NCBI GenBank assembly: GCA_052390055.1
Contig: JBQTHH010000062.1
Span: 310 to 64,309 of the forward strand
Reading direction: 5' to 3'
Length of the DNA stretch: 64,000 bases
Source of the DNA: Rhodoferax sp.
Lineage (GTDB): Bacteria; Pseudomonadota; Gammaproteobacteria; Burkholderiales; Burkholderiaceae_C
The notes under the pieces were generated by a model. The model had not been told where the DNA came from. It did not search any database and saw only the letters and a program-made list of their open reading frames with translations. Within the stretch, counting starts at the first letter, position 1. Every line of letters begins with the position of its first letter. The translations under genes were made by a program, and so were the position numbers. Of this stretch, positions 1 through 64,000 are shown in pieces.

Positions 1-12
1 GGGAGAGGCGTG

Positions 13-2871
13 TCATGCGCGTGCTTTCTGCGGGTCCTGCGCGGCGGGCGGGATGGGGGCGAAGTAGCCAATGACCAGCATCAGCACGCCCACGCCAATG
101 AAGGTGACGATGCGTTCGGCCCCGCCACGGTTGGAGAGGTCGATCAAGAGCAGCTTGAGCACCGTGAGGGCCAGCAGGGCCGCACCCACGCTCCACAGGC
201 CGCGCTGTTGGCGGCGGTGGGCGCTGAGCATCAGGCCCAGTGCCAGCAGGGTCCACAGCAGGGAGTAGCCGGCCTGCACCAGGAAGGAGTCGTACAGCGC
301 GGGCGCGGTCCAGGCGACGCCGCCGAAATGGTGGGCCATGCGCAGCCAGACGGTGTTGAGCGCAATGAACACCACCGCGGCCCAGGCGGTGGGCCAGGCC
401 TTGTGCAATGCCCAACTGGGGAAGAGCAGGGCGCTGGCGCGTAGGCGCTGCATCCAGTGCGCGCAGGCCAGCAGGCCCAGTGCGACGCTCAGATCGGTGG
501 GGTTGATCAGGGGGATGTAGGGCAGCGGTGCGGCGTTGCCGCTGGAGCGCCAGGCCACGAGCAAGGCGCCGACCAGCACCAGCAGGGCCAGCGGTGCGGC
601 GGCGCGCCAGAGGTAGGCGCTGGCGTGGCCGGCCAGGGGCCAGCGCTGGCGCCAGCGGCCCTGGGGCTGGTAGAGGGCGGGCGCACCCAGCGCCAGCAGC
701 ACGGCCCAGGCGGCACTGAGCAGCACCACCGTCGCCCAGGCGCTGTGCCACAGCTGGGCCTGGTCGACGGCCCAGTACAGCAACTTGCCCGCCAGCAGCA
801 TCAGCAGCCAGGCACCGGCGCTGTGGGTCCAGGACCACCAGGCTTGCGGCGCGCTGGTGTCGATGTGGCGCAGGGTGTGCAGGTGCCACACCAGGGCCAG
901 GGGCCAGACCCACCAGCCACCGGATTCGAAGCCATGGCCCAGCTCGGGCAGCGTCACCAGGGCCACGCCCAGCATCCAGGGCAGGGACAGGGCCGCCGGG
1001 TAGCGCGCTGCAGGCAGGGGCTTGGCCCTGCCGGGCAGCGCCAGGAAGTGCGCAGCCCAGGCGCTGCCCACCCAGGCCAGCAAGACGAGGTGGAGGCTGC
1101 CCGGGACACCCGCAAGGACCGCGCTGGCGCCGATGGCCTCCAGGCGGTCGATCTGCGTCCACAGCGCGCATTGCCACCAGACAAAGCCCAGCAGAAAAAA
1201 GCCCTGGGGAAGCAGGGATTCCAGTGCCAGGAAGGCCTCGTTCCATGCGGTCTTGGGGTCTTGGGGGGCACCGCGCAGGTGCGCCATCCAGGCGATGGCC
1301 AGGGCCGATGCGGCCAGCAGCAGGGCGCTGACAAAGCGCTCGTCGGCCAGCAGCCACCCGGCGTTGGGGGCGTCGAAGCCGGTTTGCAGGTACACCAGCG
1401 CGGCCAGGGCTTGCAGGGCGCAGCCGGTGAAGCGCGCCAGCCAGCGCTGCTGGCGCACGCCGATCCAGTACACGGCCGCGCCCTCGGCGGCCCAGGCGGC
1501 GCTGAGCCAGCGTCCGTCCAGCGCCAGGGGTACGGCCAGGGTGGCAAAGCCCAGCGTCAGGGCGACACAGCATTCGAGCAGCCAGCGGCCGGTGGGGCTG
1601 GGGTAGCGCTTGAGCGTCCAGGTGGCCACCAGCAGGTACCAGGCGGCCAGGCCCAGGGCGGCTGCGGCGCTGGCGTAGGGAATGTCCCACACCATGTGCG
1701 CCAGCAAACCCATGCTGACCACCGGGTTGCCAAACACCAGGGTGGCGTCGACGGCGCGTTGCTGCGGCAGACCGTGGCGCAGGGCATACCACCAGGCCGC
1801 CAGCAGGTACTGGGCAAAGAAGGCGCCCAGGAAGGGCAGGGTGCTGTCCAGGTGTTCGGGCCGGTACTGCAGCACGCCCCAGGCGGTGGCGATGCCGAAG
1901 GTGGCGAAGAAGCCCAGCAGGTTCAGGGGGCGCCAGGCGCGCAGCGCAGCAATGGCGACGATGCCGCAGTTGAGCAGCAGGTAGTAGCTGAACAAGCCCA
2001 CGTGGTCGCCCTGGCCGGTGGAGGCGAGCACGGGCGCGGCAAAGGCGCCCGCAAAGCCGATGAAGGCCATGGTTTGCGCGTTTTGCAGCAGCGCAATGGC
2101 GGTGGACAGGGCGCACACCAGCGCCAGCAGGCCAAATGCGGCACCGGCTGGCAGCAGGTGGTACAGGCGCAGCGCGGCAAAAATGGTGAGGTAGAGCACG
2201 CCCACCCCGGCACCTTGCAGGCTCAGGGAAAACGTGCCCTGCCCAGGGGTATTGCGCTTGCGCCAGCCCAGCGCGAACAGCACCAGGGCGGCCAGGCCGA
2301 TGCCGGCCAGGCGCAGCTCGGGCGGCAGCAGCGCGTGGTCAATGGAGTATTTGGCCAGGAACGCCAGGCCTGCAAACAGCATCAGCAGGCCCAGGCGCAG
2401 CACGGTGTTGCCACCCATCAGCCACTGCAGGGCCTGGCTACCCCACTGCGTCACGGGGTCGGGAGCGGGTGCTTTGCGGGGGGGTGATGCCGGGCGTGCC
2501 GCGGTGGGCGTGGGGGCCGTGCTGCGGGCCGGGGCGGCGGTGCTGGCAGCCGCGACAGCGGGGGCAGGCTGCTCGGCTGGCACCGTGGCGCCAGGCGGGG
2601 CGAAGGGCGCCGAGGGGTCCGGGGCGGCGGGGGGCGCTGTCGGCAGCGCTGGCCGTGCGGGTGGGGCGCTGGGGCGGGCGGCATGCGTGGCGTCGTCCGG
2701 GGTGGGCGGCGTCCAGCCGCGTTGCTGCAACTCCTGGCGTACCAGCGCCTGGATCTGGGTCTTCAGCAAGTGGCCGAAGACGAACCCCAGAATGGCGCCC
2801 CAGAACATGCCGAACACGCCTTCGGCGGCGGCGCCAATGAGAAACCCCGCTATGACCGTCAGCCAAACCAT
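13..2871 (-). CDS. DUF2339-type large integral membrane protein
   Basis: 952-aa ORF: N-terminal TM hairpin, Pro/Ala-rich linker, then WLMGGNTVLRLGLLMLFAGLAFLAKY and many TM helices, ending ERIVTFIGVGVLMLVIGYFAP, typical of the family. Confidence 0.8.
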   Translation of the reverse strand: MVWLTVIAGFLIGAAAEGVFGMFWGAILGFVFGHLLKTQIQALVRQELQQRGWTPPTPDDATHAARPSAPPARPALPTAPPAAPDPSAPFAPPGATVPAEQPAPAVAAASTAAPARSTAPTPTAARPASPPRKAPAPDPVTQWGSQALQWLMGGNTVLRLGLLMLFAGLAFLAKYSIDHALLPPELRLAGIGLAALVLFALGWRKRNTPGQGTFSLSLQGAGVGVLYLTIFAALRLYHLLPAGAAFGLLALVCALSTAIALLQNAQTMAFIGFAGAFAAPVLASTGQGDHVGLFSYYLLLNCGIVAIAALRAWRPLNLLGFFATFGIATAWGVLQYRPEHLDSTLPFLGAFFAQYLLAAWWYALRHGLPQQRAVDATLVFGNPVVSMGLLAHMVWDIPYASAAAALGLAAWYLLVATWTLKRYPSPTGRWLLECCVALTLGFATLAVPLALDGRWLSAAWAAEGAAVYWIGVRQQRWLARFTGCALQALAALVYLQTGFDAPNAGWLLADERFVSALLLAASALAIAWMAHLRGAPQDPKTAWNEAFLALESLLPQGFFLLGFVWWQCALWTQIDRLEAIGASAVLAGVPGSLHLVLLAWVGSAWAAHFLALPGRAKPLPAARYPAALSLPWMLGVALVTLPELGHGFESGGWWVWPLALVWHLHTLRHIDTSAPQAWWSWTHSAGAWLLMLLAGKLLYWAVDQAQLWHSAWATVVLLSAAWAVLLALGAPALYQPQGRWRQRWPLAGHASAYLWRAAAPLALLVLVGALLVAWRSSGNAAPLPYIPLINPTDLSVALGLLACAHWMQRLRASALLFPSWALHKAWPTAWAAVVFIALNTVWLRMAHHFGGVAWTAPALYDSFLVQAGYSLLWTLLALGLMLSAHRRQQRGLWSVGAALLALTVLKLLLIDLSNRGGAERIVTFIGVGVLMLVIGYFAPIPPAAQDPQKARA

Positions 2872-2951
2872 GTGCTGCCTCTCCTTGTCTGTCTTGTATC
2901 GGTATGGGTTGCGTCCACCGGGGTGGCGCCGCGCCAGTGTAGCAATCTGGC

Positions 2952-3000
2952 TGCTATAAAATGTATAGCTGCTTAATCAATATTCATGCGGGCCAATGGC
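2952..3000 (+). repeat. Dispersed 49-nt AT-rich palindromic element, copy A (intergenic)
   Basis: TGCTAT AAAATGT ATAGC TGCTTAATCAATATT CATGCGGGCCAATGGC; aligns without gaps to four other copies. Confidence 0.75.
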
Positions 3001-3034
3001 TGGAAAGCACCTTCTTTCGGGGCGCCGGGCACGC

Positions 3035-3577
3035 TCAACGGGCGCTTCGGGGTTTGGGGGGGGTGCTTGCCGCTCTGGGCGCTTCGTCTTTCGGCGCAGG
3101 CGCCGCAGGGGCGTCCAGCATCTCCAGCATTGCGACGACCTTGTCGCGGGTGAGGGGTTTTTCAAAGCTGCCGCGCACGTGCAGGCCTTGCAGGTGGGCG
3201 AGCTTTTCCGCCAGGTGCAGCACTGGGCCGTCGTAATGCACCAGGCGCCAGTTGGGGTCCTTGGGCGGTGTCAGGTTGTGGCCCGACACGATCACGATGT
3301 TGGACTGGCAGCGTTCCCGGGCCAGTTGCTGCAGAAGCTCCATGCCATCGAGCTGGGGCATGCACAGGTCCACCACGATCAGATCGGGGGGCACGGCGCT
3401 ACGGCGGTAGGTCTCCAGGCCTTCCTGGCCCGAGCGGGCTGTCTGCACCGAGGTGATGCCGAGGTGGGCCAAGGATTTCGCCAGCAATTCCAACTGGAAC
3501 GCATCGTCGTCCACCAGCAGTATCCGGGGGGGCTTGGTCAGCCCTGCATGACTCACGGGGTGTTCCATGGGTGTCAC
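3035..3577 (-). CDS. Single-domain response regulator (receiver domain)
   Basis: ILLVDDD, DLIVVDLCMPQLDG (phospho-Asp), VSG, EKP motifs; no output domain. Confidence 0.9.
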   Translation of the reverse strand: MTPMEHPVSHAGLTKPPRILLVDDDAFQLELLAKSLAHLGITSVQTARSGQEGLETYRRSAVPPDLIVVDLCMPQLDGMELLQQLARERCQSNIVIVSGHNLTPPKDPNWRLVHYDGPVLHLAEKLAHLQGLHVRGSFEKPLTRDKVVAMLEMLDAPAAPAPKDEAPRAASTPPKPRSAR

Positions 3578-3642
3578 CTCTCATATCGGAGTGCGCGCGA
3601 GTATAGGTGTGCACAGGCCGTGCCATTGGTCTGAGGGAGTTC

Positions 3643-5025
3643 TTACACCTGCAAGTGCCGGATCGTGTCCTGCACTTGGCGGGGTACGTCGAAGAACTCC
3701 AGACCGGCCTTGTAATGACCGGCATCGGTCTGTTCGCAGTAGGCGATTCGCGCCGACACCGCCGCGGGGTGGGCGGGGTCGTGGCCGGGAAAGGCGAATT
3801 CCAGGTGGACTTGGTCGCCTTTGGACAAGCGCTGGTCGAGTGTGATGCCGGCGCCGGTCTGGGAGATGTCGATCACCTGCACGGGCAGGGTGCCGCGCTG
3901 CGCCCGGCTCAGCCGGCCGGGCACCACCAGCGGCATGCGTTGCGTGGCGCGCTGTTCCAACTGGAAGGTGCCGATCGCCTTGGTGAGGTAGTTGGCCCGC
4001 TTTTGCAGGGAGGCGGCGGCGCTGGCGGTGCGATCGACCAGGCCGCGGTTTCTCTGCGTGGCCTCGTCGATGTGCCCGATGGCGAGGTTGATGGACTCGA
4101 TCTGTGCCCTTTGGGTCTGGCTGGCGGCGGCGATTTCGCCCAGGATGTGGTTGACGTTTTTGACGCTGGTGACGATCTCCTGCATCGTCACGCCGGCCTG
4201 GTTCACCAGCACGGAGCCGGCGCCGACCTTCTCCACCGAGTTCTCTATCAGTGCCTTGATCTCCTTGGCCGAGCGTGCCGAGCGTTGCGCCAGGTGGCGC
4301 ACTTCGGTAGCCACCACGGCAAAGCCTTTGCCCTGTGTGCCGGCACGGGCGGCTTCCACGGCGGCATTGAGCGCGAGCAGGTTGGTCTGGAAGGCGATGG
4401 TGTCGATCACGCCGACGATGTCGGCAATGGTGCGCGAGGAAGCATCGATGGCGGCCATGGTGCTGACCACCTGCTCCATGGCGGCGCCGCCCTTGAGCGC
4501 GATCTGTGAAGCGGACTCGGCCAACTGGTTGGCCGTGGATGCGTTGTCGGCGTTCTGGGTCACCGCGCCGGTAATGCTGCGCATGGCGCCGACGGTTTCC
4601 TCCAGCGAGCTGACCTGGTCGCCGGTGCGCACCTTGAGTTCGTGGTTGTCGTGGGCGATGGCCTGTGATTCAGCGGATATGGTGTGGGCGGTCTGTTGCA
4701 CCAGGTCGATGGTGCGGTGCAGGTGCTGCACCATGGCGCCCAGGGCGCGCACCAGTTCACCCAGTTCGTCCGAGCGCCCGGATTGCAACTGCACATCGAG
4801 CTTGCCGGCGGTGACGTCGCGCGAGGCCTGGGCGCAGGCGGCCAGAGCGCTCCCAAGCCCGCGTGCTGTGGCCCAGGCCCACCATACGCATGCAGCCCCG
4901 GTGGCCAGGGTCAGGGCAAAAAGCCAGTGCAGGGGACCAGAGCGGGCGTCGTGCACACCCCAGACAAGCACATGCATCAGCCACAGCAGCAATGGCACCA
5001 GCCACAGTTTGGTTTGCAGTTTCAT
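3643..5025 (-). CDS. Methyl-accepting chemotaxis protein with C-terminal PilZ domain
   Basis: Two TM helices, HAMP ([12 protein letters not shown]), MA core [37 protein letters not shown], then RATQR and DISQTG PilZ motifs; start taken at MKLQTK (ATG 5025). Confidence 0.88.
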
Positions 5026-5194
5026 GGGCACCAGAGCGTCGTTGCGAACTTTCCAGATCTGCTTCCACCCCACCACAGTATTGGCTGCGGTCTGCCCGCC
5101 CCAGGCCGCCGCGGGCGCGGCGTGCTGGCGGATACCCGAGCGCAGTGGGCCAAGTATTGCACAGGCGACCCCGTTCCCACCAGTACCCCGGTGC

Positions 5195-6199
5195 TCAGGA
5201 GCATGCGTGTGCGATCGCGGCCAGGGATGACAGAGACAGCAGTTGGCGCTGGCTGGCGTAGTGGCGGGTCTGGCCGGTATGGGGGTCGGTGAATGCCACG
5301 GCCTGGGCCAGCAATTGCAGTGGCCGCGCAGGGGTTCCGTGCCCAGGGGGGGTGAGCACCGGGTAGATGCCGTCAAAGGCGATGGGCAGGCCCAGGGCGT
5401 TCATGTGTACGCGCAATTGGTGGCGCTGCCCCGTCAGCGGCTCCAGGCGGTAGCGGGCCCAGCCGTGGGGCGGTGCCTGCGGGTGGGTGTGGCGGAGGGC
5501 GTGTGGCGGCGGGGCCGGGTCCAGGTGTTCGATGGGGGTGATGGTGGTGACCGCGTTCACTTCCCCGGGCACTTCGGTCTGCTGCATGAAGTGCGCCCCT
5601 TCGCCCAGGCGGCTGGCGCGGCGCAGCGGCCAGGGCAGGTCGGGGGCCCAGGGGGCGATGCACTCGTAGGTCTTGTGGATGGCGTGGTCGCGAAAGAGGC
5701 GCTGGTAGGCGTTGCGCTCGGCGGGGTTGACGCTGAGCAGCACCAGCCCGGCGGTATCGCGGTCGATGCGGTGCAGGGGCGACAGGGTGGGCAGACCCAG
5801 CCGCGCGCGCAGGCGTGCCAACAGGGTCTGGCGCACATGGCTGCCGCTGGGCGTGACGGGCATGCCATGGGGTTTATCGGCGACCACCAGGTGCTCGTCC
5901 TGGAACAGCACGGTCTCACTCTCGTGCGGTTCGGACTCGGGCGCGGCCTCGCGGTAGTAGTACAGGCGCTGGTGCGGAGCAAAGGCGGCGTCGGGCTCCA
6001 AGGCGTGGCCCTGCGCGTCGAGCACCGCGCCCATGCGCAGGCGCTGCAGCCAGGTGGTGCGGTCGATGTGGACAAAGCGCTCGGCCAGAAAGTCCAACAC
6101 CGTGGCCCAGGGGCCGGGCACGGTGCTCACGCTGCTGGGGGCAACGCCGTCGCGCGCCGGGGGGCGTTGCAGCGCCATGCGGGGGTGGATGCGGGCCAT
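5195..6199 (-). CDS. RluA-family pseudouridine synthase
   Basis: [21 protein letters not shown] (catalytic Asp), [10 protein letters not shown]; start uncertain (6199 or 6178). Confidence 0.9.
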
Positions 6200-6237
6200 G
6201 GCGGGGACAGCCTGGGGCGTGGGCGCAGCGCCTGGGT

Positions 6238-7044
6238 TCAGACGCGCTCGAACACCAGGTCCCACACCCCGTGGCCCAGGCGCAGGCCGCGCTTTTCGAA
6301 TTTGGTCAGCGGGCGGTAGTGGGGCTTGGGGGCGTAGCCGTTGAGGTCCGGGTGGCTGGCCAGAGCACGGTTCTTGAGCAGGGCTTCGGCACCAAGCACT
6401 TCCAGCATCTGCTGGGCGTAGGGCTCCCAGTCGGTGGCGCAGTGGATGTACCCGCCCACCTTGAGCCGCGCGGCCAGCTTGGCCACCAGCGGCGGCTGGA
6501 TCAGGCGGCGCTTGTGGTGGCGGGTCTTGTGCCAGGGGTCGGGGAAGAAGATGTGCACGCCGTCCAGGCTCTGTTCGGGCAGCATGTGGTCGATCACCTC
6601 CACCGCGTCGTGGGCACAGATGCGGATGTTGCTCAGGCCCTGTTCGCCAATGCGCTTGAGCAGCGCGCCCACGCCGGGCTCGTGCACCTCGCAGCACAGG
6701 AAGTCGGTCCCGGGCAGCACGCCGGCGATGTGCGCAGTGGCTTCGCCCATGCCGAAGCCGATCTCCAGCACGCGCGCTGGAGGCGCCGTTGTTTGTAAGC
6801 CTTTTTCGGCCCTGGCCCGCGTGGAATATGCGAATGCTGCTTCGAAATCAATAGCATCCTGTTGGTAGGGCAGGAGGAACTGCGGCCCCCAGAGTTCGAA
6901 CGCGCGGGACTGCCCGGTGGTGGTGCGTCCGGCGCGCTTGACAAAGCTTTTGACGGTGCGCAGGAAGGGCGTCTGCTGCACCTGGAGCGGGTCTTGTGCT
7001 GGGGCCGCCAGAGGGGCGGGGGAGCTGTGTTGGGGGTCTGTCAT
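6238..7044 (-). CDS. trmB: tRNA (guanine-N7)-methyltransferase
   Basis: [45 protein letters not shown] motifs. Confidence 0.96.
6808..6856 (-). repeat. Dispersed 49-nt element, copy B, inside trmB coding sequence
   Basis: Minus strand TGCTAT TGATTTC GAAGC AGCATTCGCATATTC CACGCGGGCCAGGGCC; encodes [16 protein letters not shown]. Confidence 0.75.
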
Positions 7045-7100
7045 GGTGTTACATTGTCCGGTCGGCAAAGCCCTGGCAAGGGATGCGTGGAGTGCGGGCT

Positions 7101-7841
7101 ATGAAAATTTTTCGTTGGATGGCGGCTGCGGTGCTGGCGGTGTGTGCCTGGCCCGCATCGGCCTTGGTCGTTGGCTTGTATGAATTGTCGCCGCACATGG
7201 CGGTGGAAGGGCAGCAGGAGCCCGGCGGCGTGGTGGTCGAATACCTGCGCGAGGTGCTGGCCAAAGCACCCGAGCTGGGGCCCGTGGAGTGGCGGGTGGC
7301 GAATTTTGCCCGCACCCTGCGCGAGCTGGAAGCCGGGCAGATCGACCTGGTGTTCATGGTGGCCAAGAACGAGCAGCGCAGCAAGCTGTTCCGCTACAGC
7401 AGCGTTCCGGTGTTTGAGACCCGCTCTGCCGTGCTCACCCTGCGCAATGCGCACTGGGCCAGCCTGAGCAGCCTGGAGCAACTGCGCGGCATGCGTATCG
7501 GACATGCGCATGCGTCCATCATTCCGGAGTATTTCAATGGATTGGGGGTGGAGTTCCAGTCCATCACGGGGGACGACTATTTTGTGCGCGGCTTGCGCAT
7601 GGTGGAGCTGGGGCGCCACGACGCCTACTTCGCCCCCACCTTGTCCAATGCCCAGTACCAGCTCAAGCGACTGGGTTTGTCGGAGGTATTCACAGTGCAC
7701 GCCATGCCAGTGGAGCCTTTGGCGCTGTACGTGGTGTTCAGCAAGCAGCTCGATGAGCGCTTGTTTGCGCGGTTGGACGGACTCATCGTGAGCAATCTGT
7801 CGCGTTACCGGGTGTTGCTGGCCAGTTATCCCGCGCGTTGA
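7101..7841 (+). CDS. Periplasmic substrate-binding protein (family 3-like), orphan
   Basis: Signal peptide MKIFRWMAAAVLAVCAWPASA; NFARTLRELEAGQIDLVF and ERSKLFRYS motifs. Confidence 0.75.
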   Translation: MKIFRWMAAAVLAVCAWPASALVVGLYELSPHMAVEGQQEPGGVVVEYLREVLAKAPELGPVEWRVANFARTLRELEAGQIDLVFMVAKNEQRSKLFRYSSVPVFETRSAVLTLRNAHWASLSSLEQLRGMRIGHAHASIIPEYFNGLGVEFQSITGDDYFVRGLRMVELGRHDAYFAPTLSNAQYQLKRLGLSEVFTVHAMPVEPLALYVVFSKQLDERLFARLDGLIVSNLSRYRVLLASYPAR

Positions 7842-7947
7842 AATGGTCTCTTGCGGGCCGCGCGGACCTTGAATCCGTGCGCTCTGGCGCCATGTGCCCT
7901 GCTGGGCACAATGGCGCAGCCCCGGCCATGGACAGGGTCTGGCAAGG

Positions 7948-8841
7948 ATGGAATACATGGAATTGGTGTGGATCGTTGGCCTGGGCGCTCTCGTCGCAGC
8001 GGGCTTGGCCTGGGCACCGGCCTGGACGCGCAGGCGGCGCCAGCGCATTGCGGCGCGGCCTTTCCCGGCCCTGTGGGATGCCTGGTTGGCGCAGTACGTG
8101 CCCCTACTGGCGCGCTTGGATGCGGCACAGCAGCGCGCGTTACGCCAGCGCATCCAGGTGTTCGTGGCCGAGGTGCCCTTCATCGGCTGCCGTGGCCTGG
8201 AAGTCAGTGATGCCATGCGCGTGGTGGTGGCGGCGCAGGCCTGCCTGCTGCTGCTGGGGCGTCCGGGAGCCTGGTTTGTCGGACTGCGACAGGTGCTGCT
8301 GTACCCCGGGCCGTTTCGCGTGCAGCGCAAGGGGGTGGACGAGGCGGGTGTGCACTGGGACCAGGAGCAGGAGTTGGCGGGTGAATCCTGGAGCGAGGGG
8401 CAGGTGGTATTGAGCTGGCCCGATTGCCTGCACAGCGCCGCCGACCCGCACGACGGCTACAACGTGGTGGTGCACGAGTTCGCCCACCAGCTCGACCAGG
8501 AAAAAGGCCCCGCCAACGGCGCCCCGGTGGCGGTGCTGGGGCACAAGCGCTGGGCTCAGGTGTGGCAGCAGCACTACCAGGCGCTGCGCGAGCAGTCGCA
8601 GCTGCTGGCACGCGGGTTTGCCGAGGTCGCGCCGCAGGACCACCTGCCGCTGCTCGACCCCTATGCCACCCAGGACCCGGGAGAGTTCTTTGCCGTGGCC
8701 TGCGAGGTGTTCATGGAGCGGGGGGGCGATTTGCAGCGCATCTACCCGGCGCTGTATGCGCAGTTGGCGGCCTACCTGGGGCTCGACACCGTGCCTTGGT
8801 CACGGCCCGAGCCTGCGCATGCAACCGCGCTTGCGCCGTAG
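7948..8841 (+). CDS. Zinc-dependent peptidase, M90/MtfA family
   Basis: NVVVHEFAHQLD (HEXXH), PYATQDPGEFFAV, N-terminal TM. Confidence 0.9.
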   Translation: MEYMELVWIVGLGALVAAGLAWAPAWTRRRRQRIAARPFPALWDAWLAQYVPLLARLDAAQQRALRQRIQVFVAEVPFIGCRGLEVSDAMRVVVAAQACLLLLGRPGAWFVGLRQVLLYPGPFRVQRKGVDEAGVHWDQEQELAGESWSEGQVVLSWPDCLHSAADPHDGYNVVVHEFAHQLDQEKGPANGAPVAVLGHKRWAQVWQQHYQALREQSQLLARGFAEVAPQDHLPLLDPYATQDPGEFFAVACEVFMERGGDLQRIYPALYAQLAAYLGLDTVPWSRPEPAHATALAP

Positions 8842-8958
8842 GCCGGTGCGGCGTGGAGGCATGTCGGCGGCACAGAGACCGCAAGCGTCGCTGTTGCTTT
8901 GCCTTGGCCAGTACGGCTGTACTGTCTGCGGCTTTGCACGAATGATGTGGAAATGGAA

Positions 8959-9372
8959 TTACAGCAGGGCGGCGGGCTGGATCGACAGGTGCTGCGCCAG
9001 TGCCACGTCCTGCTGCTGGATGTGCTGAATCACCCAGCGCGTGAGGCGGTTGTACAGCTCCATGGTGTCCACCGTCTCGCCGCGGCGCAATTGGTCCAGC
9101 ACGGCATCCATCTCCTGCAGCAACTCGGCATGCTCCTGGCCGTGTTCCTGCGCCTTGCCATAGCCCGCTTCGCGCATCGCGCGCTCCTCCTCCATGAAGT
9201 GCGCGCGCGTGCACAGGCCCAGGGATTGCAGCGCCGCTTCCAGCGTGGGGGCATCGGCGCGCTCGGCGATGCATTCCAGGACATTGTTCACCCGCTCGAT
9301 CAGCACGTGGTGTTCGTCGTCGATGCGGGGGTGGCCGGTGGCCAGGGCGGTAGTCCAAACAAAGAGGGCCAT
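8959..9372 (-). CDS. Bacteriohemerythrin (single domain)
   Basis: MALFVWTTALATGHPRIDDEH...HFMEEE...HGQEH...HIQQQD, the full di-iron ligand set; it is the C-terminal end of the long antisense ORF in the track. Confidence 0.85.
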   Translation of the reverse strand: MALFVWTTALATGHPRIDDEHHVLIERVNNVLECIAERADAPTLEAALQSLGLCTRAHFMEEERAMREAGYGKAQEHGQEHAELLQEMDAVLDQLRRGETVDTMELYNRLTRWVIQHIQQQDVALAQHLSIQPAALL

Positions 9373-9639
9373 GGTCGTCTCGTGCCGTAGAAGTACGTGC
9401 CGATTATCCCGGACCCAGCCGGGCTCGGCCAGGGGGGGCACGTCGGGTGGCAGCCCTAATGCAGCGCAAAAAATACTGATGCGTCGGCGCCAGGGTGGTT
9501 TTCCGTGTAGGCCTGGTCGGGTCCAGGCGGGCCGCTTGTCCTGGCTTGCGCGGGCGTTGGGCGCATCCAGAGGGCGCGCAAGCCGGTGTGCGCAGCGATA
9601 ATAGAGGGTTCTTTCAATCCGTACCCACGAGCCCCGCCC

Positions 9640-12264
9640 ATGACCACACCCGTGATGCGTGTTGCCGACATCCGCAAGACCTTTCTCGACTTCTTTGCCG
9701 CCAAGGGCCACACCGTGGTCGCCTCCAGCCCCCTGGTGCCGGGCAACGACCCCACGCTCATGTTCACCAACTCGGGCATGGTGCAGTTCAAGGACGTGTT
9801 CCTGGGCACCGACAAGCGCTCCTACGTGCGCGCCGCTTCCGTGCAGGCCTGCCTGCGCGCCGGGGGCAAGCACAACGACCTGGAAAACGTGGGCTACACC
9901 GCGCGCCACCACACCTTTTTCGAAATGCTGGGCAACTGGAGCTTCGGCGACTACTTCAAGCGCGAGTCCCTGCTGTGGGCCTGGGAGCTGCTGACCCAGG
10001 TCTACCAACTGCCCGCAGAGCGATTGCTGGCCACCGTGTACCAGGAAGACGACGAAGCCTATGACATCTGGACCAAGGTCATCGGCCTGCCCCCTGAGCG
10101 CGTGATCCGCATTGGCGACAACAAGGGCGGGCGCTACAAGAGCGACAACTTCTGGATGATGGCCGACACCGGCCCCTGCGGCCCCTGCAGCGAAATCTTC
10201 TACGACCACGGCGACCACATCCCCGGCGGCCCCCCGGGCAGCCCCGACGAAGACGGCGACCGCTTCATCGAGATCTGGAACAACGTGTTCATGCAGTTCG
10301 ACATGAAGGAAGACGGCTCCGTCACCCCGCTGCCCGCGCCGTGCGTGGACACCGGCATGGGCCTGGAGCGCCTGGCCGCCATCCTGCAGCACGTGCACTC
10401 CAACTACGAAATCGACCTGTTCGACACCCTCATCCAAGCCGCTGCCCGCGAAACCGGCTGTGCCGACCTGGCCCACCCATCGCTGCGCGTGATCGCCGAC
10501 CACATCCGCGCCACCGCCTTCCTGGTGAGCGACGGCGTCATCCCCAGCAACGAAGGCCGCGGCTACGTGCAGCGCCGCATCGTGCGCCGCGCCATCCGCC
10601 ACGGCTACAAGCTGGGCCAGAAAAAACCCTTCTTCCACAAGCTCGTGGCCGACCTCGCCGCCGTGATGGGCGACGCCTACCCCAAGCTGCGCGAGCAGCA
10701 AGAGCGCATCACCGAAGTGCTGCGCATCGAAGAGGAGCGTTTCTTCGAGACCCTGGCCACCGGCATGGAGATCCTGGACGGCGCTCTGGCCGAGGGCGGC
10801 AAAGTGCTGTCCGGCGACATCGCCTTCAAGCTGCACGACACCTTTGGCTTTCCGCTGGACCTGACCAACGACGTCTGCCGCGAGCGCGGCCTGGCCGTGG
10901 ACGAAGCGGGTTTTCATGCCGCCATGGAAAAACAAAAGGCCCAGGCCCGCGCGGCAGGCAAGTTCAAGCAAGACCGCGCGCTCGAATACAGCGGCGCGGG
11001 CAACACCTTCGTCGGCTACGAACAGCTCACCGCTGCCACCAAAGTGGTGGCGCTCTACCTGGAGGGCACGCCCGTGGCCGAACTCAAGGCTGGCCAAAGC
11101 GGGGTGGTGGTGCTGGAAACCACGCCCTTCTACGCCGAGTCCGGCGGGCAGGTGGGCGATGGCGGCGCCATCTTCAGCGACGTGGGCCTGTTCGAAGTGG
11201 CCGATACGCAAAAAATCAAGGCCGACGTATTCGGCCACCATGGCGCCGTCAAGAGTGGCACCTTGGCCGTGGGCGATTCCGTTACCGCCCATGTGGACGC
11301 TGTGGCGCGCGCCGCCACCATGCGCAACCACTCCGTCACCCACCTCATGCACAAGGCCTTGCGCGAAGTGCTGGGCGCGCACGTGCAGCAAAAGGGCTCG
11401 CTGGTCACGCCAGAGCGCACGCGCTTCGACTTTGCCCACAACGCCCCAGTCAGCGCCGAGCAGATCCGCGAGATCGAGGCCCGCGTCAACGCCGAAATCC
11501 TGAGCAACGCCGCCACCCAGGCGCGCGTGATGGACATCGAATCCGCCCAGCAAACCGGCGCCATGATGCTCTTTGGCGAGAAGTACGGCGAAACCGTGCG
11601 CGTGCTCGACATCGGCTCCAGCCGCGAACTGTGCGGCGGCACCCACGTCCAGGCCACGGGCGACATCGGCCTGTTCAAGGTGGTGGGCGAAAGCGGCGTG
11701 GCCGCCGGTGTGCGCCGCATTGAGGCGATCAGCGGCGCCAACGCGCTGGCCTACCTGCAAAGCCTGGAAAGCCAGGTCGAAGGGGCGGCAGCCGCCCTCA
11801 AAGCCCCGGTGGCCGAGGTGGGCGAGCGCCTGGCCCTGGTGCTGGAGCAGGTGCGCGCACTCGAAAAAGAAGTGGCCGCCCTCAAGGGCAAGCTTGCCAA
11901 CGCCCAGGGCGACGAGTTGCTGGCGCAGGCCATCGACCTGCAGGGCGTGAAACTGCTGGCCGCACGCCTGGACGGCGCCGACGTCAAGACCCTGCGCGAG
12001 ACCATGGACAAGCTCAAGGACAAGCTGGGCACCGCCGTCATCGTGCTCGGCGTGGTACAGGGCGACAAGGTGCAGGTGGCCGCAGGCGTCACCGCTGACA
12101 CCACGGCCAAGGTCAAGGCCGGTGAGCTGGTGAACTTTGTCGCTGGGCAATTGGGCGGCAAGGGCGGCGGCAAACCCGATATGGCCATGGCCGGGGGCAC
12201 CGAGCCCGCCAAGCTGCCCCAAGCCCTGGCCAGCGTGCAGGCCTGGGTGCAGGCCAAGCTCTGA
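9640..12264 (+). CDS. alaS: Alanine--tRNA ligase
   Basis: [56 protein letters not shown]. Confidence 0.99.
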
Positions 12265-12277
12265 TTGCCATCGCTAT

Positions 12278-12326
12278 TGCTACCGTTTTTGTAGCAATCA
12301 ATTCCATTCGGACGCGGGATAAGCCA
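12278..12326 (+). repeat. Dispersed 49-nt element, copy E (intergenic, downstream of alaS)
   Basis: TGCTAC CGTTTTT GTAGC AATCAATTCCATTCG GACGCGGGATAAGCCA; same 6-7-5-15-16 layout, more diverged. Confidence 0.6.
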
Positions 12327-12332
12327 CCATCC

Positions 12333-12911
12333 ATGCCCACCCGCACCGCTACCCGACGCCAACTGTTGCAGCACCTGGGCGTGGGTGCCTGGGCTCTTGC
12401 AGAGGGCTGCGCCTGGGCACAGGGGGCCGCAGAGCCCAGTCCTGGCTTTGTGGTGCAGCGCCTGCGTGCCCAGCGTGTCGCCCCTCTGGCCTGGACCGAT
12501 CTGCACGGCCAGCGCTGGAGCCTGGGTGCCTTGCGCGGACGCGCCGTGCTGCTCAACCTGTGGGCCAGTTGGTGCGCGCCCTGCCGCGAGGAAATGCCCA
12601 CTTTGCAGGCGCTGCAGTCGCAGGTGGGCGCGCAGCGCCTGCAGGTGCTGCTGTTCAACCACCGCGAACCTGCGGCGCGGGTGGGCGCCTTCGTGGCCCA
12701 GCAGGGTTGGAGCCTACCGGTGGTGGCGGACGAACCCGGGGCCATGGCGCGGCACTGGGGTGTGCGCATCTTCCCCAGCAGCGTGTTGATCGATGCGCGC
12801 GGGCGCGAGGTCGCCTTGGTGGTGGGCGCGGTGGACTGGATGGCGCAGCAGGACGCCGCCTGGATGCGGGACTGGCTGGGGCCGTCTGCCCCGGCCCGCT
12901 CAGCCCCCTGA
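12333..12911 (+). CDS. TlpA/ResA-family thiol-disulfide oxidoreductase
   Basis: LLNLWASWCAPCREEMP; twin-Arg-like leader TRRQLL. Confidence 0.9.
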   Translation: MPTRTATRRQLLQHLGVGAWALAEGCAWAQGAAEPSPGFVVQRLRAQRVAPLAWTDLHGQRWSLGALRGRAVLLNLWASWCAPCREEMPTLQALQSQVGAQRLQVLLFNHREPAARVGAFVAQQGWSLPVVADEPGAMARHWGVRIFPSSVLIDARGREVALVVGAVDWMAQQDAAWMRDWLGPSAPARSAP

Positions 12912-13268
12912 GGCTGCCTGCAAACGCTGTGCCAAGGCCCGCACCTCGGCCGCATCCACCACCGTGCTGCTGCCGTCGAGCTGGTTTTGCACCAGACGCT
13001 GCAGCGTCCCCGCGTGGGGCATGACGGTGCCAAAAAAACGCACGATTTCGCCCTGTGTGATGAGCAGGGTGGGGAAGTTCTCCACTTCCACCGGGTCCAC
13101 CCGGTCGGCCTCGTCCTCTATGTCCACCCACTGCCACTGCACCGCGGGCCACTGCGCGGCCATGGCTTCGAACACGGTGCGGTATTCGGTGCAGGTGCCG
13201 CACCACTGGGCGCACAGGCAATACACGCGCAGTGCGTGAGGGGGGGCGTAGGCATCGTGGGCGGGCAT
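12900..13268 (-). CDS. Thioredoxin-like protein
   Basis: CAQWCGTC (WCxxC), WVDIED, VENFPT. Confidence 0.85.
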   Translation of the reverse strand: MPAHDAYAPPHALRVYCLCAQWCGTCTEYRTVFEAMAAQWPAVQWQWVDIEDEADRVDPVEVENFPTLLITQGEIVRFFGTVMPHAGTLQRLVQNQLDGSSTVVDAAEVRALAQRLQAASGG

Positions 13269-13401
13269 GTGTGGCGTCGCAACAAAGAATGGGCTGCGGG
13301 AGGCAGTTTATTGTCACCTTGGTGAGGGACGGGTGCGGGAATCGCTCGCCGGGGTTTTACACTACCGGGTTTTCCCGTACCCGATTATCACAGGGCCATT
13401 C

Positions 13402-14175
13402 ATGAGCGCTTTTCTCGAAGAAACCGTTACCGAAGTTCACCACTGGACCGACCGCCTCTTCAGTTTCAAGACCACCCGTGACCAGGCCCTGCGCTTTTCC
13501 AATGGCCACTTCACCATGATCGGCCTGCGCGTCGACGGCAAGCCCCTGCTGCGCGCCTACAGCATCGTCAGCGCCAACTACGAGGACCATCTGGAGTTCC
13601 TGAGCATCAAGGTGCAGGACGGCCCGCTGACCTCGCGCCTGCAGCACATCAAGGTGGGCGACAAGATCGTGGTGGGCAAGAAGCCCACCGGCACCCTGCT
13701 CATCGACTACCTGCTGCCCGGCAAGAACCTCTACCTCATCGGCACCGGCACCGGCCTGGCGCCCTTCATGTGCATCATCCGCGACCCGGCCACCTACGAG
13801 AAGTTCGAAAAAGTGATCCTGGTGCACGGCGTGCGCGAGGTCAAGGAACTGGCCTACACCGACTACATCCAGTTCGAGCTGCCCGACCACGAATTCTTGG
13901 GCGACATGGTGCGCGAGCAGTTGCTGTACTACCCCACCGTCACCCGCGAACCCTTCCGCAACCAGGGCCGTGTCACCACCTTGATGGAGACCGGCAAGCT
14001 CGAAGCCGACCTGGGCCTGCCCCGCCTGGACGGGTCGCGCGACCGCATCATGATCTGCGGCAGCCCCGCGCTGAACAAGGACATGCGCGAGCTGCTGGAC
14101 AAAATGGGCTTCACCGAAGGCTCCACCACCTCCCCGGGCGACTACGTGGTCGAGCGCGCTTTCGTCGAACAGTAA
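13402..14175 (+). CDS. fpr: Ferredoxin--NADP+ reductase
   Basis: RAYSIVS, GPLTSRL, GTGTGLAPF, MICGSP, YVVERAF. Confidence 0.95.
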   Translation: MSAFLEETVTEVHHWTDRLFSFKTTRDQALRFSNGHFTMIGLRVDGKPLLRAYSIVSANYEDHLEFLSIKVQDGPLTSRLQHIKVGDKIVVGKKPTGTLLIDYLLPGKNLYLIGTGTGLAPFMCIIRDPATYEKFEKVILVHGVREVKELAYTDYIQFELPDHEFLGDMVREQLLYYPTVTREPFRNQGRVTTLMETGKLEADLGLPRLDGSRDRIMICGSPALNKDMRELLDKMGFTEGSTTSPGDYVVERAFVEQ

Positions 14176-14184
14176 GCCCCCAGC

Positions 14185-15204
14185 ATGGCCCAGTACGATT
14201 TGTACGCCATCGGCAACGCGCTGGTGGACTCCGAATACGAGGTGTCGGACGCCCAATTGCAGGCCCTGGCGGTGGAAAAGCGCCACATGACGCTGATCGA
14301 CGCCGAACGCCGTGCCCACCTGCTCGCAGGCGTGGGCCAGCGCCACGCGCGGCGCACCGGCGGCGGCTCGGCGGGCAACACCGTGGTGGCCCTGTCCCAG
14401 CTGGGCGGCAGGGGTTTCTATTCCTGCCGCGTGGCCGACGATGATCTGGGCCATTTCTACCGCGCTGACCTGGGCCTCAATGGTGTGGACAGCAACCTGG
14501 TCAACGGCCTGGCCCAAACCGGCCAGACCGGCACCTGCATGGTGCTGGTCACGCCCGACGCCGAACGCAGCATGAGCACCTACCTGGGCGCTACCTCCGA
14601 ACTGGAGGCGTCAGCGTTGCGCCCCGAGGCCATCCGCCGCTCCAAGGTCTACTACATGGAAGGCTATCTTGCCGCCCAGACCGAGGGCTTGGCCGCTGCG
14701 CTGCAGGGCCGCGCCATTGCGCGCGAGGCCGGGGTGCTGCTGGCCAGCACGCTCAGCGACATGAGCATGATCAACTTCTGCCGCCCCGGGCTGGAAGCCA
14801 TCGTGGGCAATGCGCAAACAGGCCTTCTCGACTACCTCTTTTGCAACGAAGAGGAGGCCCAGGTCTGGTGCGGCCACCAGGCCATCGACGCCGTGTGCGA
14901 CGCCATGGCGGGCCTGGCACGCACCGTGTGCCTGACACGCAGCGCCAAGGGCTGCATCGTCATCGAGGGCAGCGAGCGCACCGCAGTCTCTGCGGCCCAG
15001 GTGCGCGCGGTGGACACCAATGGCGCGGGCGACATGTTTGCCGGTGCCTTCCTGTTTGCCGTCACGCAAGGCTACAGCCACGCGCAAGCCGCCCGCCTGG
15101 CCAACGACTGCGCCGGCCAGGTGGTGGCCCAGTACGGCAACCGCCTGCAGCGCGAGCAGTTGCAGGCCTTGCGCCAAGAGTTCGAGCGAGCGCGCCGCGC
15201 CTGA
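14185..15204 (+). CDS. PfkB-family kinase (adenosine kinase-like)
   Basis: GGSAGNT and DTNGAGDMFAG motifs. Confidence 0.9.
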   Translation: MAQYDLYAIGNALVDSEYEVSDAQLQALAVEKRHMTLIDAERRAHLLAGVGQRHARRTGGGSAGNTVVALSQLGGRGFYSCRVADDDLGHFYRADLGLNGVDSNLVNGLAQTGQTGTCMVLVTPDAERSMSTYLGATSELEASALRPEAIRRSKVYYMEGYLAAQTEGLAAALQGRAIAREAGVLLASTLSDMSMINFCRPGLEAIVGNAQTGLLDYLFCNEEEAQVWCGHQAIDAVCDAMAGLARTVCLTRSAKGCIVIEGSERTAVSAAQVRAVDTNGAGDMFAGAFLFAVTQGYSHAQAARLANDCAGQVVAQYGNRLQREQLQALRQEFERARRA

Positions 15205-15243
15205 CGGCCCGGAAGGGCGGGCCCCGCTTGGGTGGGCCCGAAG

Positions 15244-17451
15244 TCAGGCCGCGCCAGGCGCGTCTTCCCCCCGGCTGTTGCGCCGCTGCACCGGATACGG
15301 CGGCAGGCCTTGCAGCATGCGCCGCCCGTAGGCGGTTTGCGTCAGGCGCTTGTCGTAGCACACCACTTCGGCGCGGTCGTCTTCGGTGCGGATGGCGCGT
15401 CCGCTCCATTGCAGCAGCTTGATGCCCGCCGCTGGCACGGCCAAAGCGTTGAACGGGTCGGTGCCGATGCGGCGCAGCCATTCCGCGCGGGCTTCGTCCA
15501 CCGGGTCGGTGGGGGAGCCGAAGGGCAGCTTGGCAATGAACACGGTCTCGCACAAGGCGCCGGGCAGGTCCAGCCCCTCGCCAAAAGACTGCAGGCCGAA
15601 CAGCACCGAGGGGTTGCCGGCCTCCACCCGGGCCGTGTGCGCCGCCAGCAGCTTGGTGCGCGACTGCGTGCCCTGCACCAGCACGCGCTCGCGCAGCGTC
15701 GCTGGCAGCGCTTCGGTGGCGGCGCGCATTTGCGCCTTGGAAGTGAACAGCACCAGTGCCCCCCGGCGCACAGCGGCAATGTCGCGCAGCAGCACGCGCA
15801 CCATCTCTTCGGTATAGGCCTGCGCATCGCGCGGTTCGGCCTGGGTGTGCACCACGGTGAGGCTGCCCTGCGTACGGTAGTCGAAGGGGCTGTCCACGGC
15901 GCGGGTCTGGACCCAGTCTGCCCCCATGAGACCGGCCTCGCGCAGGAAATAGTCGAAACTGCCGCAACTGGTCAGCGATGCGCTGGTGACCACCGCTGCG
16001 CGCACCTGGCTCCATAGAAACTGGCGCAGCAGGTCCCCCGGCACGATCGGGCAGGCGTGCGCGGTGACGGTCAGGAAGTCGCCGCCGCTGTCCACGCTGA
16101 GCCACTTGGCCAGGGGCTGCTCGCCGTGTTCGAGCAGCAGGCCGGCGGTGCTTTCCAGGCTGTCTACGCGCGGCGCCAGCGCGCCCAGGCGCGCGTACTG
16201 CTGCGCGCACAGTGCGGCCATGCCGGGGTCTTCCTTGGCCAGGGCCTTGGCCTGCAGTCCCAGGTTTTGCAGCACCTTGCGCAAGCCCTGGGCCTGGGCG
16301 TGCACCTGGGTGACGGGCTCCACCAGTTCGGTGGGCAACACGCCGTGGGCAAGGCGCCAGCGGCCATCCTGCCCCTGGCCGTGTGCGTTGCGCCCGGTGT
16401 GCTCCCACACCAGTTCCATGGCCATGCGCGCCAACTGCGTCAGTACCGCCTTGAGCTGGGTGCACAGGGTGGCCACGTCTTCGCCCACCACCAGTTGCAG
16501 GCGCATGGCCACCTCTTGCATGGTCTTTGGCAGTTTGTCCAGCCAGCGCAGGTTGCTCAGGTCCATGGCGCTGGAGAACTGGTCCAGCGCCACGGCGGGC
16601 AGGTGATGGCCTTCGTCGAACACCAGCAGGCATTTGTCCAGGTCCGGCAGCGTCTTCATGCCCAGCGAGGCCAGTACCAGGTCGTGGTTGACCACGATCA
16701 CCTGGGCCTGCGCCAGGTTGGCGCGCGCCTGGTAGTAGCTGCAATCACGAAAACGCGGGCATTGGCGCGTGGTGCAGGAGTGGCGCTCGGCCGCGATCGG
16801 GGCCCAGTCCGCGCCTTCGGGTTGCAGGGCCAGGTTGTCGCGGTCGCCGTCCCAGGCGTTGGTCGCCAGCTTGCTGGCCAGTGATTCGTAGAGCTTGAAA
16901 CGCCGCTCCATCGGGTCTTCTTGCCCTGGGGTGCGCGCGGGGGCGGCGGGCAGGTCTTCAAACAATTCGTCGGCGCTACCGCCCCAGCCTGCAAAGCGTT
17001 CGAGCTTGAGCTTGCACACATAGCGTCCGCGTCCTTTGGCCAGCGCGTAACGAAAGGGTGTGGGCATGTTCGCCGCCAGCGCGGGCAGGTCTTTGTGCAT
17101 GAGCTGCTCTTGCAGCGCCACCGTGGCGGTGGAGATCAGCACCCGGGTGTTGCGCAGCAGCGCCAGCGTGATGGCGGTGCTGGCATAGGCGGCCGACTTT
17201 CCCACCCCGGTGCCAGCCTGCACCACGGCCAGCGCCCTGCGCGGCTGGGGGTGTTCGCCCAGGTCGCCGCTGGAGAGGGCCTGCGCCACCGCTTCGGCCA
17301 TGTGGTGCTGGCCTTCGCGCACCCGAAACCCCGGCGTGTGGCCGACCATATATTCAAAAGCCTGCAAGGCCTGTTGCTGCAGGGCCTGTACCGTCAGGGG
17401 GCAGCCAGGGGCGGCGGTGGGGCTGGCGGTTTCTTCAACGGTCTCGGACAT
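15244..17451 (-). CDS. dinG: ATP-dependent DNA helicase DinG
   Basis: QAGTGVGKS, Fe-S cysteines (YVC...SCTTRQC...C), VFDEGHH, GEGLDLPG, QWSGRAIR. Confidence 0.93.
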   Translation of the reverse strand: MSETVEETASPTAAPGCPLTVQALQQQALQAFEYMVGHTPGFRVREGQHHMAEAVAQALSSGDLGEHPQPRRALAVVQAGTGVGKSAAYASTAITLALLRNTRVLISTATVALQEQLMHKDLPALAANMPTPFRYALAKGRGRYVCKLKLERFAGWGGSADELFEDLPAAPARTPGQEDPMERRFKLYESLASKLATNAWDGDRDNLALQPEGADWAPIAAERHSCTTRQCPRFRDCSYYQARANLAQAQVIVVNHDLVLASLGMKTLPDLDKCLLVFDEGHHLPAVALDQFSSAMDLSNLRWLDKLPKTMQEVAMRLQLVVGEDVATLCTQLKAVLTQLARMAMELVWEHTGRNAHGQGQDGRWRLAHGVLPTELVEPVTQVHAQAQGLRKVLQNLGLQAKALAKEDPGMAALCAQQYARLGALAPRVDSLESTAGLLLEHGEQPLAKWLSVDSGGDFLTVTAHACPIVPGDLLRQFLWSQVRAAVVTSASLTSCGSFDYFLREAGLMGADWVQTRAVDSPFDYRTQGSLTVVHTQAEPRDAQAYTEEMVRVLLRDIAAVRRGALVLFTSKAQMRAATEALPATLRERVLVQGTQSRTKLLAAHTARVEAGNPSVLFGLQSFGEGLDLPGALCETVFIAKLPFGSPTDPVDEARAEWLRRIGTDPFNALAVPAAGIKLLQWSGRAIRTEDDRAEVVCYDKRLTQTAYGRRMLQGLPPYPVQRRNSRGEDAPGAA

Positions 17452-17556
17452 GATGGGTGGGCGGCACTATACCGGATACACCTCGCAGTCTGCTTTGAAC
17501 CACAAGCCGACACGGTTGGACACTGCCCAGACACGGACAACCCGGGTTCCGGGGGA

Positions 17557-18795
17557 TCACACTTTTCCTTCGTGGTGGCGGAAGGCGCGCCAAAGCGCCA
17601 GGTCATACGCGATCTTCAGCGCTCCGCACAGCACCAGCGGGGCCGCCAGCGCCCCGGCAGCCAGCAGCGCCCCACCAAGCGAGGGGCTGGCGGCTGCAGC
17701 CAGGCTGCGCGGCACAGCGGTAAAACTTGCTGCCGCCGCCCGCTCGGGCGCTGTCACCACCGCCATCACATAGGCCGCGCGGGTGGGCACATCCATCTGC
17801 GACAGGGCACTGCGGGCGAACAAAAAGGCCAGCGCCCATTCCACACCCGGCACCAGGGCGGCAGCGATCAGGCAGAGATTGGCTGGAATGTGCGTGAACA
17901 CCATGGTACTGAGCAGGCCCACACGCTGCGCAACCCAGGGCGCAAGCCATTGTGAGGCTGTCGTCAGCAACCCGGCCCAGAAGAAAAAGCTTGCCGCCGC
18001 CGAGAGCGACAAGCCATGGCGCTCGAACAGCCACAACGCCAGCAACGAGTGCAGCACCAGACCGCCAGCAAAGGCATCCACGCTGAAGAGTGCGGCAAGC
18101 TTGACGACCGTGCGGCGCGAAGGCCCCAGCGGCTGCGGCGCAGCGTCCGCAGTGCCCGCAGCCGCATCCAAGCGGCGGTAGAGCAACCAGACTGCAACTC
18201 CGATGGCGGCGTAAAGAATGAACATCGCGCGCAGCGCGTCGAGCATGGGGCGGGCGCTCCATGCCGCAACCCAGGCCGGAGTAGCTGCCGCCAGTGCGCC
18301 ACAAGCGGCGCACAACGAACCGATCACCGTGTAGCGGGCCAACAGCCGCGTGCGTACCCCACCCTGGGCCGCAGCCGCCAGCCGCGCCTGTTCGAGCGGC
18401 AAAAAGACGCTCACGTCCCCCGAACTCGGGTTGAGCGTGCCGAAAAACGCGACCACCGCCAGGGGCCAGAACGTCGCCAGGCCGGCAAAGCCTATGCCGG
18501 TGCCCACCATCAGCGCGGCCGCTGTCGGCAGCAGACGGCGTTGTGGCCAGCGATGACCAAGGGCGCCGATGGCCAGGGTGGCCAAGGCCGAGCCCACCAG
18601 AGTTGCTGTGCCAAGCAAGCCGACTTCCATGGCGTCAAAGCCCAGTGCCAACAAATAGGCTGGCAGCAGCACCGCCATGTAGCCATCGGCAAAGGCGCGC
18701 AGACCGCGGCCCACCAGAATCACCCAGACAGAGCGCTCGGCCCCACTGGGCAGTAGCCAGTGGGCGCGCCGGATAGACTGGGTTTGGGGGGACAT
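17557..18795 (-). CDS. MFS transporter (chromate-cluster associated)
   Basis: About 12 TM helices, GTLNPSSGDVSVFLPLEQ, ALSQMDVPTR; start abuts the stop of the upstream gene. Confidence 0.85.
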   Translation of the reverse strand: MSPQTQSIRRAHWLLPSGAERSVWVILVGRGLRAFADGYMAVLLPAYLLALGFDAMEVGLLGTATLVGSALATLAIGALGHRWPQRRLLPTAAALMVGTGIGFAGLATFWPLAVVAFFGTLNPSSGDVSVFLPLEQARLAAAAQGGVRTRLLARYTVIGSLCAACGALAAATPAWVAAWSARPMLDALRAMFILYAAIGVAVWLLYRRLDAAAGTADAAPQPLGPSRRTVVKLAALFSVDAFAGGLVLHSLLALWLFERHGLSLSAAASFFFWAGLLTTASQWLAPWVAQRVGLLSTMVFTHIPANLCLIAAALVPGVEWALAFLFARSALSQMDVPTRAAYVMAVVTAPERAAAASFTAVPRSLAAAASPSLGGALLAAGALAAPLVLCGALKIAYDLALWRAFRHHEGKV

Positions 18796-19269
18796 CTAGC
18801 CTTGCGCCTGGCCGCCCGGGCTGCGCAGCAAAGCCCCGGCTGTGCGCAATCGGATCTGGGCGCAGTGGGCGTATAGGGCGTCGTAGATCACCATGCCGTG
18901 CCGGAGCATCTCGTGGTCATCCTCGAAATTGAGGGATAGCCCCTGCGAGATCGCCAGTAGGCCAGCGGCTTCCTTGGAAAGCTCGGGCCGAGCGGTGTCG
19001 GCGCCGCGCACGATGTTCGCCAGCTTGTGCAAGGGTGGATCGGTCAACTGGTATTTGGCGATGAAGGCATCGAAGCTGCATTCGTCGCCATGGTGGCCCA
19101 GCTCCACGCTAGGCACGTCATAGGCCGTGGCCCCGGTTTCAGCAGCGATGCGCAGGACATCACCCGCAGGTACGTAAAGAAACTCCGGGCTCTCGTCAAT
19201 GAAGCGGGCGATCAGCCAAGGGCAGGCGATGCGGTCGATCTTGGGGCGCTCGCGGGTAATCCATTGCAT
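18796..19269 (-). CDS. Chromate resistance protein, ChrB C-terminal-domain only (ChrF-like)
   Basis: MQWITRERPKIDRIACPWLIARFID, CSFDAF, YDALY; similar to the C-terminal half of the ChrB in the same cluster. Confidence 0.85.
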   Translation of the reverse strand: MQWITRERPKIDRIACPWLIARFIDESPEFLYVPAGDVLRIAAETGATAYDVPSVELGHHGDECSFDAFIAKYQLTDPPLHKLANIVRGADTARPELSKEAAGLLAISQGLSLNFEDDHEMLRHGMVIYDALYAHCAQIRLRTAGALLRSPGGQAQG

Positions 19270-19333
19270 GGCAATCCCTTTTGAATACGTTCTTGTGGCT
19301 GTTTCCGAATTTGTTGCGGTTCGCAATTCCCCT

Positions 19334-20506
19334 TCAGGCAGTATGCATGAAGGGGTAGATGCTCAGCCCGGCCAGCGCCGCCACGAGGACAACGACCGGC
19401 TCCTTGACCACTTTGTAGCGCCACAATACGAAAGCGGAGATCAAGGCCAGCAGCGCGGTCGGGATATCGACCACCGCGCGTTGCGCCAGCACGACGACAG
19501 AGCCGGCAATGGCCCCAATGGCAGCGGCCGTGATGCCGTCCACAAACGCCATCAGCGCCGGATGTTTGCCATATTTTTTGAAATACGGGGCAGGCAGGAT
19601 CGTCAGCAGGTAGCATGGCAGGAAGGTCGCCATCGCCGCGATGCAGGCACCGGGTAGCCCAGCCACCAGATACCCAATGAAGGCGGTGGTGATGACCACC
19701 GGGCCCGGCGTGATCATGGCCACCGCCACCGCATCGACAAACTGCTGTTCGGTCAGCCATTTGTATTCCGTTACCACACCGCCATACAGGAAAGGCACGA
19801 TGGCCAGCCCCGAGCCGAAGACAAAGGCGCCAGCCTTGGTAAAGAACAGTGCAATCTGGACCAGGGTATTGCCGTCGGTGGCGGCGGTCAGCGCGATCTT
19901 GGGTAGCGCTGCGGGTGCCACTGCTACCGACAGGGGGGTTGACGAACGAAAGCGCGGTTTACAGCGGATCAGCCAGACCAGTATCCCGGCGGCGATGAAC
20001 AGCGAGGCGATTTCCGACTCGGTGACGATGGTGACAATCGCCAAACCGAGAAAAATCCCCCACAACAGCTTGTCCTTGCCGATGCTTTTGGTGGTGAGCT
20101 TGTGTGTGCTGATGGCGATGATGCCGATCACGGCAGCCCCAACGCCGTAGAACACCGATTGCATCCAGGTGAGGCCACCGAAGCGCACATAGGCCCAGCC
20201 CAGCACCAGCACCATCAGGAACGAGGGCAGCACAAAGGCCAGTCCGGCCAGCGTAGCTCCACGCACGCGGTAGTGCACATAACCCAGATAAATGGCCAGT
20301 TGTGCCGCCAGCGGACCGGGCGCGATCTGTGACAGCGCCAGGCCTTCTTTGTAATCGGAGTCCGTAATCCACTGCCGTTGATCGACCAGGTCGCGGTGCA
20401 TGTAGCCGACCAATGCCACCGGCCCGCCAAAGCCGATGGCGCCAAGTTTGAGGAAATACAAGACCAGTTGCCACAGGGTATAGGGCGGATGGGTTTGCTC
20501 ATTCAT
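19334..20506 (-). CDS. chrA: Chromate efflux transporter ChrA
   Basis: Two CHR repeats: FGGPVALVGYM...APGPLAAQ and FGSGLAIVPF...TPGPV. Confidence 0.95.
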   Translation of the reverse strand: MNEQTHPPYTLWQLVLYFLKLGAIGFGGPVALVGYMHRDLVDQRQWITDSDYKEGLALSQIAPGPLAAQLAIYLGYVHYRVRGATLAGLAFVLPSFLMVLVLGWAYVRFGGLTWMQSVFYGVGAAVIGIIAISTHKLTTKSIGKDKLLWGIFLGLAIVTIVTESEIASLFIAAGILVWLIRCKPRFRSSTPLSVAVAPAALPKIALTAATDGNTLVQIALFFTKAGAFVFGSGLAIVPFLYGGVVTEYKWLTEQQFVDAVAVAMITPGPVVITTAFIGYLVAGLPGACIAAMATFLPCYLLTILPAPYFKKYGKHPALMAFVDGITAAAIGAIAGSVVVLAQRAVVDIPTALLALISAFVLWRYKVVKEPVVVLVAALAGLSIYPFMHTA

Positions 20507-21458
20507 CGGGTCGGGTTCCTTTCGCCGTTTGTTGTTGCTGGAATGCGGCCAGCAGGCCGTCAAAAACGCTGCTGGCCGCTGTCAGCAATTGGTCGTCGTC
20601 GGCAATGGCCTCGCGCAAGCCCGCCAGCACGCTTTCCACGCCAGCCGCCTCGGCCGGCTGTACACCGCCCACATCCAGGTAATGGATGAGCTGCCCGAGG
20701 CGTGTCAGGGCCGGTTGTTTGAGCCTGAAGCTGCTTGCCAGGACCTCGAAGCTCACTTGGCTGCCCACATGGCTGAACATTGCGCCGTCGAAGTCAAAGC
20801 CCAGCGCTTCAGGTGGGCAGTCTTCGGGGCTGACCAGCCAGAGGAAGCGGGCCTTCGGATCAATGAAGCGCCGGATCAGCCAGGCACTCGCAAGGCGGTC
20901 TACCCATGGCCTGCATCGCGTGGCCCAAATACGCTGCTGGTATTGTTCTGCGTGCAATAGAGGGACTTCGCCGGTAACTGCGTGCGGCTCATCGGGTGAG
21001 AGGGCGTGTGCCGCCTCTTGCTCAAGATCGCGCAATGCCGCTTGCGCTTGGCGCTGCGGCTCCCCGGGGAAGAAATCGATCTCGCAGATCGCTGCATACG
21101 CCTTGCGCAGCTTGCGCGCCGCTTTGATCGTTTCCTGGGCGGTCTCGGCAGTCAGCGCCAACTGGGTCTGGTTCAGCTCCGCCAACAAGGCTGCGTAATC
21201 GCTGCCCCGGTCAAACAGTCCAGGGAAATCCGCACCCTGCGGCTCCTCTATGCGCAGCACAAGGGCGGTTCCGCCTCCGGCAATGACGTCCGTGGCAAGC
21301 CGATCGAGGGTTGCCCGGCACGACTCCCGTTCCGGCATCAGGTAGATACCGTCGCGCAGAACCGCCGCACCCGAGGATTTCAGGGCGCGCCATGCCCGCT
21401 GCCGGATGGTGGCGTTTTCGGTGGGAAGGCTGAGAACCAGCGCAAGCCAATGATTCAT
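20499..21458 (-). CDS. chrB: Chromate-responsive regulator ChrB
   Basis: WLALVLSLPTENATIRQRAWRALK, WATRCRPWVDRLASAWLIRRFID, LDVGG. Confidence 0.92.
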   Translation of the reverse strand: MNHWLALVLSLPTENATIRQRAWRALKSSGAAVLRDGIYLMPERESCRATLDRLATDVIAGGGTALVLRIEEPQGADFPGLFDRGSDYAALLAELNQTQLALTAETAQETIKAARKLRKAYAAICEIDFFPGEPQRQAQAALRDLEQEAAHALSPDEPHAVTGEVPLLHAEQYQQRIWATRCRPWVDRLASAWLIRRFIDPKARFLWLVSPEDCPPEALGFDFDGAMFSHVGSQVSFEVLASSFRLKQPALTRLGQLIHYLDVGGVQPAEAAGVESVLAGLREAIADDDQLLTAASSVFDGLLAAFQQQQTAKGTRPDE

Positions 21459-21467
21459 GAAGTGAAT

Positions 21468-21483
21468 TCTACATTTATGTAGA
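21468..21483. promoter_or_regulatory. Putative ChrB operator, perfect inverted repeat TCTACAT-TT-ATGTAGA
   Basis: 7-bp perfect arms about 10 bp upstream of the chrB ATG in an AT-rich segment. Confidence 0.6.
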
Positions 21484-21698
21484 TATAGTTAAAATATTTT
21501 TTGCACTTCGCTCTTGCTGAGCGGCTTCGCCGCGTACAAGCGCTGGAGTATCCCGTCTGGTCCTGGAGCCATTGAGCCAGGGGCGTTGCACATGCGAAAA
21601 TCCGCCTTTCGCGCTATTCGGGGTACCTGTGTTACGCCGTACGCGCTTTTCCGGCACCGCCCATTCCGTGGGGCGCGCCGTATCACGGAGTTTTTTGC

Positions 21699-22844
21699 AT
21701 GACCACCGTTCCTGAGCACCGTGGCGCTGTTGCGCGCCGCACTTTTCTTGCGCATTCCTGCGCCACTGCCGCCGCTGTCGCGGCCTTTCCCGCCCGCCAG
21801 GCCGCTGCCGTCTCCTCCGAGCCCGAACGCCGCTTTGCGCCCCAGCCGGGCGCCTGGAAGCGCTACGCGGTGAACACCCGGGTGGACATCGCGCAGGTGC
21901 AGGGCGATACCCAGCTTTGGATACCTCTGCCCAGCGTGGAGGGCACCTGGCAGCGCACCCTGCACACCCAGTACCAGACCAATGGGCGCGCGCGCGTGCT
22001 GCACGACGGCCTGTATGGCGCGGCGCTGCTGCATGTGCAGTTCGGGAGCGAGCCGCAGCCCTTTGTCGAACTCACGAGCGAGGTGCAGACGCAGGACCGC
22101 GCCCACGACTGGGATCGCCGTGGCGCAGCGGTGCCGGATCTGGAGCCTGCCCAGCGCGCTTTCTGGACCCGCCCCACGGCCCTGCTACCCACCGGCGGCA
22201 TCGTGCGTGCCACAGCGCGCGAGGTGACCCGGGGCGCCGCCTCCGACCTCGAGAAGGTGCAGGCCCTGTACCTGTGGATATTGGCCAATACCTTTCGCGA
22301 GCCCAAGGTGCGCGGCTGCGGCGAGGGGGACATTGCCAGCATGCTCGAAAGCGGCAACCTCGGGGGCAAATGCGCCGACATCAACGCCTTGTTCGTCGGT
22401 CTGTGCCGCTCCGTGGGGGTACCAGCGCGCGACGTGTACGGTCTGCGCCTGGCGCCCAGCGCCTTTGGCTACCGCGAACTGGGTGGCAACAACATGCAGG
22501 GCCTTCAGGGTGCGCAGCACTGCCGCAGCGAGGTGTTCGTGCGCGGCGCGGGCTGGGTGGCGATGGACCCGGCCGATGTGACCAAGGTGATGCGCCAGGA
22601 AACCGGGCAGTGGCTGCGCGACCCGCTGCACCCGCTGGTGGCTCCGGTGCGCCAGGCACTCTTCGGCGGTTGGGAGGGCAACTGGATGGCCTACAACATG
22701 GCCCACGATCTGCTGCTGCCCCAGGGTGGCAAGGAGCGCCTGCCCTTTCTGATGTACCCGGTGGCGCAGTCGGGCGGGCAGCGCCTGGATTCGTACGCTC
22801 CCGACACCTTCCGTTACCGCATCAGCGCCAGCGTGCTGGCCTGA
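21699..22844 (+). CDS. Tat-exported transglutaminase-like protein
   Basis: RRTFL Tat motif; GGKCADINALF (Cys), QHCRSE (His), AMDPAD (Asp) triad. Confidence 0.88.
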   Translation: MTTVPEHRGAVARRTFLAHSCATAAAVAAFPARQAAAVSSEPERRFAPQPGAWKRYAVNTRVDIAQVQGDTQLWIPLPSVEGTWQRTLHTQYQTNGRARVLHDGLYGAALLHVQFGSEPQPFVELTSEVQTQDRAHDWDRRGAAVPDLEPAQRAFWTRPTALLPTGGIVRATAREVTRGAASDLEKVQALYLWILANTFREPKVRGCGEGDIASMLESGNLGGKCADINALFVGLCRSVGVPARDVYGLRLAPSAFGYRELGGNNMQGLQGAQHCRSEVFVRGAGWVAMDPADVTKVMRQETGQWLRDPLHPLVAPVRQALFGGWEGNWMAYNMAHDLLLPQGGKERLPFLMYPVAQSGGQRLDSYAPDTFRYRISASVLA

Positions 22845-22868
22845 TGGGGGTCGGCGGGCGGGGCACCT

Positions 22869-24632
22869 TCAGTCAAAACGGATGTGTCCTCGCGCGGCTT
22901 GTGCGCCCAGGTGCTCGAACACCAGGGCCTGGCGGAATTCGTCCAGCGGCTTGACCCGGGGCTGCGGCCCGGCGTTGGCGTGCCATTGCAGCCGTGCGCC
23001 CTTGCGCGGCAGGGTCACGAACACCGTCAGCCCTGCCACCGGGCGCTCGGCCTGAATCTGCACGTCGATGCCGCCCGCACGCGGGCTCTGGCGCACCTGC
23101 ACCTTGGCGCGGTCGCGCCACCACTGGGTGATGGCATCGCCCCGGGCCACCCACATGCGGTTGGCTACGGCGGCTACCTTCTCCAGGTAGGCGGGCATGG
23201 TGCGCTGCATGATGGCGCCGTCCACGTAGTACTGCGAGTGCACCGACAGCAGGCTGAAAGCGCCGCTGCGCAGGTTCAGGTCCAGATCAAAGGCGAGCAC
23301 ACGGCTGATCATGTCCACCGGCAGGCGCAGGTAGGTGAAGTTGACGTCGTCCCACTGGGTGCGTGGCAGTACCACCAGTGCAGCATCGCTGTCCACACCG
23401 GTTTCGGCAATGGAAAAGAAGGGCAGCCGGTCGTCATTCGCGGCCGGGTCGGCCGCGTGGTGGCGCAACCCATGCTTGCGCAGCAGGGTTTCGGTGGTGT
23501 CGTCGTAGGACTCGGTGGGCGCCCGAAACCCTGTGGACAGGCCCGCCTTGTCGCCGACGATGGAGCGCATCTGCTCGATCATGAACTGGATGCGCAGTTC
23601 CTGCTCTGCCAGGGGCAGGCGCTTGAAACCGAAATGCACGTCGGCGTGGTAGGCCACCTCGTGCCCGCGCTGCAGCAGCTCCAGCACGGTCTGGGGGTGT
23701 TTGACGGCCTCGGAGGTGAGGCTGTAGAAGGTGCCGCGAAAACCGTGGCGCTCCAGATCGCGGGCCAGGGTGGTGGCCGAGAAGAACTTGTCTTCGGTGT
23801 CCATCTCGATCAGGTGCGCGGCCTGGTAAGCCTGCGGCCAGGCGGCCTTGAAGGCCTGGGGCTGGCGGCGCAGCCAGGCGATGCTGGCGTCGAGCAGCGC
23901 CACCAGGCTGGGGTGGGTCTTGCTCGGCCAGGCGAATTCGGACAGGCCCAGGTAGGCCAGGCGGTGGGTGCTGGTTTCATCGTAGGCCAGGATGCCGTGG
24001 GGCATCTGGTCCTGCGAGCGCTCCCAGCCCAGCACCACGGCAGCCAGGTGCGGGGCTTGCACGCGGATCGCATCGGCGGGGTTGTCGATCACGTCCATGC
24101 GCCGCCCGGCGGGCACGGTCCAGCTCAAGGGGCCGTCGCCAAAGGGCAGTACGAACAGGCCGCCCCCGGCCTCGAACGGGCCGTGGGTGGTGATGCGCCA
24201 GGTCTGGTGCAGAAAGCCCAGCCCGGTGTCGCGCCCACGTTCGTCGCGCGAGCCGGTCAGTCCGGTGGCCAGCAGGCCCACACCGCGCTGCGCCAGCTGC
24301 TGGATGGCACGGCGCTCCTGGGCGTCCAGCGCCACCACGCTGGGCAGGATCAGCACCTGGGCGTGGGCGGGCAGGGCCAGCAGCTCGTCGCGGCCGATTT
24401 CGCGCGCCTGGGCGCCGTAGCGGCGCAGGTGCTTGCGCCACTGCTGCAGCACGTCGGTGTAAGCGCGCTTGGGGTCGGTCATGAGCCGTTCGGTGTGGGC
24501 GCTGGCGTACAGGAGCACGCTGTCGGCGCCGGTCTGCGCCCGGGCGGTGGACGGGGCAATGCCCCAGTACAGGGCCAGGACCAGAAGAAGCATGGGCAAG
24601 CGCCAGCGGTGGCGGAAGGGAGCGGGCTTCAT
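22869..24632 (-). CDS. Secreted polysaccharide deacetylase (CE4/NodB-like) with N-terminal GATase-like domain
   Basis: Signal peptide ending ARA-Q; EMDTED, FRGTFY, GHEVAYHADVH, GFRAPTESY, LLSVH motifs. Confidence 0.8.
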   Translation of the reverse strand: MKPAPFRHRWRLPMLLLVLALYWGIAPSTARAQTGADSVLLYASAHTERLMTDPKRAYTDVLQQWRKHLRRYGAQAREIGRDELLALPAHAQVLILPSVVALDAQERRAIQQLAQRGVGLLATGLTGSRDERGRDTGLGFLHQTWRITTHGPFEAGGGLFVLPFGDGPLSWTVPAGRRMDVIDNPADAIRVQAPHLAAVVLGWERSQDQMPHGILAYDETSTHRLAYLGLSEFAWPSKTHPSLVALLDASIAWLRRQPQAFKAAWPQAYQAAHLIEMDTEDKFFSATTLARDLERHGFRGTFYSLTSEAVKHPQTVLELLQRGHEVAYHADVHFGFKRLPLAEQELRIQFMIEQMRSIVGDKAGLSTGFRAPTESYDDTTETLLRKHGLRHHAADPAANDDRLPFFSIAETGVDSDAALVVLPRTQWDDVNFTYLRLPVDMISRVLAFDLDLNLRSGAFSLLSVHSQYYVDGAIMQRTMPAYLEKVAAVANRMWVARGDAITQWWRDRAKVQVRQSPRAGGIDVQIQAERPVAGLTVFVTLPRKGARLQWHANAGPQPRVKPLDEFRQALVFEHLGAQAARGHIRFD

Positions 24633-24666
24633 GGATGCGGCGGTCGGGCAGTTGGCGGCGGATGGG

Positions 24667-26565
24667 TCAGGGGTTCTGGCTGCGGTCTGTGATGGAGATG
24701 CGCACGCGGGTGTCGCCCTGGGGCAGGTTGCGCAGCAGGACCACGCTGCGCCAAGCATCGATGCGGGCCACGCTGGCCCCGGCGGGGCTGTGCGCGGCAT
24801 CCAGACCCAGCCGTGCGGTGGACGAGGGCATGGCCACGATGACGGGCACCACGGTGTCGGGGGCCACGGCTTCGCGGCTGCGCACCACCAGGATGGGCCG
24901 GTCTTCGTCGTCGTAGTCGAACCAGGCCCGCTGCACCTTGCTGCGCTGGCGCCACCAGTGGGCAACCTCGGCCGAAGAGGCCAGCCACTGGCTGCGGTTC
25001 TTGCGGCTGCGTTCAGTCAGCGTCTCGAGCTGCGCCGGGCTGAGCTTGTGCGGTAGCGACAGGCGCACCACCGACAGCGCCGCTGCGCGCTGGACCAGTT
25101 CCCATTCGTCCAGCCACTGCGCCAGCGTGGGTTGCTGGGCGGCGGCATCATCCAGCGCGGTGAGGGTGACAGGCAGCCCCACGGCAGTGCTGCTGCCTCC
25201 ACTCCACGCCACGGGAAAGGGCAGGCGGGCTTCGTCGGCGTCGATGCTCAGCAGCAGGTGGTCCAAGGCGGGCTGGGTCGGGCCGGGGTCGGGGAACCTG
25301 CCCTGCGGCGACCAGGCGCGCACCTGGGTGGGGGCGATGGCGGTCTTGCGCTGGCCGTGCGTCAGCGCGGGCATGCCGGGAGGGACGGTGCCGGCCGGAA
25401 CGGTCCAGCCCAGGCCCCAGCCGCGCTGTTGCTGCGCCTTCCAGTCGTCCTGCAGCGGGGGCGGGAGCAGGGCTTCGGCCCGCCCCAGGGGCGAAAACAC
25501 GCTCAAGCTGGCGCCCAGGGCGTCGGCCAGCGTGCCGGCCTCTCGTGCCGGTGTAGCGCCGACATCGCCATGGAGGGCCAGCACATTGGCACTGCGGTAG
25601 GGGTGGGGCCACAGGGCCACATAAGCCTGGGGGCGGCGCAGCAGCCAGTGCACGACGTCGGTGTGCAGGGTACTGAGTTCGCCCGTGTCCATGCGTTGCC
25701 AGCTTTGCTCGGCGTAGCCCAAGGCGACCAGGCGCGAGCTTTTGAGGTCCGAGGCTTCGCGCTCATTGAATGCGATCACGGTGCCTGCCGGGGCGGCGGC
25801 GGTGTGGCTGCGGCCCCAGTCGCTCATCACGGCGGCAGCCTGGCTGCCCTGCAGGCGCCGGGTGGGCAGCCTGGCGATGGATTCGGTGATGATGCGCAGG
25901 CCCGCGGGCAGGCGCCACAGTACGGGGCCATCGCCAAACGGGTAGAGGTAGCGTTGGTCGGCGCTGAAGGCCGGGGTGTCCAGGGGGCGTATGCCCAGCA
26001 CCGACTCCATGAAGCCGGTGCCCGCGGGTTTGCCGCTTTCGTCGTAGGTGCCGGTTTCCCAGGTCGAGAGAATGGCGCCGCCGCGCTCGCGCCAGCGGGC
26101 GATGGCTTGGCGCTCGGCCTGTGACAGGCGTGCCGTCTGGGGCAGGATCAGCAGGCGTGCGCGCTCGGCCTGGTCGAGGTCGTCGGGGCTGCTGGCGCGG
26201 TTGAAGCGCAGGGAGTGTGCGCGCAGCAGGTTCTCCCACAGGCGCGTGCCGGTGGCGGGGTCCATGCCCCATTGCATCAGCTGGCGTTGCGAGGCCGCCG
26301 AGGTGTAGAGCAGGATGGCGGCGTGCGGGTCGGTGCGGACGGCGCTGGCGCGTGCCAGCATTTTCTTGGAGGGGACGTTGGGCAGCGCCTCCAGTACCAA
26401 GGGGAGGGGGGCTTCGGCAGCGGGCGGGCCAAAGGTTCCCTCGGGAACAATGGCGGCGCCTGCAGGCCGTGTTTGTGCGGCGCTGCGCTGTGTGGGCACA
26501 TCGGTGCCGCAGGCCGCCAGCAGCGCGGCCATCACGGCGATCGACCCTATGGCCTTGCGGCCCAT
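24667..26565 (-). CDS. Lipoprotein paralog of the adjacent deacetylase, degenerate catalytic domain
   Basis: Lipobox LAAC; colinear with neighbor (LLILPQTARLSQAERQAI vs VLILPSVVALDAQERRAI; WLLRRPQAYVALWP vs WLRRQPQAFKAAWP); start uncertain. Confidence 0.72.
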   Translation of the reverse strand: MGRKAIGSIAVMAALLAACGTDVPTQRSAAQTRPAGAAIVPEGTFGPPAAEAPLPLVLEALPNVPSKKMLARASAVRTDPHAAILLYTSAASQRQLMQWGMDPATGTRLWENLLRAHSLRFNRASSPDDLDQAERARLLILPQTARLSQAERQAIARWRERGGAILSTWETGTYDESGKPAGTGFMESVLGIRPLDTPAFSADQRYLYPFGDGPVLWRLPAGLRIITESIARLPTRRLQGSQAAAVMSDWGRSHTAAAPAGTVIAFNEREASDLKSSRLVALGYAEQSWQRMDTGELSTLHTDVVHWLLRRPQAYVALWPHPYRSANVLALHGDVGATPAREAGTLADALGASLSVFSPLGRAEALLPPPLQDDWKAQQQRGWGLGWTVPAGTVPPGMPALTHGQRKTAIAPTQVRAWSPQGRFPDPGPTQPALDHLLLSIDADEARLPFPVAWSGGSSTAVGLPVTLTALDDAAAQQPTLAQWLDEWELVQRAAALSVVRLSLPHKLSPAQLETLTERSRKNRSQWLASSAEVAHWWRQRSKVQRAWFDYDDEDRPILVVRSREAVAPDTVVPVIVAMPSSTARLGLDAAHSPAGASVARIDAWRSVVLLRNLPQGDTRVRISITDRSQNP

Positions 26566-26650
26566 GATTGTGTGGTGGCGTTCTCTCATCCCCTGCATGG
26601 CACGTATTTTCCTTGGCACGTGCTTGTGAGCGGCCTATTGTCGCAAGGCT

Positions 26651-26872
26651 TCAGTAGTGGGGTGGTATTTCGTCACGAAGACTGCGAAAAGTACTCGGGT
26701 TCGACTGGCGTTGCTGGTAGGTGAACTGCTCCAACTGGGCCTGCAGCCGGTCGATGCGCGCTGCCTGTGCGATCACCACGTTGTCGAGCTGGTCGAGCTG
26801 GTGCTCCAGGTAGCTGATCTTGATCTCCAGTTCGGTGACGCGCTCGGGCTCGAAATAGTGCTTGGGTGTCAT
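26651..26872 (-). CDS. slyX: SlyX family protein
   Basis: ERVTELEIKISYLEHQLDQLD...DEIPPHY. Confidence 0.9.
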   Translation of the reverse strand: MTPKHYFEPERVTELEIKISYLEHQLDQLDNVVIAQAARIDRLQAQLEQFTYQQRQSNPSTFRSLRDEIPPHY

Positions 26873-26936
26873 GTGCGAGTGATCCTAGAATGCTTTCAAC
26901 CGTGCCAGCGCTTGTTCAAGGCCTAAGGAGTGCTCC

Positions 26937-27179
26937 ATGCCCACCCCACCTGTCGAGCCGGAACGCCGTGTCAATCCGGAGCTGCGGGCCCGGTTTGAGG
27001 CCGTGTTTGTTTTTCTTCAGCCCTATTTTGCATCCCAGGAATCCTGGGGGGGCATGTCGCACGAGCACCTGGCCTACCGGGCGCTGAAGGAGCGGTTTCC
27101 GGAATTGAGCGCGCAGGAATGCTTCATCGCCATCACGGCAGCCAAACGCCTGCACGACAGCAGCCAGCGCCCGCGCTGA
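26937..27179 (+). CDS. Hypothetical protein, 80 aa
   Basis: AAGGAG Shine-Dalgarno upstream, terminator directly downstream. Confidence 0.65.
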   Translation: MPTPPVEPERRVNPELRARFEAVFVFLQPYFASQESWGGMSHEHLAYRALKERFPELSAQECFIAITAAKRLHDSSQRPR

Positions 27180-27181
27180 AA

Positions 27182-27205
27182 AAAAGCCGCATGGGAGCGG
27201 CTTTT
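27182..27205. terminator. Bidirectional intrinsic terminator
   Basis: AAAAGCCGC-ATGGGA-GCGGCTTTT between convergent genes. Confidence 0.75.
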
Positions 27206-27236
27206 GCTGTTCCACGGGTGCGTGGGTCGGGCGGGT

Positions 27237-28025
27237 TCAGGCCTGGTCCACCACGGCCACGGCCGAGTTGCTCACGCCGCAGTCCACATAGGCGATCTGG
27301 CCAGTCATGCCGGAGGACAGGTCGCTGAACAGGAAGGCGGCCACGTTGCCCACTTCCTCGATGGTGACGTTGCGTTTGAGCGCCGAGGCGCTGGCCGAGA
27401 TGGAGAGCAACTTGCCAAAGTCCTTGATACCGCTGGCGGCCAGGGTCTTGATGGCGCCGGCGCTGATGCCGTTGACGCGGATGCCCTTTTCGCCCACGGC
27501 GTCGGCCAGGTAGCGCACCGAGGCTTCGAGCGAGGCCTTGGCCAGGCCCATGGTGTTGTAGCTGGGCACTACGCGCACCGCGCCGAGGTAGCTCAGGGTC
27601 AGCAGCGAGGCGTTGGGGGTGAGGTAGGGCAGGGCGGCCTTGGCCATGGCCGGGAAGCTGTAGGCGCTGATGTCGTGGGCGATGCGGTAGTTCTCGCGTG
27701 TCAGGCCGTCCAGAAAGTTGCCGGCAATCGACTCGCGCGGCGCGTAGCCGATGCTGTGCACGAAGCCGTCGAACGTGGGCCAGTGTTGGGAGAGGTCGGC
27801 AAACAGCTTGGCGATCTGCTCGTCGCTGCCCACGTCGCAGTCGAACACCAGTGAGGAGCCGAACTCGGCGGCGAACTCGGTAATGCGGTCTTTGAAGCGC
27901 TCGCCCACGTAGCTGAAGGCCAGCTCGGCGCCTTGCGCGTGGCAGGCCTTGGCGATGCCGTAGGCGATGGAGCGGTTGGACAAGACGCCCGTGATCAAAA
28001 ACTTCTTACCTGTCAGAAAACCCAT
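27237..28025 (-). CDS. fabI: Enoyl-ACP reductase (NADH)
   Basis: ITGVLSNRSIAYGIA, YNTMGLAKASLE, GAIKTLAASGI. Confidence 0.97.
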   Translation of the reverse strand: MGFLTGKKFLITGVLSNRSIAYGIAKACHAQGAELAFSYVGERFKDRITEFAAEFGSSLVFDCDVGSDEQIAKLFADLSQHWPTFDGFVHSIGYAPRESIAGNFLDGLTRENYRIAHDISAYSFPAMAKAALPYLTPNASLLTLSYLGAVRVVPSYNTMGLAKASLEASVRYLADAVGEKGIRVNGISAGAIKTLAASGIKDFGKLLSISASASALKRNVTIEEVGNVAAFLFSDLSSGMTGQIAYVDCGVSNSAVAVVDQA

Positions 28026-28113
28026 AGTGTCCTCATAGAAATACGTTGTGCCAGAGCCCGCGGCGCTGCGCGCCGACCCCGCAGGGGCGGGCCCGCTGGT
28101 GCAGAATTGTCGC

Positions 28114-29919
28114 ATGCGCGCTTTGTGGTCTTTGCTCCTGCTGTGCAGCCCTGCGGTCTGGGCGGCCCACGGCTACGCCCTGTGGGGCGACCTGAAGTAC
28201 CCTGACGGTTTTGCCCACTTCGCCTACGTCAACCCCCGGGCCCCCAAGGGCGGCGAGCTGCGCATGGTGAGCAACCTGCGCACCTCCACCTACGACAAGT
28301 TCAACCCCTTCACCGTCAAGGGCAGCGCCCCGGCTTACCTGGCGGGTCTGGTGTTCGATACCTTGCTGGCCGGTTCGGGCGATGAAACCGCCGCCGCTTA
28401 CGGGTTGCTGGCCGAAGATGTGAGCGTGGCGGGCGATGGCCTGTCGGTGCGCTTTCGCCTGCGGGCGCAGGCGCGTTTCCACAATGGCGATGCGGTGCTG
28501 GCCAAGGACGTGCAGCACAGCTACGCCATGCTGGTGAGCGAACACGCATCGCCCGGCTACCGCACCTTGCTGGAGGACGTGGCCGGGGTGGACGTGCTGG
28601 GCCCGCGCGAAGTGCGCTTTCGCTTCAAGAAGCCCAACCGCGAGCTGCCGCTCACCGTGGGCGCTCTGCCCATCTTCAGCCAGCGCTGGGGGCAGGAGGG
28701 CGGCAAGGCCAAGCCCTTCAACGAGGTGGTGATGGACATCCCCATCGGCTCGGGGCCCTACCGCATCGGGCCCACGCGCTTTGGCAAGGACATTACCTAC
28801 GTGCGCGACCCGCTCTACTGGGCGCGCGACCTCAATGTGCGGGTGGGGCAGTTCAACTTCGAGCGCATCACGGTCAAGATCTACAAAGACAACACCGCGC
28901 GGCTGGAGGCGCTCAAGGCCGGGGAATTCGACCTGATGCGTTTTTTTTCTGCGGGTGACTGGGCGCGCCGCGTCAATGGGCGCAAATTCGACAGCGGCGA
29001 ATTGGTCAAGGCCGAGCTGCGCCACGGCCTGCCCAGCGGCTTCCAGAGCTATGTGCTCAACACGCGGCGCAAGCCGCTGGACGACATCCGTGTGCGGCAG
29101 GCGCTGGCCCTGGCACTGGACTTCGAGTGGATGAACCGCCAACTGTTCTACAGCGCCTACCAGCGTGTGCAAGGCATTTTTGGCAATACCGAATGCCAGG
29201 CCCAGGGCGAGCCCGGGGCCGACGAACTGGCCCTGTTGCAGCCCTGGCGCAGCCACCTGCCCGCATCGGTATTCGGCCCCATGGCCACGCCGGCGCGCAC
29301 CGATGGCGGCGGCAGCCTGCGCGCCAACCTGCGCCAGGCCCAGGCCCTGCTCAAAGAGGCGGGCTGGGAGTGGCGTGACGGCGCCTTGCGCAACGCCCAG
29401 GGCCAGCCACTGCGCCTGGAGTACCTGGACAGCAACGAAACCGGCGCGCGCGTGGTCACGCCCTGGGCGCGCAACCTGGAAAAGCTCGGGGTGGAGCTGG
29501 TTTTTCGGCCGGTCGACTTCGCCCTGTACCAGCAGCGGCTGCAGAAGTTCGAGTTCGACATCACCAGCATTGCCTACCAGGGCACGCACAACCCGGGCCA
29601 GGAGATGGCCGACCTGTTCGGCTCCAAAGCCGCCACACAGGAAGACTCGGGCAACTTTGCTGGCGTACAGAACCCGGCGGTGGACGCACTCATTGCACGC
29701 ATCGTGCAGGCGCGCAGCAAGCCCGAGCTGCTGCCGGCCTGCCATGCGCTGGACCGGGTCATCACCCATGGCCACTACCTGGTGCCGCAGTGGTCCGCGC
29801 CCACCCACCGGGTGGCCTACAACGCCTGGCGCCTGCAGCCCCCCGCCGCCATGCCGCCCTTTGCCCAGCCCGAGGGCTGGGCCATGGAAACCTGGTGGGC
29901 GGGCAAGGAGAACCGCTGA
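28114..29919 (+). CDS. yejA: ABC transporter substrate-binding protein (YejA-like, family 5)
   Basis: FAHFAYVNPRAPKGG, DETAAAYGLLAE, ARFHNG, GSGPY. Confidence 0.88.
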   Translation: MRALWSLLLLCSPAVWAAHGYALWGDLKYPDGFAHFAYVNPRAPKGGELRMVSNLRTSTYDKFNPFTVKGSAPAYLAGLVFDTLLAGSGDETAAAYGLLAEDVSVAGDGLSVRFRLRAQARFHNGDAVLAKDVQHSYAMLVSEHASPGYRTLLEDVAGVDVLGPREVRFRFKKPNRELPLTVGALPIFSQRWGQEGGKAKPFNEVVMDIPIGSGPYRIGPTRFGKDITYVRDPLYWARDLNVRVGQFNFERITVKIYKDNTARLEALKAGEFDLMRFFSAGDWARRVNGRKFDSGELVKAELRHGLPSGFQSYVLNTRRKPLDDIRVRQALALALDFEWMNRQLFYSAYQRVQGIFGNTECQAQGEPGADELALLQPWRSHLPASVFGPMATPARTDGGGSLRANLRQAQALLKEAGWEWRDGALRNAQGQPLRLEYLDSNETGARVVTPWARNLEKLGVELVFRPVDFALYQQRLQKFEFDITSIAYQGTHNPGQEMADLFGSKAATQEDSGNFAGVQNPAVDALIARIVQARSKPELLPACHALDRVITHGHYLVPQWSAPTHRVAYNAWRLQPPAAMPPFAQPEGWAMETWWAGKENR

Positions 29920-30941
29920 TGCTGTGGTACGCCCTCAAGCGCCTGGCGCTGATGCTGCCCACCCTGCTGGGGGTGCTGCTGCTGACCTTTGTGGTGATCC
30001 AGTTCGTGCCCGGCGGGCCGGTGGAGCAGTACCTGGCCGAGGCCCGCGCCAGCGCCGGGGGCGATGCCGGGGCGCTGTCTTACCGTGGCGGCCAGGGGGT
30101 GGACCCCAAGCGCCTGGAGCAGGCCAAGGCGCTGTACGGCTTTGACAAGCCCGCGCACGAGCGCTTCTGGCAGATGCTGGGGCAGTTTGCGCGCTTTGAC
30201 CTGGGCAAGAGCTTTTTCCACAACCGCGACGTCGCCAGCCTGGTGTGGGAAAAGCTGCCGGTGTCCATGAGCCTGGGGTTGTGGACCTTTTTCATCAGCT
30301 ACCTGGTGGCCGTGCCCCTGGGCGTGGCCAAGGCGGTGCGTGCGGGCAGCCGCTTTGACCTGGCCAGCACCGTGCTGGTGCTGGTGGGTTACGCCATTCC
30401 TGGCTTTGTGCTGGGGGTGGCGCTGCTGGTGGTGTTTGGCGGGCAGCTGCAGTGGTTTCCCTTGCGCGGGCTCACCTCGGCGAACTGGGAGCAACTGGGC
30501 TGGGGCGCGCGCGTGGTGGACTACCTGTGGCACATCACCCTGCCGGTCACGGCCATGGTGGTGGGCAGTTTTGCCGTCACGGCCATGCTCACCAAGAACG
30601 CCTTTCTGGAAGAGATCCGCAAGCAGTACGTGCTGACCGCGCGCGCCAAGGGCCTGGGCGAGCGCGCCGTGCTGTGGCGCCATGTGATGCGCAACGCCCT
30701 CATTCCCATCGTCACCGGCTTTCCCGCCGCCTTCATCGGGGCCTTCTTCACCGGCGCCTTGCTGATCGAAACCCTGTTCTCGCTCGACGGCCTGGGCCTG
30801 CTGGGCTACGAGAGCGTGATCCGGCGCGACTACCCCGTGGTGATGGGCACGCTGTACCTGTTCACGCTCATCGGCCTGGTGACCAAGCTCATTTCCGACC
30901 TCTGCTATGCCTGGGTGGACCCCCGTGTCACGTTCGATTGA
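29919..30941 (+). CDS. yejB: ABC transporter permease (YejB-like)
   Basis: FVIQFVPGGPVEQ, YGFDKP, TARAKGL, RRDYPVVMG. Confidence 0.9.
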   Translation: MLWYALKRLALMLPTLLGVLLLTFVVIQFVPGGPVEQYLAEARASAGGDAGALSYRGGQGVDPKRLEQAKALYGFDKPAHERFWQMLGQFARFDLGKSFFHNRDVASLVWEKLPVSMSLGLWTFFISYLVAVPLGVAKAVRAGSRFDLASTVLVLVGYAIPGFVLGVALLVVFGGQLQWFPLRGLTSANWEQLGWGARVVDYLWHITLPVTAMVVGSFAVTAMLTKNAFLEEIRKQYVLTARAKGLGERAVLWRHVMRNALIPIVTGFPAAFIGAFFTGALLIETLFSLDGLGLLGYESVIRRDYPVVMGTLYLFTLIGLVTKLISDLCYAWVDPRVTFD

Positions 30942-31995
30942 AACCCCCGCACCCCAGAGCCCGGCGCGCCGGGCCTGGCGCCGTTTCGCCCGCAACCGGC
31001 TCGGGCTGTGGAGCCTGTGGCTGTTCCTGGCCCTGGTGGGGGTGAGCCTGTGCGCCGAGCTGGTGTCCAACGAGCGCCCGCTGGTGGTGCGCTACCAGGG
31101 CCAGTGGTACTGGCCCATGCTGCAGGACCACCCCGAAACCCGCTTTGGCGGTGATTTCGCCACACCCGCCGACTACCTCGACCCCTTCATCCAGCAGCAA
31201 CTGGCACAAGAGGGCAACTGGGCCTTGTTTGCCCCCAACCGCTACGGCCCCAAGACGCTGAATTACTTCGCCCCCAGCCCGAACCCGGCCCCGCCCAGCG
31301 CCGTCAACTGGCTGGGCACCGACGACCGCGGGCGCGACCTGCTGGCGCAGTTGCTCTACGGCTTTCGCGTCAGCGTGCTCTTTGGCCTGGCGCTCACGGC
31401 CACTGGCGTGCTGCTGGGCGTGCTCACCGGGGCGCTGCAGGGCTACTTTGGCGGAAAAACCGATTTGCTGGCCCAGCGCCTGATTGAAGTCTGGGCGTCC
31501 ATGCCCGAGTTGTACCTGCTCATCATCTTCTCGGCCCTGTTCGCTCCCAGCGTGGCGCTGCTGCTGGTGCTGTTGAGCCTGTTTGGCTGGATGGGGCTGG
31601 GCGACTACGTGCGCGCCGAATTCCTGCGCAACCGGCAGATGGACTACGTGCGCGCGGCGCGCGCGCTGGGCGTGTCGCACTGGCGCATCATCACCCGCCA
31701 CCTGCTGCCCAACAGCCTCACGCCCGTGGTCACCTTTTTGCCTTTTCGCATGAGCGGCGCCATTCTGGCGCTGACCTCGCTGGACTTTCTGGGCCTGGGG
31801 GTGCCGCCGGGCACGCCCTCGCTGGGTGAGCTGCTGTCGCAGGGCAAGGCCAATATCGACGCCTGGTGGATTTCGCTGTCCACCTTTTTTGTGCTGAGCC
31901 TCACGCTGTTGCTGCTCACCCTGATGGGCGACGCGCTGCGCGATGCGCTCGACCCGCGCAAGGCCATGGAAGGGGGGGCGAGCGATGGCTCCTGA
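30925..31995 (+). CDS. yejE: ABC transporter permease (YejE-like)
   Basis: AELVSNERPL, WLGTDDRGRDL, RAEFLRNR, PSLGELL; GTG start assumed. Confidence 0.88.
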   Translation: MSRSIETPAPQSPARRAWRRFARNRLGLWSLWLFLALVGVSLCAELVSNERPLVVRYQGQWYWPMLQDHPETRFGGDFATPADYLDPFIQQQLAQEGNWALFAPNRYGPKTLNYFAPSPNPAPPSAVNWLGTDDRGRDLLAQLLYGFRVSVLFGLALTATGVLLGVLTGALQGYFGGKTDLLAQRLIEVWASMPELYLLIIFSALFAPSVALLLVLLSLFGWMGLGDYVRAEFLRNRQMDYVRAARALGVSHWRIITRHLLPNSLTPVVTFLPFRMSGAILALTSLDFLGLGVPPGTPSLGELLSQGKANIDAWWISLSTFFVLSLTLLLLTLMGDALRDALDPRKAMEGGASDGS

Positions 31996-33601
31996 TGCTC
32001 CAGGCACGGCCCCCCTGCTGCAGGTGCAGGGCCTGCGGGTCGCCTTTGGCGGGCACGAGGTGGTGGCGGGCGTGGATTTCGCCGTGCAACCGGGCGAGCG
32101 CGTGGCCTTGGTGGGCGAGTCCGGCAGCGGCAAGTCCATCACCGCGCTGAGCCTGCTGGGCCTGCATGGCGAGGCACGTGTGGGCGGCAGCGTGCGCTGG
32201 GCGCCCGACGGCGCGGCACCGCGCGAGCTGCTGGGCCAAAGCCCGCGCCAGTGGCAGGCCCTGCGCGGGCAGGACATTGCCATGGTGTTCCAGGAGCCCA
32301 TGACGGCCCTCAATCCGGTTTTCACCATTGGCCGCCAGATTGCCGAGATATTGGAGCTAAAACAGGCATTGGCCCGCGTGGATGCTTACCAGCGTGCTAT
32401 TGAATTGCTAGCAGAAACAGGCATCCCAGAGCCCGAACGGCGCATCCATGCCTACCCGCACCAGCTCTCCGGCGGGCAGCGCCAGCGCGCCATGATCGCC
32501 ATGGCGCTGGCCTGCCGCCCGCGCCTGCTGCTGGCCGACGAGCCCACCACGGCGTTGGACGCGGGCCTGCGCCTGCAGATTCTGGAGCTGCTGCAGCGCC
32601 TGCAGCAGCAGCATGGCATGGCGGTGCTGCTCATCAGCCACGACCTGCCGCTGGTGCGCCGCTTTGCCCAGCGGGTGCTGGTAATGGACCATGGCGTGCT
32701 GGTGGAGTCCGGTCCCACCGATCAAGTGCTGCGCGCGCCCCGCCACCCGGTCACCCAGGCGTTGGTGCATTCGGCCCCGCAGCGCCAGGTGGTCCCTGCC
32801 GCGCCCCAGGCCCCGCTGGCCCTGGGCCTGCAGGGGCTGAAGGTGTCCTACCCCGTGCCGCGCCCGGGCTGGCGGGGCTGGTTTCGCAAAGGCGCCTTCA
32901 TGGCTGTGCAGGGCGCGCACCTGGCCTTGCGCCAGGGGCAGACGCTGGGCCTGGTGGGCGAATCCGGCAGCGGCAAGTCCACCGTGGCGCTGGCGGCGCT
33001 GCGCCTGCTCCCCTGCGAGGGGACGGTGCGGGTGGGTGCGCAGGACTGGCCCGCCAAGGGGCCCGACCTGGCCTTGCGCCGACAGGTGGGGGTGGTGTTC
33101 CAGGATCCGTTTTCTTCCCTGTCGCCGCGCATGACCGTGGGCCAGATCGTGGGCGAGGGCCTGGAGGTGCACGAACCGCAGCTGGGTGCCAACGAGCGCC
33201 GCCAGCGCGTGGCGCAGCAGTTGGAGCGTGTGGGCATGGGCCCGAGCCAGGTGGCCGGGGTGCTGGAGCGCTATCCGCACGAGTTCTCCGGCGGGCAGCG
33301 CCAGCGCATCGCCCTGGCGCGCGCCCTGGTGCTGCAGCCCCGCGTGCTGGTGCTGGACGAGCCCACCAGCGCGCTGGACGCCACCACGGCGCAGCAGGTG
33401 ATCGCCTTGCTGCAGCAACTGCAGCGCGAGCACGCCCTGAGCTACCTGCTCATCACCCACGACGTGGCCGTGGTGGGCGCCATGGCCCACGAGGTGGCGG
33501 TGATGCATGCGGGCGAGGTGGTGGAGCAGGGGCCCTGGGAGGCGGTTTTTGCGCAGCCCAGCCACCCCTACACGCGCGAACTGCTGACGGCGGCGCATTG
33601 A
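31985..33601 (+). CDS. yejF: ABC transporter ATP-binding protein with two NBDs (YejF-like)
   Basis: Two GESGSGKS, two LSGG/FSGG signatures, DEPT Walker B twice. Confidence 0.92.
   Translation: MAPDAPGTAPLLQVQGLRVAFGGHEVVAGVDFAVQPGERVALVGESGSGKSITALSLLGLHGEARVGGSVRWAPDGAAPRELLGQSPRQWQALRGQDIAMVFQEPMTALNPVFTIGRQIAEILELKQALARVDAYQRAIELLAETGIPEPERRIHAYPHQLSGGQRQRAMIAMALACRPRLLLADEPTTALDAGLRLQILELLQRLQQQHGMAVLLISHDLPLVRRFAQRVLVMDHGVLVESGPTDQVLRAPRHPVTQALVHSAPQRQVVPAAPQAPLALGLQGLKVSYPVPRPGWRGWFRKGAFMAVQGAHLALRQGQTLGLVGESGSGKSTVALAALRLLPCEGTVRVGAQDWPAKGPDLALRRQVGVVFQDPFSSLSPRMTVGQIVGEGLEVHEPQLGANERRQRVAQQLERVGMGPSQVAGVLERYPHEFSGGQRQRIALARALVLQPRVLVLDEPTSALDATTAQQVIALLQQLQREHALSYLLITHDVAVVGAMAHEVAVMHAGEVVEQGPWEAVFAQPSHPYTRELLTAAH
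32365..32413 (-). repeat. Dispersed 49-nt element, copy C, antisense inside the ABC ATPase gene
   Basis: Minus strand TGCTAG CAATTCA ATAGC ACGCTGGTAAGCATC CACGCGGGCCAATGCC. Confidence 0.75.
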
Positions 33602-33694
33602 AACGGCTTTCAAAGCCCTGTTTTCCGCGCCCAACCCTCTGAAAACCACGCTCTTTTTGTAAAAAACCGCTACAATCGCTGGCTTCACGACCAG

Positions 33695-33724
33695 ACGGGC
33701 GGGTAATTACCGCCCGTTTTTTTT
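33695..33724 (+). terminator. Terminator-like hairpin in the rimP-nusA-infB leader
   Basis: ACGGGCGG-GTAATTA-CCGCCCGT plus T run, downstream of TACAAT (-10-like, 33671-33676). Confidence 0.7.
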
Positions 33725-33751
33725 GGTCAATCCGGTGGCGTGGAGGGCACA

Positions 33752-34318
33752 TTGGCACTGCAAGAGGTGATTGAACAGACGGTACGCGGGCTGGGGTTGG
33801 ACCTGGTGGAGGTCAGCCGTTCCGCGGGGGGCTTGCTGCGCGTCACCATCGACCAGCCATGGACGCCGGGCCAGACTGCCGGGGCGGTCACGGTGGAAGA
33901 TTGCGAGTCGGTCACGCGGCAGTTGCAGTTTGCCCTGGAGGTCGAGGGCACGGACTACCACCGCCTGGAGGTTTCCTCTCCGGGCATCGACCGGCTGTTG
34001 CGCCATGCGCAGGATTTCGAGCGTTTTGTCGGTGAGGTGATCGACATCACCCTCAAGGAGCCCATGGGGGCCGCGGCGCAGGGCCAGGTCAGCGCCAACC
34101 GCAAGAAATTTCGCGGCACGCTGGAGCGCTCCGAGCCGGGCGCTGACGGTGTGCAGCACTGGCAGATCGTCTGGAGCGATGCGCCCGCGCCCAAGCCGGG
34201 CGTGCGCGTGAGCAAGAAGCGCGAACCGCAGCCCATGCAGGTGCTGGGCTTCGAGTTGGACGAATTGCGCGAGGCGCGCTTGGCGCCTTTGGTCAATTTC
34301 AAGGGGCGGGGCGCATAG
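33752..34318 (+). CDS. rimP: Ribosome maturation factor RimP
   Basis: LLRVTID, VTVEDC, LEVSSPGIDR; TTG start after GGAGG. Confidence 0.93.
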   Translation: MALQEVIEQTVRGLGLDLVEVSRSAGGLLRVTIDQPWTPGQTAGAVTVEDCESVTRQLQFALEVEGTDYHRLEVSSPGIDRLLRHAQDFERFVGEVIDITLKEPMGAAAQGQVSANRKKFRGTLERSEPGADGVQHWQIVWSDAPAPKPGVRVSKKREPQPMQVLGFELDELREARLAPLVNFKGRGA

Positions 34319-34403
34319 CCCTGCGAGGTGGGAGGGGGTGCGCCGTGCGTGCGTATCCCGCCAATGACAAGGTTTGACGAGTGAATTGCAGGAGATTGAG
34401 GGC

Positions 34404-35891
34404 ATGAATCGCGAATTGCTGATGCTGGCGGAAGCCATTTCCCGTGAGAAGAACGTGGAGCTTGATGTGGTCATGGGTGCGGTCGAGGCGGCCCTGGCCC
34501 AGGCGACCAAGAAGCTGTACGAGGGCGATGTGGACATCCGCGTCAGCCTCAACCGCGACACCGGCGAGTACGAAACCTTCCGCCGCTGGCACGTGGTGCC
34601 CGATGAGGCTGGTCTGCAGTTGCCCGACCAGGAAATCCTGCTGTTCGAAGCCCGCGAGCAGATCGCCGACATCGAGGTGGACGAGTACATCGAAGAGCCC
34701 GTGCCTTCCGTGCCCATCGGCCGCATCGGCGCCATGGCGGCCAAGCAGGTCATTTTGCAAAAGATTCGCGATGCCGAGCGCGAGATGCTGCTCAACGACT
34801 TCATGTCGCGCGGCGAAAAAATCTTCGTCGGCACCGTCAAGCGCATGGACAAGGGCGACGTGATTGTGGAGAGCGGCCGTGTCGAAGGCCGCCTGCGCCG
34901 CTCGGAAATGATTCCGAAGGAAAACCTGCGCTCCGGCGACCGCGTGCGCGCCATGATCATGGAAGTGGACCTGACCCTGCGCGGCGCGCCCATTTTGCTG
35001 TCGCGTGCCGCACCGGCCTTCATGATCGAACTCTTCCGCCAGGAAGTGCCCGAGATCGAGCAGGGCCTGCTGGAGATCAAGAGCTGCGCCCGCGACCCCG
35101 GCAGCCGCGCGAAGATCGCCGTGCTCTCGCACGACAAGCGCGTCGACCCCATCGGCACCTGCGTGGGCGTGCGCGGCAGCCGCGTCAATGCCGTCACCAA
35201 CGAGCTGGCCGGTGAGCGCGTGGACATCGTGCTGTGGAGCGAAGACCCGGCGCAGTTCGTGATTGGCGCCCTGGCCCCGGCCAACGTCAGCAGCATCGTG
35301 GTGGACGAAGAGCGCCACGCCATGGACGTGGTGGTGGACGAGGAAAACCTGGCCATTGCCATCGGGCGGGGCGGGCAGAACGTGCGCCTGGCGTCTGAGC
35401 TGACGGGCTGGAAGATCAACATCATGGACGCTGCCGAGTCCGCCGCCAAGCAGGATTCCGAGACCGGCGTCACCCGCACCCTGTTCATGGAAAAGCTCGA
35501 TGTGGACGAGGAAATCGCCGAGCTGCTGATCGCCGAAGGCTTTGCCAGCCTGGAGCAGGTGGCCTACGTCCCGCTGGAGGAAATGCTCGACATCGAGTCC
35601 CTGGACGAGGAAACCGTGATGGAGCTGCGTTCGCGTGCCAAGAACGCCTTGCTGACACTGGAGATCGCCCACGAGGAAAACGTCGAAACCGTGGCCCTGG
35701 CCCTGCGGGACCTGCCCGGCATGACCCCGGAAGTCGTGGCCAAGCTGGCCGATGCGGGCATCCATACCCGCGACGACCTGGCCGATCTGGCGGTGGACGA
35801 ACTGACCGACATCACCGGGCAAAGCGCCGACGAGGCCAAGGCGCTGATTCTGAAAGCCCGCGAACACTGGTTTGCTGGCGACGCCACCTGA
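34404..35891 (+). CDS. nusA: Transcription factor NusA
   Basis: [37 protein letters not shown]. Confidence 0.98.
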
Positions 35892-35987
35892 TACCAGGGC
35901 CTGTGACCATGACTTCCTAGGTTTTTTTCGCGTTCACCCGGTGCCGCCAAGGCCGCGCCGGGACGCACAAAGAGGTTTCGAATCGAT

Positions 35988-38948
35988 ATGTCTAGTACCA
36001 CCGTTGCAGAGTTCGCCGTAGAACTCAAGAAATCCACCGACACCCTGCTGGAGCAATTGCGTTCGGCCGGAGTGCCCAAGTCCGCAGCGTCCGATGTCCT
36101 GACCGACGCGGACAAGCACAGCCTGCTGGGCTTTCTCAAGAGCAGCCACGGTACCGAAACCAGCGAACGCAAGAAGATCACCCTGGTGAAGCGCCAGACC
36201 ACTGAGATCAAGCAGGCCGACGCCACGGGCAAGGCCCGCACGATCCAGGTCGAGGTGCGCAAGAAGCGCACCTTCGTGCGCCGCGATGATGCCGACGCCG
36301 GTGCGCCGGAGGCACCCGGCGCACGCCCGGCCGCGGCCTCGGCTGTGGTCGATCAGGCCGAACTGCAGCGCCGCGAGGACGAAGCCCGCCGCCAGGCCGA
36401 ACTGATCCGCCGCCAGGAGGAAGAGTTGGCCCAGCGCCGCCGCGAGCGCGAGGAGCAGGAAGCCCGCGACCGCGAGGCCCAGGAGCGCCAGGAAGCCGCA
36501 GCCCGGGCCGAACGTGAGGAACAGGCACGCCAGGCCGCCCTGGAGCGCGAGCGCGAGCAGGCCGCCGCCCAGCAGGCCGCCGCCAGCCAGACCCCCAAGA
36601 CCTCCGCGCAGGACGAGCGCGAGGCTGCGCAGGCACAGCAGGCCGCCGCGGCCAAGGCCGTGGCGGAGAAAGCCGCCGCAGACAAGGCTGCTGCCGAGAA
36701 GGCGGCCGCTGAAAAGGCCCTGGCCGAGTCCAAGGCGCGCGCCGCCGAAGAAGCCGCCCGTGCCGCCGAACTGGCCGAGCGCCGCCGCAAGGCCGAGGCC
36801 GAGGCCGCGGCCATCCGCGCCATGATGTCCGGCCCGGCCAAGAAGGTGGCTCCCCCGCCACCCAAGAAGGTGGAAGAACCCAAGCAGGAAGCCAAGAAGG
36901 GCACCCTGCACAAGCCCGCCGCCCCTGCAGGGGCCGGCGCAGCCAAGCCAGCGAAGAATTTCGGAGAAGACGCCGCACCCAGTGCAGGCGCTGGCAAGGA
37001 GGTCAAGTCCTCCAAGCTCTCCAGCAGTTGGGCTGGTGAGCCCGCCAAGAAAAAAGGCATTCCCACACGAGGTGGGGCCGACGGCGGTGGTGCCGGACGG
37101 GGCAACTGGCGCGCCGGTGGCCCCAAGGGCAAGAAGCACGGCGAGCGTGATGACCATGGCGGCCGTGGCGCCATGCAGGCGCCGGAAGCCCGCGTGCTGG
37201 AAGTGCACGTGCCCGAAACCATCACCGTCTCCGAGCTGGCGCACAAGATGGCCATCAAGGCCTCCGAGGTCATCAAGCAGCTGATGAAGCTGGGTCAGAT
37301 GGTCACCATCAACCAGTCGCTGGACCAGGACACCGCCATGATCGTGGTGGAAGAGCTGGGCCACAAGGCGGTGGTGGCAGCGCTGGACGACCCGGAAGCC
37401 TTCACCGAAGAGGAGGCCGCTGGCCACCAGGCCGAGGCCAAGCCGCGTGCGCCGGTGGTCACCGTCATGGGCCACGTGGACCACGGCAAGACCTCGCTGC
37501 TGGACTACATCCGCCGCACCAAGGTGGCGGCGGGCGAAGCCGGCGGCATTACCCAGCACATCGGCGCCTACCACGTGGATACGCCGCGCGGCACCGTCAC
37601 TTTCCTGGATACCCCCGGCCACGAGGCCTTCACCGCCATGCGTGCGCGTGGTGCCAAGGCCACCGACATCGTCATCCTGGTGTGCGCTGCGGACGACGGC
37701 GTCATGCCCCAGACCAAGGAAGCCGTCAAGCACGCCAAGGCGGCGGGTGTGCCCATGGTGGTGGCCATGACCAAGGCCGACAAACCCGATGCGAACATCG
37801 AGCGCGTCAAGTCCGAACTGGTGGCCGAGGAAGTGGTGCCCGAGGAATTCGGCGGTGACTCGCCCTTTGTGGCGGTGTCGTCCAAGACCGGCATGGGCAT
37901 CGATTCCCTGCTGGAGCAGGTGCTGCTGCAGGCCGAAGTGCTGGAACTCAAGGCCCCGGTGGACGCCTTGGCCAAGGGTCTGGTGATCGAGGCCAAGCTC
38001 GACAAGGGCCGTGGCCCGGTGGCCACGGTGCTGGTGCAGTCCGGCACGCTCAAGACCGGCGACGTGGTGCTGGCCGGCCAGACCTATGGCCGCGTGCGCG
38101 CCATGCTCGACGAGAGCGGGAGCAAGGTCGAGGAAGCAGGCCCCTCGATTCCGGTCGAGATCCAGGGCCTGACCGAAGTGCCGCAGGCTGGCGACGACTT
38201 CATGGTCATGGCCGACGAGCGCCGTGCCCGCGAAATCTCCACCTACCGCGCGGGCAAGTTCCGCAACACCAAGCTGGCCAAGCAGCAGGCCGCCAAGCTG
38301 GAGAACATGTTCTCCGAAATGGCGGCGGGCGACGTCAAGACCCTGCCCATCATCATCAAGGCCGACGTGCAGGGTTCGCAGGAGGCCTTGGCCTCTTCGC
38401 TGCTCAAGCTCTCCACCGACGAGGTCAAGGTGCAGATGGTGTACGCCGCCGTGGGCGGCATCAGCGAGTCCGACGTCAACCTGGCGATCGCCTCCAAGGC
38501 CGTCATCATCGGCTTCAACACCCGTGCCGATGCCGGTGCGCGCAAGCTCGCCGAGACCAACGGCGTGGACATCCGCTACTACGACATCATCTATGACGCT
38601 GTGGACGACCTCAAGGCCGCCATGTCGGGCATGCTCACCCCGGACAAGAAGGAAGAGGTCATTGGCACCGCCGAGATCCGCCAGGTGTTCAAGGTCTCCA
38701 AGATCGGCTCCATCGGGGGCTGCATGGTCACCTCGGGCGTGGTGCGGCGCAGCGCGCGCGTTCGCCTGCTGCGCAACCACACGGTCATCTACACCGGCGA
38801 ACTCGATTCGCTCAAGCGCTTCAAGGACGACGCCAAGGAAGTGCGCGAGGGCTTCGAGTGCGGCCTGAACATCAAGAACTACAACGACATCATCGTGGGC
38901 GATACGCTGGAGTTCTTTGAAATCCGCGAAGTCGCGCGTACGTTGTAA
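35988..38948 (+). CDS. infB: Translation initiation factor IF-2
   Basis: [32 protein letters not shown]. Confidence 0.99.
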
Positions 38949-38957
38949 GGACTGGGC

Positions 38958-39665
38958 ATGGGAGAGCAAGGCATGCAGTGGCTGGCAAAGGCATGGCGTG
39001 AGCACCGGGGCTTTTTGTGCCTGATGGGGCTCATGATGGTGTTCCGCTCCGCCGTGGCGGACTGGAACTACGTGCCTTCGTCTTCCATGAATCCGACGCT
39101 GGTGGCGGGTGACCGGGTGCTGGTCGACAAGCTCGCCTACCGCTTGCGCGTGCCCTTCACGTTGACCACCGTGCACGCCTGGGGCAGCCCGGCGCGCGGC
39201 GATGTCATCACCTTCGATTCGCCGCGCGACGACACCAATCTGATCAAGCGGGTGGTGGCGCTGGCTGGCGATGAAGTCGCCATGCGCGACAACCAGCTCT
39301 TCATCAACGGCGAGGCGGTGCCGCGCCAACTGGTGCAGGAGCAAAGCCAACTGGTCACGGAATCCGGCCCCTTGCAGGCACAACTCTGGCGCGAAACGCT
39401 CGACGGCCGCGACTACGGCGTAGCCCGTCTGCCGCTGTACAACCGCCATACGGGGTTTGACCCGGTGCAGGTGCCTGCGGGGCACGTGCTGGTGCTGGGC
39501 GACAGCCGCGACAACAGCGCGGACTCGCGCTTTATTGGTTTCATTGATGTGGAACGCATCACCGGGCGTGCGCGGCGCGTGGTGTTCTCGCACGACCCCG
39601 ATGCGCTGTACCTGCCGCGCCTGTCGCGCGGCTGGCTGCCGCTGGACGTGGACCACAAGGGGTGA
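38958..39665 (+). CDS. Signal peptidase I (S26 family), probably a second copy
   Basis: [10 protein letters not shown] (Ser), LIKRVVA (Lys), [12 protein letters not shown]; one N-terminal TM. Confidence 0.9.
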
Positions 39666-39670
39666 GCAGC

Positions 39671-40039
39671 ATGCGCAAGAAGTCTTCCACCCCCAACCGC
39701 AGCTTCCGCGTCGCCGACCAGATCCAGCGCGATCTGACGGAATTGATCGCACGTGAGCTGAAAGACCCGCGTGTGGGCATGGTCACGCTGCAGGCGGTCG
39801 AGGTCACGCCCGACTACGCCCATGCCAAGGTGTTTTTCAGCCTGCTCACGGGCGACCCGCAGGAGACCGCCGAGGCCCTGAACCAGGCCGCGGGTTTCCT
39901 ACGCAACGGCCTTTTCAAGCGCCTGCACATCCACACCGTGCCCACCTTGCACTTCGTGTTCGACCAGACGCCCGAGCGCGCCGCCGACATGAATGCCCTC
40001 ATTGCGCGTGCCGTCGCCTCGCGCGCAAAAGACGACTGA
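39671..40039 (+). CDS. rbfA: Ribosome-binding factor A
   Basis: [26 protein letters not shown]. Confidence 0.96.
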
Positions 40040-40042
40040 GCC

Positions 40043-41008
40043 ATGAACCAAGCGCCGCGTGCACGGGTTGCCAGGCGCCCCGTGCATGGGGTGCTGCTGC
40101 TGGACAAGCCTCTGGGGTTTTCCAGCAACCAGGCTTTGCAAAAGGCCAAGTGGCTGTTGCGCGCCGAAAAAGCCGGCCACACCGGCACGCTCGACCCGCT
40201 GGCCACCGGGGTGCTGCCCCTGTGCTTTGGGGCCGCCACCAAGTTCAGCCAGTTGCACCTGGACGCCGACAAGGCCTATGAGACCACGGTGCGCTTAGGC
40301 GTTACCACCAGTACGGCGGATGCCGAAGGCGAGGTGCTGCAGCAGCGCCCGGTGGCCTGCAGTGTGGGCCAGGTGGTGGAGGTGCTGGATGACTTTACCG
40401 GCCCCATCGAACAGATTCCGCCCATGCACAGCGCCCTCAAGAAGGACGGCAAGGCGCTCTACGAGTACGCGCGCGCGGGCCAGGAAGTGGAGCGTGCGCC
40501 GCGTTCGGTCGTGATCCACGACCTGGAGTTGCTGGAGATGCAGTTGCAGGCTCCGGAGCCCTTTTTGCGCCTGAGGGTGGTGTGCAGCAAGGGCACCTAC
40601 ATCCGCACCCTGGGCGAGGACATCGGCAATGCGCTGGGCTGTGGCGGCCACCTGGTGGCGCTGCGCCGCATTGCCACCGGGCCGTTTGGGGCTGCGCAGA
40701 CGCTCACGCTGCAAGCCCTGGAGGCCATGAATGAAGACCAACGCCTGGCGGCCCTGCTGCCGGTGCAGACACTGCTGGTAGGTCACGAGAAAGTCGTACT
40801 CGACCAGGACAATGCGGGCCGGTTCCTGAGCGGCATGCGCCGCCGAGGCGCCTGGGCCGATTGTGCCCATGCCATGGTGTTCGGGCAGCAGCCCGAGGCC
40901 CTGCTGGGAACCGCCCACATCCAGCGCGGAGAACTGATCCCGACGCGCTTGCTCAGCCCGGCGGAAATTGCCGAAACCCTCGCGCAGCAAGCGCGCGCCC
41001 CCCATTGA
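40043..41008 (+). CDS. truB: tRNA pseudouridine(55) synthase
   Basis: [32 protein letters not shown]. Confidence 0.97.
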
Positions 41009-41020
41009 AACGAGGAAACC

Positions 41021-42855
<1,835 letters not shown>

Positions 42856-42856
<1 letters not shown>

Positions 42857-43758
42857 TGGCAGAGGGTGGGCTTGCCCCCAGGGGGCGCTGGCAACTTCGC
42901 CACCCCCAGGCCGTGGCCCTGATGGTGCTGGTGACCCTGATGTGGTCCAGCGCCGGGGTGGTGTCGCGCCACCTGGAGTACGCGCGCAGCTTTGAAGTGA
43001 CCTTCTGGCGCGCGCTGTTCACCTTTGTCAGCCTGAGCCTGCTGCTGCCGCTGGTGCGCGGGCCGCAGGTGTTCGCGCGCATGCGCCATGCGCCGCGCGC
43101 GCTGTGGGTGTCGGCGCTGTGCTGGTGTGTGATGTTCACCGCCTTCATGGTGGCCCTGGTGCTCACCAGCGTGGGCAATGTGCTGGTGACCATGGCCCTG
43201 GGGCCGCTGCTCACGGCGGTGGTGGCCTGGCTGGCCATCGGCCACCGGGTGCAGCCGCGCACCTGGGGCGCGATCCTGGCCGCAGGGGGCGGCATTGCCT
43301 ACATGTACGCCTCGCAGCTCGACCAGGGCAAGCTCACCGGCACCCTGGTGGCCCTGTGCGTGCCCCTGGCCGGTGCCGTGAACTGGACCGTGACCCAGCA
43401 CGCCCACGCCCAGGGGCAGGATGTGGAGCTGGAGCCCGCGGTCTGGCTGGGGGCGGCGCTGTCGGCGCTGCTGACCCTGCCCTGGGCCTGGCCCTTTGCC
43501 GCCACCACCCACGACGTGCTGCTGCTCGGTGGGCTGGGCCTGTTCCAGTTGGCCGTGCCCTGCGTGCTCAGCGTGTGGTGCGCGCGCGTGCTCAAGGCGC
43601 CGGAACTGGCCCTGTTGGCGCTGCTGGAGGTGATCTTTGGCATAGCGCTGGCCTGGTGGGGCGCGGGGGAGACCCCGGCGCAGGCGGTATTGATCGGTGG
43701 GGGCGTGGTCATCGGCGCCCTGGTTTGGAACGAATGGATGGCATGGAGACAAGCATGA
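42856..43758 (+). CDS. DMT/EamA-family transporter
   Basis: About 10 TM helices in two repeats; LLEVIFG. Confidence 0.85.
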
Positions 43759-44861
43759 CGGAACACGTGGTAGCCCAGGTGTGTGGCAGGGTGGGGTGCC
43801 TCACCCTCAACCGGGCGCAAGCGCTCAACGCCTTGAGCCTGGACATGATCCGCAGCCTCACGCGCCACCTGCTGGCTTGGCAGACGGACCCCGCCATTGA
43901 GGCGGTGGCCATCCGGGGCAGCAACAAGCACGGGGTGTTCGGTGGCTTCTGCGCCGGGGGCGACATCCGCTTTTTCCACCAGGCGGCGCTGGCGGGCAAC
44001 CCGGCCCTGGACGACTTCTTCACCGAGGAATACAGCCTCAACCACCTCATCCACCACTACGGCAAGCCCTACATCGCCTTCATGGACGGCGTGGTCATGG
44101 GTGGCGGCATGGGCATCAGCCAGGGCGCCAGCCACCGGCTGGTGACCGAGCGCAGCAAGCTGGCCATGCCTGAGACCAACATCGGCCTCTTCCCCGACGT
44201 GGGCGGCGGCTACTTCCTGAGCCGCTGCCCCGGCCATGCGGGGGAATGGCTGGCCCTGAGCGGCGAAGTGATCAGCGCCGACCAGGCCTGCGCATGGGGT
44301 CTGGCCGACCACGTCCTGCCCAGCGAGCGGCTGGCGGCCGCCTGGGACGCCTTGCTGGCCCTGCCCCGCATTGACGCGGCCGCGCTGGAGTCCTGGATTG
44401 CTATGTTTTCAATAGCAAAAGGACAAGATTCCACGCGGGCCAATGCCCATTTTGATGCCATGAATGCGGTGTTTGGGCTGGACAGCGTGGGCGCCATGGT
44501 GCGCGCGCTCGAAGCCATGCCCGGCGAATGGGCGGCGCACACCCTGGCGGTGCTGCGCAAGCGCTCACCGCTGATGTTGCATGTGGTGCTGGAGCAGGTG
44601 CGCCGCGCGCGCGGCATGGGACTGGCAGACGACCTGCGCATGGAACGCGACCTGGTGCGCCACTGCTTCTGGACCGCCCACCTGGAGCGCAGCGGTGCGC
44701 ACAGCGAAACGGTGGAAGGGGTGCGTGCCCTGGCCGTGGACAAGGACCACAGCCCGCGCTGGAACCCGGCGCGCATCGAAGACGTGACCCCGGACATGGT
44801 GGCGCCTTTCTTCACCAGCCCCTGGCCCGCCTTTGCGCACCCCTTGCGCCATTTGAACTGA
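43755..44861 (+). CDS. Enoyl-CoA hydratase/isomerase family (3-hydroxyisobutyryl-CoA hydrolase-like)
   Basis: LNRAQALNAL, FCAGGDI, MGGGMG, AMPETNIGLFPDVG, EGVRALAVDKD. Confidence 0.92.
   Translation: MTEHVVAQVCGRVGCLTLNRAQALNALSLDMIRSLTRHLLAWQTDPAIEAVAIRGSNKHGVFGGFCAGGDIRFFHQAALAGNPALDDFFTEEYSLNHLIHHYGKPYIAFMDGVVMGGGMGISQGASHRLVTERSKLAMPETNIGLFPDVGGGYFLSRCPGHAGEWLALSGEVISADQACAWGLADHVLPSERLAAAWDALLALPRIDAAALESWIAMFSIAKGQDSTRANAHFDAMNAVFGLDSVGAMVRALEAMPGEWAAHTLAVLRKRSPLMLHVVLEQVRRARGMGLADDLRMERDLVRHCFWTAHLERSGAHSETVEGVRALAVDKDHSPRWNPARIEDVTPDMVAPFFTSPWPAFAHPLRHLN
44399..44447 (+). repeat. Dispersed 49-nt element, copy D, inside the hydratase-family gene
   Basis: TGCTAT GTTTTCA ATAGC AAAAGGACAAGATTC CACGCGGGCCAATGCC; encodes AMFSIAKGQDSTRANA. 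Confidence 0.78.
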
Positions 44862-44977
44862 AGCGACGCCCTGGCAGGCCAGCTACAGGCCTGTGATGGA
44901 CTGGGGCCGCGTTATCTGACCGGGCAGGCGCATGCATTGTGCGCCTGACCTCGCGCAGGCGCTTGGTGTGCGGCGCG

Positions 44978-45793
44978 TCAGGGCTGCAATTGCTGGTAGG
45001 CCGCATCGGCCAGGCGCAGCAGGGCCGTGCGCTCCAGGTCGGCGCTGAGGGCGTAGCCCCAACCCTGGTCCACCCAGTAGAACTGCGACAGGCCCTGCTC
45101 CTGCTGGAAGCGAAAGCCGGTGTCTTGGGCCTGGGGGGCCTGCGCAGGCAGGGCGCCCAGGTACAGGGTCAGGCGTTGGCCGCTCTCGTGCTGGTACATG
45201 AACTGCGCCCGCATCGCCTGCTCTCCGGGCAGCAGGCGCCCGCCCACCAAAGCGTAGCCTTGCGCCTCCAGGTGCGGCACCCGCAGGGGCCGCCCCAGGC
45301 GCTTGGACAACCACTGCACCAGGTGCTGCTCTTCGGCGGCTTGTACATCCACCGGGTGGCGTACCTCTGGGGTGTAGGCGGCATGGGCGTAGCGGGCCTG
45401 GCGCACAAAGCCGCTGGCCTCGTTGCTGCGGGCCAGTGTGGGTGCATCCAGGGTGCCCCAATGGCCGTGCCCCCACCAGCCCAGCACGAAGGACGCCAAG
45501 GCAGCCGTGGCCACGGTCGCCCAGCGCCCCGCATTGGCGGCCCCTTGTGATGGCCGCAGTCCCTGCACCCGTGCGGCCATGCTGGCCGGGATGGGCTCGT
45601 CCAGCACCCCGTGGTGCAGTTGGCGTATCGCCTGGCGCTGCTGCTGCCAGGCCTGCACCGTGGCCAGGGCCTGGGCGTCCAGCGCGGCGCGGGGGGCTGA
45701 GCCGGGCGGGATCAGCGGGTCGCTCTGGCCATCCACCAGGGGGTGCAAGGTGTCGGCGTTGGCGGGGGAGGGGGGCGGTGTGGACATGCTCAT
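44978..45793 (-). CDS. Transmembrane anti-sigma factor
   Basis: LHPLVDGQ, central TM, YTPEVRHPVDV, WLSKRLG, LVGGRLLP, QFMY. Confidence 0.88.
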   Translation of the reverse strand: MSMSTPPPSPANADTLHPLVDGQSDPLIPPGSAPRAALDAQALATVQAWQQQRQAIRQLHHGVLDEPIPASMAARVQGLRPSQGAANAGRWATVATAALASFVLGWWGHGHWGTLDAPTLARSNEASGFVRQARYAHAAYTPEVRHPVDVQAAEEQHLVQWLSKRLGRPLRVPHLEAQGYALVGGRLLPGEQAMRAQFMYQHESGQRLTLYLGALPAQAPQAQDTGFRFQQEQGLSQFYWVDQGWGYALSADLERTALLRLADAAYQQLQP

Positions 45794-45794
45794 C

Positions 45795-46355
45795 TCACTT
45801 CAGGCGCTGCAAGTGGGCGCTGCGCCCGGGCGGCTGCGGTGCTGCGCCCGCTGCGGCCACGGGCGCCGCCGTGGCCTGCGGAGCCTGCATCAGCGCGTGC
45901 AGTCGCTGGCGCGCGCGGGACAGGCGCGACATCACGGTGCCGATGGGGGCGCCGGTGACGCGCGCCACCTCGGCATAGGGCATGTCCTCCAGGCACACCA
46001 GCAGCAGCACCTCGCGCTGGGTGTCGGGCAGGCGCATCAGGCAGCGCTGCAGGTCCAGGCCGAGTTCCGGGGTGGGGGTGCTGGCGTGGGCGCGCTCGTC
46101 CATGTCCTCCAGCACCTCGCCCTGCGCCAAAGGGTTGCGGCAGGCGGCCCGGTGCTGGTCCACGTACAGGTTGTGCATGATGGAAAAGAGCCAGGCACGC
46201 AGGTTCGAGCCCGCCAGCCACAGCCGCCAGCGGCTGCAGGCACGCTCCAGCGTGTCCTGCACCAGGTCGTCCGCCGCCCAGGCGTCGCCCGTCAGGGCGC
46301 GGGCGTAGCGGCGCAGGCTGGGGATGTGCTCGGGCAGGTCGTGCGTGCTGGCCAT
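45795..46355 (-). CDS. ECF sigma-70 factor
   Basis: IPSLRRYARALTGDAWAADDLVQDTL, GTVMSRLSRAR. Confidence 0.93.
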   Translation of the reverse strand: MASTHDLPEHIPSLRRYARALTGDAWAADDLVQDTLERACSRWRLWLAGSNLRAWLFSIMHNLYVDQHRAACRNPLAQGEVLEDMDERAHASTPTPELGLDLQRCLMRLPDTQREVLLLVCLEDMPYAEVARVTGAPIGTVMSRLSRARQRLHALMQAPQATAAPVAAAGAAPQPPGRSAHLQRLK

Positions 46356-46393
46356 GGGGCGGGTCTGGGTCTGCCGTTTGGGGGCCTGGGCTG

Positions 46394-46768
46394 TCAGGGC
46401 TTGGCGGTGCGCCAGACGTTGTTGACGCCTTCGCCGGTCTTGTCGCCGGGCTTGCTGTCCTTCACCCAGTAGTACAGGGGCTTGCCTTTGAAGGCCCACT
46501 GTTTGGCGCCATCGTCGCGCACCACCACGCTGTAGTCGCCACTGCCTTGTGCCCCGTCTGCGGCCTTCAGTGGCGGCCAGTTGGCGGCGCAGGGGCCATT
46601 GCATACCGACTTGCCGCCATGGGCCGGGTCTTTATCGAAGGTGTAGAGCGTCATGCCGTTGGGGCCGGTGAGCACGCCCTCGCTCAGGCGGGCCGGGGCC
46701 TTGTCTGCCAGGGTGCCGCATGCGCCCAGGATCAGGGCCGTCAAGGGGGCGAGAGCATGTTTTTTCAT
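46394..46768 (-). CDS. Lipoprotein with Y-X4-D repeats (COG4315-like)
   Basis: Lipobox LGAC; MTLYTFDKD, CNGPCAANWPP, PLYYWVKD. Confidence 0.88.
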   Translation of the reverse strand: MKKHALAPLTALILGACGTLADKAPARLSEGVLTGPNGMTLYTFDKDPAHGGKSVCNGPCAANWPPLKAADGAQGSGDYSVVVRDDGAKQWAFKGKPLYYWVKDSKPGDKTGEGVNNVWRTAKP

Positions 46769-46816
46769 CGGTTCATCCTTCCAGAAAATGGTCAGCACGG
46801 CTTGTGCTACCCGGAC

Positions 46817-46843
46817 AAACGATGGGGCAGGGCACTTTATTCC
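46817..46843 (-). promoter_or_regulatory. Putative ECF-dependent promoter GGAATA-N16-CGTT upstream of lipoprotein-sigma-antisigma
   Basis: Minus strand GGAATAAAGTGCCCTGCCCCATCGTTT, 49 bp upstream of the lipoprotein ATG. Confidence 0.55.
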
Positions 46844-46873
46844 CTGCCTGAAGAAAAATTTCCTGACCCCCGC

Positions 46874-47347
46874 TCAGCGGTGGTGCACCTTGAGGGCGCG
46901 CTCCACCTCGCGCTTGCCCTCGCGGTCCTTGATGGTGTCGCGCTTGTCGTGCTCGGCCTTGCCCTTGGCCAGCGCCAGATCCACCTTCACCCGGCCTTCC
47001 TTCCAGTGCAGGTTGATCGGCACCAGGGTGTAGCCCTTTTGCTCCACCTTGCCCATCAGGCGCTTGATTTCTTCCTTGTGCATCAGCAGCTTGCGCGTGC
47101 GCAGCTTGTCCGGGCTGACGTGGGTGGACGCCGTGTGCAGCGGGTTGATCTGCAGCCCGATGATGAAGAGTTCGCCGTTGCGCACCACGATGTAGCCGTC
47201 GGTGAGCTGCACCTTGCCTTCGCGCAGGGCTTTGACCTCCCAGCCTTCGAGCACGATGCCAGCCTCGAAGCGCTCCTCGAAGAAGTAGTTGAACGAGGCT
47301 TTCTTGTTGTCGGCGATCAGCGCCGGGGTATTGGGTTTCTTGGCCAT
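46874..47347 (-). CDS. smpB: SsrA-binding protein
   Basis: [40 protein letters not shown]. Confidence 0.97.
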
Positions 47348-47373
47348 AAAATTTGCGTGAAGCCAAGCATTCT

Positions 47374-47817
47374 ATGAAAACCGTCCACAAGTCCGTCCTC
47401 ATCTGGTACAGCCCCCAGGAAATGTACGACCTGGTCACCGATGTGGGCCGCTACCCGCAGTTCCTGCCCTGGTGCGACCATGCTGTCATCTTGCAGCACA
47501 CCGACACCGGTATGGAGGCCGAAGTGGGCATCCTGTTCAGCGGCGTGCGCCAGGTGTTCATTACCCGCAACACCCATGTGGCGGGGCGGCAGGTGCAGAT
47601 GCAACTCATCCAGGGCCCGTTCTCGCAACTGCAGGGGGCCTGGTACTTCCACACCCTGGGTGACGGCTCACAACGCGCCTGCAAGGTGGAGCTGCGCCTG
47701 GACTATGGCTTTGACAACCCAGCCCTGGCCAAGGTGGTGGGTCCGGTGTTCGACAAGATCGCCTCCAGCCTGGTGGACGCCTTCGTCAAGCGCGCCGCGC
47801 AGGTGTATGGCGAATAG
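47374..47817 (+). CDS. ratA: RatA/PasT (START-domain) ribosome association toxin
   Basis: YSPQEMYDLVTDVGRYPQFLPWC, GPFSQLQGAW; divergent from smpB. Confidence 0.9.
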   Translation: MKTVHKSVLIWYSPQEMYDLVTDVGRYPQFLPWCDHAVILQHTDTGMEAEVGILFSGVRQVFITRNTHVAGRQVQMQLIQGPFSQLQGAWYFHTLGDGSQRACKVELRLDYGFDNPALAKVVGPVFDKIASSLVDAFVKRAAQVYGE

Positions 47818-48154
47818 CCCCATGCTGCGCGTGACGGTGGTGTTTGCCGTGGCGCCGCGCCAGGTGCGCGAATGCGTGCTGGATGTGCCCGAGGGCAGCA
47901 CCGTGCGCCAGGCGCTGGAGCGCAGCGCCGTGCTGCAGGGCTGCGATGCCACACTGCTGGACCAGTGTGAGACCGGCGTCTGGGGGCACAAATGCGGACT
48001 CCAGCGGGTGTTGCGCGCGGATGACCGGGTGGAGGTCTACCGCCCCTTGCGGGTTGACCCCAAGGAGGCGCGGCGCCAGCGCTTCGTGCGCCAGGGCAGC
48101 AAGCGCGCGGGCCTGTTTGCCCAGCGCCGCACAGGTGCCAAACCGGGGTATTGA
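47807..48154 (+). CDS. ratB: RnfH/RatB ubiquitin-like protein
   Basis: GVWG, DRVEVYRPLRVDPKEARRQR. Confidence 0.88.
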   Translation: MANSPMLRVTVVFAVAPRQVRECVLDVPEGSTVRQALERSAVLQGCDATLLDQCETGVWGHKCGLQRVLRADDRVEVYRPLRVDPKEARRQRFVRQGSKRAGLFAQRRTGAKPGY

Positions 48155-48213
48155 TCCCGGCCCCGCTGCGGGGGCCCCACCAGCCAGCATCTGGCGCTGG
48201 GGCACAGGAGCCG

Positions 48214-48723
48214 TCAGCGGCAGTCCTGCTGGACGATGCCCTGCAGGCGCTTCACCTCCGCAGCGCGCTCAGCATCGTCAACGAATTCTTTCTCGCCCTT
48301 GTCGTTCATGCGGGTGATGCGCACCCCGGACTGGTAGGTCGCCAGGGACTGGCGTGCGCGCTTGCAGTTGTCAGCGCGCGCTGCGGCAATGCGCTCTTCA
48401 TCGGCCTTTTTCTTTGCCGCGGCCTCTTTCTCGGCCTGCTTTTTCTTTTCTTCCAGCTTGCGGTCCAGCTCGGAGGGCTTGGCCGGTGCCGTCGGCGCTG
48501 ACGCGCCAGCCGTGGGTGCGGGTGGCGCTGCATCCCCCGCCGGGGCCGATGCCGGGGCGGCCCCTTTGGGGCGCTTGAGGATGTTTTTCTCCGGAATGTC
48601 CGACGGGGGCGCGAGGTCGCTATAAACCTTGCGTCCGTCCTTGTCCACCCACTGCCATTGGGCCGCAGCGCTGACGCTGACGACCGACAGCAGCAGGGAC
48701 AGCCAGAAAGGAATTGCTCGCAT
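48214..48723 (-). CDS. DUF4124-domain secreted protein
   Basis: Signal peptide then [19 protein letters not shown]; C-terminal NCKRAR. Confidence 0.82.
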
Positions 48724-48843
48724 GCTGCCAGTGTAGCGGCAGCCACGGGGGAGCAATGCCACCGGGCAGGCTTTTGTGCACCCATCTGTATACGATCTGC
48801 CCGTACCTGGGACGGTACAATCCGGTATTTGGAGCCCAGAACT

Positions 48844-50313
48844 ATGCGCCTGATCGGCAAAGCGCTGACCTTCGACGACGTCTTGTTGGTGCCAGCGTAC
48901 TCCCAGGTCCTTCCCAAGGACACCTCGCTCGCCACCCGTTTCACCCGCAACATCACCCTGAACCTGCCCCTGGTGTCCGCCGCCATGGACACCGTGACCG
49001 AGGCGCGCCTGGCCATCGCCATCGCGCAAGAAGGCGGCATCGGCGTGATCCACAAGAACATGAGCGCCAAGGAGCAGGCGGCGCAGGTGGCCAAGGTCAA
49101 ACGCTACGAGTCGGGCGTTTTGCGCGACCCGGTCACCATCACCCCGCAGCACACCGTGCGCCAGGTGGTGGAACTCTCTGACCAACTGGGGGTTTCCGGC
49201 TTTCCGGTGTGCGAAGGCAAGACCGTGGTGGGCATCGTCACCGGGCGCGATTTGCGTTTCGAAAGCCGTCTGGACCTGCCAGTGAGCCAGATCATGACGC
49301 CCCAAAACCGGCTGGTGACGGTGCCCGATGGCACCACCATCGCCCAGGCCAAGGTGCTGCTCAACCAGCACAAGATCGAGCGCCTGCTGGTGGTGGGCGA
49401 GGCCTTTGAGCTGCGCGGCCTCATCACCGTCAAGGACATCACCAAGCAGACCAGCTTCCCCAACGCCGCGCGCGACGCGCATGGCAAGCTGCGTGTGGCG
49501 GCCGCCGTGGGCGTGGGCGAGGGCACGGAAGAGCGTGTCCAGGCCCTGGCCAAAGCGGGCGTGGACGCCATCGTGGTCGATACGGCCCATGGCCACAGCA
49601 AGGGTGTGATCGACCGGGTGCGCTGGGTCAAGCAGAACTTCCCGCACATCGAGGTCATTGGCGGCAACATCGCCACCGGCGCCGCTGCCCTGGCCCTGGT
49701 CGAGGCCGGGGCCGATGCGGTCAAGGTCGGCATTGGCCCGGGTTCCATCTGCACCACCCGCATCGTGGCTGGCGTGGGCGTGCCGCAGATCATGGCCATC
49801 GACAGCGTGGCCACGGCCCTGCAGGGCACCGGCGTGCCCTTGATCGCCGACGGCGGCGTCCGCTACAGCGGCGACATCGCCAAGGCCATTGCCGCTGGCG
49901 CCTCCACCGTCATGATGGGCGGCATGTTCGCGGGCACCGAAGAGGCCCCCGGCGAAGTCATCCTCTACCAGGGCCGCAGCTACAAGAGCTACCGTGGTAT
50001 GGGCTCCATCGGCGCCATGCAGCAAGGCAGCGCGGACCGCTACTTCCAGGAATCCAGCAGCACCAACCCCAATGCCGACAAGCTGGTGCCCGAAGGCATT
50101 GAAGGCCGCGTGCCCTACAAGGGCTCCATGGTTGCCATCGTGTTCCAGATGGCGGGCGGCATTCGCGCCAGCATGGGCTACTGCGGCTGCGCCACCATCG
50201 ACGAGATGCGCGAGCGTGCCGAGTTTGTCGAGATCACCTCGGCCGGCATCCGCGAAAGCCACGTGCACGACGTGCAGATCACCAAGGAAGCGCCCAACTA
50301 CCGCGCCGACTGA
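48844..50313 (+). CDS. guaB: IMP dehydrogenase
   Basis: [33 protein letters not shown]. Confidence 0.99.
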
Positions 50314-50337
50314 GTCTGTAACTTGAATCTGGTCAGA

Positions 50338-50366
50338 TTGCAATAATCTGGCCAAAACACTAAAAT
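50338..50366 (+). promoter_or_regulatory. Sigma-70 promoter of the toxin-antitoxin operon, overlapped by AATCTG repeats
   Basis: TTGCAA (50338-50343)-N17-TAAAAT (50361-50366). Confidence 0.65.
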
Positions 50367-50401
50367 CTGGCCCGAATTGATTTTCAGGCCAGATTTTTTT
50401 T

Positions 50402-50656
50402 ATGCACGTGGTCGGTATCTACGACGCCAAGAGCCGCTTTTCTGCCCTCATCGAGCTGGTCGAGCAGGGCGAAGAGGTGCGCATCACGCGCCATGGCAAA
50501 GAGGTCGTGCGCATGCTGCCGGTGCGCCGCCGCCCGGTGATTTCGGACGAGCAGATCGCGCGCGAGCTGGGGCAGATCGACGCCCTGCACGCCAGCATCC
50601 GCCCCGCAGGGCCTTCGGCCCAGCAACTGCGCGGCCAGGGGCGGAGCCAGGCATGA
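50402..50656 (+). CDS. Phd/YefM-family antitoxin
   Basis: [35 protein letters not shown]. Confidence 0.92.
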
Positions 50657-51087
50657 CGGCTTTTGTGCTCGATGCCTCCGTCACCGCCGCGTGGCTGCTG
50701 CCGGACGACGCCAGTGCGCACACGCGCCGCCTGTACGCATGCATCCGCCGCGACGAAGTCGAACCCCAGGCCCCCAACCTGTGGCAGTGGGAGTGCAGCA
50801 ACCTCATTGCCAGCGGCGTGCACAGCGGGCGCATCCCGCTCGCGGCGGTGGAAGGGCTGTGGAGCGTACTCGACGCCATACGGCACCGCGTGGAACTGCA
50901 CGAGTTGGCCCCGGCGCAGCACAAGGCCGTGCTCGACGTGGCCCTGGAAACCGGCCTGCCCAGCCTGGATGCCGCCTACCTGTGGCTGGCGCGCTCCTTG
51001 CGCCTGCCCCTGGCCACGTTCGACCCCCAACAGATGGCCGCCGCCCAGCGCTGCGGCATACCGCTTCTCGATCTCTCCACCCTTTGA
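50653..51087 (+). CDS. vapC: PIN-domain (VapC-like) toxin
   Basis: FVLDAS, WECSN, SLDAAY, LATFD acidic quartet; ATGA overlap with antitoxin. Confidence 0.88.
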
Positions 51088-51104
51088 CAGCGCAGGCAAC
51101 CACC

Positions 51105-52724
51105 ATGCAACACCAGAAAATCCTCATCCTCGATTTCGGCTCCCAGGTCACCCAGCTCATTGCGCGCCGTGTGCGCGAGGCCCATGTGTACTGCGAAGTG
51201 CACCCCTGTGACGTGAGCGACGCATGGGTGCGCGACTACGCCAAGGACGGCAGCCTCAAGGGCATCATCCTTTCCGGTAGCCACGCCAGCGTGTACGAAG
51301 ACACCACCGACAAGGCGCCGCAGGCCGTGTTCGAGCTGGGCGTGCCGGTGCTGGGCATCTGCTACGGCATGCAGACCATGGCCTGGCAGTTGGGCGGCAA
51401 GGTCGAGAGCGGCCACAAGCGCGAGTTTGGCCATGCCGACGTGCGCGCCCGCGGCCACACCCAGCTGTTCGACGGCATCCAGGACTACGCCACGGCAGAA
51501 GGCCACGGCATGCTTACCGTGTGGATGAGCCACGGTGACAAGGTCACCGAACTGCCCCCGGGCTTCAAGCTCATGGCCAGCACCGACAGCTGCCCCATCG
51601 CCGCCATGGCCGACGAAGAGCGCCGCTTCTATGCCGTGCAGTTCCACCCCGAAGTGACCCACACCAAGCAGGGCACGGCGATTCTGGAGCGTTTTGTGCT
51701 GGGCATTTGCGGCGCCCAACCCGACTGGGTCATGAAGGACCACATCGCCGAGGCCGTGGAAGCCATCCGCCAGCAGGTGGGTGACGAAGAGGTCATTCTG
51801 GGCCTGTCCGGCGGCGTGGACTCCAGTGTGGCGGCTGCGCTCATCCACCGCGCCATTGGCGACCAGCTCACCTGCGTGTTTGTGGACCACGGCCTGTTGC
51901 GCCTGAACGAAGGCGACATGGTCATGGACATGTTCGAAGGCAAGCTTCACGCCCGCGTGATTCGGGTGGATGCCAGCGAACTCTTCTTGGGCAAGCTCGC
52001 CGGAGTGAATGACCCGGAGCAAAAGCGCAAGATCATCGGCGGCCTGTTCGTGGACGTTTTCAAGGCCGAGGCGGCCAAGCTCAAGGCGGGCACGGGCGGT
52101 CACAAGGGCGCTACCTTCCTGGCCCAGGGGACCATTTACCCGGACGTGATCGAGTCGGGCGGCGCCAAGAGCAAAAAGGCCGTCACCATCAAGAGCCACC
52201 ACAACGTGGGCGGTTTGCCCGAGCAATTGGGCCTGAAGCTGCTGGAGCCGCTGCGCGACCTGTTCAAGGACGAAGTGCGCGAGCTGGGCGTGGCTTTGGG
52301 CCTGCCGCACGACATGGTCTACCGCCACCCCTTCCCCGGCCCGGGCCTGGGCGTGCGCATCCTGGGTGAAGTGAAGAAGGAATACGCCGACCTGCTGCGC
52401 CGTGCCGACGCCATCTTCATCGAAGAACTGCGCAACTTCACCGATGCCGCCACCGGCAAAACCTGGTACGACCTCACCAGCCAGGCCTTTACCGTGTTCC
52501 TGCCGGTCAAGAGCGTGGGCGTGATGGGCGACGGCCGCACCTACGACTACGTGGTGGCCCTGCGCGCGGTGCAAACCAGCGATTTCATGACCGCCGACTG
52601 GGCTGAACTGCCCTATGCGCTGCTCAAGAAAGTGTCGGGCCGCATCATCAACGAAGTGCGCGGCATCAACCGCGTCACTTATGACGTGAGTTCCAAGCCG
52701 CCGGCGACGATCGAGTGGGAATGA
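51105..52724 (+). CDS. guaA: GMP synthase (glutamine-hydrolysing)
   Basis: [35 protein letters not shown]. Confidence 0.99.
52713..52720 (+). other. Probable attL core at the guaA 3' end (GAGTGGGA)
   Basis: Matches the 8-bp core recalled for guaA-targeting islands; integrase follows after 306 bp; attR not in window. Confidence 0.7.
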
Positions 52725-52947
52725 TCCGGCATCTGGCAATGGCTGGCATTCAGTGGCATCTGAACGTGCGTAAGTTGGCGTAAACATTGAAGATTATTAT
52801 TTTTTGTTTGGCATTGACTGGCACGGTTTGGCAACGCCAAGCACTCTTTTTTCATGGCATTATGGATGGTACTATGTGCCATTGATGCCATGAGTTGCAC
52901 CTGATACCATGCCGTCTTGAAGCGAGTGGCATGGTATCCAAACTGCA

Positions 52948-52960
52948 TAACTTATTGATA
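52948..52960 (-). promoter_or_regulatory. IHF binding site in the attL arm
   Basis: Minus strand TATCAATAAGTTA, a perfect WATCAANNNNTTR match. Confidence 0.65.
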
Positions 52961-53030
52961 TTCAACGAGTTTTTGCGGTTTTTTGCGGTGGATCGAATCA
53001 TGGTATTGGAACCTAAACAGGACCAAGACC

Positions 53031-54239
53031 ATGCTGACCGATACCAAGCTGCGCAACCTCAAGCCACAGGACAAGCTCTACAAGGTGAACGACCGGGACG
53101 GCCTCTATGTGGCCGTCACCCCCGCTGGATCGATCTCGTTCCGCTACAACTACTCCATCAACGGCCGGCAGGAGACCATCACGTTCGGCCGCTATGGCGT
53201 CGGCGGCATCACCCTGTCGGAAGCCCGTGAGCAGCTTGGTGAGGCCAAGAAGCTGATCGCTGGCGGCAAGTCGCCAGCGAAGGAAAAGGCACGAGACAAG
53301 GCTCGCGTCAAAGACGCTGAGACGTTCGGTGCGTGGGCGGAAAAGTGGCTTCGCGGCTACCAGATGGCCGACTCCACCCGCGATATGCGCCGGGCGGTCT
53401 ATGAGCGCGAGCTAAAACCGAAATTCGGCAACCAGAAGCTGGTCGAGATCACTCACGAAGACCTGCGAGCGCTGACCGATGCCATCGTGGAGCGCGGCGC
53501 ACCGGCTACGGCGGTGCATTCGCGTGAAGTGGTGCTACAGGTCTACCGGTGGGCCATCGAGCGCGGCCAGAAGGTCGATAATCCGGCGGAATTGGTGCGT
53601 CCCACGACCATCGCGAAATTCGAGCCGAGAGACCGGGCACTGACGCCAGACGAGATTGGGCTGATGTACCAGTACATGGAGCGTATCGGCACCACGCCTT
53701 CCATTCGGGCAGCGGCCAAGCTGCTGTTGCTGACGATGGTGCGCAAGAGCGAGCTGACAAACGCGACTTGGGGCGAAATCAATTTCAGCGAGGCGCTGTG
53801 GACGATCCCCAAGGAGCGCATGAAGCGGCGCAACCCGCACCTGGTGTTCCTGTCCCGGCAGGCACTGGACATCTTCATTGCCTTGAAGACCTTTGCCGGC
53901 GGATCGGACTATGTGCTGCCATCACGGTATGACTCCGATACGCCAATGAGCAGCGCAACGCTCAACCAGGTGCTGACGCTGACGTACCGGCTTGCGCAGA
54001 AGGAGGGGAAACCCCTTGCGAAGTTCGGGCCGCACGACCTGCGGCGAACGGCAAGCACGCTGCTGCATGAAGCTGGATACAACACTGACTGGATTGAAAA
54101 ATGCCTCGCCCACGAGCAAAAGGGCGTGAGGGCGGTGTACAACAAGGCCGAGTATCGAGAGCAACGCACGGCGATGCTGCAAGACTGGGCGGACATGATT
54201 GACGAGTGGGCGCTCAAGCGGCCACGGCCATCGGCATGA
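53031..54239 (+). CDS. int: Tyrosine integrase (P4-like, arm-binding domain)
   Basis: MLTDTKLRNLKP, DRDGLYV, TMVRKSE, HDLRRT, LAHEQ, AVYN; catalytic R-H-R-H-Y intact. Confidence 0.96.
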   Translation: MLTDTKLRNLKPQDKLYKVNDRDGLYVAVTPAGSISFRYNYSINGRQETITFGRYGVGGITLSEAREQLGEAKKLIAGGKSPAKEKARDKARVKDAETFGAWAEKWLRGYQMADSTRDMRRAVYERELKPKFGNQKLVEITHEDLRALTDAIVERGAPATAVHSREVVLQVYRWAIERGQKVDNPAELVRPTTIAKFEPRDRALTPDEIGLMYQYMERIGTTPSIRAAAKLLLLTMVRKSELTNATWGEINFSEALWTIPKERMKRRNPHLVFLSRQALDIFIALKTFAGGSDYVLPSRYDSDTPMSSATLNQVLTLTYRLAQKEGKPLAKFGPHDLRRTASTLLHEAGYNTDWIEKCLAHEQKGVRAVYNKAEYREQRTAMLQDWADMIDEWALKRPRPSA

Positions 54240-54444
54240 AACCGGGGCGTGTGGCCTGAGTGCCCGACGACTTGCGGGCCTCAATCCACGCCTCGACCTC
54301 TTCCAAGTCCCAGGCCACGTTTCGGCTGGTGAGCGCGATGCGGCGCGGGAACTCCCCCCGCTGCTCCATGTTGAAGATGGTGCGCTCCGACAGCGGGATC
54401 ATCAAGAGCAGCTTCTTGCGGTTGATCAGGGTCTTGCTGGTCAT
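54214..54444 (-). CDS. AlpA-family excisionase / recombination directionality factor
   Basis: LINRKKLLLMIPLSERTIFNMEQRGEFPRRIALTSRNVAWDLEEVEAWI. Confidence 0.9.
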   Translation of the reverse strand: MTSKTLINRKKLLLMIPLSERTIFNMEQRGEFPRRIALTSRNVAWDLEEVEAWIEARKSSGTQATRPGFMPMAVAA

Positions 54445-54782
54445 TGTTCTTCTCCATACGAAAATTCGATGCGGGTGACCGTGGTTTCCGGGGTGCAGCC
54501 ACGGTGTGACGCGCAGAACATGGCGACAAAGCTGCTCGGCCACTTGTAGTCCGGGTGCGTGCCGAAGCCTTCCAACTCGCACTCGAGAAACCCATAGTCC
54601 AAGTCGTCGGTCATTGCCCGCAGCGGCTCGCGGCGCACGCTGACGACAGTCAGCGGATCGCGCAGCACGTCCAGCTTCTCGCCGGGGCGAAGCCCCATGC
54701 ACTTGCGCACCGGGCGCAGCTTGTCGCCCGGTTTCAAGTTCAGCCAGCCAAGCCTGCGCGTCACGGTCTTGGTGCCTTCCAT
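54441..54782 (-). CDS. ASCH/PUA-like phage protein, probably N-terminally truncated
   Basis: GTKTVTRRLGW ASCH signature (GxKxxTxR); ATGA-coupled to alpA; lacks the usual short N-terminal strand. Confidence 0.65.
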   Translation of the reverse strand: MEGTKTVTRRLGWLNLKPGDKLRPVRKCMGLRPGEKLDVLRDPLTVVSVRREPLRAMTDDLDYGFLECELEGFGTHPDYKWPSSFVAMFCASHRGCTPETTVTRIEFSYGEEQ

Positions 54783-55660
54783 GCTCCAAGTTGCGTACCG
54801 CCTTGACCGATTGACGTTGGAAACCAGTCGCCCCACTGCTTGAACAAAAACGGCACATCGGCGCCTGCGCACTGGTCGCGCAGGCTGCGTGCCCAGTCCG
54901 GGTGCATCGGCCGCGCACTCGGGCCGGATTCGCCCCCGGCGACGACCCAGTCAATGCTCCCACGCAGTTCGCGGTTTGCGGGCGTCAGAACGTCGATGCC
55001 GTGCCACTCGCGGCCTTCGACCGTTGGCGGGGCCACGTTGGTCAGGTCCACCGGCCCCAGCAGCGGCTCCGCGCTGATCCATCGCACGGCCGCCGACGTT
55101 TGCAGCAGCAGCGGGATGCGCTCATTGGCTGCCGCCTGGTCTTCGACGCTGACCCCCAGCCATATGCGCGGGTGCGGACCCTCGGCGTAGGCCACCTGGT
55201 CATAAATTCCGTCCGGGTCTGCGCCGCCGCCGTGGTGAATGGCCGCCAGTGCCCATTTCTCCCGGCGGTCCTGGGAGAGGTAGTCGCGCATGCGGTCGGC
55301 GCGCTTGGTCAGTACCTGGAACACATGGCCAGGCTGCTCGTTGCGACTCCAAAGGCACGCCCACATGACACCGAAAACGCTGTCGATGAACTCGTTGGGC
55401 ACATCGGCATGGAACAGGTCGGACATGGAATTCACGAAGATGCGCCGCGGCTTCGTCCATCGGATGGGCAGCCCCAGAACATCACCATGGGTGCGCACGT
55501 CGGTGAATTTCCGGCCGTAGTAGCGCGTCTGCGAGTTTGCGGATAGCCGTGCCCAGTCGCGCTCAGCGTAGCAGTGCTTGCAGCCTTGAGAAACCTTGGT
55601 GCAGCCGGTGACCGGGTTCCAGGTGGCATTGGTCCATTCGATCTTGGTGCTATCGGCCAT
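54761..55660 (-). CDS. Phage Gp37/Gp68 (DUF5131) protein
   Basis: IEWTNATWNPVTGCTKVSQGCKHCYAE, IFVNSMSDLFH, FQVLTKR, SAEPLLG, WVVAGGESG, PFLFKQWG. Confidence 0.9.
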   Translation of the reverse strand: MADSTKIEWTNATWNPVTGCTKVSQGCKHCYAERDWARLSANSQTRYYGRKFTDVRTHGDVLGLPIRWTKPRRIFVNSMSDLFHADVPNEFIDSVFGVMWACLWSRNEQPGHVFQVLTKRADRMRDYLSQDRREKWALAAIHHGGGADPDGIYDQVAYAEGPHPRIWLGVSVEDQAAANERIPLLLQTSAAVRWISAEPLLGPVDLTNVAPPTVEGREWHGIDVLTPANRELRGSIDWVVAGGESGPSARPMHPDWARSLRDQCAGADVPFLFKQWGDWFPTSIGQGGTQLGAWKAPRP

Positions 55661-56457
55661 CACGCCCCCCGTGCCATTTCGGCCAACTGATTGAGACGAT
55701 CCGCCGGAAGGGTGATGCTGCGCGCCGACAGCCGACGGTCAACAAACAGCGTCACGCGGCCGTTCTGCGCGTGATAGCCCGTCAGCCCGGTCACGGTGAA
55801 TGGGCGGCGTGGCGTCGCCGCGCGCTTCCGTTGAGCCGTCGACGTGGAGGTGATGCCGCGCCCGGCTTCCAGCTCAGCGATGCGGCGCTTGAGGCCAGCT
55901 ACGTAGGCTGCTGCGTTGGCGGGCGTGTCCTCACCGCTGATTTCTCCAATGGCCTGCCGCCAGGCGTCGCGTTGCTTTTCCGCGCGCTCGGCGTGCTCCT
56001 GCATCATCCGGCCCCCAGCCTCGGCGTTCACCAGGTCATGGCGCAGGGCCTGGACCTGCGCTTCCAGCTCGGCGAGCTTTGCCGCATTTCCGCGGTGCAT
56101 TTTCGCCATGGCTGCGGCGGCCAGTACCCCGTCACCAGAATCGTCGGTGGTGCCGATCGCCTCCAGCAGCAGGCGTATGTGCTTGCGCTTTTCGCGGTTT
56201 GCTGCGACCACCTGTGCGGCATTGGGTTTCGGCATGGCTGGCGCGATGCTGGTCAGCCGATAAATCAGCTCGTTCCCCTTGCCTTGGCCATCTACGCACT
56301 CAACGACACCCTCGGTCCGCAGGGCGTTGAGCGCGTTGTTCACGCTGCCCTGAAAACCCGTGCGGCCAATGGACCGGGCTATCTCTTCGGCGGTCGCATC
56401 CTTTCCCTTGCCAAGGTGCGCGGTGATGAGTTTTTTCAGGTTGTCCGTGGTCATCAT
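55660..56457 (-). CDS. Hypothetical protein: N-terminal winged HTH plus coiled coil
   Basis: ATAEEIARSIG...VNNALNALRTEGVVEC...IYRL; heptad-rich middle. Confidence 0.65.
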   Translation of the reverse strand: MMTTDNLKKLITAHLGKGKDATAEEIARSIGRTGFQGSVNNALNALRTEGVVECVDGQGKGNELIYRLTSIAPAMPKPNAAQVVAANREKRKHIRLLLEAIGTTDDSGDGVLAAAAMAKMHRGNAAKLAELEAQVQALRHDLVNAEAGGRMMQEHAERAEKQRDAWRQAIGEISGEDTPANAAAYVAGLKRRIAELEAGRGITSTSTAQRKRAATPRRPFTVTGLTGYHAQNGRVTLFVDRRLSARSITLPADRLNQLAEMARGA

Positions 56458-56771
56458 GCTGCCACCCTCACGTTTTGGCCCCAAAGCTCTGTCGTCTCGC
56501 AGCTACGGGTGTTGTGGAATTCGGCCAGCTTGCGCCAGCCAGCAGATTCGAGAACGCGCTTCTGCGCAGCATTGCCCGCGGCCACCGTGCAGATGGCGAA
56601 GTCGTGAAGCTGAGCCTTCACGGCGGCGATCTGATGGGCCTTGAGCATGTGGCCATAGCCACGGCCGCGCATATCCTGGGGCACCATGAACCCGTGGCAA
56701 ACCGCGACCTGCGGCTGCCCCGGCAGCGGCGTCACCTCGTAGGCGCCGTAGTCGGTGGCGTAGCGTGTCAT
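56454..56771 (-). CDS. Minimal GNAT-family acetyltransferase
   Basis: FMVPQDMRGRGYGHML (acetyl-CoA motif A), ICTVAAGNAAQKRVLESAGW (motif B); ATGA overlaps on both sides. Confidence 0.7.
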   Translation of the reverse strand: MTRYATDYGAYEVTPLPGQPQVAVCHGFMVPQDMRGRGYGHMLKAHQIAAVKAQLHDFAICTVAAGNAAQKRVLESAGWRKLAEFHNTRSCETTELWGQNVRVAA

Positions 56772-57133
56772 GGCGTCACCTCCATGGCGGCTTTCTTGGC
56801 CTTCCTCTTCTCGGCCTTGGCCGCCTGGCGCTGCTTGAACTCCTTGAGGATCGAGCAGCGGCCCGGCACACGCTCCAGGGCACAGTTCATTGGCGCGCCG
56901 CTGCCTCCGAAGTTGGCGCAGTGCGTCATGTAGCAGGACGGCGGTTCCAGCACGGCGATGATCTGGAAGAACAGGCCATGGATGTCCCGGTCGGACATAC
57001 CGCGCCGCTCCAGGTCCTGGCGCAACTCGCGCACGGAGAACCGCTGCTCGTCGCTGTTCCAAGGGTCGTGCTTCACGGCGCGGGCCACGGCCTTCTCCAG
57101 GCGTGGCGTGCTCAATCGAAGTAGAGTGCTCAT
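56768..57133 (-). CDS. Hypothetical phage protein with four-Cys cluster
   Basis: 121-aa ORF; CYMTHC...NC...RC, basic C-terminus. Confidence 0.65.
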   Translation of the reverse strand: MSTLLRLSTPRLEKAVARAVKHDPWNSDEQRFSVRELRQDLERRGMSDRDIHGLFFQIIAVLEPPSCYMTHCANFGGSGAPMNCALERVPGRCSILKEFKQRQAAKAEKRKAKKAAMEVTP

Positions 57134-57145
57134 TTCTACACCCCC

Positions 57146-57406
57146 TTACTTTGCTGCTCGCAGCTTCTGCGTCAGCGGCCAGTACAGCTTGCCCTTGCTA
57201 CGCGCCGTCTTGCCAGGCACACGGACGAGGTAGCTTTCGACTGCGCGTGGCCGACCATATGAGTCGGTCTCAATTCGTTGGTCTTGCGATAGCCACTCCA
57301 TGGGGGCCTTGATGACTTCAACGATGCCGGTTTTTTCCGTCGCGCTGCCGTTGGCTTGACTGCTCCAGGTCACTTTTTGCCCGAGGTGAAATTTCATAAC
57401 GCTCAT
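57146..57406 (-). CDS. Hypothetical phage protein (SH3/KOW-like beta-rich)
   Basis: MKFHLGQKVTW...KTGIVEV...YLVRV...LYWP. Confidence 0.65.
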   Translation of the reverse strand: MSVMKFHLGQKVTWSSQANGSATEKTGIVEVIKAPMEWLSQDQRIETDSYGRPRAVESYLVRVPGKTARSKGKLYWPLTQKLRAAK

Positions 57407-58143
57407 GCAGTGACCCCCTCATCTTCTGCTTCGACAAACTGGCCGTTGATGTCGAGCTCGTACCAGACGCCAGGCCTGATGCCGTTGTCGCCGACCTTGC
57501 TGGCACGAATGTGGGTGATGTTGCCGTCGCTGTCCCGATGCACGAGCACAATGGCCCCCGTCTCTCCAGCCATTGCCCGTCCTTCGCGGCCGCAGGCAAT
57601 GGCCACAGAGTGTTTTCCGGTGCTGCTGGCCGCGCCATAGTCCCCGGTGCTGCTGGCCGCGCCATAGTCCCCGGTGCTGCTGGCCGCGCCACGGGCCCCG
57701 GTGCTGCTGGCCGCGCCACGGGCCCCGGTGCTGCTGGCCGCGCCTTGGTACCCGGTGCTGCTGGCCGGTGAGTCAGGATCGATGGGGTTGCACCGGCTGC
57801 TGGTGTATTCGATGGCTGCCTTCACCAAGCCGGCAATGCTGATCTCGGCCATGATCGAAATCGACTTGCTGGCAACCTTCGTGTCACCATCGTGCCGGCT
57901 CAGGTCGCCGGATTGCTGGACGACAGCGAACCGATTGCCTGCTGGCGGGTAGTAGCGGAACACGTCCAGCGGGTACTCGCAAGCGTGAAATCCTGAATCG
58001 CACGCCTTGACAGCGCCGTCGTGCTTGAAGGTCTCCCCGACCTTGTACTTGAAGCCACGGCACTCCCATTTGTCGTTGAAGCCTTTGAATGACGTGATGC
58101 TTTCCTCGATGGCCTTCACTTTCTTCTTGGCCTTAGCGGTCAT
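57403..58143 (-). CDS. Phage protein with GAASSTGxx repeats
   Basis: FKGFN...CRGFKYKVGETF...GFHACEYPLDVFRYY domain, repeats, then NGIRPGVWYEL. Confidence 0.8.
   Translation of the reverse strand: MTAKAKKKVKAIEESITSFKGFNDKWECRGFKYKVGETFKHDGAVKACDSGFHACEYPLDVFRYYPPAGNRFAVVQQSGDLSRHDGDTKVASKSISIMAEISIAGLVKAAIEYTSSRCNPIDPDSPASSTGYQGAASSTGARGAASSTGARGAASSTGDYGAASSTGDYGAASSTGKHSVAIACGREGRAMAGETGAIVLVHRDSDGNITHIRASKVGDNGIRPGVWYELDINGQFVEAEDEGVTA
57617..57766. repeat. 27-bp coding tandem repeat, 5 full units plus 1 partial
   Basis: ccggtgctgctggccgcgcc plus 7 variable nt at 57617, 57644, 57671, 57698, 57725; partial at 57752. Confidence 0.95.
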
Positions 58144-59948
58144 GCTGCCTCCTTGAGTTGCCCGGCCACGCCGTTCTCGATCCAGTGCGCTTCGACCGCC
58201 TCCGGTAAATGAGCCGGGAGCGCCTTCAGCGTGCCGAACACCAGGGCGGTGTCGAACTCGCCGTCCTGGGCCATGCCGTCGAGCCAGTACAGCAGGTCCT
58301 CGCGGCCCTTGAGATCGAGCACGTCGAAGCGGTCCAGCACCAGCAGGCGCACGCCTGCCAGGTGCGAAACCGCCTCGGCGATCATTGCGTCAACACGCCA
58401 CTTCTCGGATTCGCTGATAAGGGCGTAATCGCGCTCGCCATAGGTGATCCGCATATCGGCCCGGATTGCCACCGGGGCCCACTCGGCCACTGCGGCGCTG
58501 TGCTGCATGCGCTTGTTGATCGGGCCCAAGGCCTCGCCCAGCATTTCGCCCGGGATGCCGTCGGGCGCCAGCGCGTCGGCGATGTCGGTCCAGGCCAGTA
58601 CGTCCGCATGCAGGGCGGTTGCCTGGTCGATGACGGCCTGCCGCTGGGTCGCCTGCTCGGCCATGGCGCGGTACTTGTCGGCGTCTGCGCGCCACGCATT
58701 GCGCTTTGCGGTCTGCTCCGCCACCTTGGCCTGCAGTGGCTCCAGGTTGATGACTTCGGCGGCCTGCTCATCCAACTCCTTGAGCCGGGCCGCAGCCTGC
58801 TCGGCGGTAGCCAGGTCGCGCTTGTCGTTGGCGACAGCGCTCTGCACCAGGGCCAGCGCCCGTTCGTATTCCGGGAGCTTGGCCACGGCCTCGGGATCCG
58901 GCGCGTCGCCTTTCTTGTGCGGCCAGCCGTGCAGCTTCTTGTACTCGGCAAGGTGGGTCTCGGCGCGGTTGATCAGGCTCTCGTCGAACGGATCAGGGAA
59001 CGAGCGGGCCACGGAAAGGAAATCGTCGGTCACGCTGGCTAGGCCGCGCAGCAGGAACTCGCCCGGGGCTTTCGGATTGACGGGCGCACTGCCGGCCTTC
59101 TCTCGGGTGGCGGCGACCCTCTGCCCCCATTCAGCGACCTCGGCTTCGTCGCGCGCCAGCTTGGCCTTGATGCGCTCCATGCGCCCGGACTGTTCCTCCA
59201 GCGTGGCGCGTTGGGCGACCAATTGCTGGCGCTTCTGCACCGCCGCCGTGGCCGCGCCCAGTTCCTGCTGAGCTGCGCCGAGCAGCGTTTCGTATTCCGC
59301 GGCCTGGGCCATGGCGTTTTCGCGCAGCGATGTGGCGCGGGTGGCATCGGTAGGCAGCGGCGCCGGTTGCCACTTCGCCGCCTTGTCCTTGCCCCAGGTT
59401 TCGCCGCCGGTCGCGGTCTTCCAACTCGCCTTGGCGTCGCGGGCCTTGGCCGCTGCTTCCTTCTGGGCAGCATCGAAGCCTGCGCGCAGGATCGGCACGA
59501 TCTGCTCAACCTTCTTGGCGTCGCAGCCGCGGGCCAGCAGGCGATCCTTGACGGCCCCGCCATCGGTACGCAGCCCCATGAGGCCGAACAAGAACGCGCG
59601 GCGGTCCTTGTCGTCAAGGCGGGCGAAGCGCTGGGCGTCCAGCACGAAGGGCAGCGCGGCGCCGTCGCAGTGGATGCCCTTGCCGGATGGCAGCACCACC
59701 GAGTAGGTTGTGCCGGCCGTGGTCACCTCAACGAAGCCGGATTCCTGGTCCTCGGTGACCAGGTGGCCGTATTCCTTCTTGAGCCCTACGCGGACAGCCT
59801 CGCCGGTCAGGGCCATGCGGACAGCCTCCTGCAAGCTGGACTTGCCCGCGCCGTTGCGACCAGCGAACAGCGACACCGACCTGGCCAGGCGCACGTCCAC
59901 TGCGCGCGCGCCAAGGACGTTGCATGTCTTGATGGTGGTGATCTTCAT
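58140..59948 (-). CDS. SMC/SbcC(Rad50)-like AAA ATPase
   Basis: GRNGAGKSS Walker A, long coiled coils, C-terminal ISESEKWR and LVLDRFDVLD. Confidence 0.82.
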   Translation of the reverse strand: MKITTIKTCNVLGARAVDVRLARSVSLFAGRNGAGKSSLQEAVRMALTGEAVRVGLKKEYGHLVTEDQESGFVEVTTAGTTYSVVLPSGKGIHCDGAALPFVLDAQRFARLDDKDRRAFLFGLMGLRTDGGAVKDRLLARGCDAKKVEQIVPILRAGFDAAQKEAAAKARDAKASWKTATGGETWGKDKAAKWQPAPLPTDATRATSLRENAMAQAAEYETLLGAAQQELGAATAAVQKRQQLVAQRATLEEQSGRMERIKAKLARDEAEVAEWGQRVAATREKAGSAPVNPKAPGEFLLRGLASVTDDFLSVARSFPDPFDESLINRAETHLAEYKKLHGWPHKKGDAPDPEAVAKLPEYERALALVQSAVANDKRDLATAEQAAARLKELDEQAAEVINLEPLQAKVAEQTAKRNAWRADADKYRAMAEQATQRQAVIDQATALHADVLAWTDIADALAPDGIPGEMLGEALGPINKRMQHSAAVAEWAPVAIRADMRITYGERDYALISESEKWRVDAMIAEAVSHLAGVRLLVLDRFDVLDLKGREDLLYWLDGMAQDGEFDTALVFGTLKALPAHLPEAVEAHWIENGVAGQLKEAA

Positions 59949-60676
59949 GCGGCCTCCCCACCCAGGTCATCTGCAGCATCGCCATGGGCCTTCCACCAAG
60001 CGGTGTTGTTCTCCTGCTGCCACGCCTTCCAACCGATGATCCACTGGATGCACAACTCACCGCGAATCACTGGGCAGTCGGATTGCAGCTTGCCCTCGCT
60101 GGCTGCGTGGTAGCCGTCGTCGTGAGCCTGCTGCAACTCGGAGTCGAGCGGCTTGTGCTCGATGGCGATCAGCTCGGCATCGACAACATCACCGTCGTCG
60201 GCGCCTGCGCCGTCCATGCCTTTGCCGTCGCCATTCGGGTCATATTCGTGCCCCAGGTCCATGGTGCGCTGGTCTGCCTCGCCCTGTATCTTGTCCATCC
60301 CGCCGGTGTGCTGGGCGGGGTTGGCGACAACCACCAGCACCGCCTTGCCGCTGGCTTCGTACAGCTCGTGCAGGTTCGGCGCAGCGCTGCTGAACTTGAC
60401 AACGGCCTTCACGCCGTCCTTGATGGTGATCTGGTCGAGGTCACCGGCCACCACGGTGCGGCCCTCGCTGGCGATCAGGTGCACGGCCATCTTCACGTTG
60501 GTTTCCACGCGATCACGAAGGCGGTCGATCACGTCGTCCTGTTTGGCTTTGGGTATCTTGGCCCACACATCGGGCAGCAGCTTGATTTCCTGCACGAGGG
60601 CCTGCAGCAGGTCGCGCCCAACGGTCGCGGAGGTCATGGACAGGAGCGCTTTCACGTCATCGTTCGATTCGGTCAT
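59945..60676 (-). CDS. Phage protein with C-terminal ribosome modulation factor (Rmf)-like domain
   Basis: LQQAHDDGYHAASEGKLQSDCPVIRGELCIQWIIGW matches the Rmf A-x3-GY-x-A-x3-G-x5-CP-x9-W-x2-GW pattern. Confidence 0.72.
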   Translation of the reverse strand: MTESNDDVKALLSMTSATVGRDLLQALVQEIKLLPDVWAKIPKAKQDDVIDRLRDRVETNVKMAVHLIASEGRTVVAGDLDQITIKDGVKAVVKFSSAAPNLHELYEASGKAVLVVVANPAQHTGGMDKIQGEADQRTMDLGHEYDPNGDGKGMDGAGADDGDVVDAELIAIEHKPLDSELQQAHDDGYHAASEGKLQSDCPVIRGELCIQWIIGWKAWQQENNTAWWKAHGDAADDLGGEAA

Positions 60677-60743
60677 GGGGTCGGTTCCTTTCAGTCGTGT
60701 TGGTTATTGGGTTAAGAGATCTGTCGGGCTTCGGGGCAGAGGG

Positions 60744-61826
60744 CTATTCCAGGCCCAGGCCACCCTGGCCGCGTTCGCGGCGGGTGCGGGTGTGCGGTAC
60801 TTGTTGGCCTGCGGCTTCGGCCATTTCGCGGGCTTGAATCGCGGCCTGTTCCTGGGGCGATGGCTCCCAGTTAGCGCCCGACTCTTCAACCAATTGATTC
60901 GGGCGCGGAGGAGGAACTTGAACTGGCGCCTGTTCTGCCAGGTAGCCATGGACCTCCCCAGTTTCTTCATCGACAGACCCCGCCGTATACGGCGCGTCAT
61001 CCGGAACAACGGCGAAGTCACCGTCCAGCGTGTCGAGGTGTTGGTCTTTACCACCTTCCGCCATGCTGTCCAGCGCCGCCGCAGTTTGGAACTCGATCGA
61101 GAGCGGCAGGTACTTGGCCAGCCGACGAATCACGGTCTTGCGGCCCATTTCTGTGAAGTGCGCGCCCCAAGGGTGGGAGTCCTGCTTCTTGTACTTCACG
61201 GCCTGCTGGTAGCCCTGCGAGGCGTCGCGGATTTCATTGATCTGGCGAACGCTCATGAACTCGAAGCAGTGCCCGCCGTCGCGGAGCTTGGCCACCGCGT
61301 AGAAGCCGATGATCTGGCCACGCTCACCCAGCGACGGGGTGTGGATCAGCTTCTCGTCAAGGCCATAGACCAGCTCGAACTTGTCGTTCTCGCAGACCTC
61401 GTGGGCGGCGATGCTGACGATCTGGCCACTGCGGCGCGCGAGGTCGATCAGGCCTTTGTAGCCGATGATGACCTGCACCGAATTGACCCAGCGCTCGTTG
61501 CCGTTGCCGTCCTTGCGCTTCGTGTTGAATGGGACCAGGTAGGCATGGCCGAGGACGGTGTTCGGCTCGAGGCCCATCTGGGCGCATTGACCGATTGCGC
61601 CGACAAGACTGGCCACGTCGCACTTGGCCAGCGCCGGGGTGGTGGTGGCCGCGATCTGGGCGACCTTCAGCAGGCGGTCGGCGTTCAGGTGCTTCGGCAA
61701 CATCTTGGCGATCTCACCCTGCTTGGTTTTCAGCAGGTAGGCGATCTGCTCCTTGGGCTTCATGTCGGCGAGGCGGACGGCCTGCTCGGCTCCGGTGGCG
61801 ACGGCTTTCAATGCTTGGCTGCTCAT
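60744..61826 (-). CDS. recT: RecT-family single-strand annealing protein
   Basis: LPKHLNADR, SLVGAIGQCAQMGLEP...GHAYLVPF, IGYKGLIDLARRSG, MGRKTVIRRLAKYLPLSIE. Confidence 0.95.
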   Translation of the reverse strand: MSSQALKAVATGAEQAVRLADMKPKEQIAYLLKTKQGEIAKMLPKHLNADRLLKVAQIAATTTPALAKCDVASLVGAIGQCAQMGLEPNTVLGHAYLVPFNTKRKDGNGNERWVNSVQVIIGYKGLIDLARRSGQIVSIAAHEVCENDKFELVYGLDEKLIHTPSLGERGQIIGFYAVAKLRDGGHCFEFMSVRQINEIRDASQGYQQAVKYKKQDSHPWGAHFTEMGRKTVIRRLAKYLPLSIEFQTAAALDSMAEGGKDQHLDTLDGDFAVVPDDAPYTAGSVDEETGEVHGYLAEQAPVQVPPPRPNQLVEESGANWEPSPQEQAAIQAREMAEAAGQQVPHTRTRRERGQGGLGLE

Positions 61827-61852
61827 GCGGTTTCTCCTTGAGTGGGCGGTGG

Positions 61853-62788
61853 TTACTTGAGGACGAAGGGCCGGTTGCCCGGCTTCGTGGTGGTGAATCG
61901 GGCGGTGTGCTCTGCGGTCGGATGCAGGTCAAGGTAAGCGGCCTGCCAGTCGGTCGTGACGCTGTCCTTGTTGTTCTTCCAGGTGGCCAGCGGCTTGCCG
62001 CGATAGATCAGCGTTGCCGCGCTGCCCATGCGGGCCTTGATACGTGCCGCCAGCAGCTCAATCTGGCCGTCCAGGTTCTTTGCGTCAGCCTTTATGTCCT
62101 TCAGCTTCTGGCACAGCAGCACCAGGTGGTCGTCCGCCTCAATCGCCGTGCCGCGGTCGCGCTGGTACAACCACTTCACGTCGACTGGATCGGTGGGGTC
62201 CGGCGGATTGCGGTACTGAATGCGATCCCAGAATTCGATCTCCCGGGGGCGCATGCCGGCGATGGTTTCCTCGTCGCGGTCCAGGAAGTGGATGCGCAAA
62301 TCGTCGGTGCCGATCAGGGCGGCTACCACGGCGCGCCGACGCGGCTTGATCATCAGGCCGTGCATCACCTGGGCTGCGTAGTAGATGGGGATTTCGTCGG
62401 TTTCCGGCTCTCCCCACTCCTTGGCGGCGAAAGGATGAACGGTCTTCATTTCCCCATTTACTTCCTCGCCGTCGATGCGCAGCTCGAGGTCCAGCTCGCA
62501 GGCCAGGAAGGGGAGCTCGGGATCCTGATAGCGCTCGTTGCGGGCGATGATCTCTACGTCGTGCCCGCGCGCCTGCAGCTCGTCGATCAGCATTTCCACG
62601 ACGACCGGCTCCCAGCGCTTGCCGCGGGCGAGCACGCGATCGCGCGCAGGGCTGGACTCCTCGGCGTAGGCGCCAATCTTTTCCTGATAGAGCTGGAAAG
62701 GGGTCTTCCACTTCGACACACCGAGGATCGCGGCGGCGTCGCTGCCGCCGATGAACTTGGTACGGTCGGGCATGAGGGGGGCATTCAC
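61853..62788 (-). CDS. YqaJ-like (lambda exonuclease family) viral recombinase
   Basis: FIGGSDAAAILGVSKWKTP, GEMKT, YYAAQVMHGL; GTG start overlapping the upstream TGA. Confidence 0.92.
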   Translation of the reverse strand: MNAPLMPDRTKFIGGSDAAAILGVSKWKTPFQLYQEKIGAYAEESSPARDRVLARGKRWEPVVVEMLIDELQARGHDVEIIARNERYQDPELPFLACELDLELRIDGEEVNGEMKTVHPFAAKEWGEPETDEIPIYYAAQVMHGLMIKPRRRAVVAALIGTDDLRIHFLDRDEETIAGMRPREIEFWDRIQYRNPPDPTDPVDVKWLYQRDRGTAIEADDHLVLLCQKLKDIKADAKNLDGQIELLAARIKARMGSAATLIYRGKPLATWKNNKDSVTTDWQAAYLDLHPTAEHTARFTTTKPGNRPFVLK

Positions 62789-63072
62789 TGGCTTTCTCCC
62801 GGTTGATTGGTTGGTGGGGTATTGAGCGCGGGCGCCGCGGCGCAGCAGCGCGCCATCGCGTGGTAATAGGCTTCGAGTTCTGCTTCCCGCATTTGCGCGT
62901 CCTCGTAGTCGAAGTGACCAACTACAGCGAAGGCGATCAAGATGAGGGCGATCGCCAGCACGGTTTGGATGGCCTCGCGCACGGTGGGCATGCGGCTCCT
63001 GCAGGGTTGATCAGCGGGACAGGCGCGCCGCTGGTTGCAGTCGCCGTGGCAGGGCGGGCAGGTGGGTTTCAT
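62785..63072 (-). CDS. Small phage membrane protein with Cys-rich N-terminus
   Basis: MKPTCPPCHGDCNQRRAC, single TM (IQTVLAIALILIAFAVVGHF); second SD-led ATG at 62991. Confidence 0.6.
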   Translation of the reverse strand: MKPTCPPCHGDCNQRRACPADQPCRSRMPTVREAIQTVLAIALILIAFAVVGHFDYEDAQMREAELEAYYHAMARCCAAAPALNTPPTNQPGESQ

Positions 63073-63683
63073 GCCGCGCCCCCTGTCGCCTTGGCGATTG
63101 CGGCGCGCAGCTTCCAGAGCGCCACGGATTCCGGGTCGGTAGAACCTTTGATCCATCGGCCCTTCGCTAGCACCGCCTCGGCGGCGAGGGTCGCATCAAT
63201 GAGGTCGGGGGCGGCGGCGATGAGTGCCTGGTTGGCGTCACTCTCTGCCCGGGTGGCGGCGCGGTCGGCGACCGCGAATCCCCAGCCGATGTGCTCGGCT
63301 TCGATGATGGTATGGACCGCGTAGTTGGCCGAATCAGGGTTCGCCGGCCTGAGGCTATAGCCGTCCCAGACCCAGGGTCCGGGGGTATGTTGTGCGCCGC
63401 GCTCCTCTGTGCTCTGACCGGCCACGGTATCGCCGTCTGCGCAGGCACACGTTCTGGTAGGGTTGCGAGGCGACGGCTCCGTCCGGCCAAAGCGGCTGAT
63501 ATCGTTCAGCAGCATGGCGATGGTGTGCCTGAACTCGCGTTCCGAGAAACCAGCGGTCAGCTCCTGCGCCAGCGGCAGAGCTTCGTTTTCACCAACGCGG
63601 CCCTCCCAGCAGCGGCGCGATGCCTGGAGAATGGGGACGGCTTTTTCACTATTGATGGTGGGCAACATGGCTTCCTCCAACAT
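63069..63683 (-). CDS. Hypothetical phage protein (HTPGPW...ANxxLIAAAPDL...AIAKATG family)
   Basis: C-terminal motif common in phage early genes; true start uncertain and may lie well inside the ORF (e.g. GTG 63425). Confidence 0.55.
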   Translation of the reverse strand: MLEEAMLPTINSEKAVPILQASRRCWEGRVGENEALPLAQELTAGFSEREFRHTIAMLLNDISRFGRTEPSPRNPTRTCACADGDTVAGQSTEERGAQHTPGPWVWDGYSLRPANPDSANYAVHTIIEAEHIGWGFAVADRAATRAESDANQALIAAAPDLIDATLAAEAVLAKGRWIKGSTDPESVALWKLRAAIAKATGGAA

Positions 63684-64000
63684 TGAACGTTTCGACGAGA
63701 TCGCCGCGCAGACTCTGGCGCGGCTGTACGAGAGCTTCCCCGTCCCGACGGTGCTGGCCGTTGGTCAATACGGCGTTGAGATCGGTGACCACAACTGGGA
63801 CGACCCCGAGGCGATCCGTGCTGCCGAGTTCGTGATTGCATCCATCCAGTGGCTTGGAGACGCAGGGTTCATCCGCTTCTCCGACGTTCGCCACCCCATC
63901 GTGGTCCTGGATGCCGTGCTGACAGCGCGTGGCCTGGAGGCGCTCAAGGCCATGCCCGACAGCCTCACGGGCCATACCCTGGGCGAACGGCTGGTCGACG
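63667..64000 (+). CDS. Winged-helix-like hypothetical protein, 5' part only (runs off window; not in the ORF track)
   Basis: Open frame from ATG 63667 to the end: MASSNIERFDEIAAQTLARLYESFPVP...QWLGDAGFI...AVLTARGLEALKAMPDSL. Confidence 0.7.
   Translation, partial: MASSNIERFDEIAAQTLARLYESFPVPTVLAVGQYGVEIGDHNWDDPEAIRAAEFVIASIQWLGDAGFIRFSDVRHPIVVLDAVLTARGLEALKAMPDSLTGHTLGERLVD

Follow-up and report, generated by a model that had tools for sequence, protein, structure and literature searches.

The USS of Pasteurellaceae and the DUS "dialects" of Neisseriaceae have cores of 9-12 bp, occur about once per kb and carry no dyad. In enterobacteria, palindromic units are described as keeping a species-specific consensus at conserved extragenic places (Gilson 1987, 1990, as summarised within PMC2817692 and PMC3333891). 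Within the same two papers, REPs are presented as proposed chromosomal landmarks bound by proteins (gyrase, IHF, Pol I; PMC2817692, PMC3333891). Occasional REP copies lie inside ORFs, and stop codons can be donated by the repeat (PMC3733652). The BRE of Bordetella is a repeat of about 90 bp and 69% GC, which is found in number-variable tandem arrays and reaches at most 29 copies (PMC3110155).

Here we describe a dispersed element of a Rhodoferax genome (G000; assembly of 4.26 Mb, 66.6% GC, 101 contigs). The window, meaning the whole stretch of DNA that was analysed, is 64,000 nucleotides long (C62:310-64309; window position = contig coordinate - 309). The element was followed from the window into the whole genome and into relatives from the genus, among them G003, G010, G012 and G014, with one genome per species compared.

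The element and its copies in the window

A reading of the window made from the sequence alone had described five related loci. We re-read the window and found all five sequences (copies A-E) at the coordinates and on the strands given there. Three copies, B, C and D, lie in frame within genuine genes for TrmB, a DppD/F-type ABC ATPase and a HIBCH-like hydrolase, and copies A and E are intergenic (Table 1). TrmB orthologues with 68-81% identity are present in 31/31 genus genomes, and the host of copy D matches the PDB entries 3ju1, 3bpt and 4hdt at E ~1e-60. Copy E begins about 10-14 nt past the stop of gene 9640-12264 and is the weakest of the five in the nhmmer profile search (24 bits).

Table 1. 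Copies of the element in the window and their host genes, in window positions
Feature	Position	Strand	Evidence	Remarks
Copy A	2947..3006	+	nhmmer 38.6 bits	intergenic; between the stop of gene 3035-3568 (-) and the start of gene 13-2871 (-)
trmB (tRNA m7G46 methyltransferase)	6238..7044	-	translation, orthologues	host of copy B
Copy B	6788..6859	-	nhmmer 48.1 bits	same strand as trmB and in frame with it; encodes 23 residues
Copy E	12274..12340	+	nhmmer 24.0 bits, model positions 4-48; 0 composite mismatches	diverged, intergenic
Double-ATPase DppD/F-type ABC transporter protein	32024..33601	+	translation, orthologues; longest ORF from 31943	host of copy C
Copy C	32344..32414	-	nhmmer 38.8 bits	antisense to the ABC ATPase gene; reverse complement encodes KQALARVDAYQRAIELLAE
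3-hydroxyisobutyryl-CoA hydrolase-like (HIBCH/ECH_2) gene	43755..44861	+	PDB matches, gene call	host of copy D
Copy D	44393..44462	+	nhmmer 51.1 bits	same strand as the HIBCH-like gene and in frame with it; encodes WIAMFSIAKGQDSTRANAHFDA

The composite pattern TGCTAY-N7-RTAGC-N16-ACGCGGG, with up to three mismatches, has exactly five matches in the 64-kb window, and these are copies A-E. The chance expectation from dinucleotide-preserving shuffles of the window is 0.17; no shuffle gave more than one match and 0/100 reached five, so the family is enriched over shuffled sequence. Neither the nhmmer profile nor the composite pattern found a copy in the last 20 kb of the window (44500-64000). In the whole genome, a scan returned 228 candidates, of which 220 contained the dyad and were kept. 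The nhmmer profile built from these 220 found 337 copies at E<1e-3, including all five of the window. This is one copy per 12.6 kb, in agreement with the density of about one per 13 kb estimated earlier from the window.

The aligned genome copies exceed the background in information content between about -38 and +30 around CGCGGGCC. The family of five was therefore described correctly, but its length of 49 nt was not, since the conserved span is about 70 bp. Its parts follow each other in the order TTGCTAY, seven A/T-rich bases, RTAGCA, a 14-nt spacer that mostly ends in CAATATTC or CATATTC, CACGCGGGCCARTGSC and an A/T tract. CACGCGGGCCARTGSC is followed by one base and a run of 4-5 A or T, and about 10 bp beyond this run there is another short A-run. 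The composite holds about 45 bits over about 70 bp. The copies had been noted as AT-rich spots in GC-rich DNA, and this was confirmed, as the element is 50% GC within 71% GC flanks and a 67% GC genome.

The dyad is the only part that pairs consistently among the predicted structures. Some copies show a second hairpin, with a CCCGC..GCGGG stem around ATATTCCAC, or a third at the 3' A/T tract, with a stem that varies. Both were rejected as parts of the element because they are not consistently predicted, and the 5' arm of the second is unconserved in G000. At the Y:R position of the dyad the covariation is moderate (odds ratio 3.1). This position is unpaired in 35% of the copies, and the two unpaired types are nearly equal (C.A 40, T.G 34). 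The dyad centre and the 3' tract can each be A-rich or T-rich. Since the A/T tracts occur in either polarity and the Y:R covariation is only moderate, reading of the dyad on double-stranded DNA explains it better than a strand-specific RNA does.

Placement in the genome and inside genes

Gene calling with a codon-usage model, for which long ORFs served as the training set, gave 3,807 genes (87% coding), and the calls are approximate. By these calls, 118 of the 337 copies are wholly intragenic, 104 overlap a gene end and 105 are intergenic; the intragenic share is about 30-35%. We observed no orientation preference relative to flanking genes among the 337 copies. The intragenic copies are divided into 58 on the gene strand and 60 on the opposite one, those at least 150 nt from both gene ends (101 copies) into 49 and 52, and those in tandem spacers into 74 and 65. 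Replication-strand (GC-skew) bias is at most weak (88/205, p=0.05), and a Chi- or KOPS-like polarity was rejected for this reason.

The extragenic copies avoid promoters. Divergent spacers hold 8% of them and make up 25% of the spacer length, and convergent spacers are enriched. In 102 genes the element supplies the stop codon (e.g. in the region of copy E, window 12264-12290), most commonly as a TGA directly 5' of TTGCTAY or as the TAG of the RTAGC arm. We considered a sigma-70 or sigma-54 promoter and an intrinsic terminator and rejected them, since the hexamer spacings do not fit (by eye, both strands), the copies are not biased in orientation toward downstream genes and divergent spacers are depleted. 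A DnaA-box titration site was considered for the likeness of TATCCACG to TTATCCACA. It was also rejected: TAT(T)CCACG is present in only about 100 copies, positions -2 and -3 are variable, and the ninth base is G in the G000, G003, G010 and G014 versions.

The spacing of the copies is evener than chance (gap CV 0.83 vs 0.98 for random placement, p=0.002). Gaps below 2 kb account for 9.9% of all gaps against 18.7% expected, neighbours closer than 1 kb form five pairs against 19 expected, and the copies per contig are under-dispersed (left-tail p=0.0008). Among the neighbour pairs of the whole genome there are no inverted doublets or BIME-type clusters.

Translation of the element, first proposed for the three genes of the window, extends to about 100 genes genome-wide and shows a strong frame preference, but no bias in orientation. 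Within the coding copies GC3 is 43%, compared with 88% in the flanking 150 nt. On the gene strand, 44/58 copies read A-I-x-x-I-A...STRAxGQ, and on the opposite strand 50/60 read ...ALARVES..DAIxxIAN. The TAG of the arm closes one reading frame per strand; copies in the rarer frame carry GGAGC instead of RTAGC and so have no in-frame TAG. In copies with the TGCTCC/GGAGC arm, GGAGC is Shine-Dalgarno-like and stands a few bases before a start codon of the opposite strand, as in G000 C48:56302-56372 and its G003 orthologue L033:8026-8093. Further hosts are KdtA, the linkers of lipoamide dehydrogenase and of a MocR-type regulator, CobU, U32 peptidase, a NuoF-like subunit, Tex, a heptosyltransferase (WaaC) and SrkA/YihE.

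It had been suggested that the element was recruited as protein sequence after insertion. The window copies do not agree with this. Copy C aligns without gaps to the orthologues of 20 genus members (length change 0), and its residues are homologous to ordinary ones (KQALARVDAYQRAIELLAETGI vs e.g. KMGLRASDAVQKAIGLIADTGI). Copy D adds one residue across the element compared with human HIBCH (3bpt). The dyad of copy B lies exactly over the conserved (L/I)xDxxAxF segment, and its 3' half is within about 9-12 extra residues relative to the usual linker PLDAxAAFGRSAPLVL. In SrkA the dyad lies over the DELIA helix of the E. coli protein and is followed by 12 extra residues. KdtA and CobU are also 12 residues longer than their homologues, and in all three proteins the dyad covers a pre-existing A/I/L-rich helix. 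WaaC has four additional residues; these figures of +4 and +12 are uncertain by a few residues because the PDB homologues used for the length comparisons are distant and the regions are loops. A coding copy of G003 aligns without gaps to ordinary GC-rich codons in G000. Because the change in length is 0 or +1 for copies C and D, the dyad covers conserved residues in copy B and SrkA, and the extra residues are few, most coding copies probably arose through substitutions and small indels within compatible sequence that was already there. Tex carries a clean insertion of 23 residues, which is one element length, and is the sole such case of the eight examined. Therefore, at least some coding copies may have arrived as whole units.

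Versions among relatives and possible explanations

For the exact G000 form we counted 144 occurrences in G000 and 208 in G003, a relative of about 75-80% nucleotide identity and 62% GC; this form is essentially absent from 39 other relatives. Counted alone, the dyad exceeds its control more than 10-fold in about half of the genus members. In the rest it is at or below control; these are mostly small genomes, and also four of 3.6-4.9 Mb. Each element-bearing genome has its own 3' box. The G010 version is RTAGCTGCTCGCGCAnATTCCACGGGCGCCAGAGGC, and that of G014 is ...GCTGCTCCCGCACTATCCACGGCCTGAACGGCC.

The positions themselves are stable. G003 has 8/11 assessable sites in common with G000 and G010 about 9/18, and the sites that match the orthologous place in G000 include seven coding sites. 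At the TrmB site (copy B) every element-bearing genus member carries the element in its own version, and the element-free members have unrelated, ordinary GC-rich codons; this site is restricted to the subclade nearest G000. At the site of copy C six genomes carry the element in their own versions, and G010 shares the site. At the site of copy D the element stands at the same place in all element-bearing genus genomes sampled, again in own versions, and the element-free members have unrelated GC-rich DNA there. The element-free G012 (L103) retains the peptide WIANDVLATYAAS at this site in GC-rich codons (ATTGCCAACGATGTGCTGGCTACTTACGCAGCT), which looks like a decayed or proto copy, a peptide fossil.

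In the taxonomic family, roughly 50 of 150 genera have the dyad at about 3 times the control or more, with up to 237 copies per strand. About two thirds of the genera, and half of the members of this genus, lack the element. Strings similar to TAGCTGC..GCGC..AGAGGC..ATTT are presumably common in Comamonadaceae genomes. Our literature search for a comparable repeat or uptake sequence in Comamonadaceae found nothing relevant. Many element-free genomes contain 0 occurrences of TGCTAY-N7-RTAGC against 5-20 for a reversed control that is unmatched for CTA and TAG words; words with CTA or TAG may be avoided in these genomes.

Orthologues that encode the same DNA at these sites had been named as a sign of ordinary conserved coding sequence. 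The same sites are indeed occupied in relatives, but by species-specific versions, and elsewhere by GC-rich codons. Since each species has its own version and the element-free relatives have GC-rich codons, neither ordinary coding conservation nor recent insertion accounts for the copies. From the stable sites, the own-version boxes and the patchy distribution among relatives, we conclude that the element is old, vertically inherited, repeatedly lost and concertedly evolving at fixed sites.

Strand neutrality, even spacing, promoter avoidance, stable sites, versions, in-place writing and decay point to a signal on double-stranded DNA, maintained by selection or drive. Our preferred explanation, which we hold tentatively and with less than even confidence, is an old, vertically inherited signal of this kind with a putative lineage-specific DNA-binding reader. 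It would be a REP/BIME-like landmark and not an active transposon. Reading by a protein, and what this reading achieves, are what we infer; protein binding seems the most plausible kind of function. A dimer would bind the dyad TTGCTAY-N7-RTAGCAA, the centre of which need only be A/T-rich in either polarity. A second contact would read the fast-evolving GC box (CACGCGGGCC in G000), and the flanking A/T tracts about 10 bp apart would favour bending. About one site per 12 kb would be maintained, evener than chance. The sites would have no fixed orientation, and most would be located shortly after the ends of genes, with promoters avoided. If there is no spacer to hold a site, tolerant protein segments such as linkers or surface helices would accommodate it through small indels and codons that end in A or T. 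When the preference of the factor drifts, all sites would follow, which would give species-specific versions at conserved positions, and when the factor is lost, the sites would decay to GC-rich codons. The likeliest role would be a landmark for nucleoid or supercoil management.

The landmark explanation is preferred over an uptake signal because the motif is long, dyadic and sparse. However, a composite of about 70 bp and 45 bits is unusually complex for a site array that evolves by point substitution, and this counts against a landmark, as does the 23-residue gain of Tex, which equals one element. Even spacing and promoter avoidance are equally expected for uptake signals. The frequent loss, which extends to four larger genomes, is more in keeping with an accessory or selfish system than with a core architectural system.

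An uptake or molecular-drive signal, similar to USS or DUS, is possible but doubtful. In such a system a competence receptor would prefer the motif, and biased uptake with recombination would spread the better matches. Versions would arise as the receptor specificity drifts, and the motif would decay once the preference is lost. This agrees with the equal use of both orientations without gene-strand bias, with spacing evener than random, with coding copies made by codon choice without indels (C and D, GC3 43%), with conserved positions that carry species-specific versions and with the decay to GC-rich codons in element-free relatives. The copy-free last 20 kb of the window and a patchy loss that suits an accessory trait are also in its favour. 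An uptake signal is kept in consideration by the frequent loss among close relatives and by the architecture, in which a GC core precedes two A/T tracts with a spacing of about 10 bp.

The genome encodes ComEC and a ComP_DUS-type minor pilin (Pfam, 86 bits). The pilin has 138 aa (MTKQSGFTLIELMI...) and is encoded outside the window at C66 ~18480-18900 (-), where its gene is absent from the codon-usage gene calls. Pilins of this type are present in 140/151 genomes of the taxonomic family and in 0/14 control genomes. However, ComEC and the ComP-like pilin are equally present in element-free genomes, and so they do not explain the distribution of the element. The density of 0.08 copies per kb is about ten times below that of USS and DUS, and the motif is about six times longer than the known uptake sequences, which lack a dyad. 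Several coding copies have 4-23 extra residues, and these are not expected from drive by point mutation alone. Our literature search found nothing that links uptake sequences to this bacterial family. If the doubtful uptake explanation were nevertheless correct, the element could be a third family of uptake signals that evolved independently, a 70-bp composite recognised by a type IV pilus receptor, with versions at genus and species level across a large betaproteobacterial family. Its drive would then have sufficed to rewrite about 100 protein segments in each genome despite a GC3 background of 88%.

The sequence-only reading took the element for a non-autonomous mobile or protein-bound one. 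We consider it unlikely that it is an ancient REP-, MITE- or RPE-like non-autonomous element, which is now immobile and kept by selection or homogenised by gene conversion. Such an element could have been spread by a hairpin-recognising HUH (Y1) enzyme, with the dyad hairpin and the ATTCCACG box as its cleavage site. The layout does resemble that of IS200/IS605 or REP ends, with a hairpin, a conserved box 14-16 nt away and (G/A)TAG in the arms. A second GC-rich stem with the loop ATATTCCAC is possible in G010 and some G000 copies, but it is not conserved in G000. The clean 23-residue gain in Tex is also in favour of mobility. Placement past gene ends and promoter avoidance are typical of REPs, and in-frame REP and RPE copies are known (PMC3733652). 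In contrast, copies C and D are not insertions, as their residues are homologous throughout, and in copy B and SrkA the dyad covers pre-existing conserved residues.

Compared at one genome per species, the copies themselves bear no mark of transposition. Their flanking direct repeats are no longer than displaced controls, and terminal inverted repeats were not found, as the two ends (dyad and A/T tract) are unrelated. Among the 220 aligned copies the mean identity is 51% and the maximum 86%, with none above 90%, and near-identical young copies or subfamilies were not found. In the 46 variable columns the mean identity of 0.342 equals that of the column-shuffled null, so the copies behave like independent draws from the profile. 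Inverted doublets and clusters are absent, close pairs are fewer than random, and a lagging/leading strand bias is at most weak.

A single-copy HUH/Y1_Tnp gene (about 220 aa) is present in the genome outside the window, at C6:85302-85958. The gene was found in 30/31 genus genomes, element-bearing and element-free alike, and no copy of the element lies within 3.5 kb of it in G000. A RAYT link was rejected, since the gene is neither flanked by the element nor co-distributed with it. The hairpin CCCCAATTT..AAATTGGGG beside this gene is unique in the genome and tied to no repeat family here. Thus neither the target-site duplications nor the linked RAYT that a mobile element might have left were found, and with near-identical copies and clustering also absent the idea of a mobile element was not sustained.

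An element acting at the RNA level, as a stabilising hairpin, a terminator or attenuator, or a small RNA, is very improbable. The dyad would give the same 6-7 bp hairpin in transcripts of either strand, many copies directly follow stop codons, and some G010 copies resemble a long GC stem followed by a T-run. However, the dyad stem is weak and no U-run follows it. The mean MFE of -24.1 kcal/mol is barely below the -20.5 kcal/mol of segment-wise shuffles, with nearly all of the difference coming from the dyad. Rfam 15 gave 0 matches at gathering thresholds across the window, and when the E limit was raised to 10 the surroundings of copies A and D yielded nothing meaningful. The orientation relative to genes is unbiased, one third of the copies lie deep inside genes in both orientations, and the 3' tract is A-rich as often as a signal without strand specificity predicts (70 A-rich, 134 T-rich). 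Finally, chance resemblance or ordinary coding conservation has nothing in its favour except the three window copies in conserved genes, and can be dismissed given five matches against 0.17 in the window, 337 genome copies, a GC3 of 43% and element-free relatives that encode the same protein positions with unrelated GC-rich DNA.

Significance and comparison with known systems

If the landmark explanation holds, about 1 in 40 genes would have a 23-residue stretch dictated by a DNA signal and not by the needs of the protein. This signal would be kept in place across a genus in which orthologues are only 55-80% identical. In a large bacterial family, about one third of the genera have the element. 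It could serve as a natural system to study how far a genome-wide DNA signal overrides codon usage and shapes proteins, and how hundreds of sites change jointly with their reader; the versions and fossil copies make this question testable. The sharp presence and absence among close relatives should make the putative reader findable by phylogenetic profiling. The element is also a strong lineage marker, and its spurious A/T islands, donated stops and Shine-Dalgarno-like arms lead gene callers and alignments astray.

BRE is, like the element, a betaproteobacterial repeat, is reported in Comamonadaceae and is sometimes found in coding sequences (PMC3110155). Identity of the two was rejected, since BRE has a different sequence and behaves differently (PMC3110155). 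The element also differs from MITEs in having no terminal inverted repeats, TSDs or young copies.

USS and DUS are likewise over-represented, orientation-neutral and evenly spaced, enter coding sequence by codon choice, have lineage-specific versions at conserved positions and combine a GC core with phased A/T tracts. Unlike them, the element is about 70 bp long with a dyad and occurs about once per 12 kb (0.08 per kb), and many close relatives lack it although they have retained ComEC and a ComP-like pilin.

As with RPEs, many housekeeping proteins contain the translated element. One frame is preferred, the segments concerned are linkers or lie at the surface, and their positions are conserved between species; Tex represents an RPE-like unit insertion. 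RPEs, however, lengthen the host protein by their whole length. For the element, seven of the eight cases examined show a change of 0, +1, +4 or about +12 residues, and in copies C and D the encoded residues have homologous counterparts in orthologues without the element.

Compared with the REPs, palindromic units and BIMEs of Enterobacteriaceae and pseudomonads, the dyad of the element is A/T-rich with a 7-nt centre, whereas the REP stem is GC-rich, and it is joined to a non-palindromic GC box in about 70 bp total. The element forms no inverted pairs or BIME clusters and is over-dispersed. Unlike REPs and REPINs, it has no RAYT that is flanked by it and co-distributed with it, 118/337 of its copies are intragenic and mostly without unit-length insertion, and its (G/A)TAG lies inside the arm and is not a tag like the 5' GTAG/CGTC of REPs. 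The analogies that had been drawn to REP and RPE point to the right neighbourhood. The element shares with REPs the hundreds of short palindromic copies with a species-specific consensus, the location mostly just downstream of genes in convergent and tandem spacers with promoters avoided, the presence of some copies within ORFs and the donation of stop codons.

What the first reader, a model, noticed from the sequence alone, without database searches (positions are those of the whole stretch)
32351..32413. Element copy C is read antisense in the ABC ATPase and seems to replace a helix without changing its length
Seen: in the opposite orientation the element encodes LELKQALARVDAYQRAIELLA. The QIAE-to-GIP distance is 24 residues, the same as I recall for DppD/OppD-type ATPases. 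Inference: this is not a simple insertion. Either insertion was followed by a compensating deletion, or the element overwrote the native helix by conversion. Both strands of the element can therefore yield tolerated helical peptide.
Basis: partly seen in the sequence, partly recalled or inferred. Interest (0 to 1): 0.65.

Follow-up and report, generated by a model that had tools for sequence, protein, structure and literature searches.

The report
Repeat motif overprinted on ATPase helix
A 60-base DNA motif that occurs about 300 times in this bacterium is spelled out inside a transporter ATPase gene using the gene's own codons, so the protein keeps its length and its helix while the DNA follows the species-specific version of the motif.

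Summary
Window 32351-32413 is a full-length, gap-free copy of a dispersed AT-rich motif. The motif has an A/T run, the core GGCCAYTGGCCCGCGTGGAAT, a 13-nt spacer and GCTAY-N7-RTAGC, with about 286 copies in the genome. This copy scores nhmmer 49.5 bits and 43.7 bits with a covariance model built without it.

It lies in frame in the first ATPase domain of a YejF-like ATPase and encodes L123-A143. All 18 orthologs aligned show no indel here. Eight carry the motif in register (+27 to +49 bits). Nine complete orthologs and one fragment lack it (-45 to -94 bits).

The "replacement" is in the DNA, not the protein.
- Peptide identity to motif-free orthologs is as high here (0.42) as among motif-free orthologs themselves (0.46).
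- RAIELLAE is ancestral (M. tuberculosis DppD has RAVELLAE) and is only recoded with rare A/T-ending codons (GC3 10/24 against 0.90).
- The copy's spacer and loop are the least family-like of 218 copies.

Copy C is not unique. About 28% of copies are intragenic, 81% of them in two frames. Net length change in 17 tested genes is about -12 to +16 codons, never the full footprint.

At all seven intragenic sites compared, each genome's copy follows its own dialect. I read this as in-place overprinting kept up by concerted evolution. Insertion plus compensating deletion is unlikely. The function of the motif is unknown.

The parts
31985..33601 (+). Host gene: YejF-like double ABC ATPase (microcin C / peptide importer ATP-binding protein), 538 aa. 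It is the last gene of a yejA-B-E-F-like operon and is followed by rimP-nusA-infB.
   Evidence: ORF. Homologs are named 'microcin C transport system ATP-binding protein'. The same gene order is seen in L031, L036 and L037. Best PDB match is M. tuberculosis DppD 8wd9_D, E 2e-100.
32342..32427 (+). Full nhmmer footprint of copy C (profile positions 2-87), codons 120-148. The outer flanks carry little information.
   Evidence: 49.5 bits. The AT-rich dip in composition is seen.
32351..32413 (+). This covers the last turn of helix 115-127, the loop 128-130 and helix 131-144 of the helical subdomain of the first ATPase domain.
   Evidence: Translation. AlphaFold2 model m9c42ca23c663, with pLDDT 92-97 in this stretch.
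32359..32362 (+). A-run block of the motif (AAAA), read as part of CTA AAA CAG.
   Evidence: In the family this block is either an A-run or a T-run.
32365..32383 (+). Core block GGCATTGGCCCGCGTGGAT, a perfect match to this genome's dialect. It is read as (Q)-A-L-A-R-V-D, the loop and N-cap of helix 2.
32384..32395 (+). Spacer (GCTTACCAGCGT; with T32383 it forms the 13-nt variable stretch). It is not family-like and encodes A-Y-Q-R, which resembles native A-x-Q-(A/R/K).
   Evidence: Spacer plus loop have the lowest nearest-neighbour identity of 218 copies: 0.60, against a family median of 0.75 and 0.68 for shuffled columns.
32396..32412 (+). Dyad block GCTAT-TGAATTG-CTAGC. The fifth pair is mismatched (T/C). 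It is spelled on the ancestral residues A-I-E-L-L-A using rare codons (GCT ATT GAA TTG CTA GCA).
   Evidence: G010 and G004 have the perfect form GCTAT-N7-ATAGC at the same codons, with a Leu to Ile change.
44393..44457 (-). Another intragenic copy, in an enoyl-CoA hydratase / 3-hydroxyisobutyryl-CoA hydrolase-like gene, frame A2. Net length change is 0 to +5 aa against motif-free orthologs.
   Evidence: 66.1 bits.
6798..6862 (+). Another intragenic copy, in a TrmB-like gene on the minus strand, frame A2. Net length change is about +6 to +16 aa.
   Evidence: 57.6 bits.
2946..3010 (-). Another copy of the family. Whether it is coding was not examined.
   Evidence: 48.3 bits.
12272..12318 (-). 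Partial copy: the end of the core plus the dyad TTGCTAC-N7-GTAGCAA.
   Evidence: 20.5 bits, model positions 19-65.

Best explanation
**What copy C is.** Copy C is a DNA-level motif overprinted on pre-existing codons of the YejF-like ATPase. It is not an inserted peptide module.

**What happened.**
- In the ancestor of the sub-clade that carries the family, the family's conserved blocks came to be spelled on the native helix-loop-helix. These blocks are the A-run, the 17-25-nt core and the GCTAY/RTAGC dyad arms.
- The spelling used A/T-ending synonymous codons and a few conservative replacements (S to A, x to V, x to D/E, V to I).
- No change of length resulted.
- The positions the family leaves free (13-nt spacer, 7-nt loop) stayed native.
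- This site was accessible because frame S2 of the motif reads L-A-R-V-[DE]-x5-A-[IT]-x2-[IV]-A. The native sequence G-L-S-R-x6-A-[IV]-E-L-L-A already fitted that pattern at L, R, A, [IV] and A.

**What keeps it there.** The same force keeps about 300 copies per genome matched to a lineage-specific dialect. It has since kept the site in step with the family, even at the cost of amino-acid changes: Arg131 here, Pro at the same codon in G010 and in one metagenome relative.

**Shown:**
- family membership;
- zero indel;
- homology of the peptide to native orthologs;
- recoding with rare codons;
- old age of the event;
- each genome's copy following its own dialect at orthologous sites.

**Inferred:**
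- That the motif arose in place, by short-tract gene conversion from other copies and/or biased fixation of point changes.
- That it acts as double-stranded DNA, as a recognition site. Its orientation relative to transcription is about even.

What recognises the motif is unknown.
For: 1. **True family member, full length, no gaps.**
2. **No indel in 18 orthologs.** Motif-bearing orthologs score +27 to +49 bits in register, motif-free ones -45 to -94 bits.
3. **The peptide is still native.**
   - Region identity is 0.42 between motif-bearing and motif-free orthologs and 0.46 among motif-free ones; the rest of the protein is 0.63-0.65.
   - M. tuberculosis DppD has RAVELLAEAGLPDP where this protein has RAIELLAETGIPEP.
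4. **Recoding.**
   - 11-12 residues are identical to motif-free orthologs, and most use A/T-ending, TTG or CTA codons here (CTG>TTG, GAG>GAA, CTG>CTA, GCC>GCT/GCA, ACC>ACA).
   - GC3 is 10/24 against 0.903, P 5e-9.
5. **Free positions are not family-like.** The variable part of copy C has the lowest nearest-neighbour identity in the family (0.60, rank 0 of 218). The family as a whole shows copy-derived similarity (0.740 against 0.682±0.003 for shuffled columns).
6. **The same pattern occurs elsewhere.**
   - In the TrmH-like methyltransferase the length is unchanged. Native AAPKNVV (GCA GCA CCC AAA AAC GTC GTC) becomes AATKNVV (GCT GCT ACA AAA AAT GTA GTA).
   - The hydratase, UvrA site 2, RpoN, C9_84483 and C28_1119 are within a few residues (-6 to +7 aa) of their motif-free orthologs.
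   - No tested gene gains the 21-29 codons of the footprint; the maximum is +15/16.
7. **Concerted evolution.**
   - The G010 consensus core is CTGGCGCCCGTGG with a fixed spacer ATGCGCGAGCAGC. The core here is TTGGCCCGCGTGG.
   - At all 7 orthologous intragenic sites compared, each copy scores 14-43 bits higher with its own genome's matrix.
8. **The family tracks the site.** It is present in G000, G001, G003, G004, G010, G013, G014, G017 and G018. It is absent from G002, G005-G009, G011, G012 and G015. This matches the state of the yejF and pgi sites exactly.
9. **Frames.** 64 of 79 intragenic copies use the two frames that read the dyad arms as Ala-Ile / Ile-Ala. Sense and antisense copies number 35 and 44.
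Against: - The event is old: orthologs at 63% identity share it. The founding step cannot be seen, and native-like residues at the free positions could have been regained by selection after a wholesale replacement.
- The family can make discrete inserts. NadB carries a clean 45-nt insert seen only in G000 among the genomes compared. ProA and KdtA gain 9-16 codons. An insertion mechanism therefore exists.
- Building about 50 bits of motif by point changes needs a strong drive. None has been identified.
- RecA-type conversion between 60-nt repeats that share only a 16-nt identical core should be inefficient.
- In the 89%-identical relative the core carries three changes (PWM 26.9 against 48.8). 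Maintenance is therefore not strict.
- In the gene tree the motif-bearing orthologs are not monophyletic, though monophyly is not rejected (AU p 0.18).
Confidence: 0.6

Rival explanations
1. **One-step overwrite by a donor copy.** This is the first reader's second option. A whole family copy (about 60-87 nt) replaced the equally long native stretch in a single conversion or templated-repair event. Selection on the protein then restored native-like residues at the positions the motif leaves free.
For: - The family shows copy-paste relationships: 19 copies have a near-identical variable part, against 1.6 expected.
- Dialects at orthologous sites imply that sequence passes between copies or is driven in parallel.
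- In G010 even the spacer of the yejF copy follows the G010 spacer, with 12 of the last 14 positions matching.
- The AT-rich footprint extends over 29 codons.
Against: - Copy C's spacer and loop are the least family-like of 218 copies. They encode residues shared with motif-free orthologs.
- Region identity to native orthologs is not lower than among native orthologs.
- A donor tract would first have put residues such as K-x-I or S-A-D-V where E-L-L and A-x-Q-R now stand.
Confidence: 0.2
2. **Insertion followed by a compensating deletion.** This is the first reader's first option. A discrete unit of about 45-60 nt inserted in frame, and an equal length of adjacent native sequence was later deleted.
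For: - Discrete inserts of 45-48 nt exist in NadB and ProA.
- Net gains in other genes range continuously from 0 to +16 codons, as if variable amounts of native sequence had been lost.
- YejF is probably dispensable, so an intermediate could have survived.
Against: - It would have to recreate, by accident and in register, the ancestral R-A-[IV]-E-L-L-A-E and the L..R spacing.
- The TrmH-like site shows the same retention of native residues with changed codons.
- None of the 18 orthologs shows an intermediate length.
Confidence: 0.12
3. **Reverse direction.** The repeat family derives from this kind of ABC-ATPase helix. A gene fragment became the repeat, so the similarity of the peptides is ancestral.
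For: The S2 translation of the consensus (L-A-R-V-E-x5-A-I-K-x-I-A; in G010 L-A-P-V-E-Y-A-Q/R-A-A-I) loosely resembles the OppD/DppD-type segment G-L-S-x-x-E-A-x-x-R-A-I-E-L-L.
Against: - The motif-bearing segment is compositionally foreign to the gene: GC3 0.36-0.64 against 0.70-0.88.
- Motif-free orthologs, including distant ones, do not match the DNA motif.
- The family's defining features (dyad arms, A/T runs) have no coding rationale.
- Copies are read equally in the mirror frame.
Confidence: 0.03
4. **Chance resemblance.** An AT-rich codon patch happens to look like the repeat.
For: None beyond the fact that the native peptide was partly compatible with the motif.
Against: - E 8e-13 (nhmmer, genome-wide) and 7.6e-11 (covariance model built without this copy).
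- 0 matches in shuffles.
- A difference of at least 72 bits from motif-free orthologs.
- The site follows its own genome's dialect in two genomes.
Confidence: 0.01

Closest known systems
DNA uptake sequences (USS of Pasteurellaceae, DUS of Neisseriaceae) in coding regions; Findlay & Redfield 2009, PMC2817400
   Same: - Hundreds of copies, both between and inside genes.
- Inside genes the motif is written on existing codons in preferred reading frames, and recurs as the same peptides in unrelated proteins.
- It sits at poorly conserved positions.
- Related species carry their own dialects at shared positions (from my own knowledge of DUS dialects; not read here).
- All of these properties were seen here.
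   Different: - The motif here is about 60 nt and composite: core, spacer, 5+5 dyad with a 7-nt loop, and A/T runs. USS and DUS have a 9-12-nt core.
- There are about 300 copies, not 1,000-2,000.
- Some copies are discrete 45-nt inserts (NadB).
- No link to competence or uptake has been tested.
- No uptake sequence is known to me in Comamonadaceae.
Rickettsia palindromic elements (RPE; Ogata et al. 2000, 2002, as summarised in PMC10969869)
   Same: A dispersed palindrome-containing repeat found in frame inside many unrelated housekeeping genes and translated as part of the proteins.
   Different: - RPEs are about 100-150 bp and add a full extra peptide segment.
- Here the footprint is about 60 nt. 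Copy C adds nothing, and no tested gene gains the full footprint.
- The encoded peptide at copy C is the native one, recoded.
REP / palindromic units, BIMEs and REPINs with their RAYT transposases
   Same: - Short dispersed palindrome-containing repeats in hundreds of copies.
- Long-lived at conserved positions.
- The consensus is species-specific (from my own knowledge of the REP literature).
- Dialects and positional conservation were seen here.
   Different: - REPs are extragenic by definition, whereas about 28% of copies here are inside genes.
- The GTAG-headed long hairpin is absent: the stem is only 5 bp and its covariation is weak.
- The single RAYT-like Y1_Tnp gene is present in genomes with and without the family.
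HIP1 (GCGATCGC) of cyanobacteria, PMC5861425
   Same: A palindromic DNA word kept at high density inside coding regions through codon choice, with function unknown. This comes from the title and abstract seen.
   Different: HIP1 is 8 nt and far more abundant. It has no composite 60-nt architecture and makes no discrete inserts.

Membership tests
The genome's own dispersed 60-nt motif family | Core GGCCAYTGGCCCGCGTGGAAT, 13-nt spacer and GCTAY-N7-RTAGC dyad at fixed spacing, preceded by an A/T run | tested here: met
   - nhmmer 49.5 bits, E 8e-13.
- Covariance model built without this copy: 43.7 bits, all 65 positions, no gap.
- One mismatch in the fifth dyad pair.
Rickettsia-type in-frame palindromic element (RPE-like insertion) | The element is read through in frame inside a functional gene | tested here: met
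   - The frame is open and the ORF is intact at 538 aa.
- 9 synonymous against 1 non-synonymous difference to the 89% relative in this stretch, counted.
Rickettsia-type in-frame palindromic element (RPE-like insertion) | The element adds an extra peptide segment relative to orthologs that lack it | tested here: not met
   No indel in 18 orthologs. The peptide is homologous to native orthologs.
MITE | Terminal inverted repeats and target-site duplication | tested here: inconclusive
   - Only an internal 5-bp dyad was found; no terminal inverted repeats appear in the consensus.
- The one clean insert (NadB) shows no obvious duplication (n = 1).
- No empty site was available for an intergenic copy.
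REP / REPIN-RAYT system | Extragenic location | tested here: not met
   79 of 283 copies lie in open frames with coding-type GC3 on both sides.
REP / REPIN-RAYT system | Co-occurrence with a cognate RAYT (Y1_Tnp) gene | tested here: inconclusive
   A single Y1_Tnp-like gene is present in 18 of 19 genomes of the genus, with or without the family. There is no correlation, and cognate status cannot be judged.
Uptake-sequence-like overprinted signal (USS/DUS kind) | Inside genes the motif overlays existing codons in preferred frames without indels | tested here: met
   - Copy C.
- Other genes.
- Frames.
- Not universal: NadB, ProA and KdtA gain 9-16 codons.
Uptake-sequence-like overprinted signal (USS/DUS kind) | Lineage-specific dialects at orthologous positions | tested here: met
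   7 of 7 sites in both directions, with 14-43 bits in favour of the site's own genome.
Uptake-sequence-like overprinted signal (USS/DUS kind) | Short (9-12 nt) core present in about 1,000 or more copies | tested here: not met
   The motif is a roughly 60-nt composite with about 286 copies.
Uptake-sequence-like overprinted signal (USS/DUS kind) | Preferential uptake of motif-bearing DNA by competent cells | not testable with these tools
   This needs transformation or uptake assays.
ABC transporter ATPase, OppD/DppD/YejF type (host gene) | Two ATPase domains with Walker A, Q-loop, LSGGQ signature and Walker B, plus the oligo_HPY C-terminal region | tested here: met
   - Pfam ABC_tran twice plus oligo_HPY on record.
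- GESGSGKS, LSGGQRQR and LLLADEPT are visible.
- PDB 8wd9_D, E 2e-100.
- AlphaFold2 mean pLDDT 87.7.

The most novel reading that the evidence does not exclude
The 60-nt motif is a genome-wide recognition signal read as double-stranded DNA by a dedicated, co-evolving factor. That factor could be an uptake or recombination system, or a chromosome-organising protein. On this reading the signal spreads and is kept uniform by a molecular drive strong enough to rewrite codons in about 80 genes per genome. When the dialect shifts, the drive forces parallel amino-acid changes, such as Arg to Pro at YejF residue 131 and A-R-V to A-P-V in KdtA, UvrA and the TrmH-like protein. Copy C would then be a fossil-free example of a long composite signal overprinted on a structured protein helix. 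I know of no description of this for any signal longer than uptake sequences.
Probability: 0.3. Interest if true: 0.85.

Novelty: new variant of a known kind. Interest (0 to 1): 0.64.

Why it matters
- **Two layers of information in one stretch.** A long (about 60 nt) non-coding DNA motif can share nucleotides with a structured part of an enzyme, without any indel. DNA-level pressure, not protein function, then sets codon choice and even some residues there.
- **Annotation.** Such AT-rich patches in GC-rich genes should not be read as insertions, horizontal transfer or assembly errors.
- **Evolution.** The family offers about 300 loci per genome that change in step. That makes it a natural system for measuring concerted evolution, or a drive acting against purifying selection.
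- **Repeat biology.** It blurs the line between mobile repeats (RPE, MITE, REP) and overprinted signals (USS/DUS). The same family makes both discrete 45-nt inserts and length-neutral overlays.

Tried and rejected
- **Rfam.** A scan of the window at gathering thresholds found no family.
- **Exact core search in relatives.** Searching for TGGCCCGCGTGRA suggested the family was absent from relatives. This was misleading, because relatives carry another dialect. The covariance model found at least 133-150 copies in nine genomes.
- **RAYT (Y1_Tnp) as cognate enzyme.** The gene is present in genomes with and without the family, so there is no correlation.
- **RNA structure.**
  - RNAalifold finds only a 3-5-bp stem.
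  - Covariation of the fifth pair is not above shuffles, 63/500.
  - Mutual information shows only neighbour effects: A-run versus T-run.
  - Sense and antisense use inside genes is about equal.
  - An mRNA-level role is therefore unlikely.
- **Empty-site comparison with the 89% relative.** The only presence/absence difference in the 21-kb syntenic stretch sits at a synteny break, so no clean empty site or target duplication could be read.
- **Orientation versus local GC skew.** There is a moderate bias (141:82, P 9e-5). It is far weaker than for polar chromosome signals such as KOPS or Chi, and gene orientation may explain it. I did not pursue it.
- **Spacing.** Successive copies have CV 0.81, close to random.
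- **Chance similarity and element-from-gene origin.** Both were considered and rejected; see the rival explanations.
Full report
**1. What is at the coordinates**

Window 32351-32413 lies in frame in the ORF 31985-33601 (+) and encodes LELKQALARVDAYQRAIELLA, residues 123-143.

The host is a double ABC ATPase of the YejF/DppD/OppD type.
- Sources name its homologs "microcin C transport system ATP-binding protein".
- In relatives the gene follows a solute-binding protein and two permeases, and precedes rimP-nusA-infB.
- The best solved relative is M. tuberculosis DppD 8wd9_D, E 2e-100.

The stretch is a compositional island. GC falls to about 0.5 in a 0.7-0.8 background. GC3 is 10/24 codons against 0.903 in the rest of the gene. 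Binomial P is 5e-9, and this is the lowest 24-codon window in the gene.

**2. It is a real copy of a repeat family**

A 17-nt core search found 59 sites in the 4.26-Mb genome. A profile built from them found 286 sites at E below 1e-3.

The consensus has four parts:
- an A-run or T-run;
- the core GGCCAYTGGCCCGCGTGGAAT;
- a 13-nt variable spacer;
- the dyad GCTAY-N7-RTAGC, followed by A.

Copy C scores 49.5 bits, E 8e-13. A covariance model built without it gives 43.7 bits over all 65 positions, with no gap. Rfam has no such family. The window holds three more full copies and one partial copy.

**3. How the family sits in genes**

Of 283 copies that could be judged, 79 lie in a frame that is open through the copy and 180 nt on each side, with GC3 of at least 0.8 on both sides.
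- 64 of these 79 use only two of the six frames.
- Frame S2 has 28 copies, copy C among them. Its peptide is ..ALARV[ED]x5A[IT]xx[IV]A..
- The mirror frame A2 has 36 copies, including the TrmB and hydratase copies of this window. Its peptide is ..A[IT]xxxAx5STRA[NG]..
- Both frames read the dyad arms as Ala-Ile / Ile-Ala.
- One frame per strand is closed by the TAG inside ATAGCA. This can be read directly from the consensus.
- Sense and antisense copies are about equal (35 and 44). That argues against an mRNA-level role.
- The 5-bp stem shows no convincing covariation.

**4. Orthologs: no length change, and the motif is old**

I aligned 18 orthologs codon by codon (17 complete and one fragment, L014). 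None has an indel between the Q-loop region and LSGGQ.

Scored in register with a matrix built without copy C:

| Group | Orthologs | Score (bits) |
|---|---|---|
| Window copy | win | +48.8 |
| 89% relative | L031 | +26.9 |
| Three metagenome relatives (68-69%) | L036, L037, L038 | +37 to +44 |
| Three same-genus genomes (63%) | G001, G004, G010 | +30 to +33 |
| Motif-free | nine complete orthologs and the fragment L014 | -45 to -94 |

- nhmmer finds the L031 and L036-L038 sites on its own.
- Motif-bearing orthologs show the same GC3 dip: 0.36-0.64 against 0.70-0.88 for their genes.
- In the gene tree they form two well-supported groups. Their monophyly is not rejected (AU p 0.18), so one old origin is compatible with the data.
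- The covariance model finds the family in G000, G001, G003, G004, G010, G013, G014, G017 and G018.
- It finds none in G002, G005-G009, G011, G012 and G015. This matches the state of the yejF site exactly.

They do not.

**5. The protein was not replaced; the DNA was recoded**

- An AlphaFold2 model (mean pLDDT 87.7; 92-97 in this stretch) places residues 123-143 at the end of helix 115-127, the loop 128-130 and helix 131-144 of the helical subdomain.
- In this 21-residue region, identity between motif-bearing and motif-free orthologs is 0.42. Among motif-free orthologs it is 0.46. The rest of the protein is 0.63-0.65 in both comparisons. The segment is as native as one can expect.
- M. tuberculosis DppD reads RAVELLAEAGLPDP where the window reads RAIELLAETGIPEP. 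The dyad block GCT ATT GAA TTG CTA GCA therefore encodes ancestral residues.
- Of the 11-12 residues identical to each of three motif-free orthologs, most differ only in codon, always toward the motif: CTG>TTG, GAG>GAA, CTG>CTA, GCC>GCT/GCA, ACC>ACA.
- The positions the family leaves free encode A-Y-Q-R and E-L, like the native A-x-Q-(A/R/K) and E-L.
- At the DNA level these 20 positions have the lowest nearest-neighbour identity of all 218 copies: 0.60, against a median of 0.75.
- The family as a whole shows copy-derived similarity there: mean 0.740 against 0.682±0.003 for shuffled columns, and 19 near-identical pairs against 1.6 expected.

Copy C thus has family-perfect conserved blocks and native free positions.

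**6. Copy C is not an exception**

I compared G000 hosts with motif-free orthologs (G005, G006, G011 and others).

| Host protein | Net length change (aa) |
|---|---|
| YejF | 0 |
| TrmH-like methyltransferase | 0 |
| UvrA site 2 | 0 to +5 |
| Hydratase | 0 to +5 |
| RpoN | -5 to +1 |
| C9_84483 | 0 or -6 |
| C28_1119 | +2 to +7 |
| Pgi | +5 |
| C49_25468 | +7 |
| KdtA | +9 to +12 |
| C61_90211 | +10 |
| C1_16513 | +11 or more |
| TrmB | +6 to +16 |
| ProA | +15/16 |
| NadB | +15 |

Two linker sites, UvrA site 1 and FdsB (about -12 aa), were too variable to score.

- No gene gains the 21-29 codons of the footprint.
- In the TrmH-like gene the dyad half is the native AAPKNVV recoded: GCA GCA CCC AAA AAC GTC GTC becomes GCT GCT ACA AAA AAT GTA GTA.
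- NadB carries a clean 45-nt insert running from core to dyad. Among the genomes compared it is seen only in G000.

The family therefore produces both discrete inserts in loops and length-neutral overlays in structured regions.

**7. Orthologous copies follow their own genome's dialect**

- Thirty G010 copies give the consensus AAATnGGCCTCTGGCGCCCGTGGAATATGCGCGAGCAGCTAYnAAATnnRTAGCAA.
- The core differs from G000 at two fixed positions (GGCGCCCG against GGCCCGCG). The spacer, which varies in G000, is fixed.
- I compared seven positionally orthologous intragenic sites: YejF, Pgi, KdtA, UvrA site 2, the hydratase, TrmH-like and TrmB. Each copy scores 14-43 bits higher with its own genome's matrix, in all 14 comparisons.
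- At yejF this makes GCC CGC (Ala-Arg) here and GCG CCC (Ala-Pro) in G010 and in L038. The G010 spacer GCGCGAGCAGC appears at five of the seven G010 sites, inside unrelated genes.
- Hundreds of loci have therefore changed in step after the lineages split, overriding protein-level preference in places.
- Simple divergence of inserted copies does not produce this. It needs transfer of sequence between copies, or a common drive or selection from a recognising factor.
- The peptide of copy C is under purifying selection: about 9 synonymous against 1 non-synonymous difference to the 89% relative in this stretch.
- The core in that relative has drifted, with three changes. Maintenance is therefore stochastic rather than strict.

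**8. Interpretation**

The best reading (0.6) is in-place overprinting.
- The motif's conserved blocks were imposed on a native helix-loop-helix that already fitted frame S2 at L, R, A, [IV] and A.
- The means were short-tract conversion and/or biased fixation of point changes.
- The same homogenising force that creates the dialects keeps the blocks in place.

The rivals are:
- a one-step overwrite by a donor copy, later re-adapted (0.2);
- insertion plus compensating deletion (0.12). This has to recreate ancestral residues in register and has no intermediate-length allele among 18 orthologs;
- origin of the family from an ABC helix (0.03);
- chance (0.01).

What reads the motif is unknown.
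- A RAYT-like Y1_Tnp gene does not correlate with the family.
- Orientation is moderately biased with local GC skew (141:82, P 9e-5).

**9. Comparison with known systems**

- The behaviour inside genes is that of DNA uptake sequences: preferred frames, overlay of codons, recurrent peptides, placement at poorly conserved residues, and dialects (PMC2817400). The motif, however, is five times longer, composite, ten times rarer and sometimes inserted. Uptake has not been tested.
- It resembles Rickettsia palindromic elements in being translated inside many housekeeping genes (PMC10969869). It fails their defining property of adding a full peptide segment.
- It resembles REP/BIME/REPIN in copy number, persistence and species-specific consensus. 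It is not extragenic, however, and it lacks a correlated RAYT.
- I found no paper describing such a family in Comamonadaceae.

Notes from earlier agents of this scan reach similar readings, both on this genome and on two other Comamonadaceae genomes. I treated them as leads.

**10. Verdict**

The helix, however, is the native one recoded, not a foreign one swapped in.
- Novelty: a new variant of a known kind, an overprinted genomic signal.
- Interest: 0.64.

Noticed in passing
G000 contig C1:46834-46909 (NadB): A clean 45-nt in-frame insert running from core to dyad (GATGCTATCGAATCAGGAGCACCAGAAGCACATTCCACGCGGGCC). It is present in G000 and absent from G003, G005, G010, G011 and G014. No obvious target-site duplication. 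This looks like the youngest event seen and the best place to study how the family inserts.
   Followed up: partly
G010 (complete genome), 133+ copies; loci L067-L096: In G010 the 13-nt spacer is nearly invariant (ATGCGCGAGCAGC), whereas it varies in G000. The conserved stretch there is about 31 nt, long enough for homologous recombination. Inside genes it yields the recurrent peptides ..EYARAA.. and ..SARAAPETIA..
   Followed up: partly
whole genome G000: The motif's orientation correlates with local GC skew: 141 copies lie with the G-rich strand and 82 against it (Fisher P 9e-5). Whether this reflects the direction of replication or only gene orientation was not separated.
   Followed up: no
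G000 C6:85677-85964 and one locus in 18 of 19 genomes of the genus: A single conserved RAYT-like Y1_Tnp gene (about 240 aa) is present across the genus, whether or not the repeat family is present. It scores lower (28-37 bits) in G000, G001, G004, G009 and G010 than in most others (43-53 bits).
   Followed up: no
window 57590-57794: A tandem array of seven 27-nt units (CCGGTGCTGCTGGCCGCGCCATAGTCC-like), probably a 9-residue peptide repeat on one strand.
   Followed up: no
L031:5158-5233 (89% relative, GCA_040960315.1) vs window ~27180-27247: The relative has a family copy directly after the stop codon of the short-chain dehydrogenase gene, next to a terminator-like hairpin. The window has no copy there, and synteny breaks at exactly this point: a different upstream gene follows.
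   Followed up: partly
G010 and G014 orthologs of FdsB and RpoN (L182, L180, L176): Some orthologous sites carry only the dyad half of the motif, for example ATEFIAS, or GCTCC-TCATTCG-ATAGC in G010 rpoN, without a recognisable core. These half-sites could be decaying copies or copies still being built.
   Followed up: no
G000 contig C100:17948-22300: One very long UvrA-like ORF (a duplicated UvrA of about 1,900-2,200 aa, also found in relatives) carries two family copies in opposite orientation. In G011 the linker at the first site is about 34 aa longer for another reason.
   Followed up: no

Follow-up and report, generated by a model that had tools for sequence, protein, structure and literature searches.

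A prophage makes up the final ~11 kb of the window (the whole 64,000-nucleotide stretch of Rhodoferax sp. DNA analysed here), and in it a gene that we call X encodes a very acidic early protein of 243 aa. The C-terminal ~55 residues of this protein are a genuine homologue of the two-helix fold of ribosome modulation factor (RMF), the fold itself being predicted. The net charge of the domain is inverted relative to RMF, and X is probably a modular accessory protein of the prophage exonuclease/annealing-protein recombination module, in which the RMF fold has been reused as a non-ribosomal interaction module. Databases already list the protein family, though under misleading names; what is new is the fusion of an RMF-fold domain of inverted charge to a protein of the recombination module.

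The gene and its parts, from the N-terminus to the C-terminus of the protein, are as follows.

59945..60676, minus strand: gene X, whole, encoding the 243-aa very acidic prophage early protein (N-terminal domain, acidic linker, RMF-fold domain, short tail)
60281..60676, minus strand: N-terminal domain, aa 1-132, matching phrog_6576 and defining the family; predicted to be helical with a beta-hairpin
60146..60280, minus strand: acidic linker, aa 133-177, with the conserved motif E-x-D-Q-R-x-x-D-L-G-x-E-Y ... D-G-x-G-M, after which comes a stretch of low model confidence
59984..60145, minus strand: RMF-fold domain, aa 178-231, which includes the stretch 60020-60136
59945..59983, minus strand: C-terminal tail ...DDLGGEAA*, aa 232-243 and stop codon

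The stretch 60020-60136 translates on the minus strand to residues L181-W219 of X, LQQAHDDGYHAASEGKLQSDCPVIRGELCIQWIIGWKAW. The net charge of X is -20 over 243 aa, with -8 contributed by aa 136-172 of the linker. Within the linker, Q136 is invariant and D135, D140, L141, G142 and G151 are nearly so, in both branches of the family. AlphaFold2 modelling with a diverse alignment gives pLDDT values of 75-91 for the N-terminal domain and below 50 for aa 149-173.

Homologues of X number 726 at E<=1e-3, for the most part from Betaproteobacteria, and the RMF-like domain is retained in all 120 of the homologues listed, which are close ones. The family set used below comprises 70 genomic loci, mainly from Betaproteobacteria with a few from Luteibacter/Dyella. 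X aa 7-190 match positions 16-198 (of 325) of the PHROG profile phrog_6576 with E=4.3e-53, and the N-terminal domain is also found in "FtsK" proteins of Pseudomonas phages, at 28-33% identity. Foldseek searches with the two whole-chain models, two against the PDB and one against BFVD, returned no annotated relative of the N-terminal domain, and a search of a plasmid collection gave a single weak, partial match. Public names of family members include "ribosome modulation factor", "Rmf/CrpP family protein" (given by NCBI to one relative), "DNA translocase FtsK" and "cell division protein FtsK". The mirror ORF of the opposite strand (59984-60715, plus) can be put down to high GC content, which commonly produces such artefacts; it is the minus-strand frame of X that has the 726 homologues.

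The relationship to RMF is supported by direct alignment, by profiles and by the predicted structure. In HMMER, X aa 180-218 pair without gaps with E. coli RMF (PDB 6h4n_v) residues 8-46, and also with Vibrio RMF (2jrm). This confirms both the E. coli RMF sequence given in the first-pass annotation, made from the sequence by a model, and the 13 identities over 39 ungapped positions (including GY, CP and W..GW) that it had counted. Compared with the family HMMs, the X copy alone is sub-threshold, with 22.0 bits against a cut-off of 27.9 for Pfam PF04957 (RMF; E=1.7e-4), 27.7 bits against 40 for the NCBIfam rmf equivalog NF011162, and 19.5 bits against 28 for Rmf_CrpP_fam NF041886. The family-level matches, on the other hand, are significant: PF04957 is matched by 67/70 of the relatives at E<=0.01 (best 9.6e-9), certain of which exceed the Pfam RMF cut-off (34.5, 32.8 and 29.9 bits). 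A profile of the 52-residue domain alone, containing sequences from 58 loci, matches solely RMF chains in the PDB (2jrm, 2.1e-6; 6h4n, 3.3e-5; 4v8g, 4.3e-5).

The fold predicted by AlphaFold2 consists of a helix (178-193), a linker containing C201-P202, a second helix (206-222) and a short helix (226-231), with pLDDT values of 84-97 for aa 178-231 in two models, one made with a close and one with a diverse alignment. RMF structures are the sole credible Foldseek matches of these models in the PDB, at a probability of 0.85-1.00 for the first model and 0.98-1.00 for the second, the latter with a TM-score on target of 0.65-0.77 and an rmsd of 1.2-2.5 A over 45-51 residues. The two-helix fold with its conserved linker (GY ... 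CP ... W..GW) is thus predicted to be present in X, and sequence profiles, AlphaFold2 fold and Foldseek agree on a true RMF-related domain, as the first-pass annotation had proposed. X and RMF (PF04957; NF011162; PDB 2JRM, 4V8G, 6H4N, 9IOT) share the pattern A-x-x-x-G-Y-x-A-G/A-x-x-G-K/R-x4-C-P-x9-W-x-x-G-W-K/R, and in both the two helices are joined by a linker, in X by prediction. They differ in that RMF is a free protein of ~55 aa, whereas the X domain is aa 178-231 of a 243-aa fusion. Across the 70 sequences (59-85% identical overall), G188, A192, W212 and G215 are invariant, and A191, G195, C201, P202 and L208 nearly so. A zinc site or a C201-C209 disulfide was considered as a defining feature and rejected, the second cysteine being Val, Ala or Ser in 19/70.

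The residues by which RMF holds the ribosome have been described in detail (Beckert et al. 2018, bioRxiv 10.1101/382572). R3, K5, R8, R11 and R15 hydrogen-bond to the 16S rRNA backbone, Arg37, Glu10 and Gln39 contact domain 4 of S1, and elements of the linker and helix 2 shape the 16S 3' end. S2, S7, S9 and S21 form a ring around the pocket and S1 caps it, and the RMF N-terminus is intertwined with S7 (bioRxiv 10.1101/382572). The equivalent positions in the X family were scored by column counts over the 70 members. R3 is replaced by K, Q or T (Lys in X itself), K5 by L, T or S, R8 by E (60/70), R11 by Q, K or E, mostly non-basic, R15 by D (48/70), and R37 by C or V, while the S1-facing positions stay polar or acidic (E10 to Q/D, Q39 to E/Q). 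The residues of the RMF core are kept, namely G16, Y17, A19, G23, K/R24, C29, P30, W40, G43, W44 and K/R45. The net charge of the domain is -5 in X and averages -6.5 in the X family (range -10 to 0), against +7 for E. coli RMF. A control taken from the GTDB class of the host, a bona fide RMF, has a charge of +6 and keeps the MKRQKRDR start.

RMF is thus a basic protein with contacts to the rRNA backbone, whereas the X domain is acidic, with conserved acidic residues in place of R8 and R15 and with K5, R37 and largely R11 lost; the basic rRNA-contact set and strongly basic charge of RMF are not found in it. RMF is also absent from the host lineage of X. No second RMF match turned up in the host genome, which is 99.96% complete, and a search of 100 more genomes from the host order gave no free-standing rmf, the sole match above the cut-off being a 250-aa protein of the X family. 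Because the charge is opposite, most of the rRNA contacts are lost and the host order is without free-standing rmf, the X domain is very unlikely, judged from sequence, to act as an RMF.

The prophage context of X points to DNA recombination. The following genes were identified around it.

52983..54239, plus strand: tyrosine integrase, at the left prophage end
54214-54963, minus strand: AlpA-type excisionase
54761-55663, minus strand: DUF5131 protein
58140..59948, minus strand: SMC/Rad50-like ATPase, 602 aa (AAA_23 with 31.9 bits, SMC_N, SbcC-like phrog_77, Rad50 heads in the PDB)
60744..61826, minus strand: RecT-family single-strand annealing protein (PF03837, E=1.3e-47), directly upstream of X
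61853..62788, minus strand: YqaJ-type (RecE-like) exonuclease (PF09588, E=1.3e-17; phrog_434, E=1.5e-67), heading the recombination block

The prophage also encodes a GNAT protein and a DUF7666/collagen-like protein, and no tRNA gene was found at its left junction. On the minus strand, the gene order is YqaJ exonuclease, RecT, X and ATPase. The ATPase retains a Walker A motif, the signature LSESE and a Walker B motif of the form hhhhD-R-F-D. Its ATG (59946-59948) overlaps the stop codon of X as ATGA, and its Shine-Dalgarno sequence GGAGG (plus strand cctcc, 59953-59957) lies within the last codons of X. By the layout of this junction, the ATPase is translationally coupled to X. The junction, ...(G)EAA with GCATGA or GCGTGA, recurs across many loci whatever the downstream gene, and X architectures that are otherwise unrelated all end in ...EAA because the GGAGG of the next gene sits in the last codons of X.

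Neighbour clustering over the 70 loci, with annealing-protein neighbours counted as one single-linkage cluster, places an annealing protein directly upstream of X in 61/64 loci. The exonuclease belongs to a 270-aa family at 38 loci and to the YqaJ type at 18. For the ATPase, present in 41 loci, the median offset from X is 4 nt. Where at least 2.5 kb of downstream sequence is available, it lies on the strand of X and no more than a few kb away in 39/57 loci; it is missing in the other 18/57 and is therefore no obligate partner of X. An N-domain protein followed by an ATPase of ~580 aa is also encoded in Burkholderia phage vB_E192a and Pseudomonas phage YMC/01/01/P52. The N-domain protein and the SMC-like ATPase form a very conserved pair attached to RecT-type modules in prophages of Betaproteobacteria and Pseudomonas. 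In PADLOC, X matches no defence-system family and the ATPase gave generic P-loop matches; with no specific family found there, a defence-system reading of X was dropped.

The C-terminal part of the family is modular. X itself has the N-terminal domain followed by the RMF-like domain. In close relatives, this arrangement is extended by FtsK_gamma (78-84 bits, e.g. in Burkholderia phage vB_E192a), by an H-NS C-terminal domain (56-65 bits) or by an unassigned domain of ~120 aa. In Pseudomonas aeruginosa prophages, the N-terminal domain is followed by FtsK_gamma and a winged-helix-like tail, or by the tail alone; the protein of Pseudomonas phage YMC/01/01/P52 has the X-type N-terminal domain and then FtsK_gamma (98.9 bits). 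By eye, the H-NS-tailed relatives at times show a second, degenerate RMF-like repeat.

The statement in the first-pass annotation that this N-terminal domain carries an FtsK-gamma tail in other phages is borne out by YMC/01/01/P52 and vB_E192a. Its description of the RMF-like domain as a swapped C-terminal module holds between branches, since FtsK-gamma stands at the RMF-like position in Pseudomonas, but not among near relatives, where FtsK-gamma or H-NS is stacked after the RMF-like domain. The phage proteins annotated as "FtsK / DNA segregation ATPase" (phrog_6576; phages YMC/01/01/P52, phi297, vB_E192a and vB_PL1) resemble X in the N-terminal domain and the DQ..DL linker motif, and also in gene order, lying after nuclease and annealing-protein genes and before an SMC-like ATPase of ~580-600 aa. 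Some of them have FtsK-gamma, whereas X has none (no PF09397 match at E<=1), and none has the FtsK motor. The "FtsK" label is not applicable to X, because the FtsK-gamma domain is lacking.

The reading of X as an accessory protein of the recombination module fits the annealing-protein neighbour, the apparent coupling to the ATPase and the DNA-binding tails of the relatives (FtsK_gamma, 78-99 bits; H-NS, 56-65 bits). In this mechanism, the N-terminal domain would be the constant working part, engaging the annealing protein and, in loci that have it, the ATPase, while the C-terminal modules of the family would serve as targeting or docking units. The RMF fold of X would offer an acidic surface, rich in Trp, to a protein or another non-rRNA ligand, and would not be a ribosome hibernation factor. 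A basic partner is plausible, and our guess would be the Arg-rich C-terminal tail of the adjoining annealing protein or a host DNA-end factor. The presence of a tail motif in the annealing protein shows no clear covariation with that of the RMF-like domain, and the basic tail also occurs beside X variants without the domain. The complex may aid phage recombination at DNA ends, through end tethering or protection. A point against the accessory-protein reading is the conservation of the linker and helix-2 motif (CP, W..GW, K/R45), which in RMF holds the 16S 3' end; because this motif is conserved in X, a residual affinity for RNA or the ribosome is possible. The first-pass annotation had offered two options for the domain, and a reused fold is the better reading given the charge inversion, the lost rRNA contacts and the recombination context.

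Operons of similar layout have been studied in Burkholderia, the same host group as for the X family. The RecET-like operons RecETh-e (BDU8), RecETh (TJI49) and RecETh1h2e (YI23) (PMC8313284, PMC5939090) have YqaJ-type RecE, RecT and the hypothetical proteins h and e in an order that resembles the one around X. [quoted passage not shown] H-BDU, from a YqaJ-RecT-H operon, was called a putative Red-gamma-like exonuclease inhibitor (PNAS 2018, PMC5939090), and RMF-like folds have been noted on C-terminal extensions of RecT (PMC13490951). The published h protein KVE53654.1 is absent among the 15 of 114 cluster members listed.

A more specific version of the accessory-protein reading, which we put forward tentatively and consider doubtful as a whole, is that X and the ATPase are parts three and four of a four-part phage system made up of an exonuclease, an annealing protein, an adaptor and an SMC-like tether, and correspond to Burkholderia h and e. 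The charge-inverted RMF fold would then dock, for example, an Arg-rich C-terminal peptide common to the otherwise different annealing proteins upstream. Should native Burkholderia RecET operons owe their advantage over RecE and RecT alone to this pair, an understanding of it would make it easier to transfer recombineering to non-model hosts.

Among the alternatives, the one that survives best, though we consider it unlikely, is that X is a Gam-like DNA mimic: an acidic protein in the "gam slot" that inhibits a RecBCD-type host nuclease or another DNA-binding defence protein, with the RMF fold as part of the mimic surface. The overall acidity of X, including linker and domain, would suit such a role, as would its place as the last of the exonuclease/annealing-protein block, and H-BDU, a possible counterpart of X, has been proposed to act in this way (PMC5939090). 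However, no Gam or nuclease-inhibitor family appears among the Pfam (E<=1), PHROG or PADLOC matches, FtsK-gamma or H-NS DNA-binding tails in relatives would be odd for a DNA mimic, and Gam does not come tightly coupled to an SMC-like ATPase. The failure of Red-gamma and Plu-gamma to replace h/e in B. glumae, and the uselessness of h/e in E. coli (PMC8313284), also speak against it.

Less probable still is that the RMF-like domain of X itself binds DNA or ssDNA, as an equivalent of the FtsK-gamma/winged-helix tail of the Pseudomonas branch. It occupies the same architectural position as FtsK-gamma in the Pseudomonas phages, the ancestral RMF fold binds RNA, and the aromatic residues W212, W216 and W219 are conserved. 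Against this stand the negative charge of the domain throughout most of the family, and the close relatives that add a bona fide DNA-binding domain after the RMF-like one, suggesting that this function is supplied elsewhere.

It is highly improbable that X is a phage mimic of RMF that docks in the 30S RMF pocket or binds S1, and thereby shuts down or re-programmes translation or blocks hibernation. The homology is real, an RMF fold is predicted, and the conservation of C29-P30, W40, G43-W44 and a basic residue at R45 (Lys), together with the polar or acidic character of the S1-facing positions E10 and Q39, could be read in its favour. However, the rRNA-contacting positions are altered as described above, most tellingly R8 to E and R15 to D, the charge is opposite in sign, and neither the host nor the 100 other genomes of its order have a free-standing rmf. 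The 177-aa N-terminal fusion would also be expected to fit the RMF pocket badly, and the recombination context, with DNA-binding domains appended in relatives, points elsewhere. The RMF-style control of host ribosomes by the phage that the first-pass annotation had suggested is therefore not upheld, on the grounds of these substitutions, the charge, the missing host rmf and the genomic context. Chance resemblance or a decayed, functionless remnant, for which the sub-threshold scores of the X copy alone could be cited, can be set aside as refuted by the invariant and near-invariant residues across the 70 sequences, the 67/70 PF04957 matches and the PDB profile search, together with the predicted fold.

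Non-basic forms of the RMF fold are common across mobile elements. Searched against 1.84 billion proteins, the domain profile matches 185 representatives, and its matches outside the X family are mostly proteins of 45-80 aa that are acidic or neutral, with few being basic (RMF-like in charge). Small proteins of the Rmf/CrpP fold (NF041886; phage proteins in BFVD) resemble the X domain in being non-basic RMF folds on mobile elements. They stand alone, whereas in X the fold is fused to an N-terminal domain of 130 aa and an acidic linker, and the X domain is nearer to the true-RMF model NF011162 than to NF041886 (27.7 against 19.5 bits). A word-based search of a 5.8-billion-protein set found no free-standing protein of comparable size with words in common with the X domain. 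A corollary of the tentative four-part reading, which shares its doubtful standing, is that the RMF fold would primarily be an interaction module of mobile elements, with the gammaproteobacterial ribosome factor as one basic, domesticated offshoot. "Ribosome modulation factor" and "FtsK" labels on phage proteins are misleading, and X is another well-documented case. In BFVD, dozens of phage proteins of 45-75 aa match the RMF part of the X model, some of them labelled "ribosome modulation factor". The profile matches also include long proteins, hyper-acidic in charge, in which RMF-like repeats occur two or three times and which have otherwise no Pfam domain.

Relatives of X, the 243-aa acidic prophage protein with a C-terminal RMF-fold domain, are carried at genomic loci L004-L072, across which both the annealing-protein genes upstream of X and the end of X itself were compared. 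The features considered here are as follows.

60744-61030, - strand, C-terminus of RecT
59945-59965, - strand, stop region of X
58140-59948, - strand, SMC/Rad50-like ATPase
57403-58143, - strand, DUF7666 and collagen-like repeat gene (DUF7666 E=3e-35), next after the ATPase gene
52790-54239, prophage integrase at the host-gene junction (Arm-DNA-bind_3 and Phage_int)

The cores of the annealing proteins clearly differ, with a 346-aa family in 32 loci and true RecT in 20, and the two types group as a single cluster, apparently owing to their similar C-terminal tails. Many contain a D-x-E-T-G-E-I/V motif, and nearly all terminate in an Arg-rich run followed by h-x-h-E/D (e.g. RRERGQGGLGLE, RRPRGPISAE and TRRAAADME). 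This Arg-rich tail, which is also present beside X variants lacking the RMF domain, looks like a docking peptide.

X and its relatives have a conserved ending, (G)GEAA-stop, overlapping the ribosome-binding site and start of the next gene (GGGGAGGCnGCATGA / GCGTGA), which dictate its conservation. The same ending is found where the following gene does not encode the ATPase, as in L006, L029, L038 and L060, where X is followed by a 98-122-aa ORF.

Judged from motifs compared in 34 family members, the ATPase active site is deviant yet conserved, not decayed. Walker A is G-x-N-G-A-G-K-S-S, while the signature L-S-E-S-E-K/R-W-R replaces LSGGQ/E. In Walker B (hhhhD-R-F-D), the position expected for the catalytic Glu is Arg in 30 of the 34, and an Asp three residues on is invariant. 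No Mre11/SbcD-type nuclease gene adjoining the ATPase was seen in the window. The product of the next gene contains DUF7666 followed by GAASSTG collagen-like repeats, which draw tail-fibre-like PHROG matches; despite these matches, the gene lies in the early operon and overlaps the ATPase stop.

Near the integrase junction, no tRNA gene was detected by ARAGORN. The contig ends within the prophage, ∼0.8 kb past the window.

Multi-repeat use of the RMF fold occurs in P0287 (590 aa), P0329 (563 aa), P0366 (471 aa), P0361 (439 aa) and P0290 (389 aa), matches of the RMF-like domain profile that each contain two or three RMF-like repeats, are hyper-acidic (net charge -29 to -57) and have no other Pfam domains detected. 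Some X-family members (P0025, P0040, P0075, P0095 and P0105; 338-362 aa) possess an additional conserved C-terminal domain of ∼120 aa beyond the RMF-like domain, which has no Pfam match and displays the pattern ...GVYTCEPDE..W......ELLEL.DG.WL...
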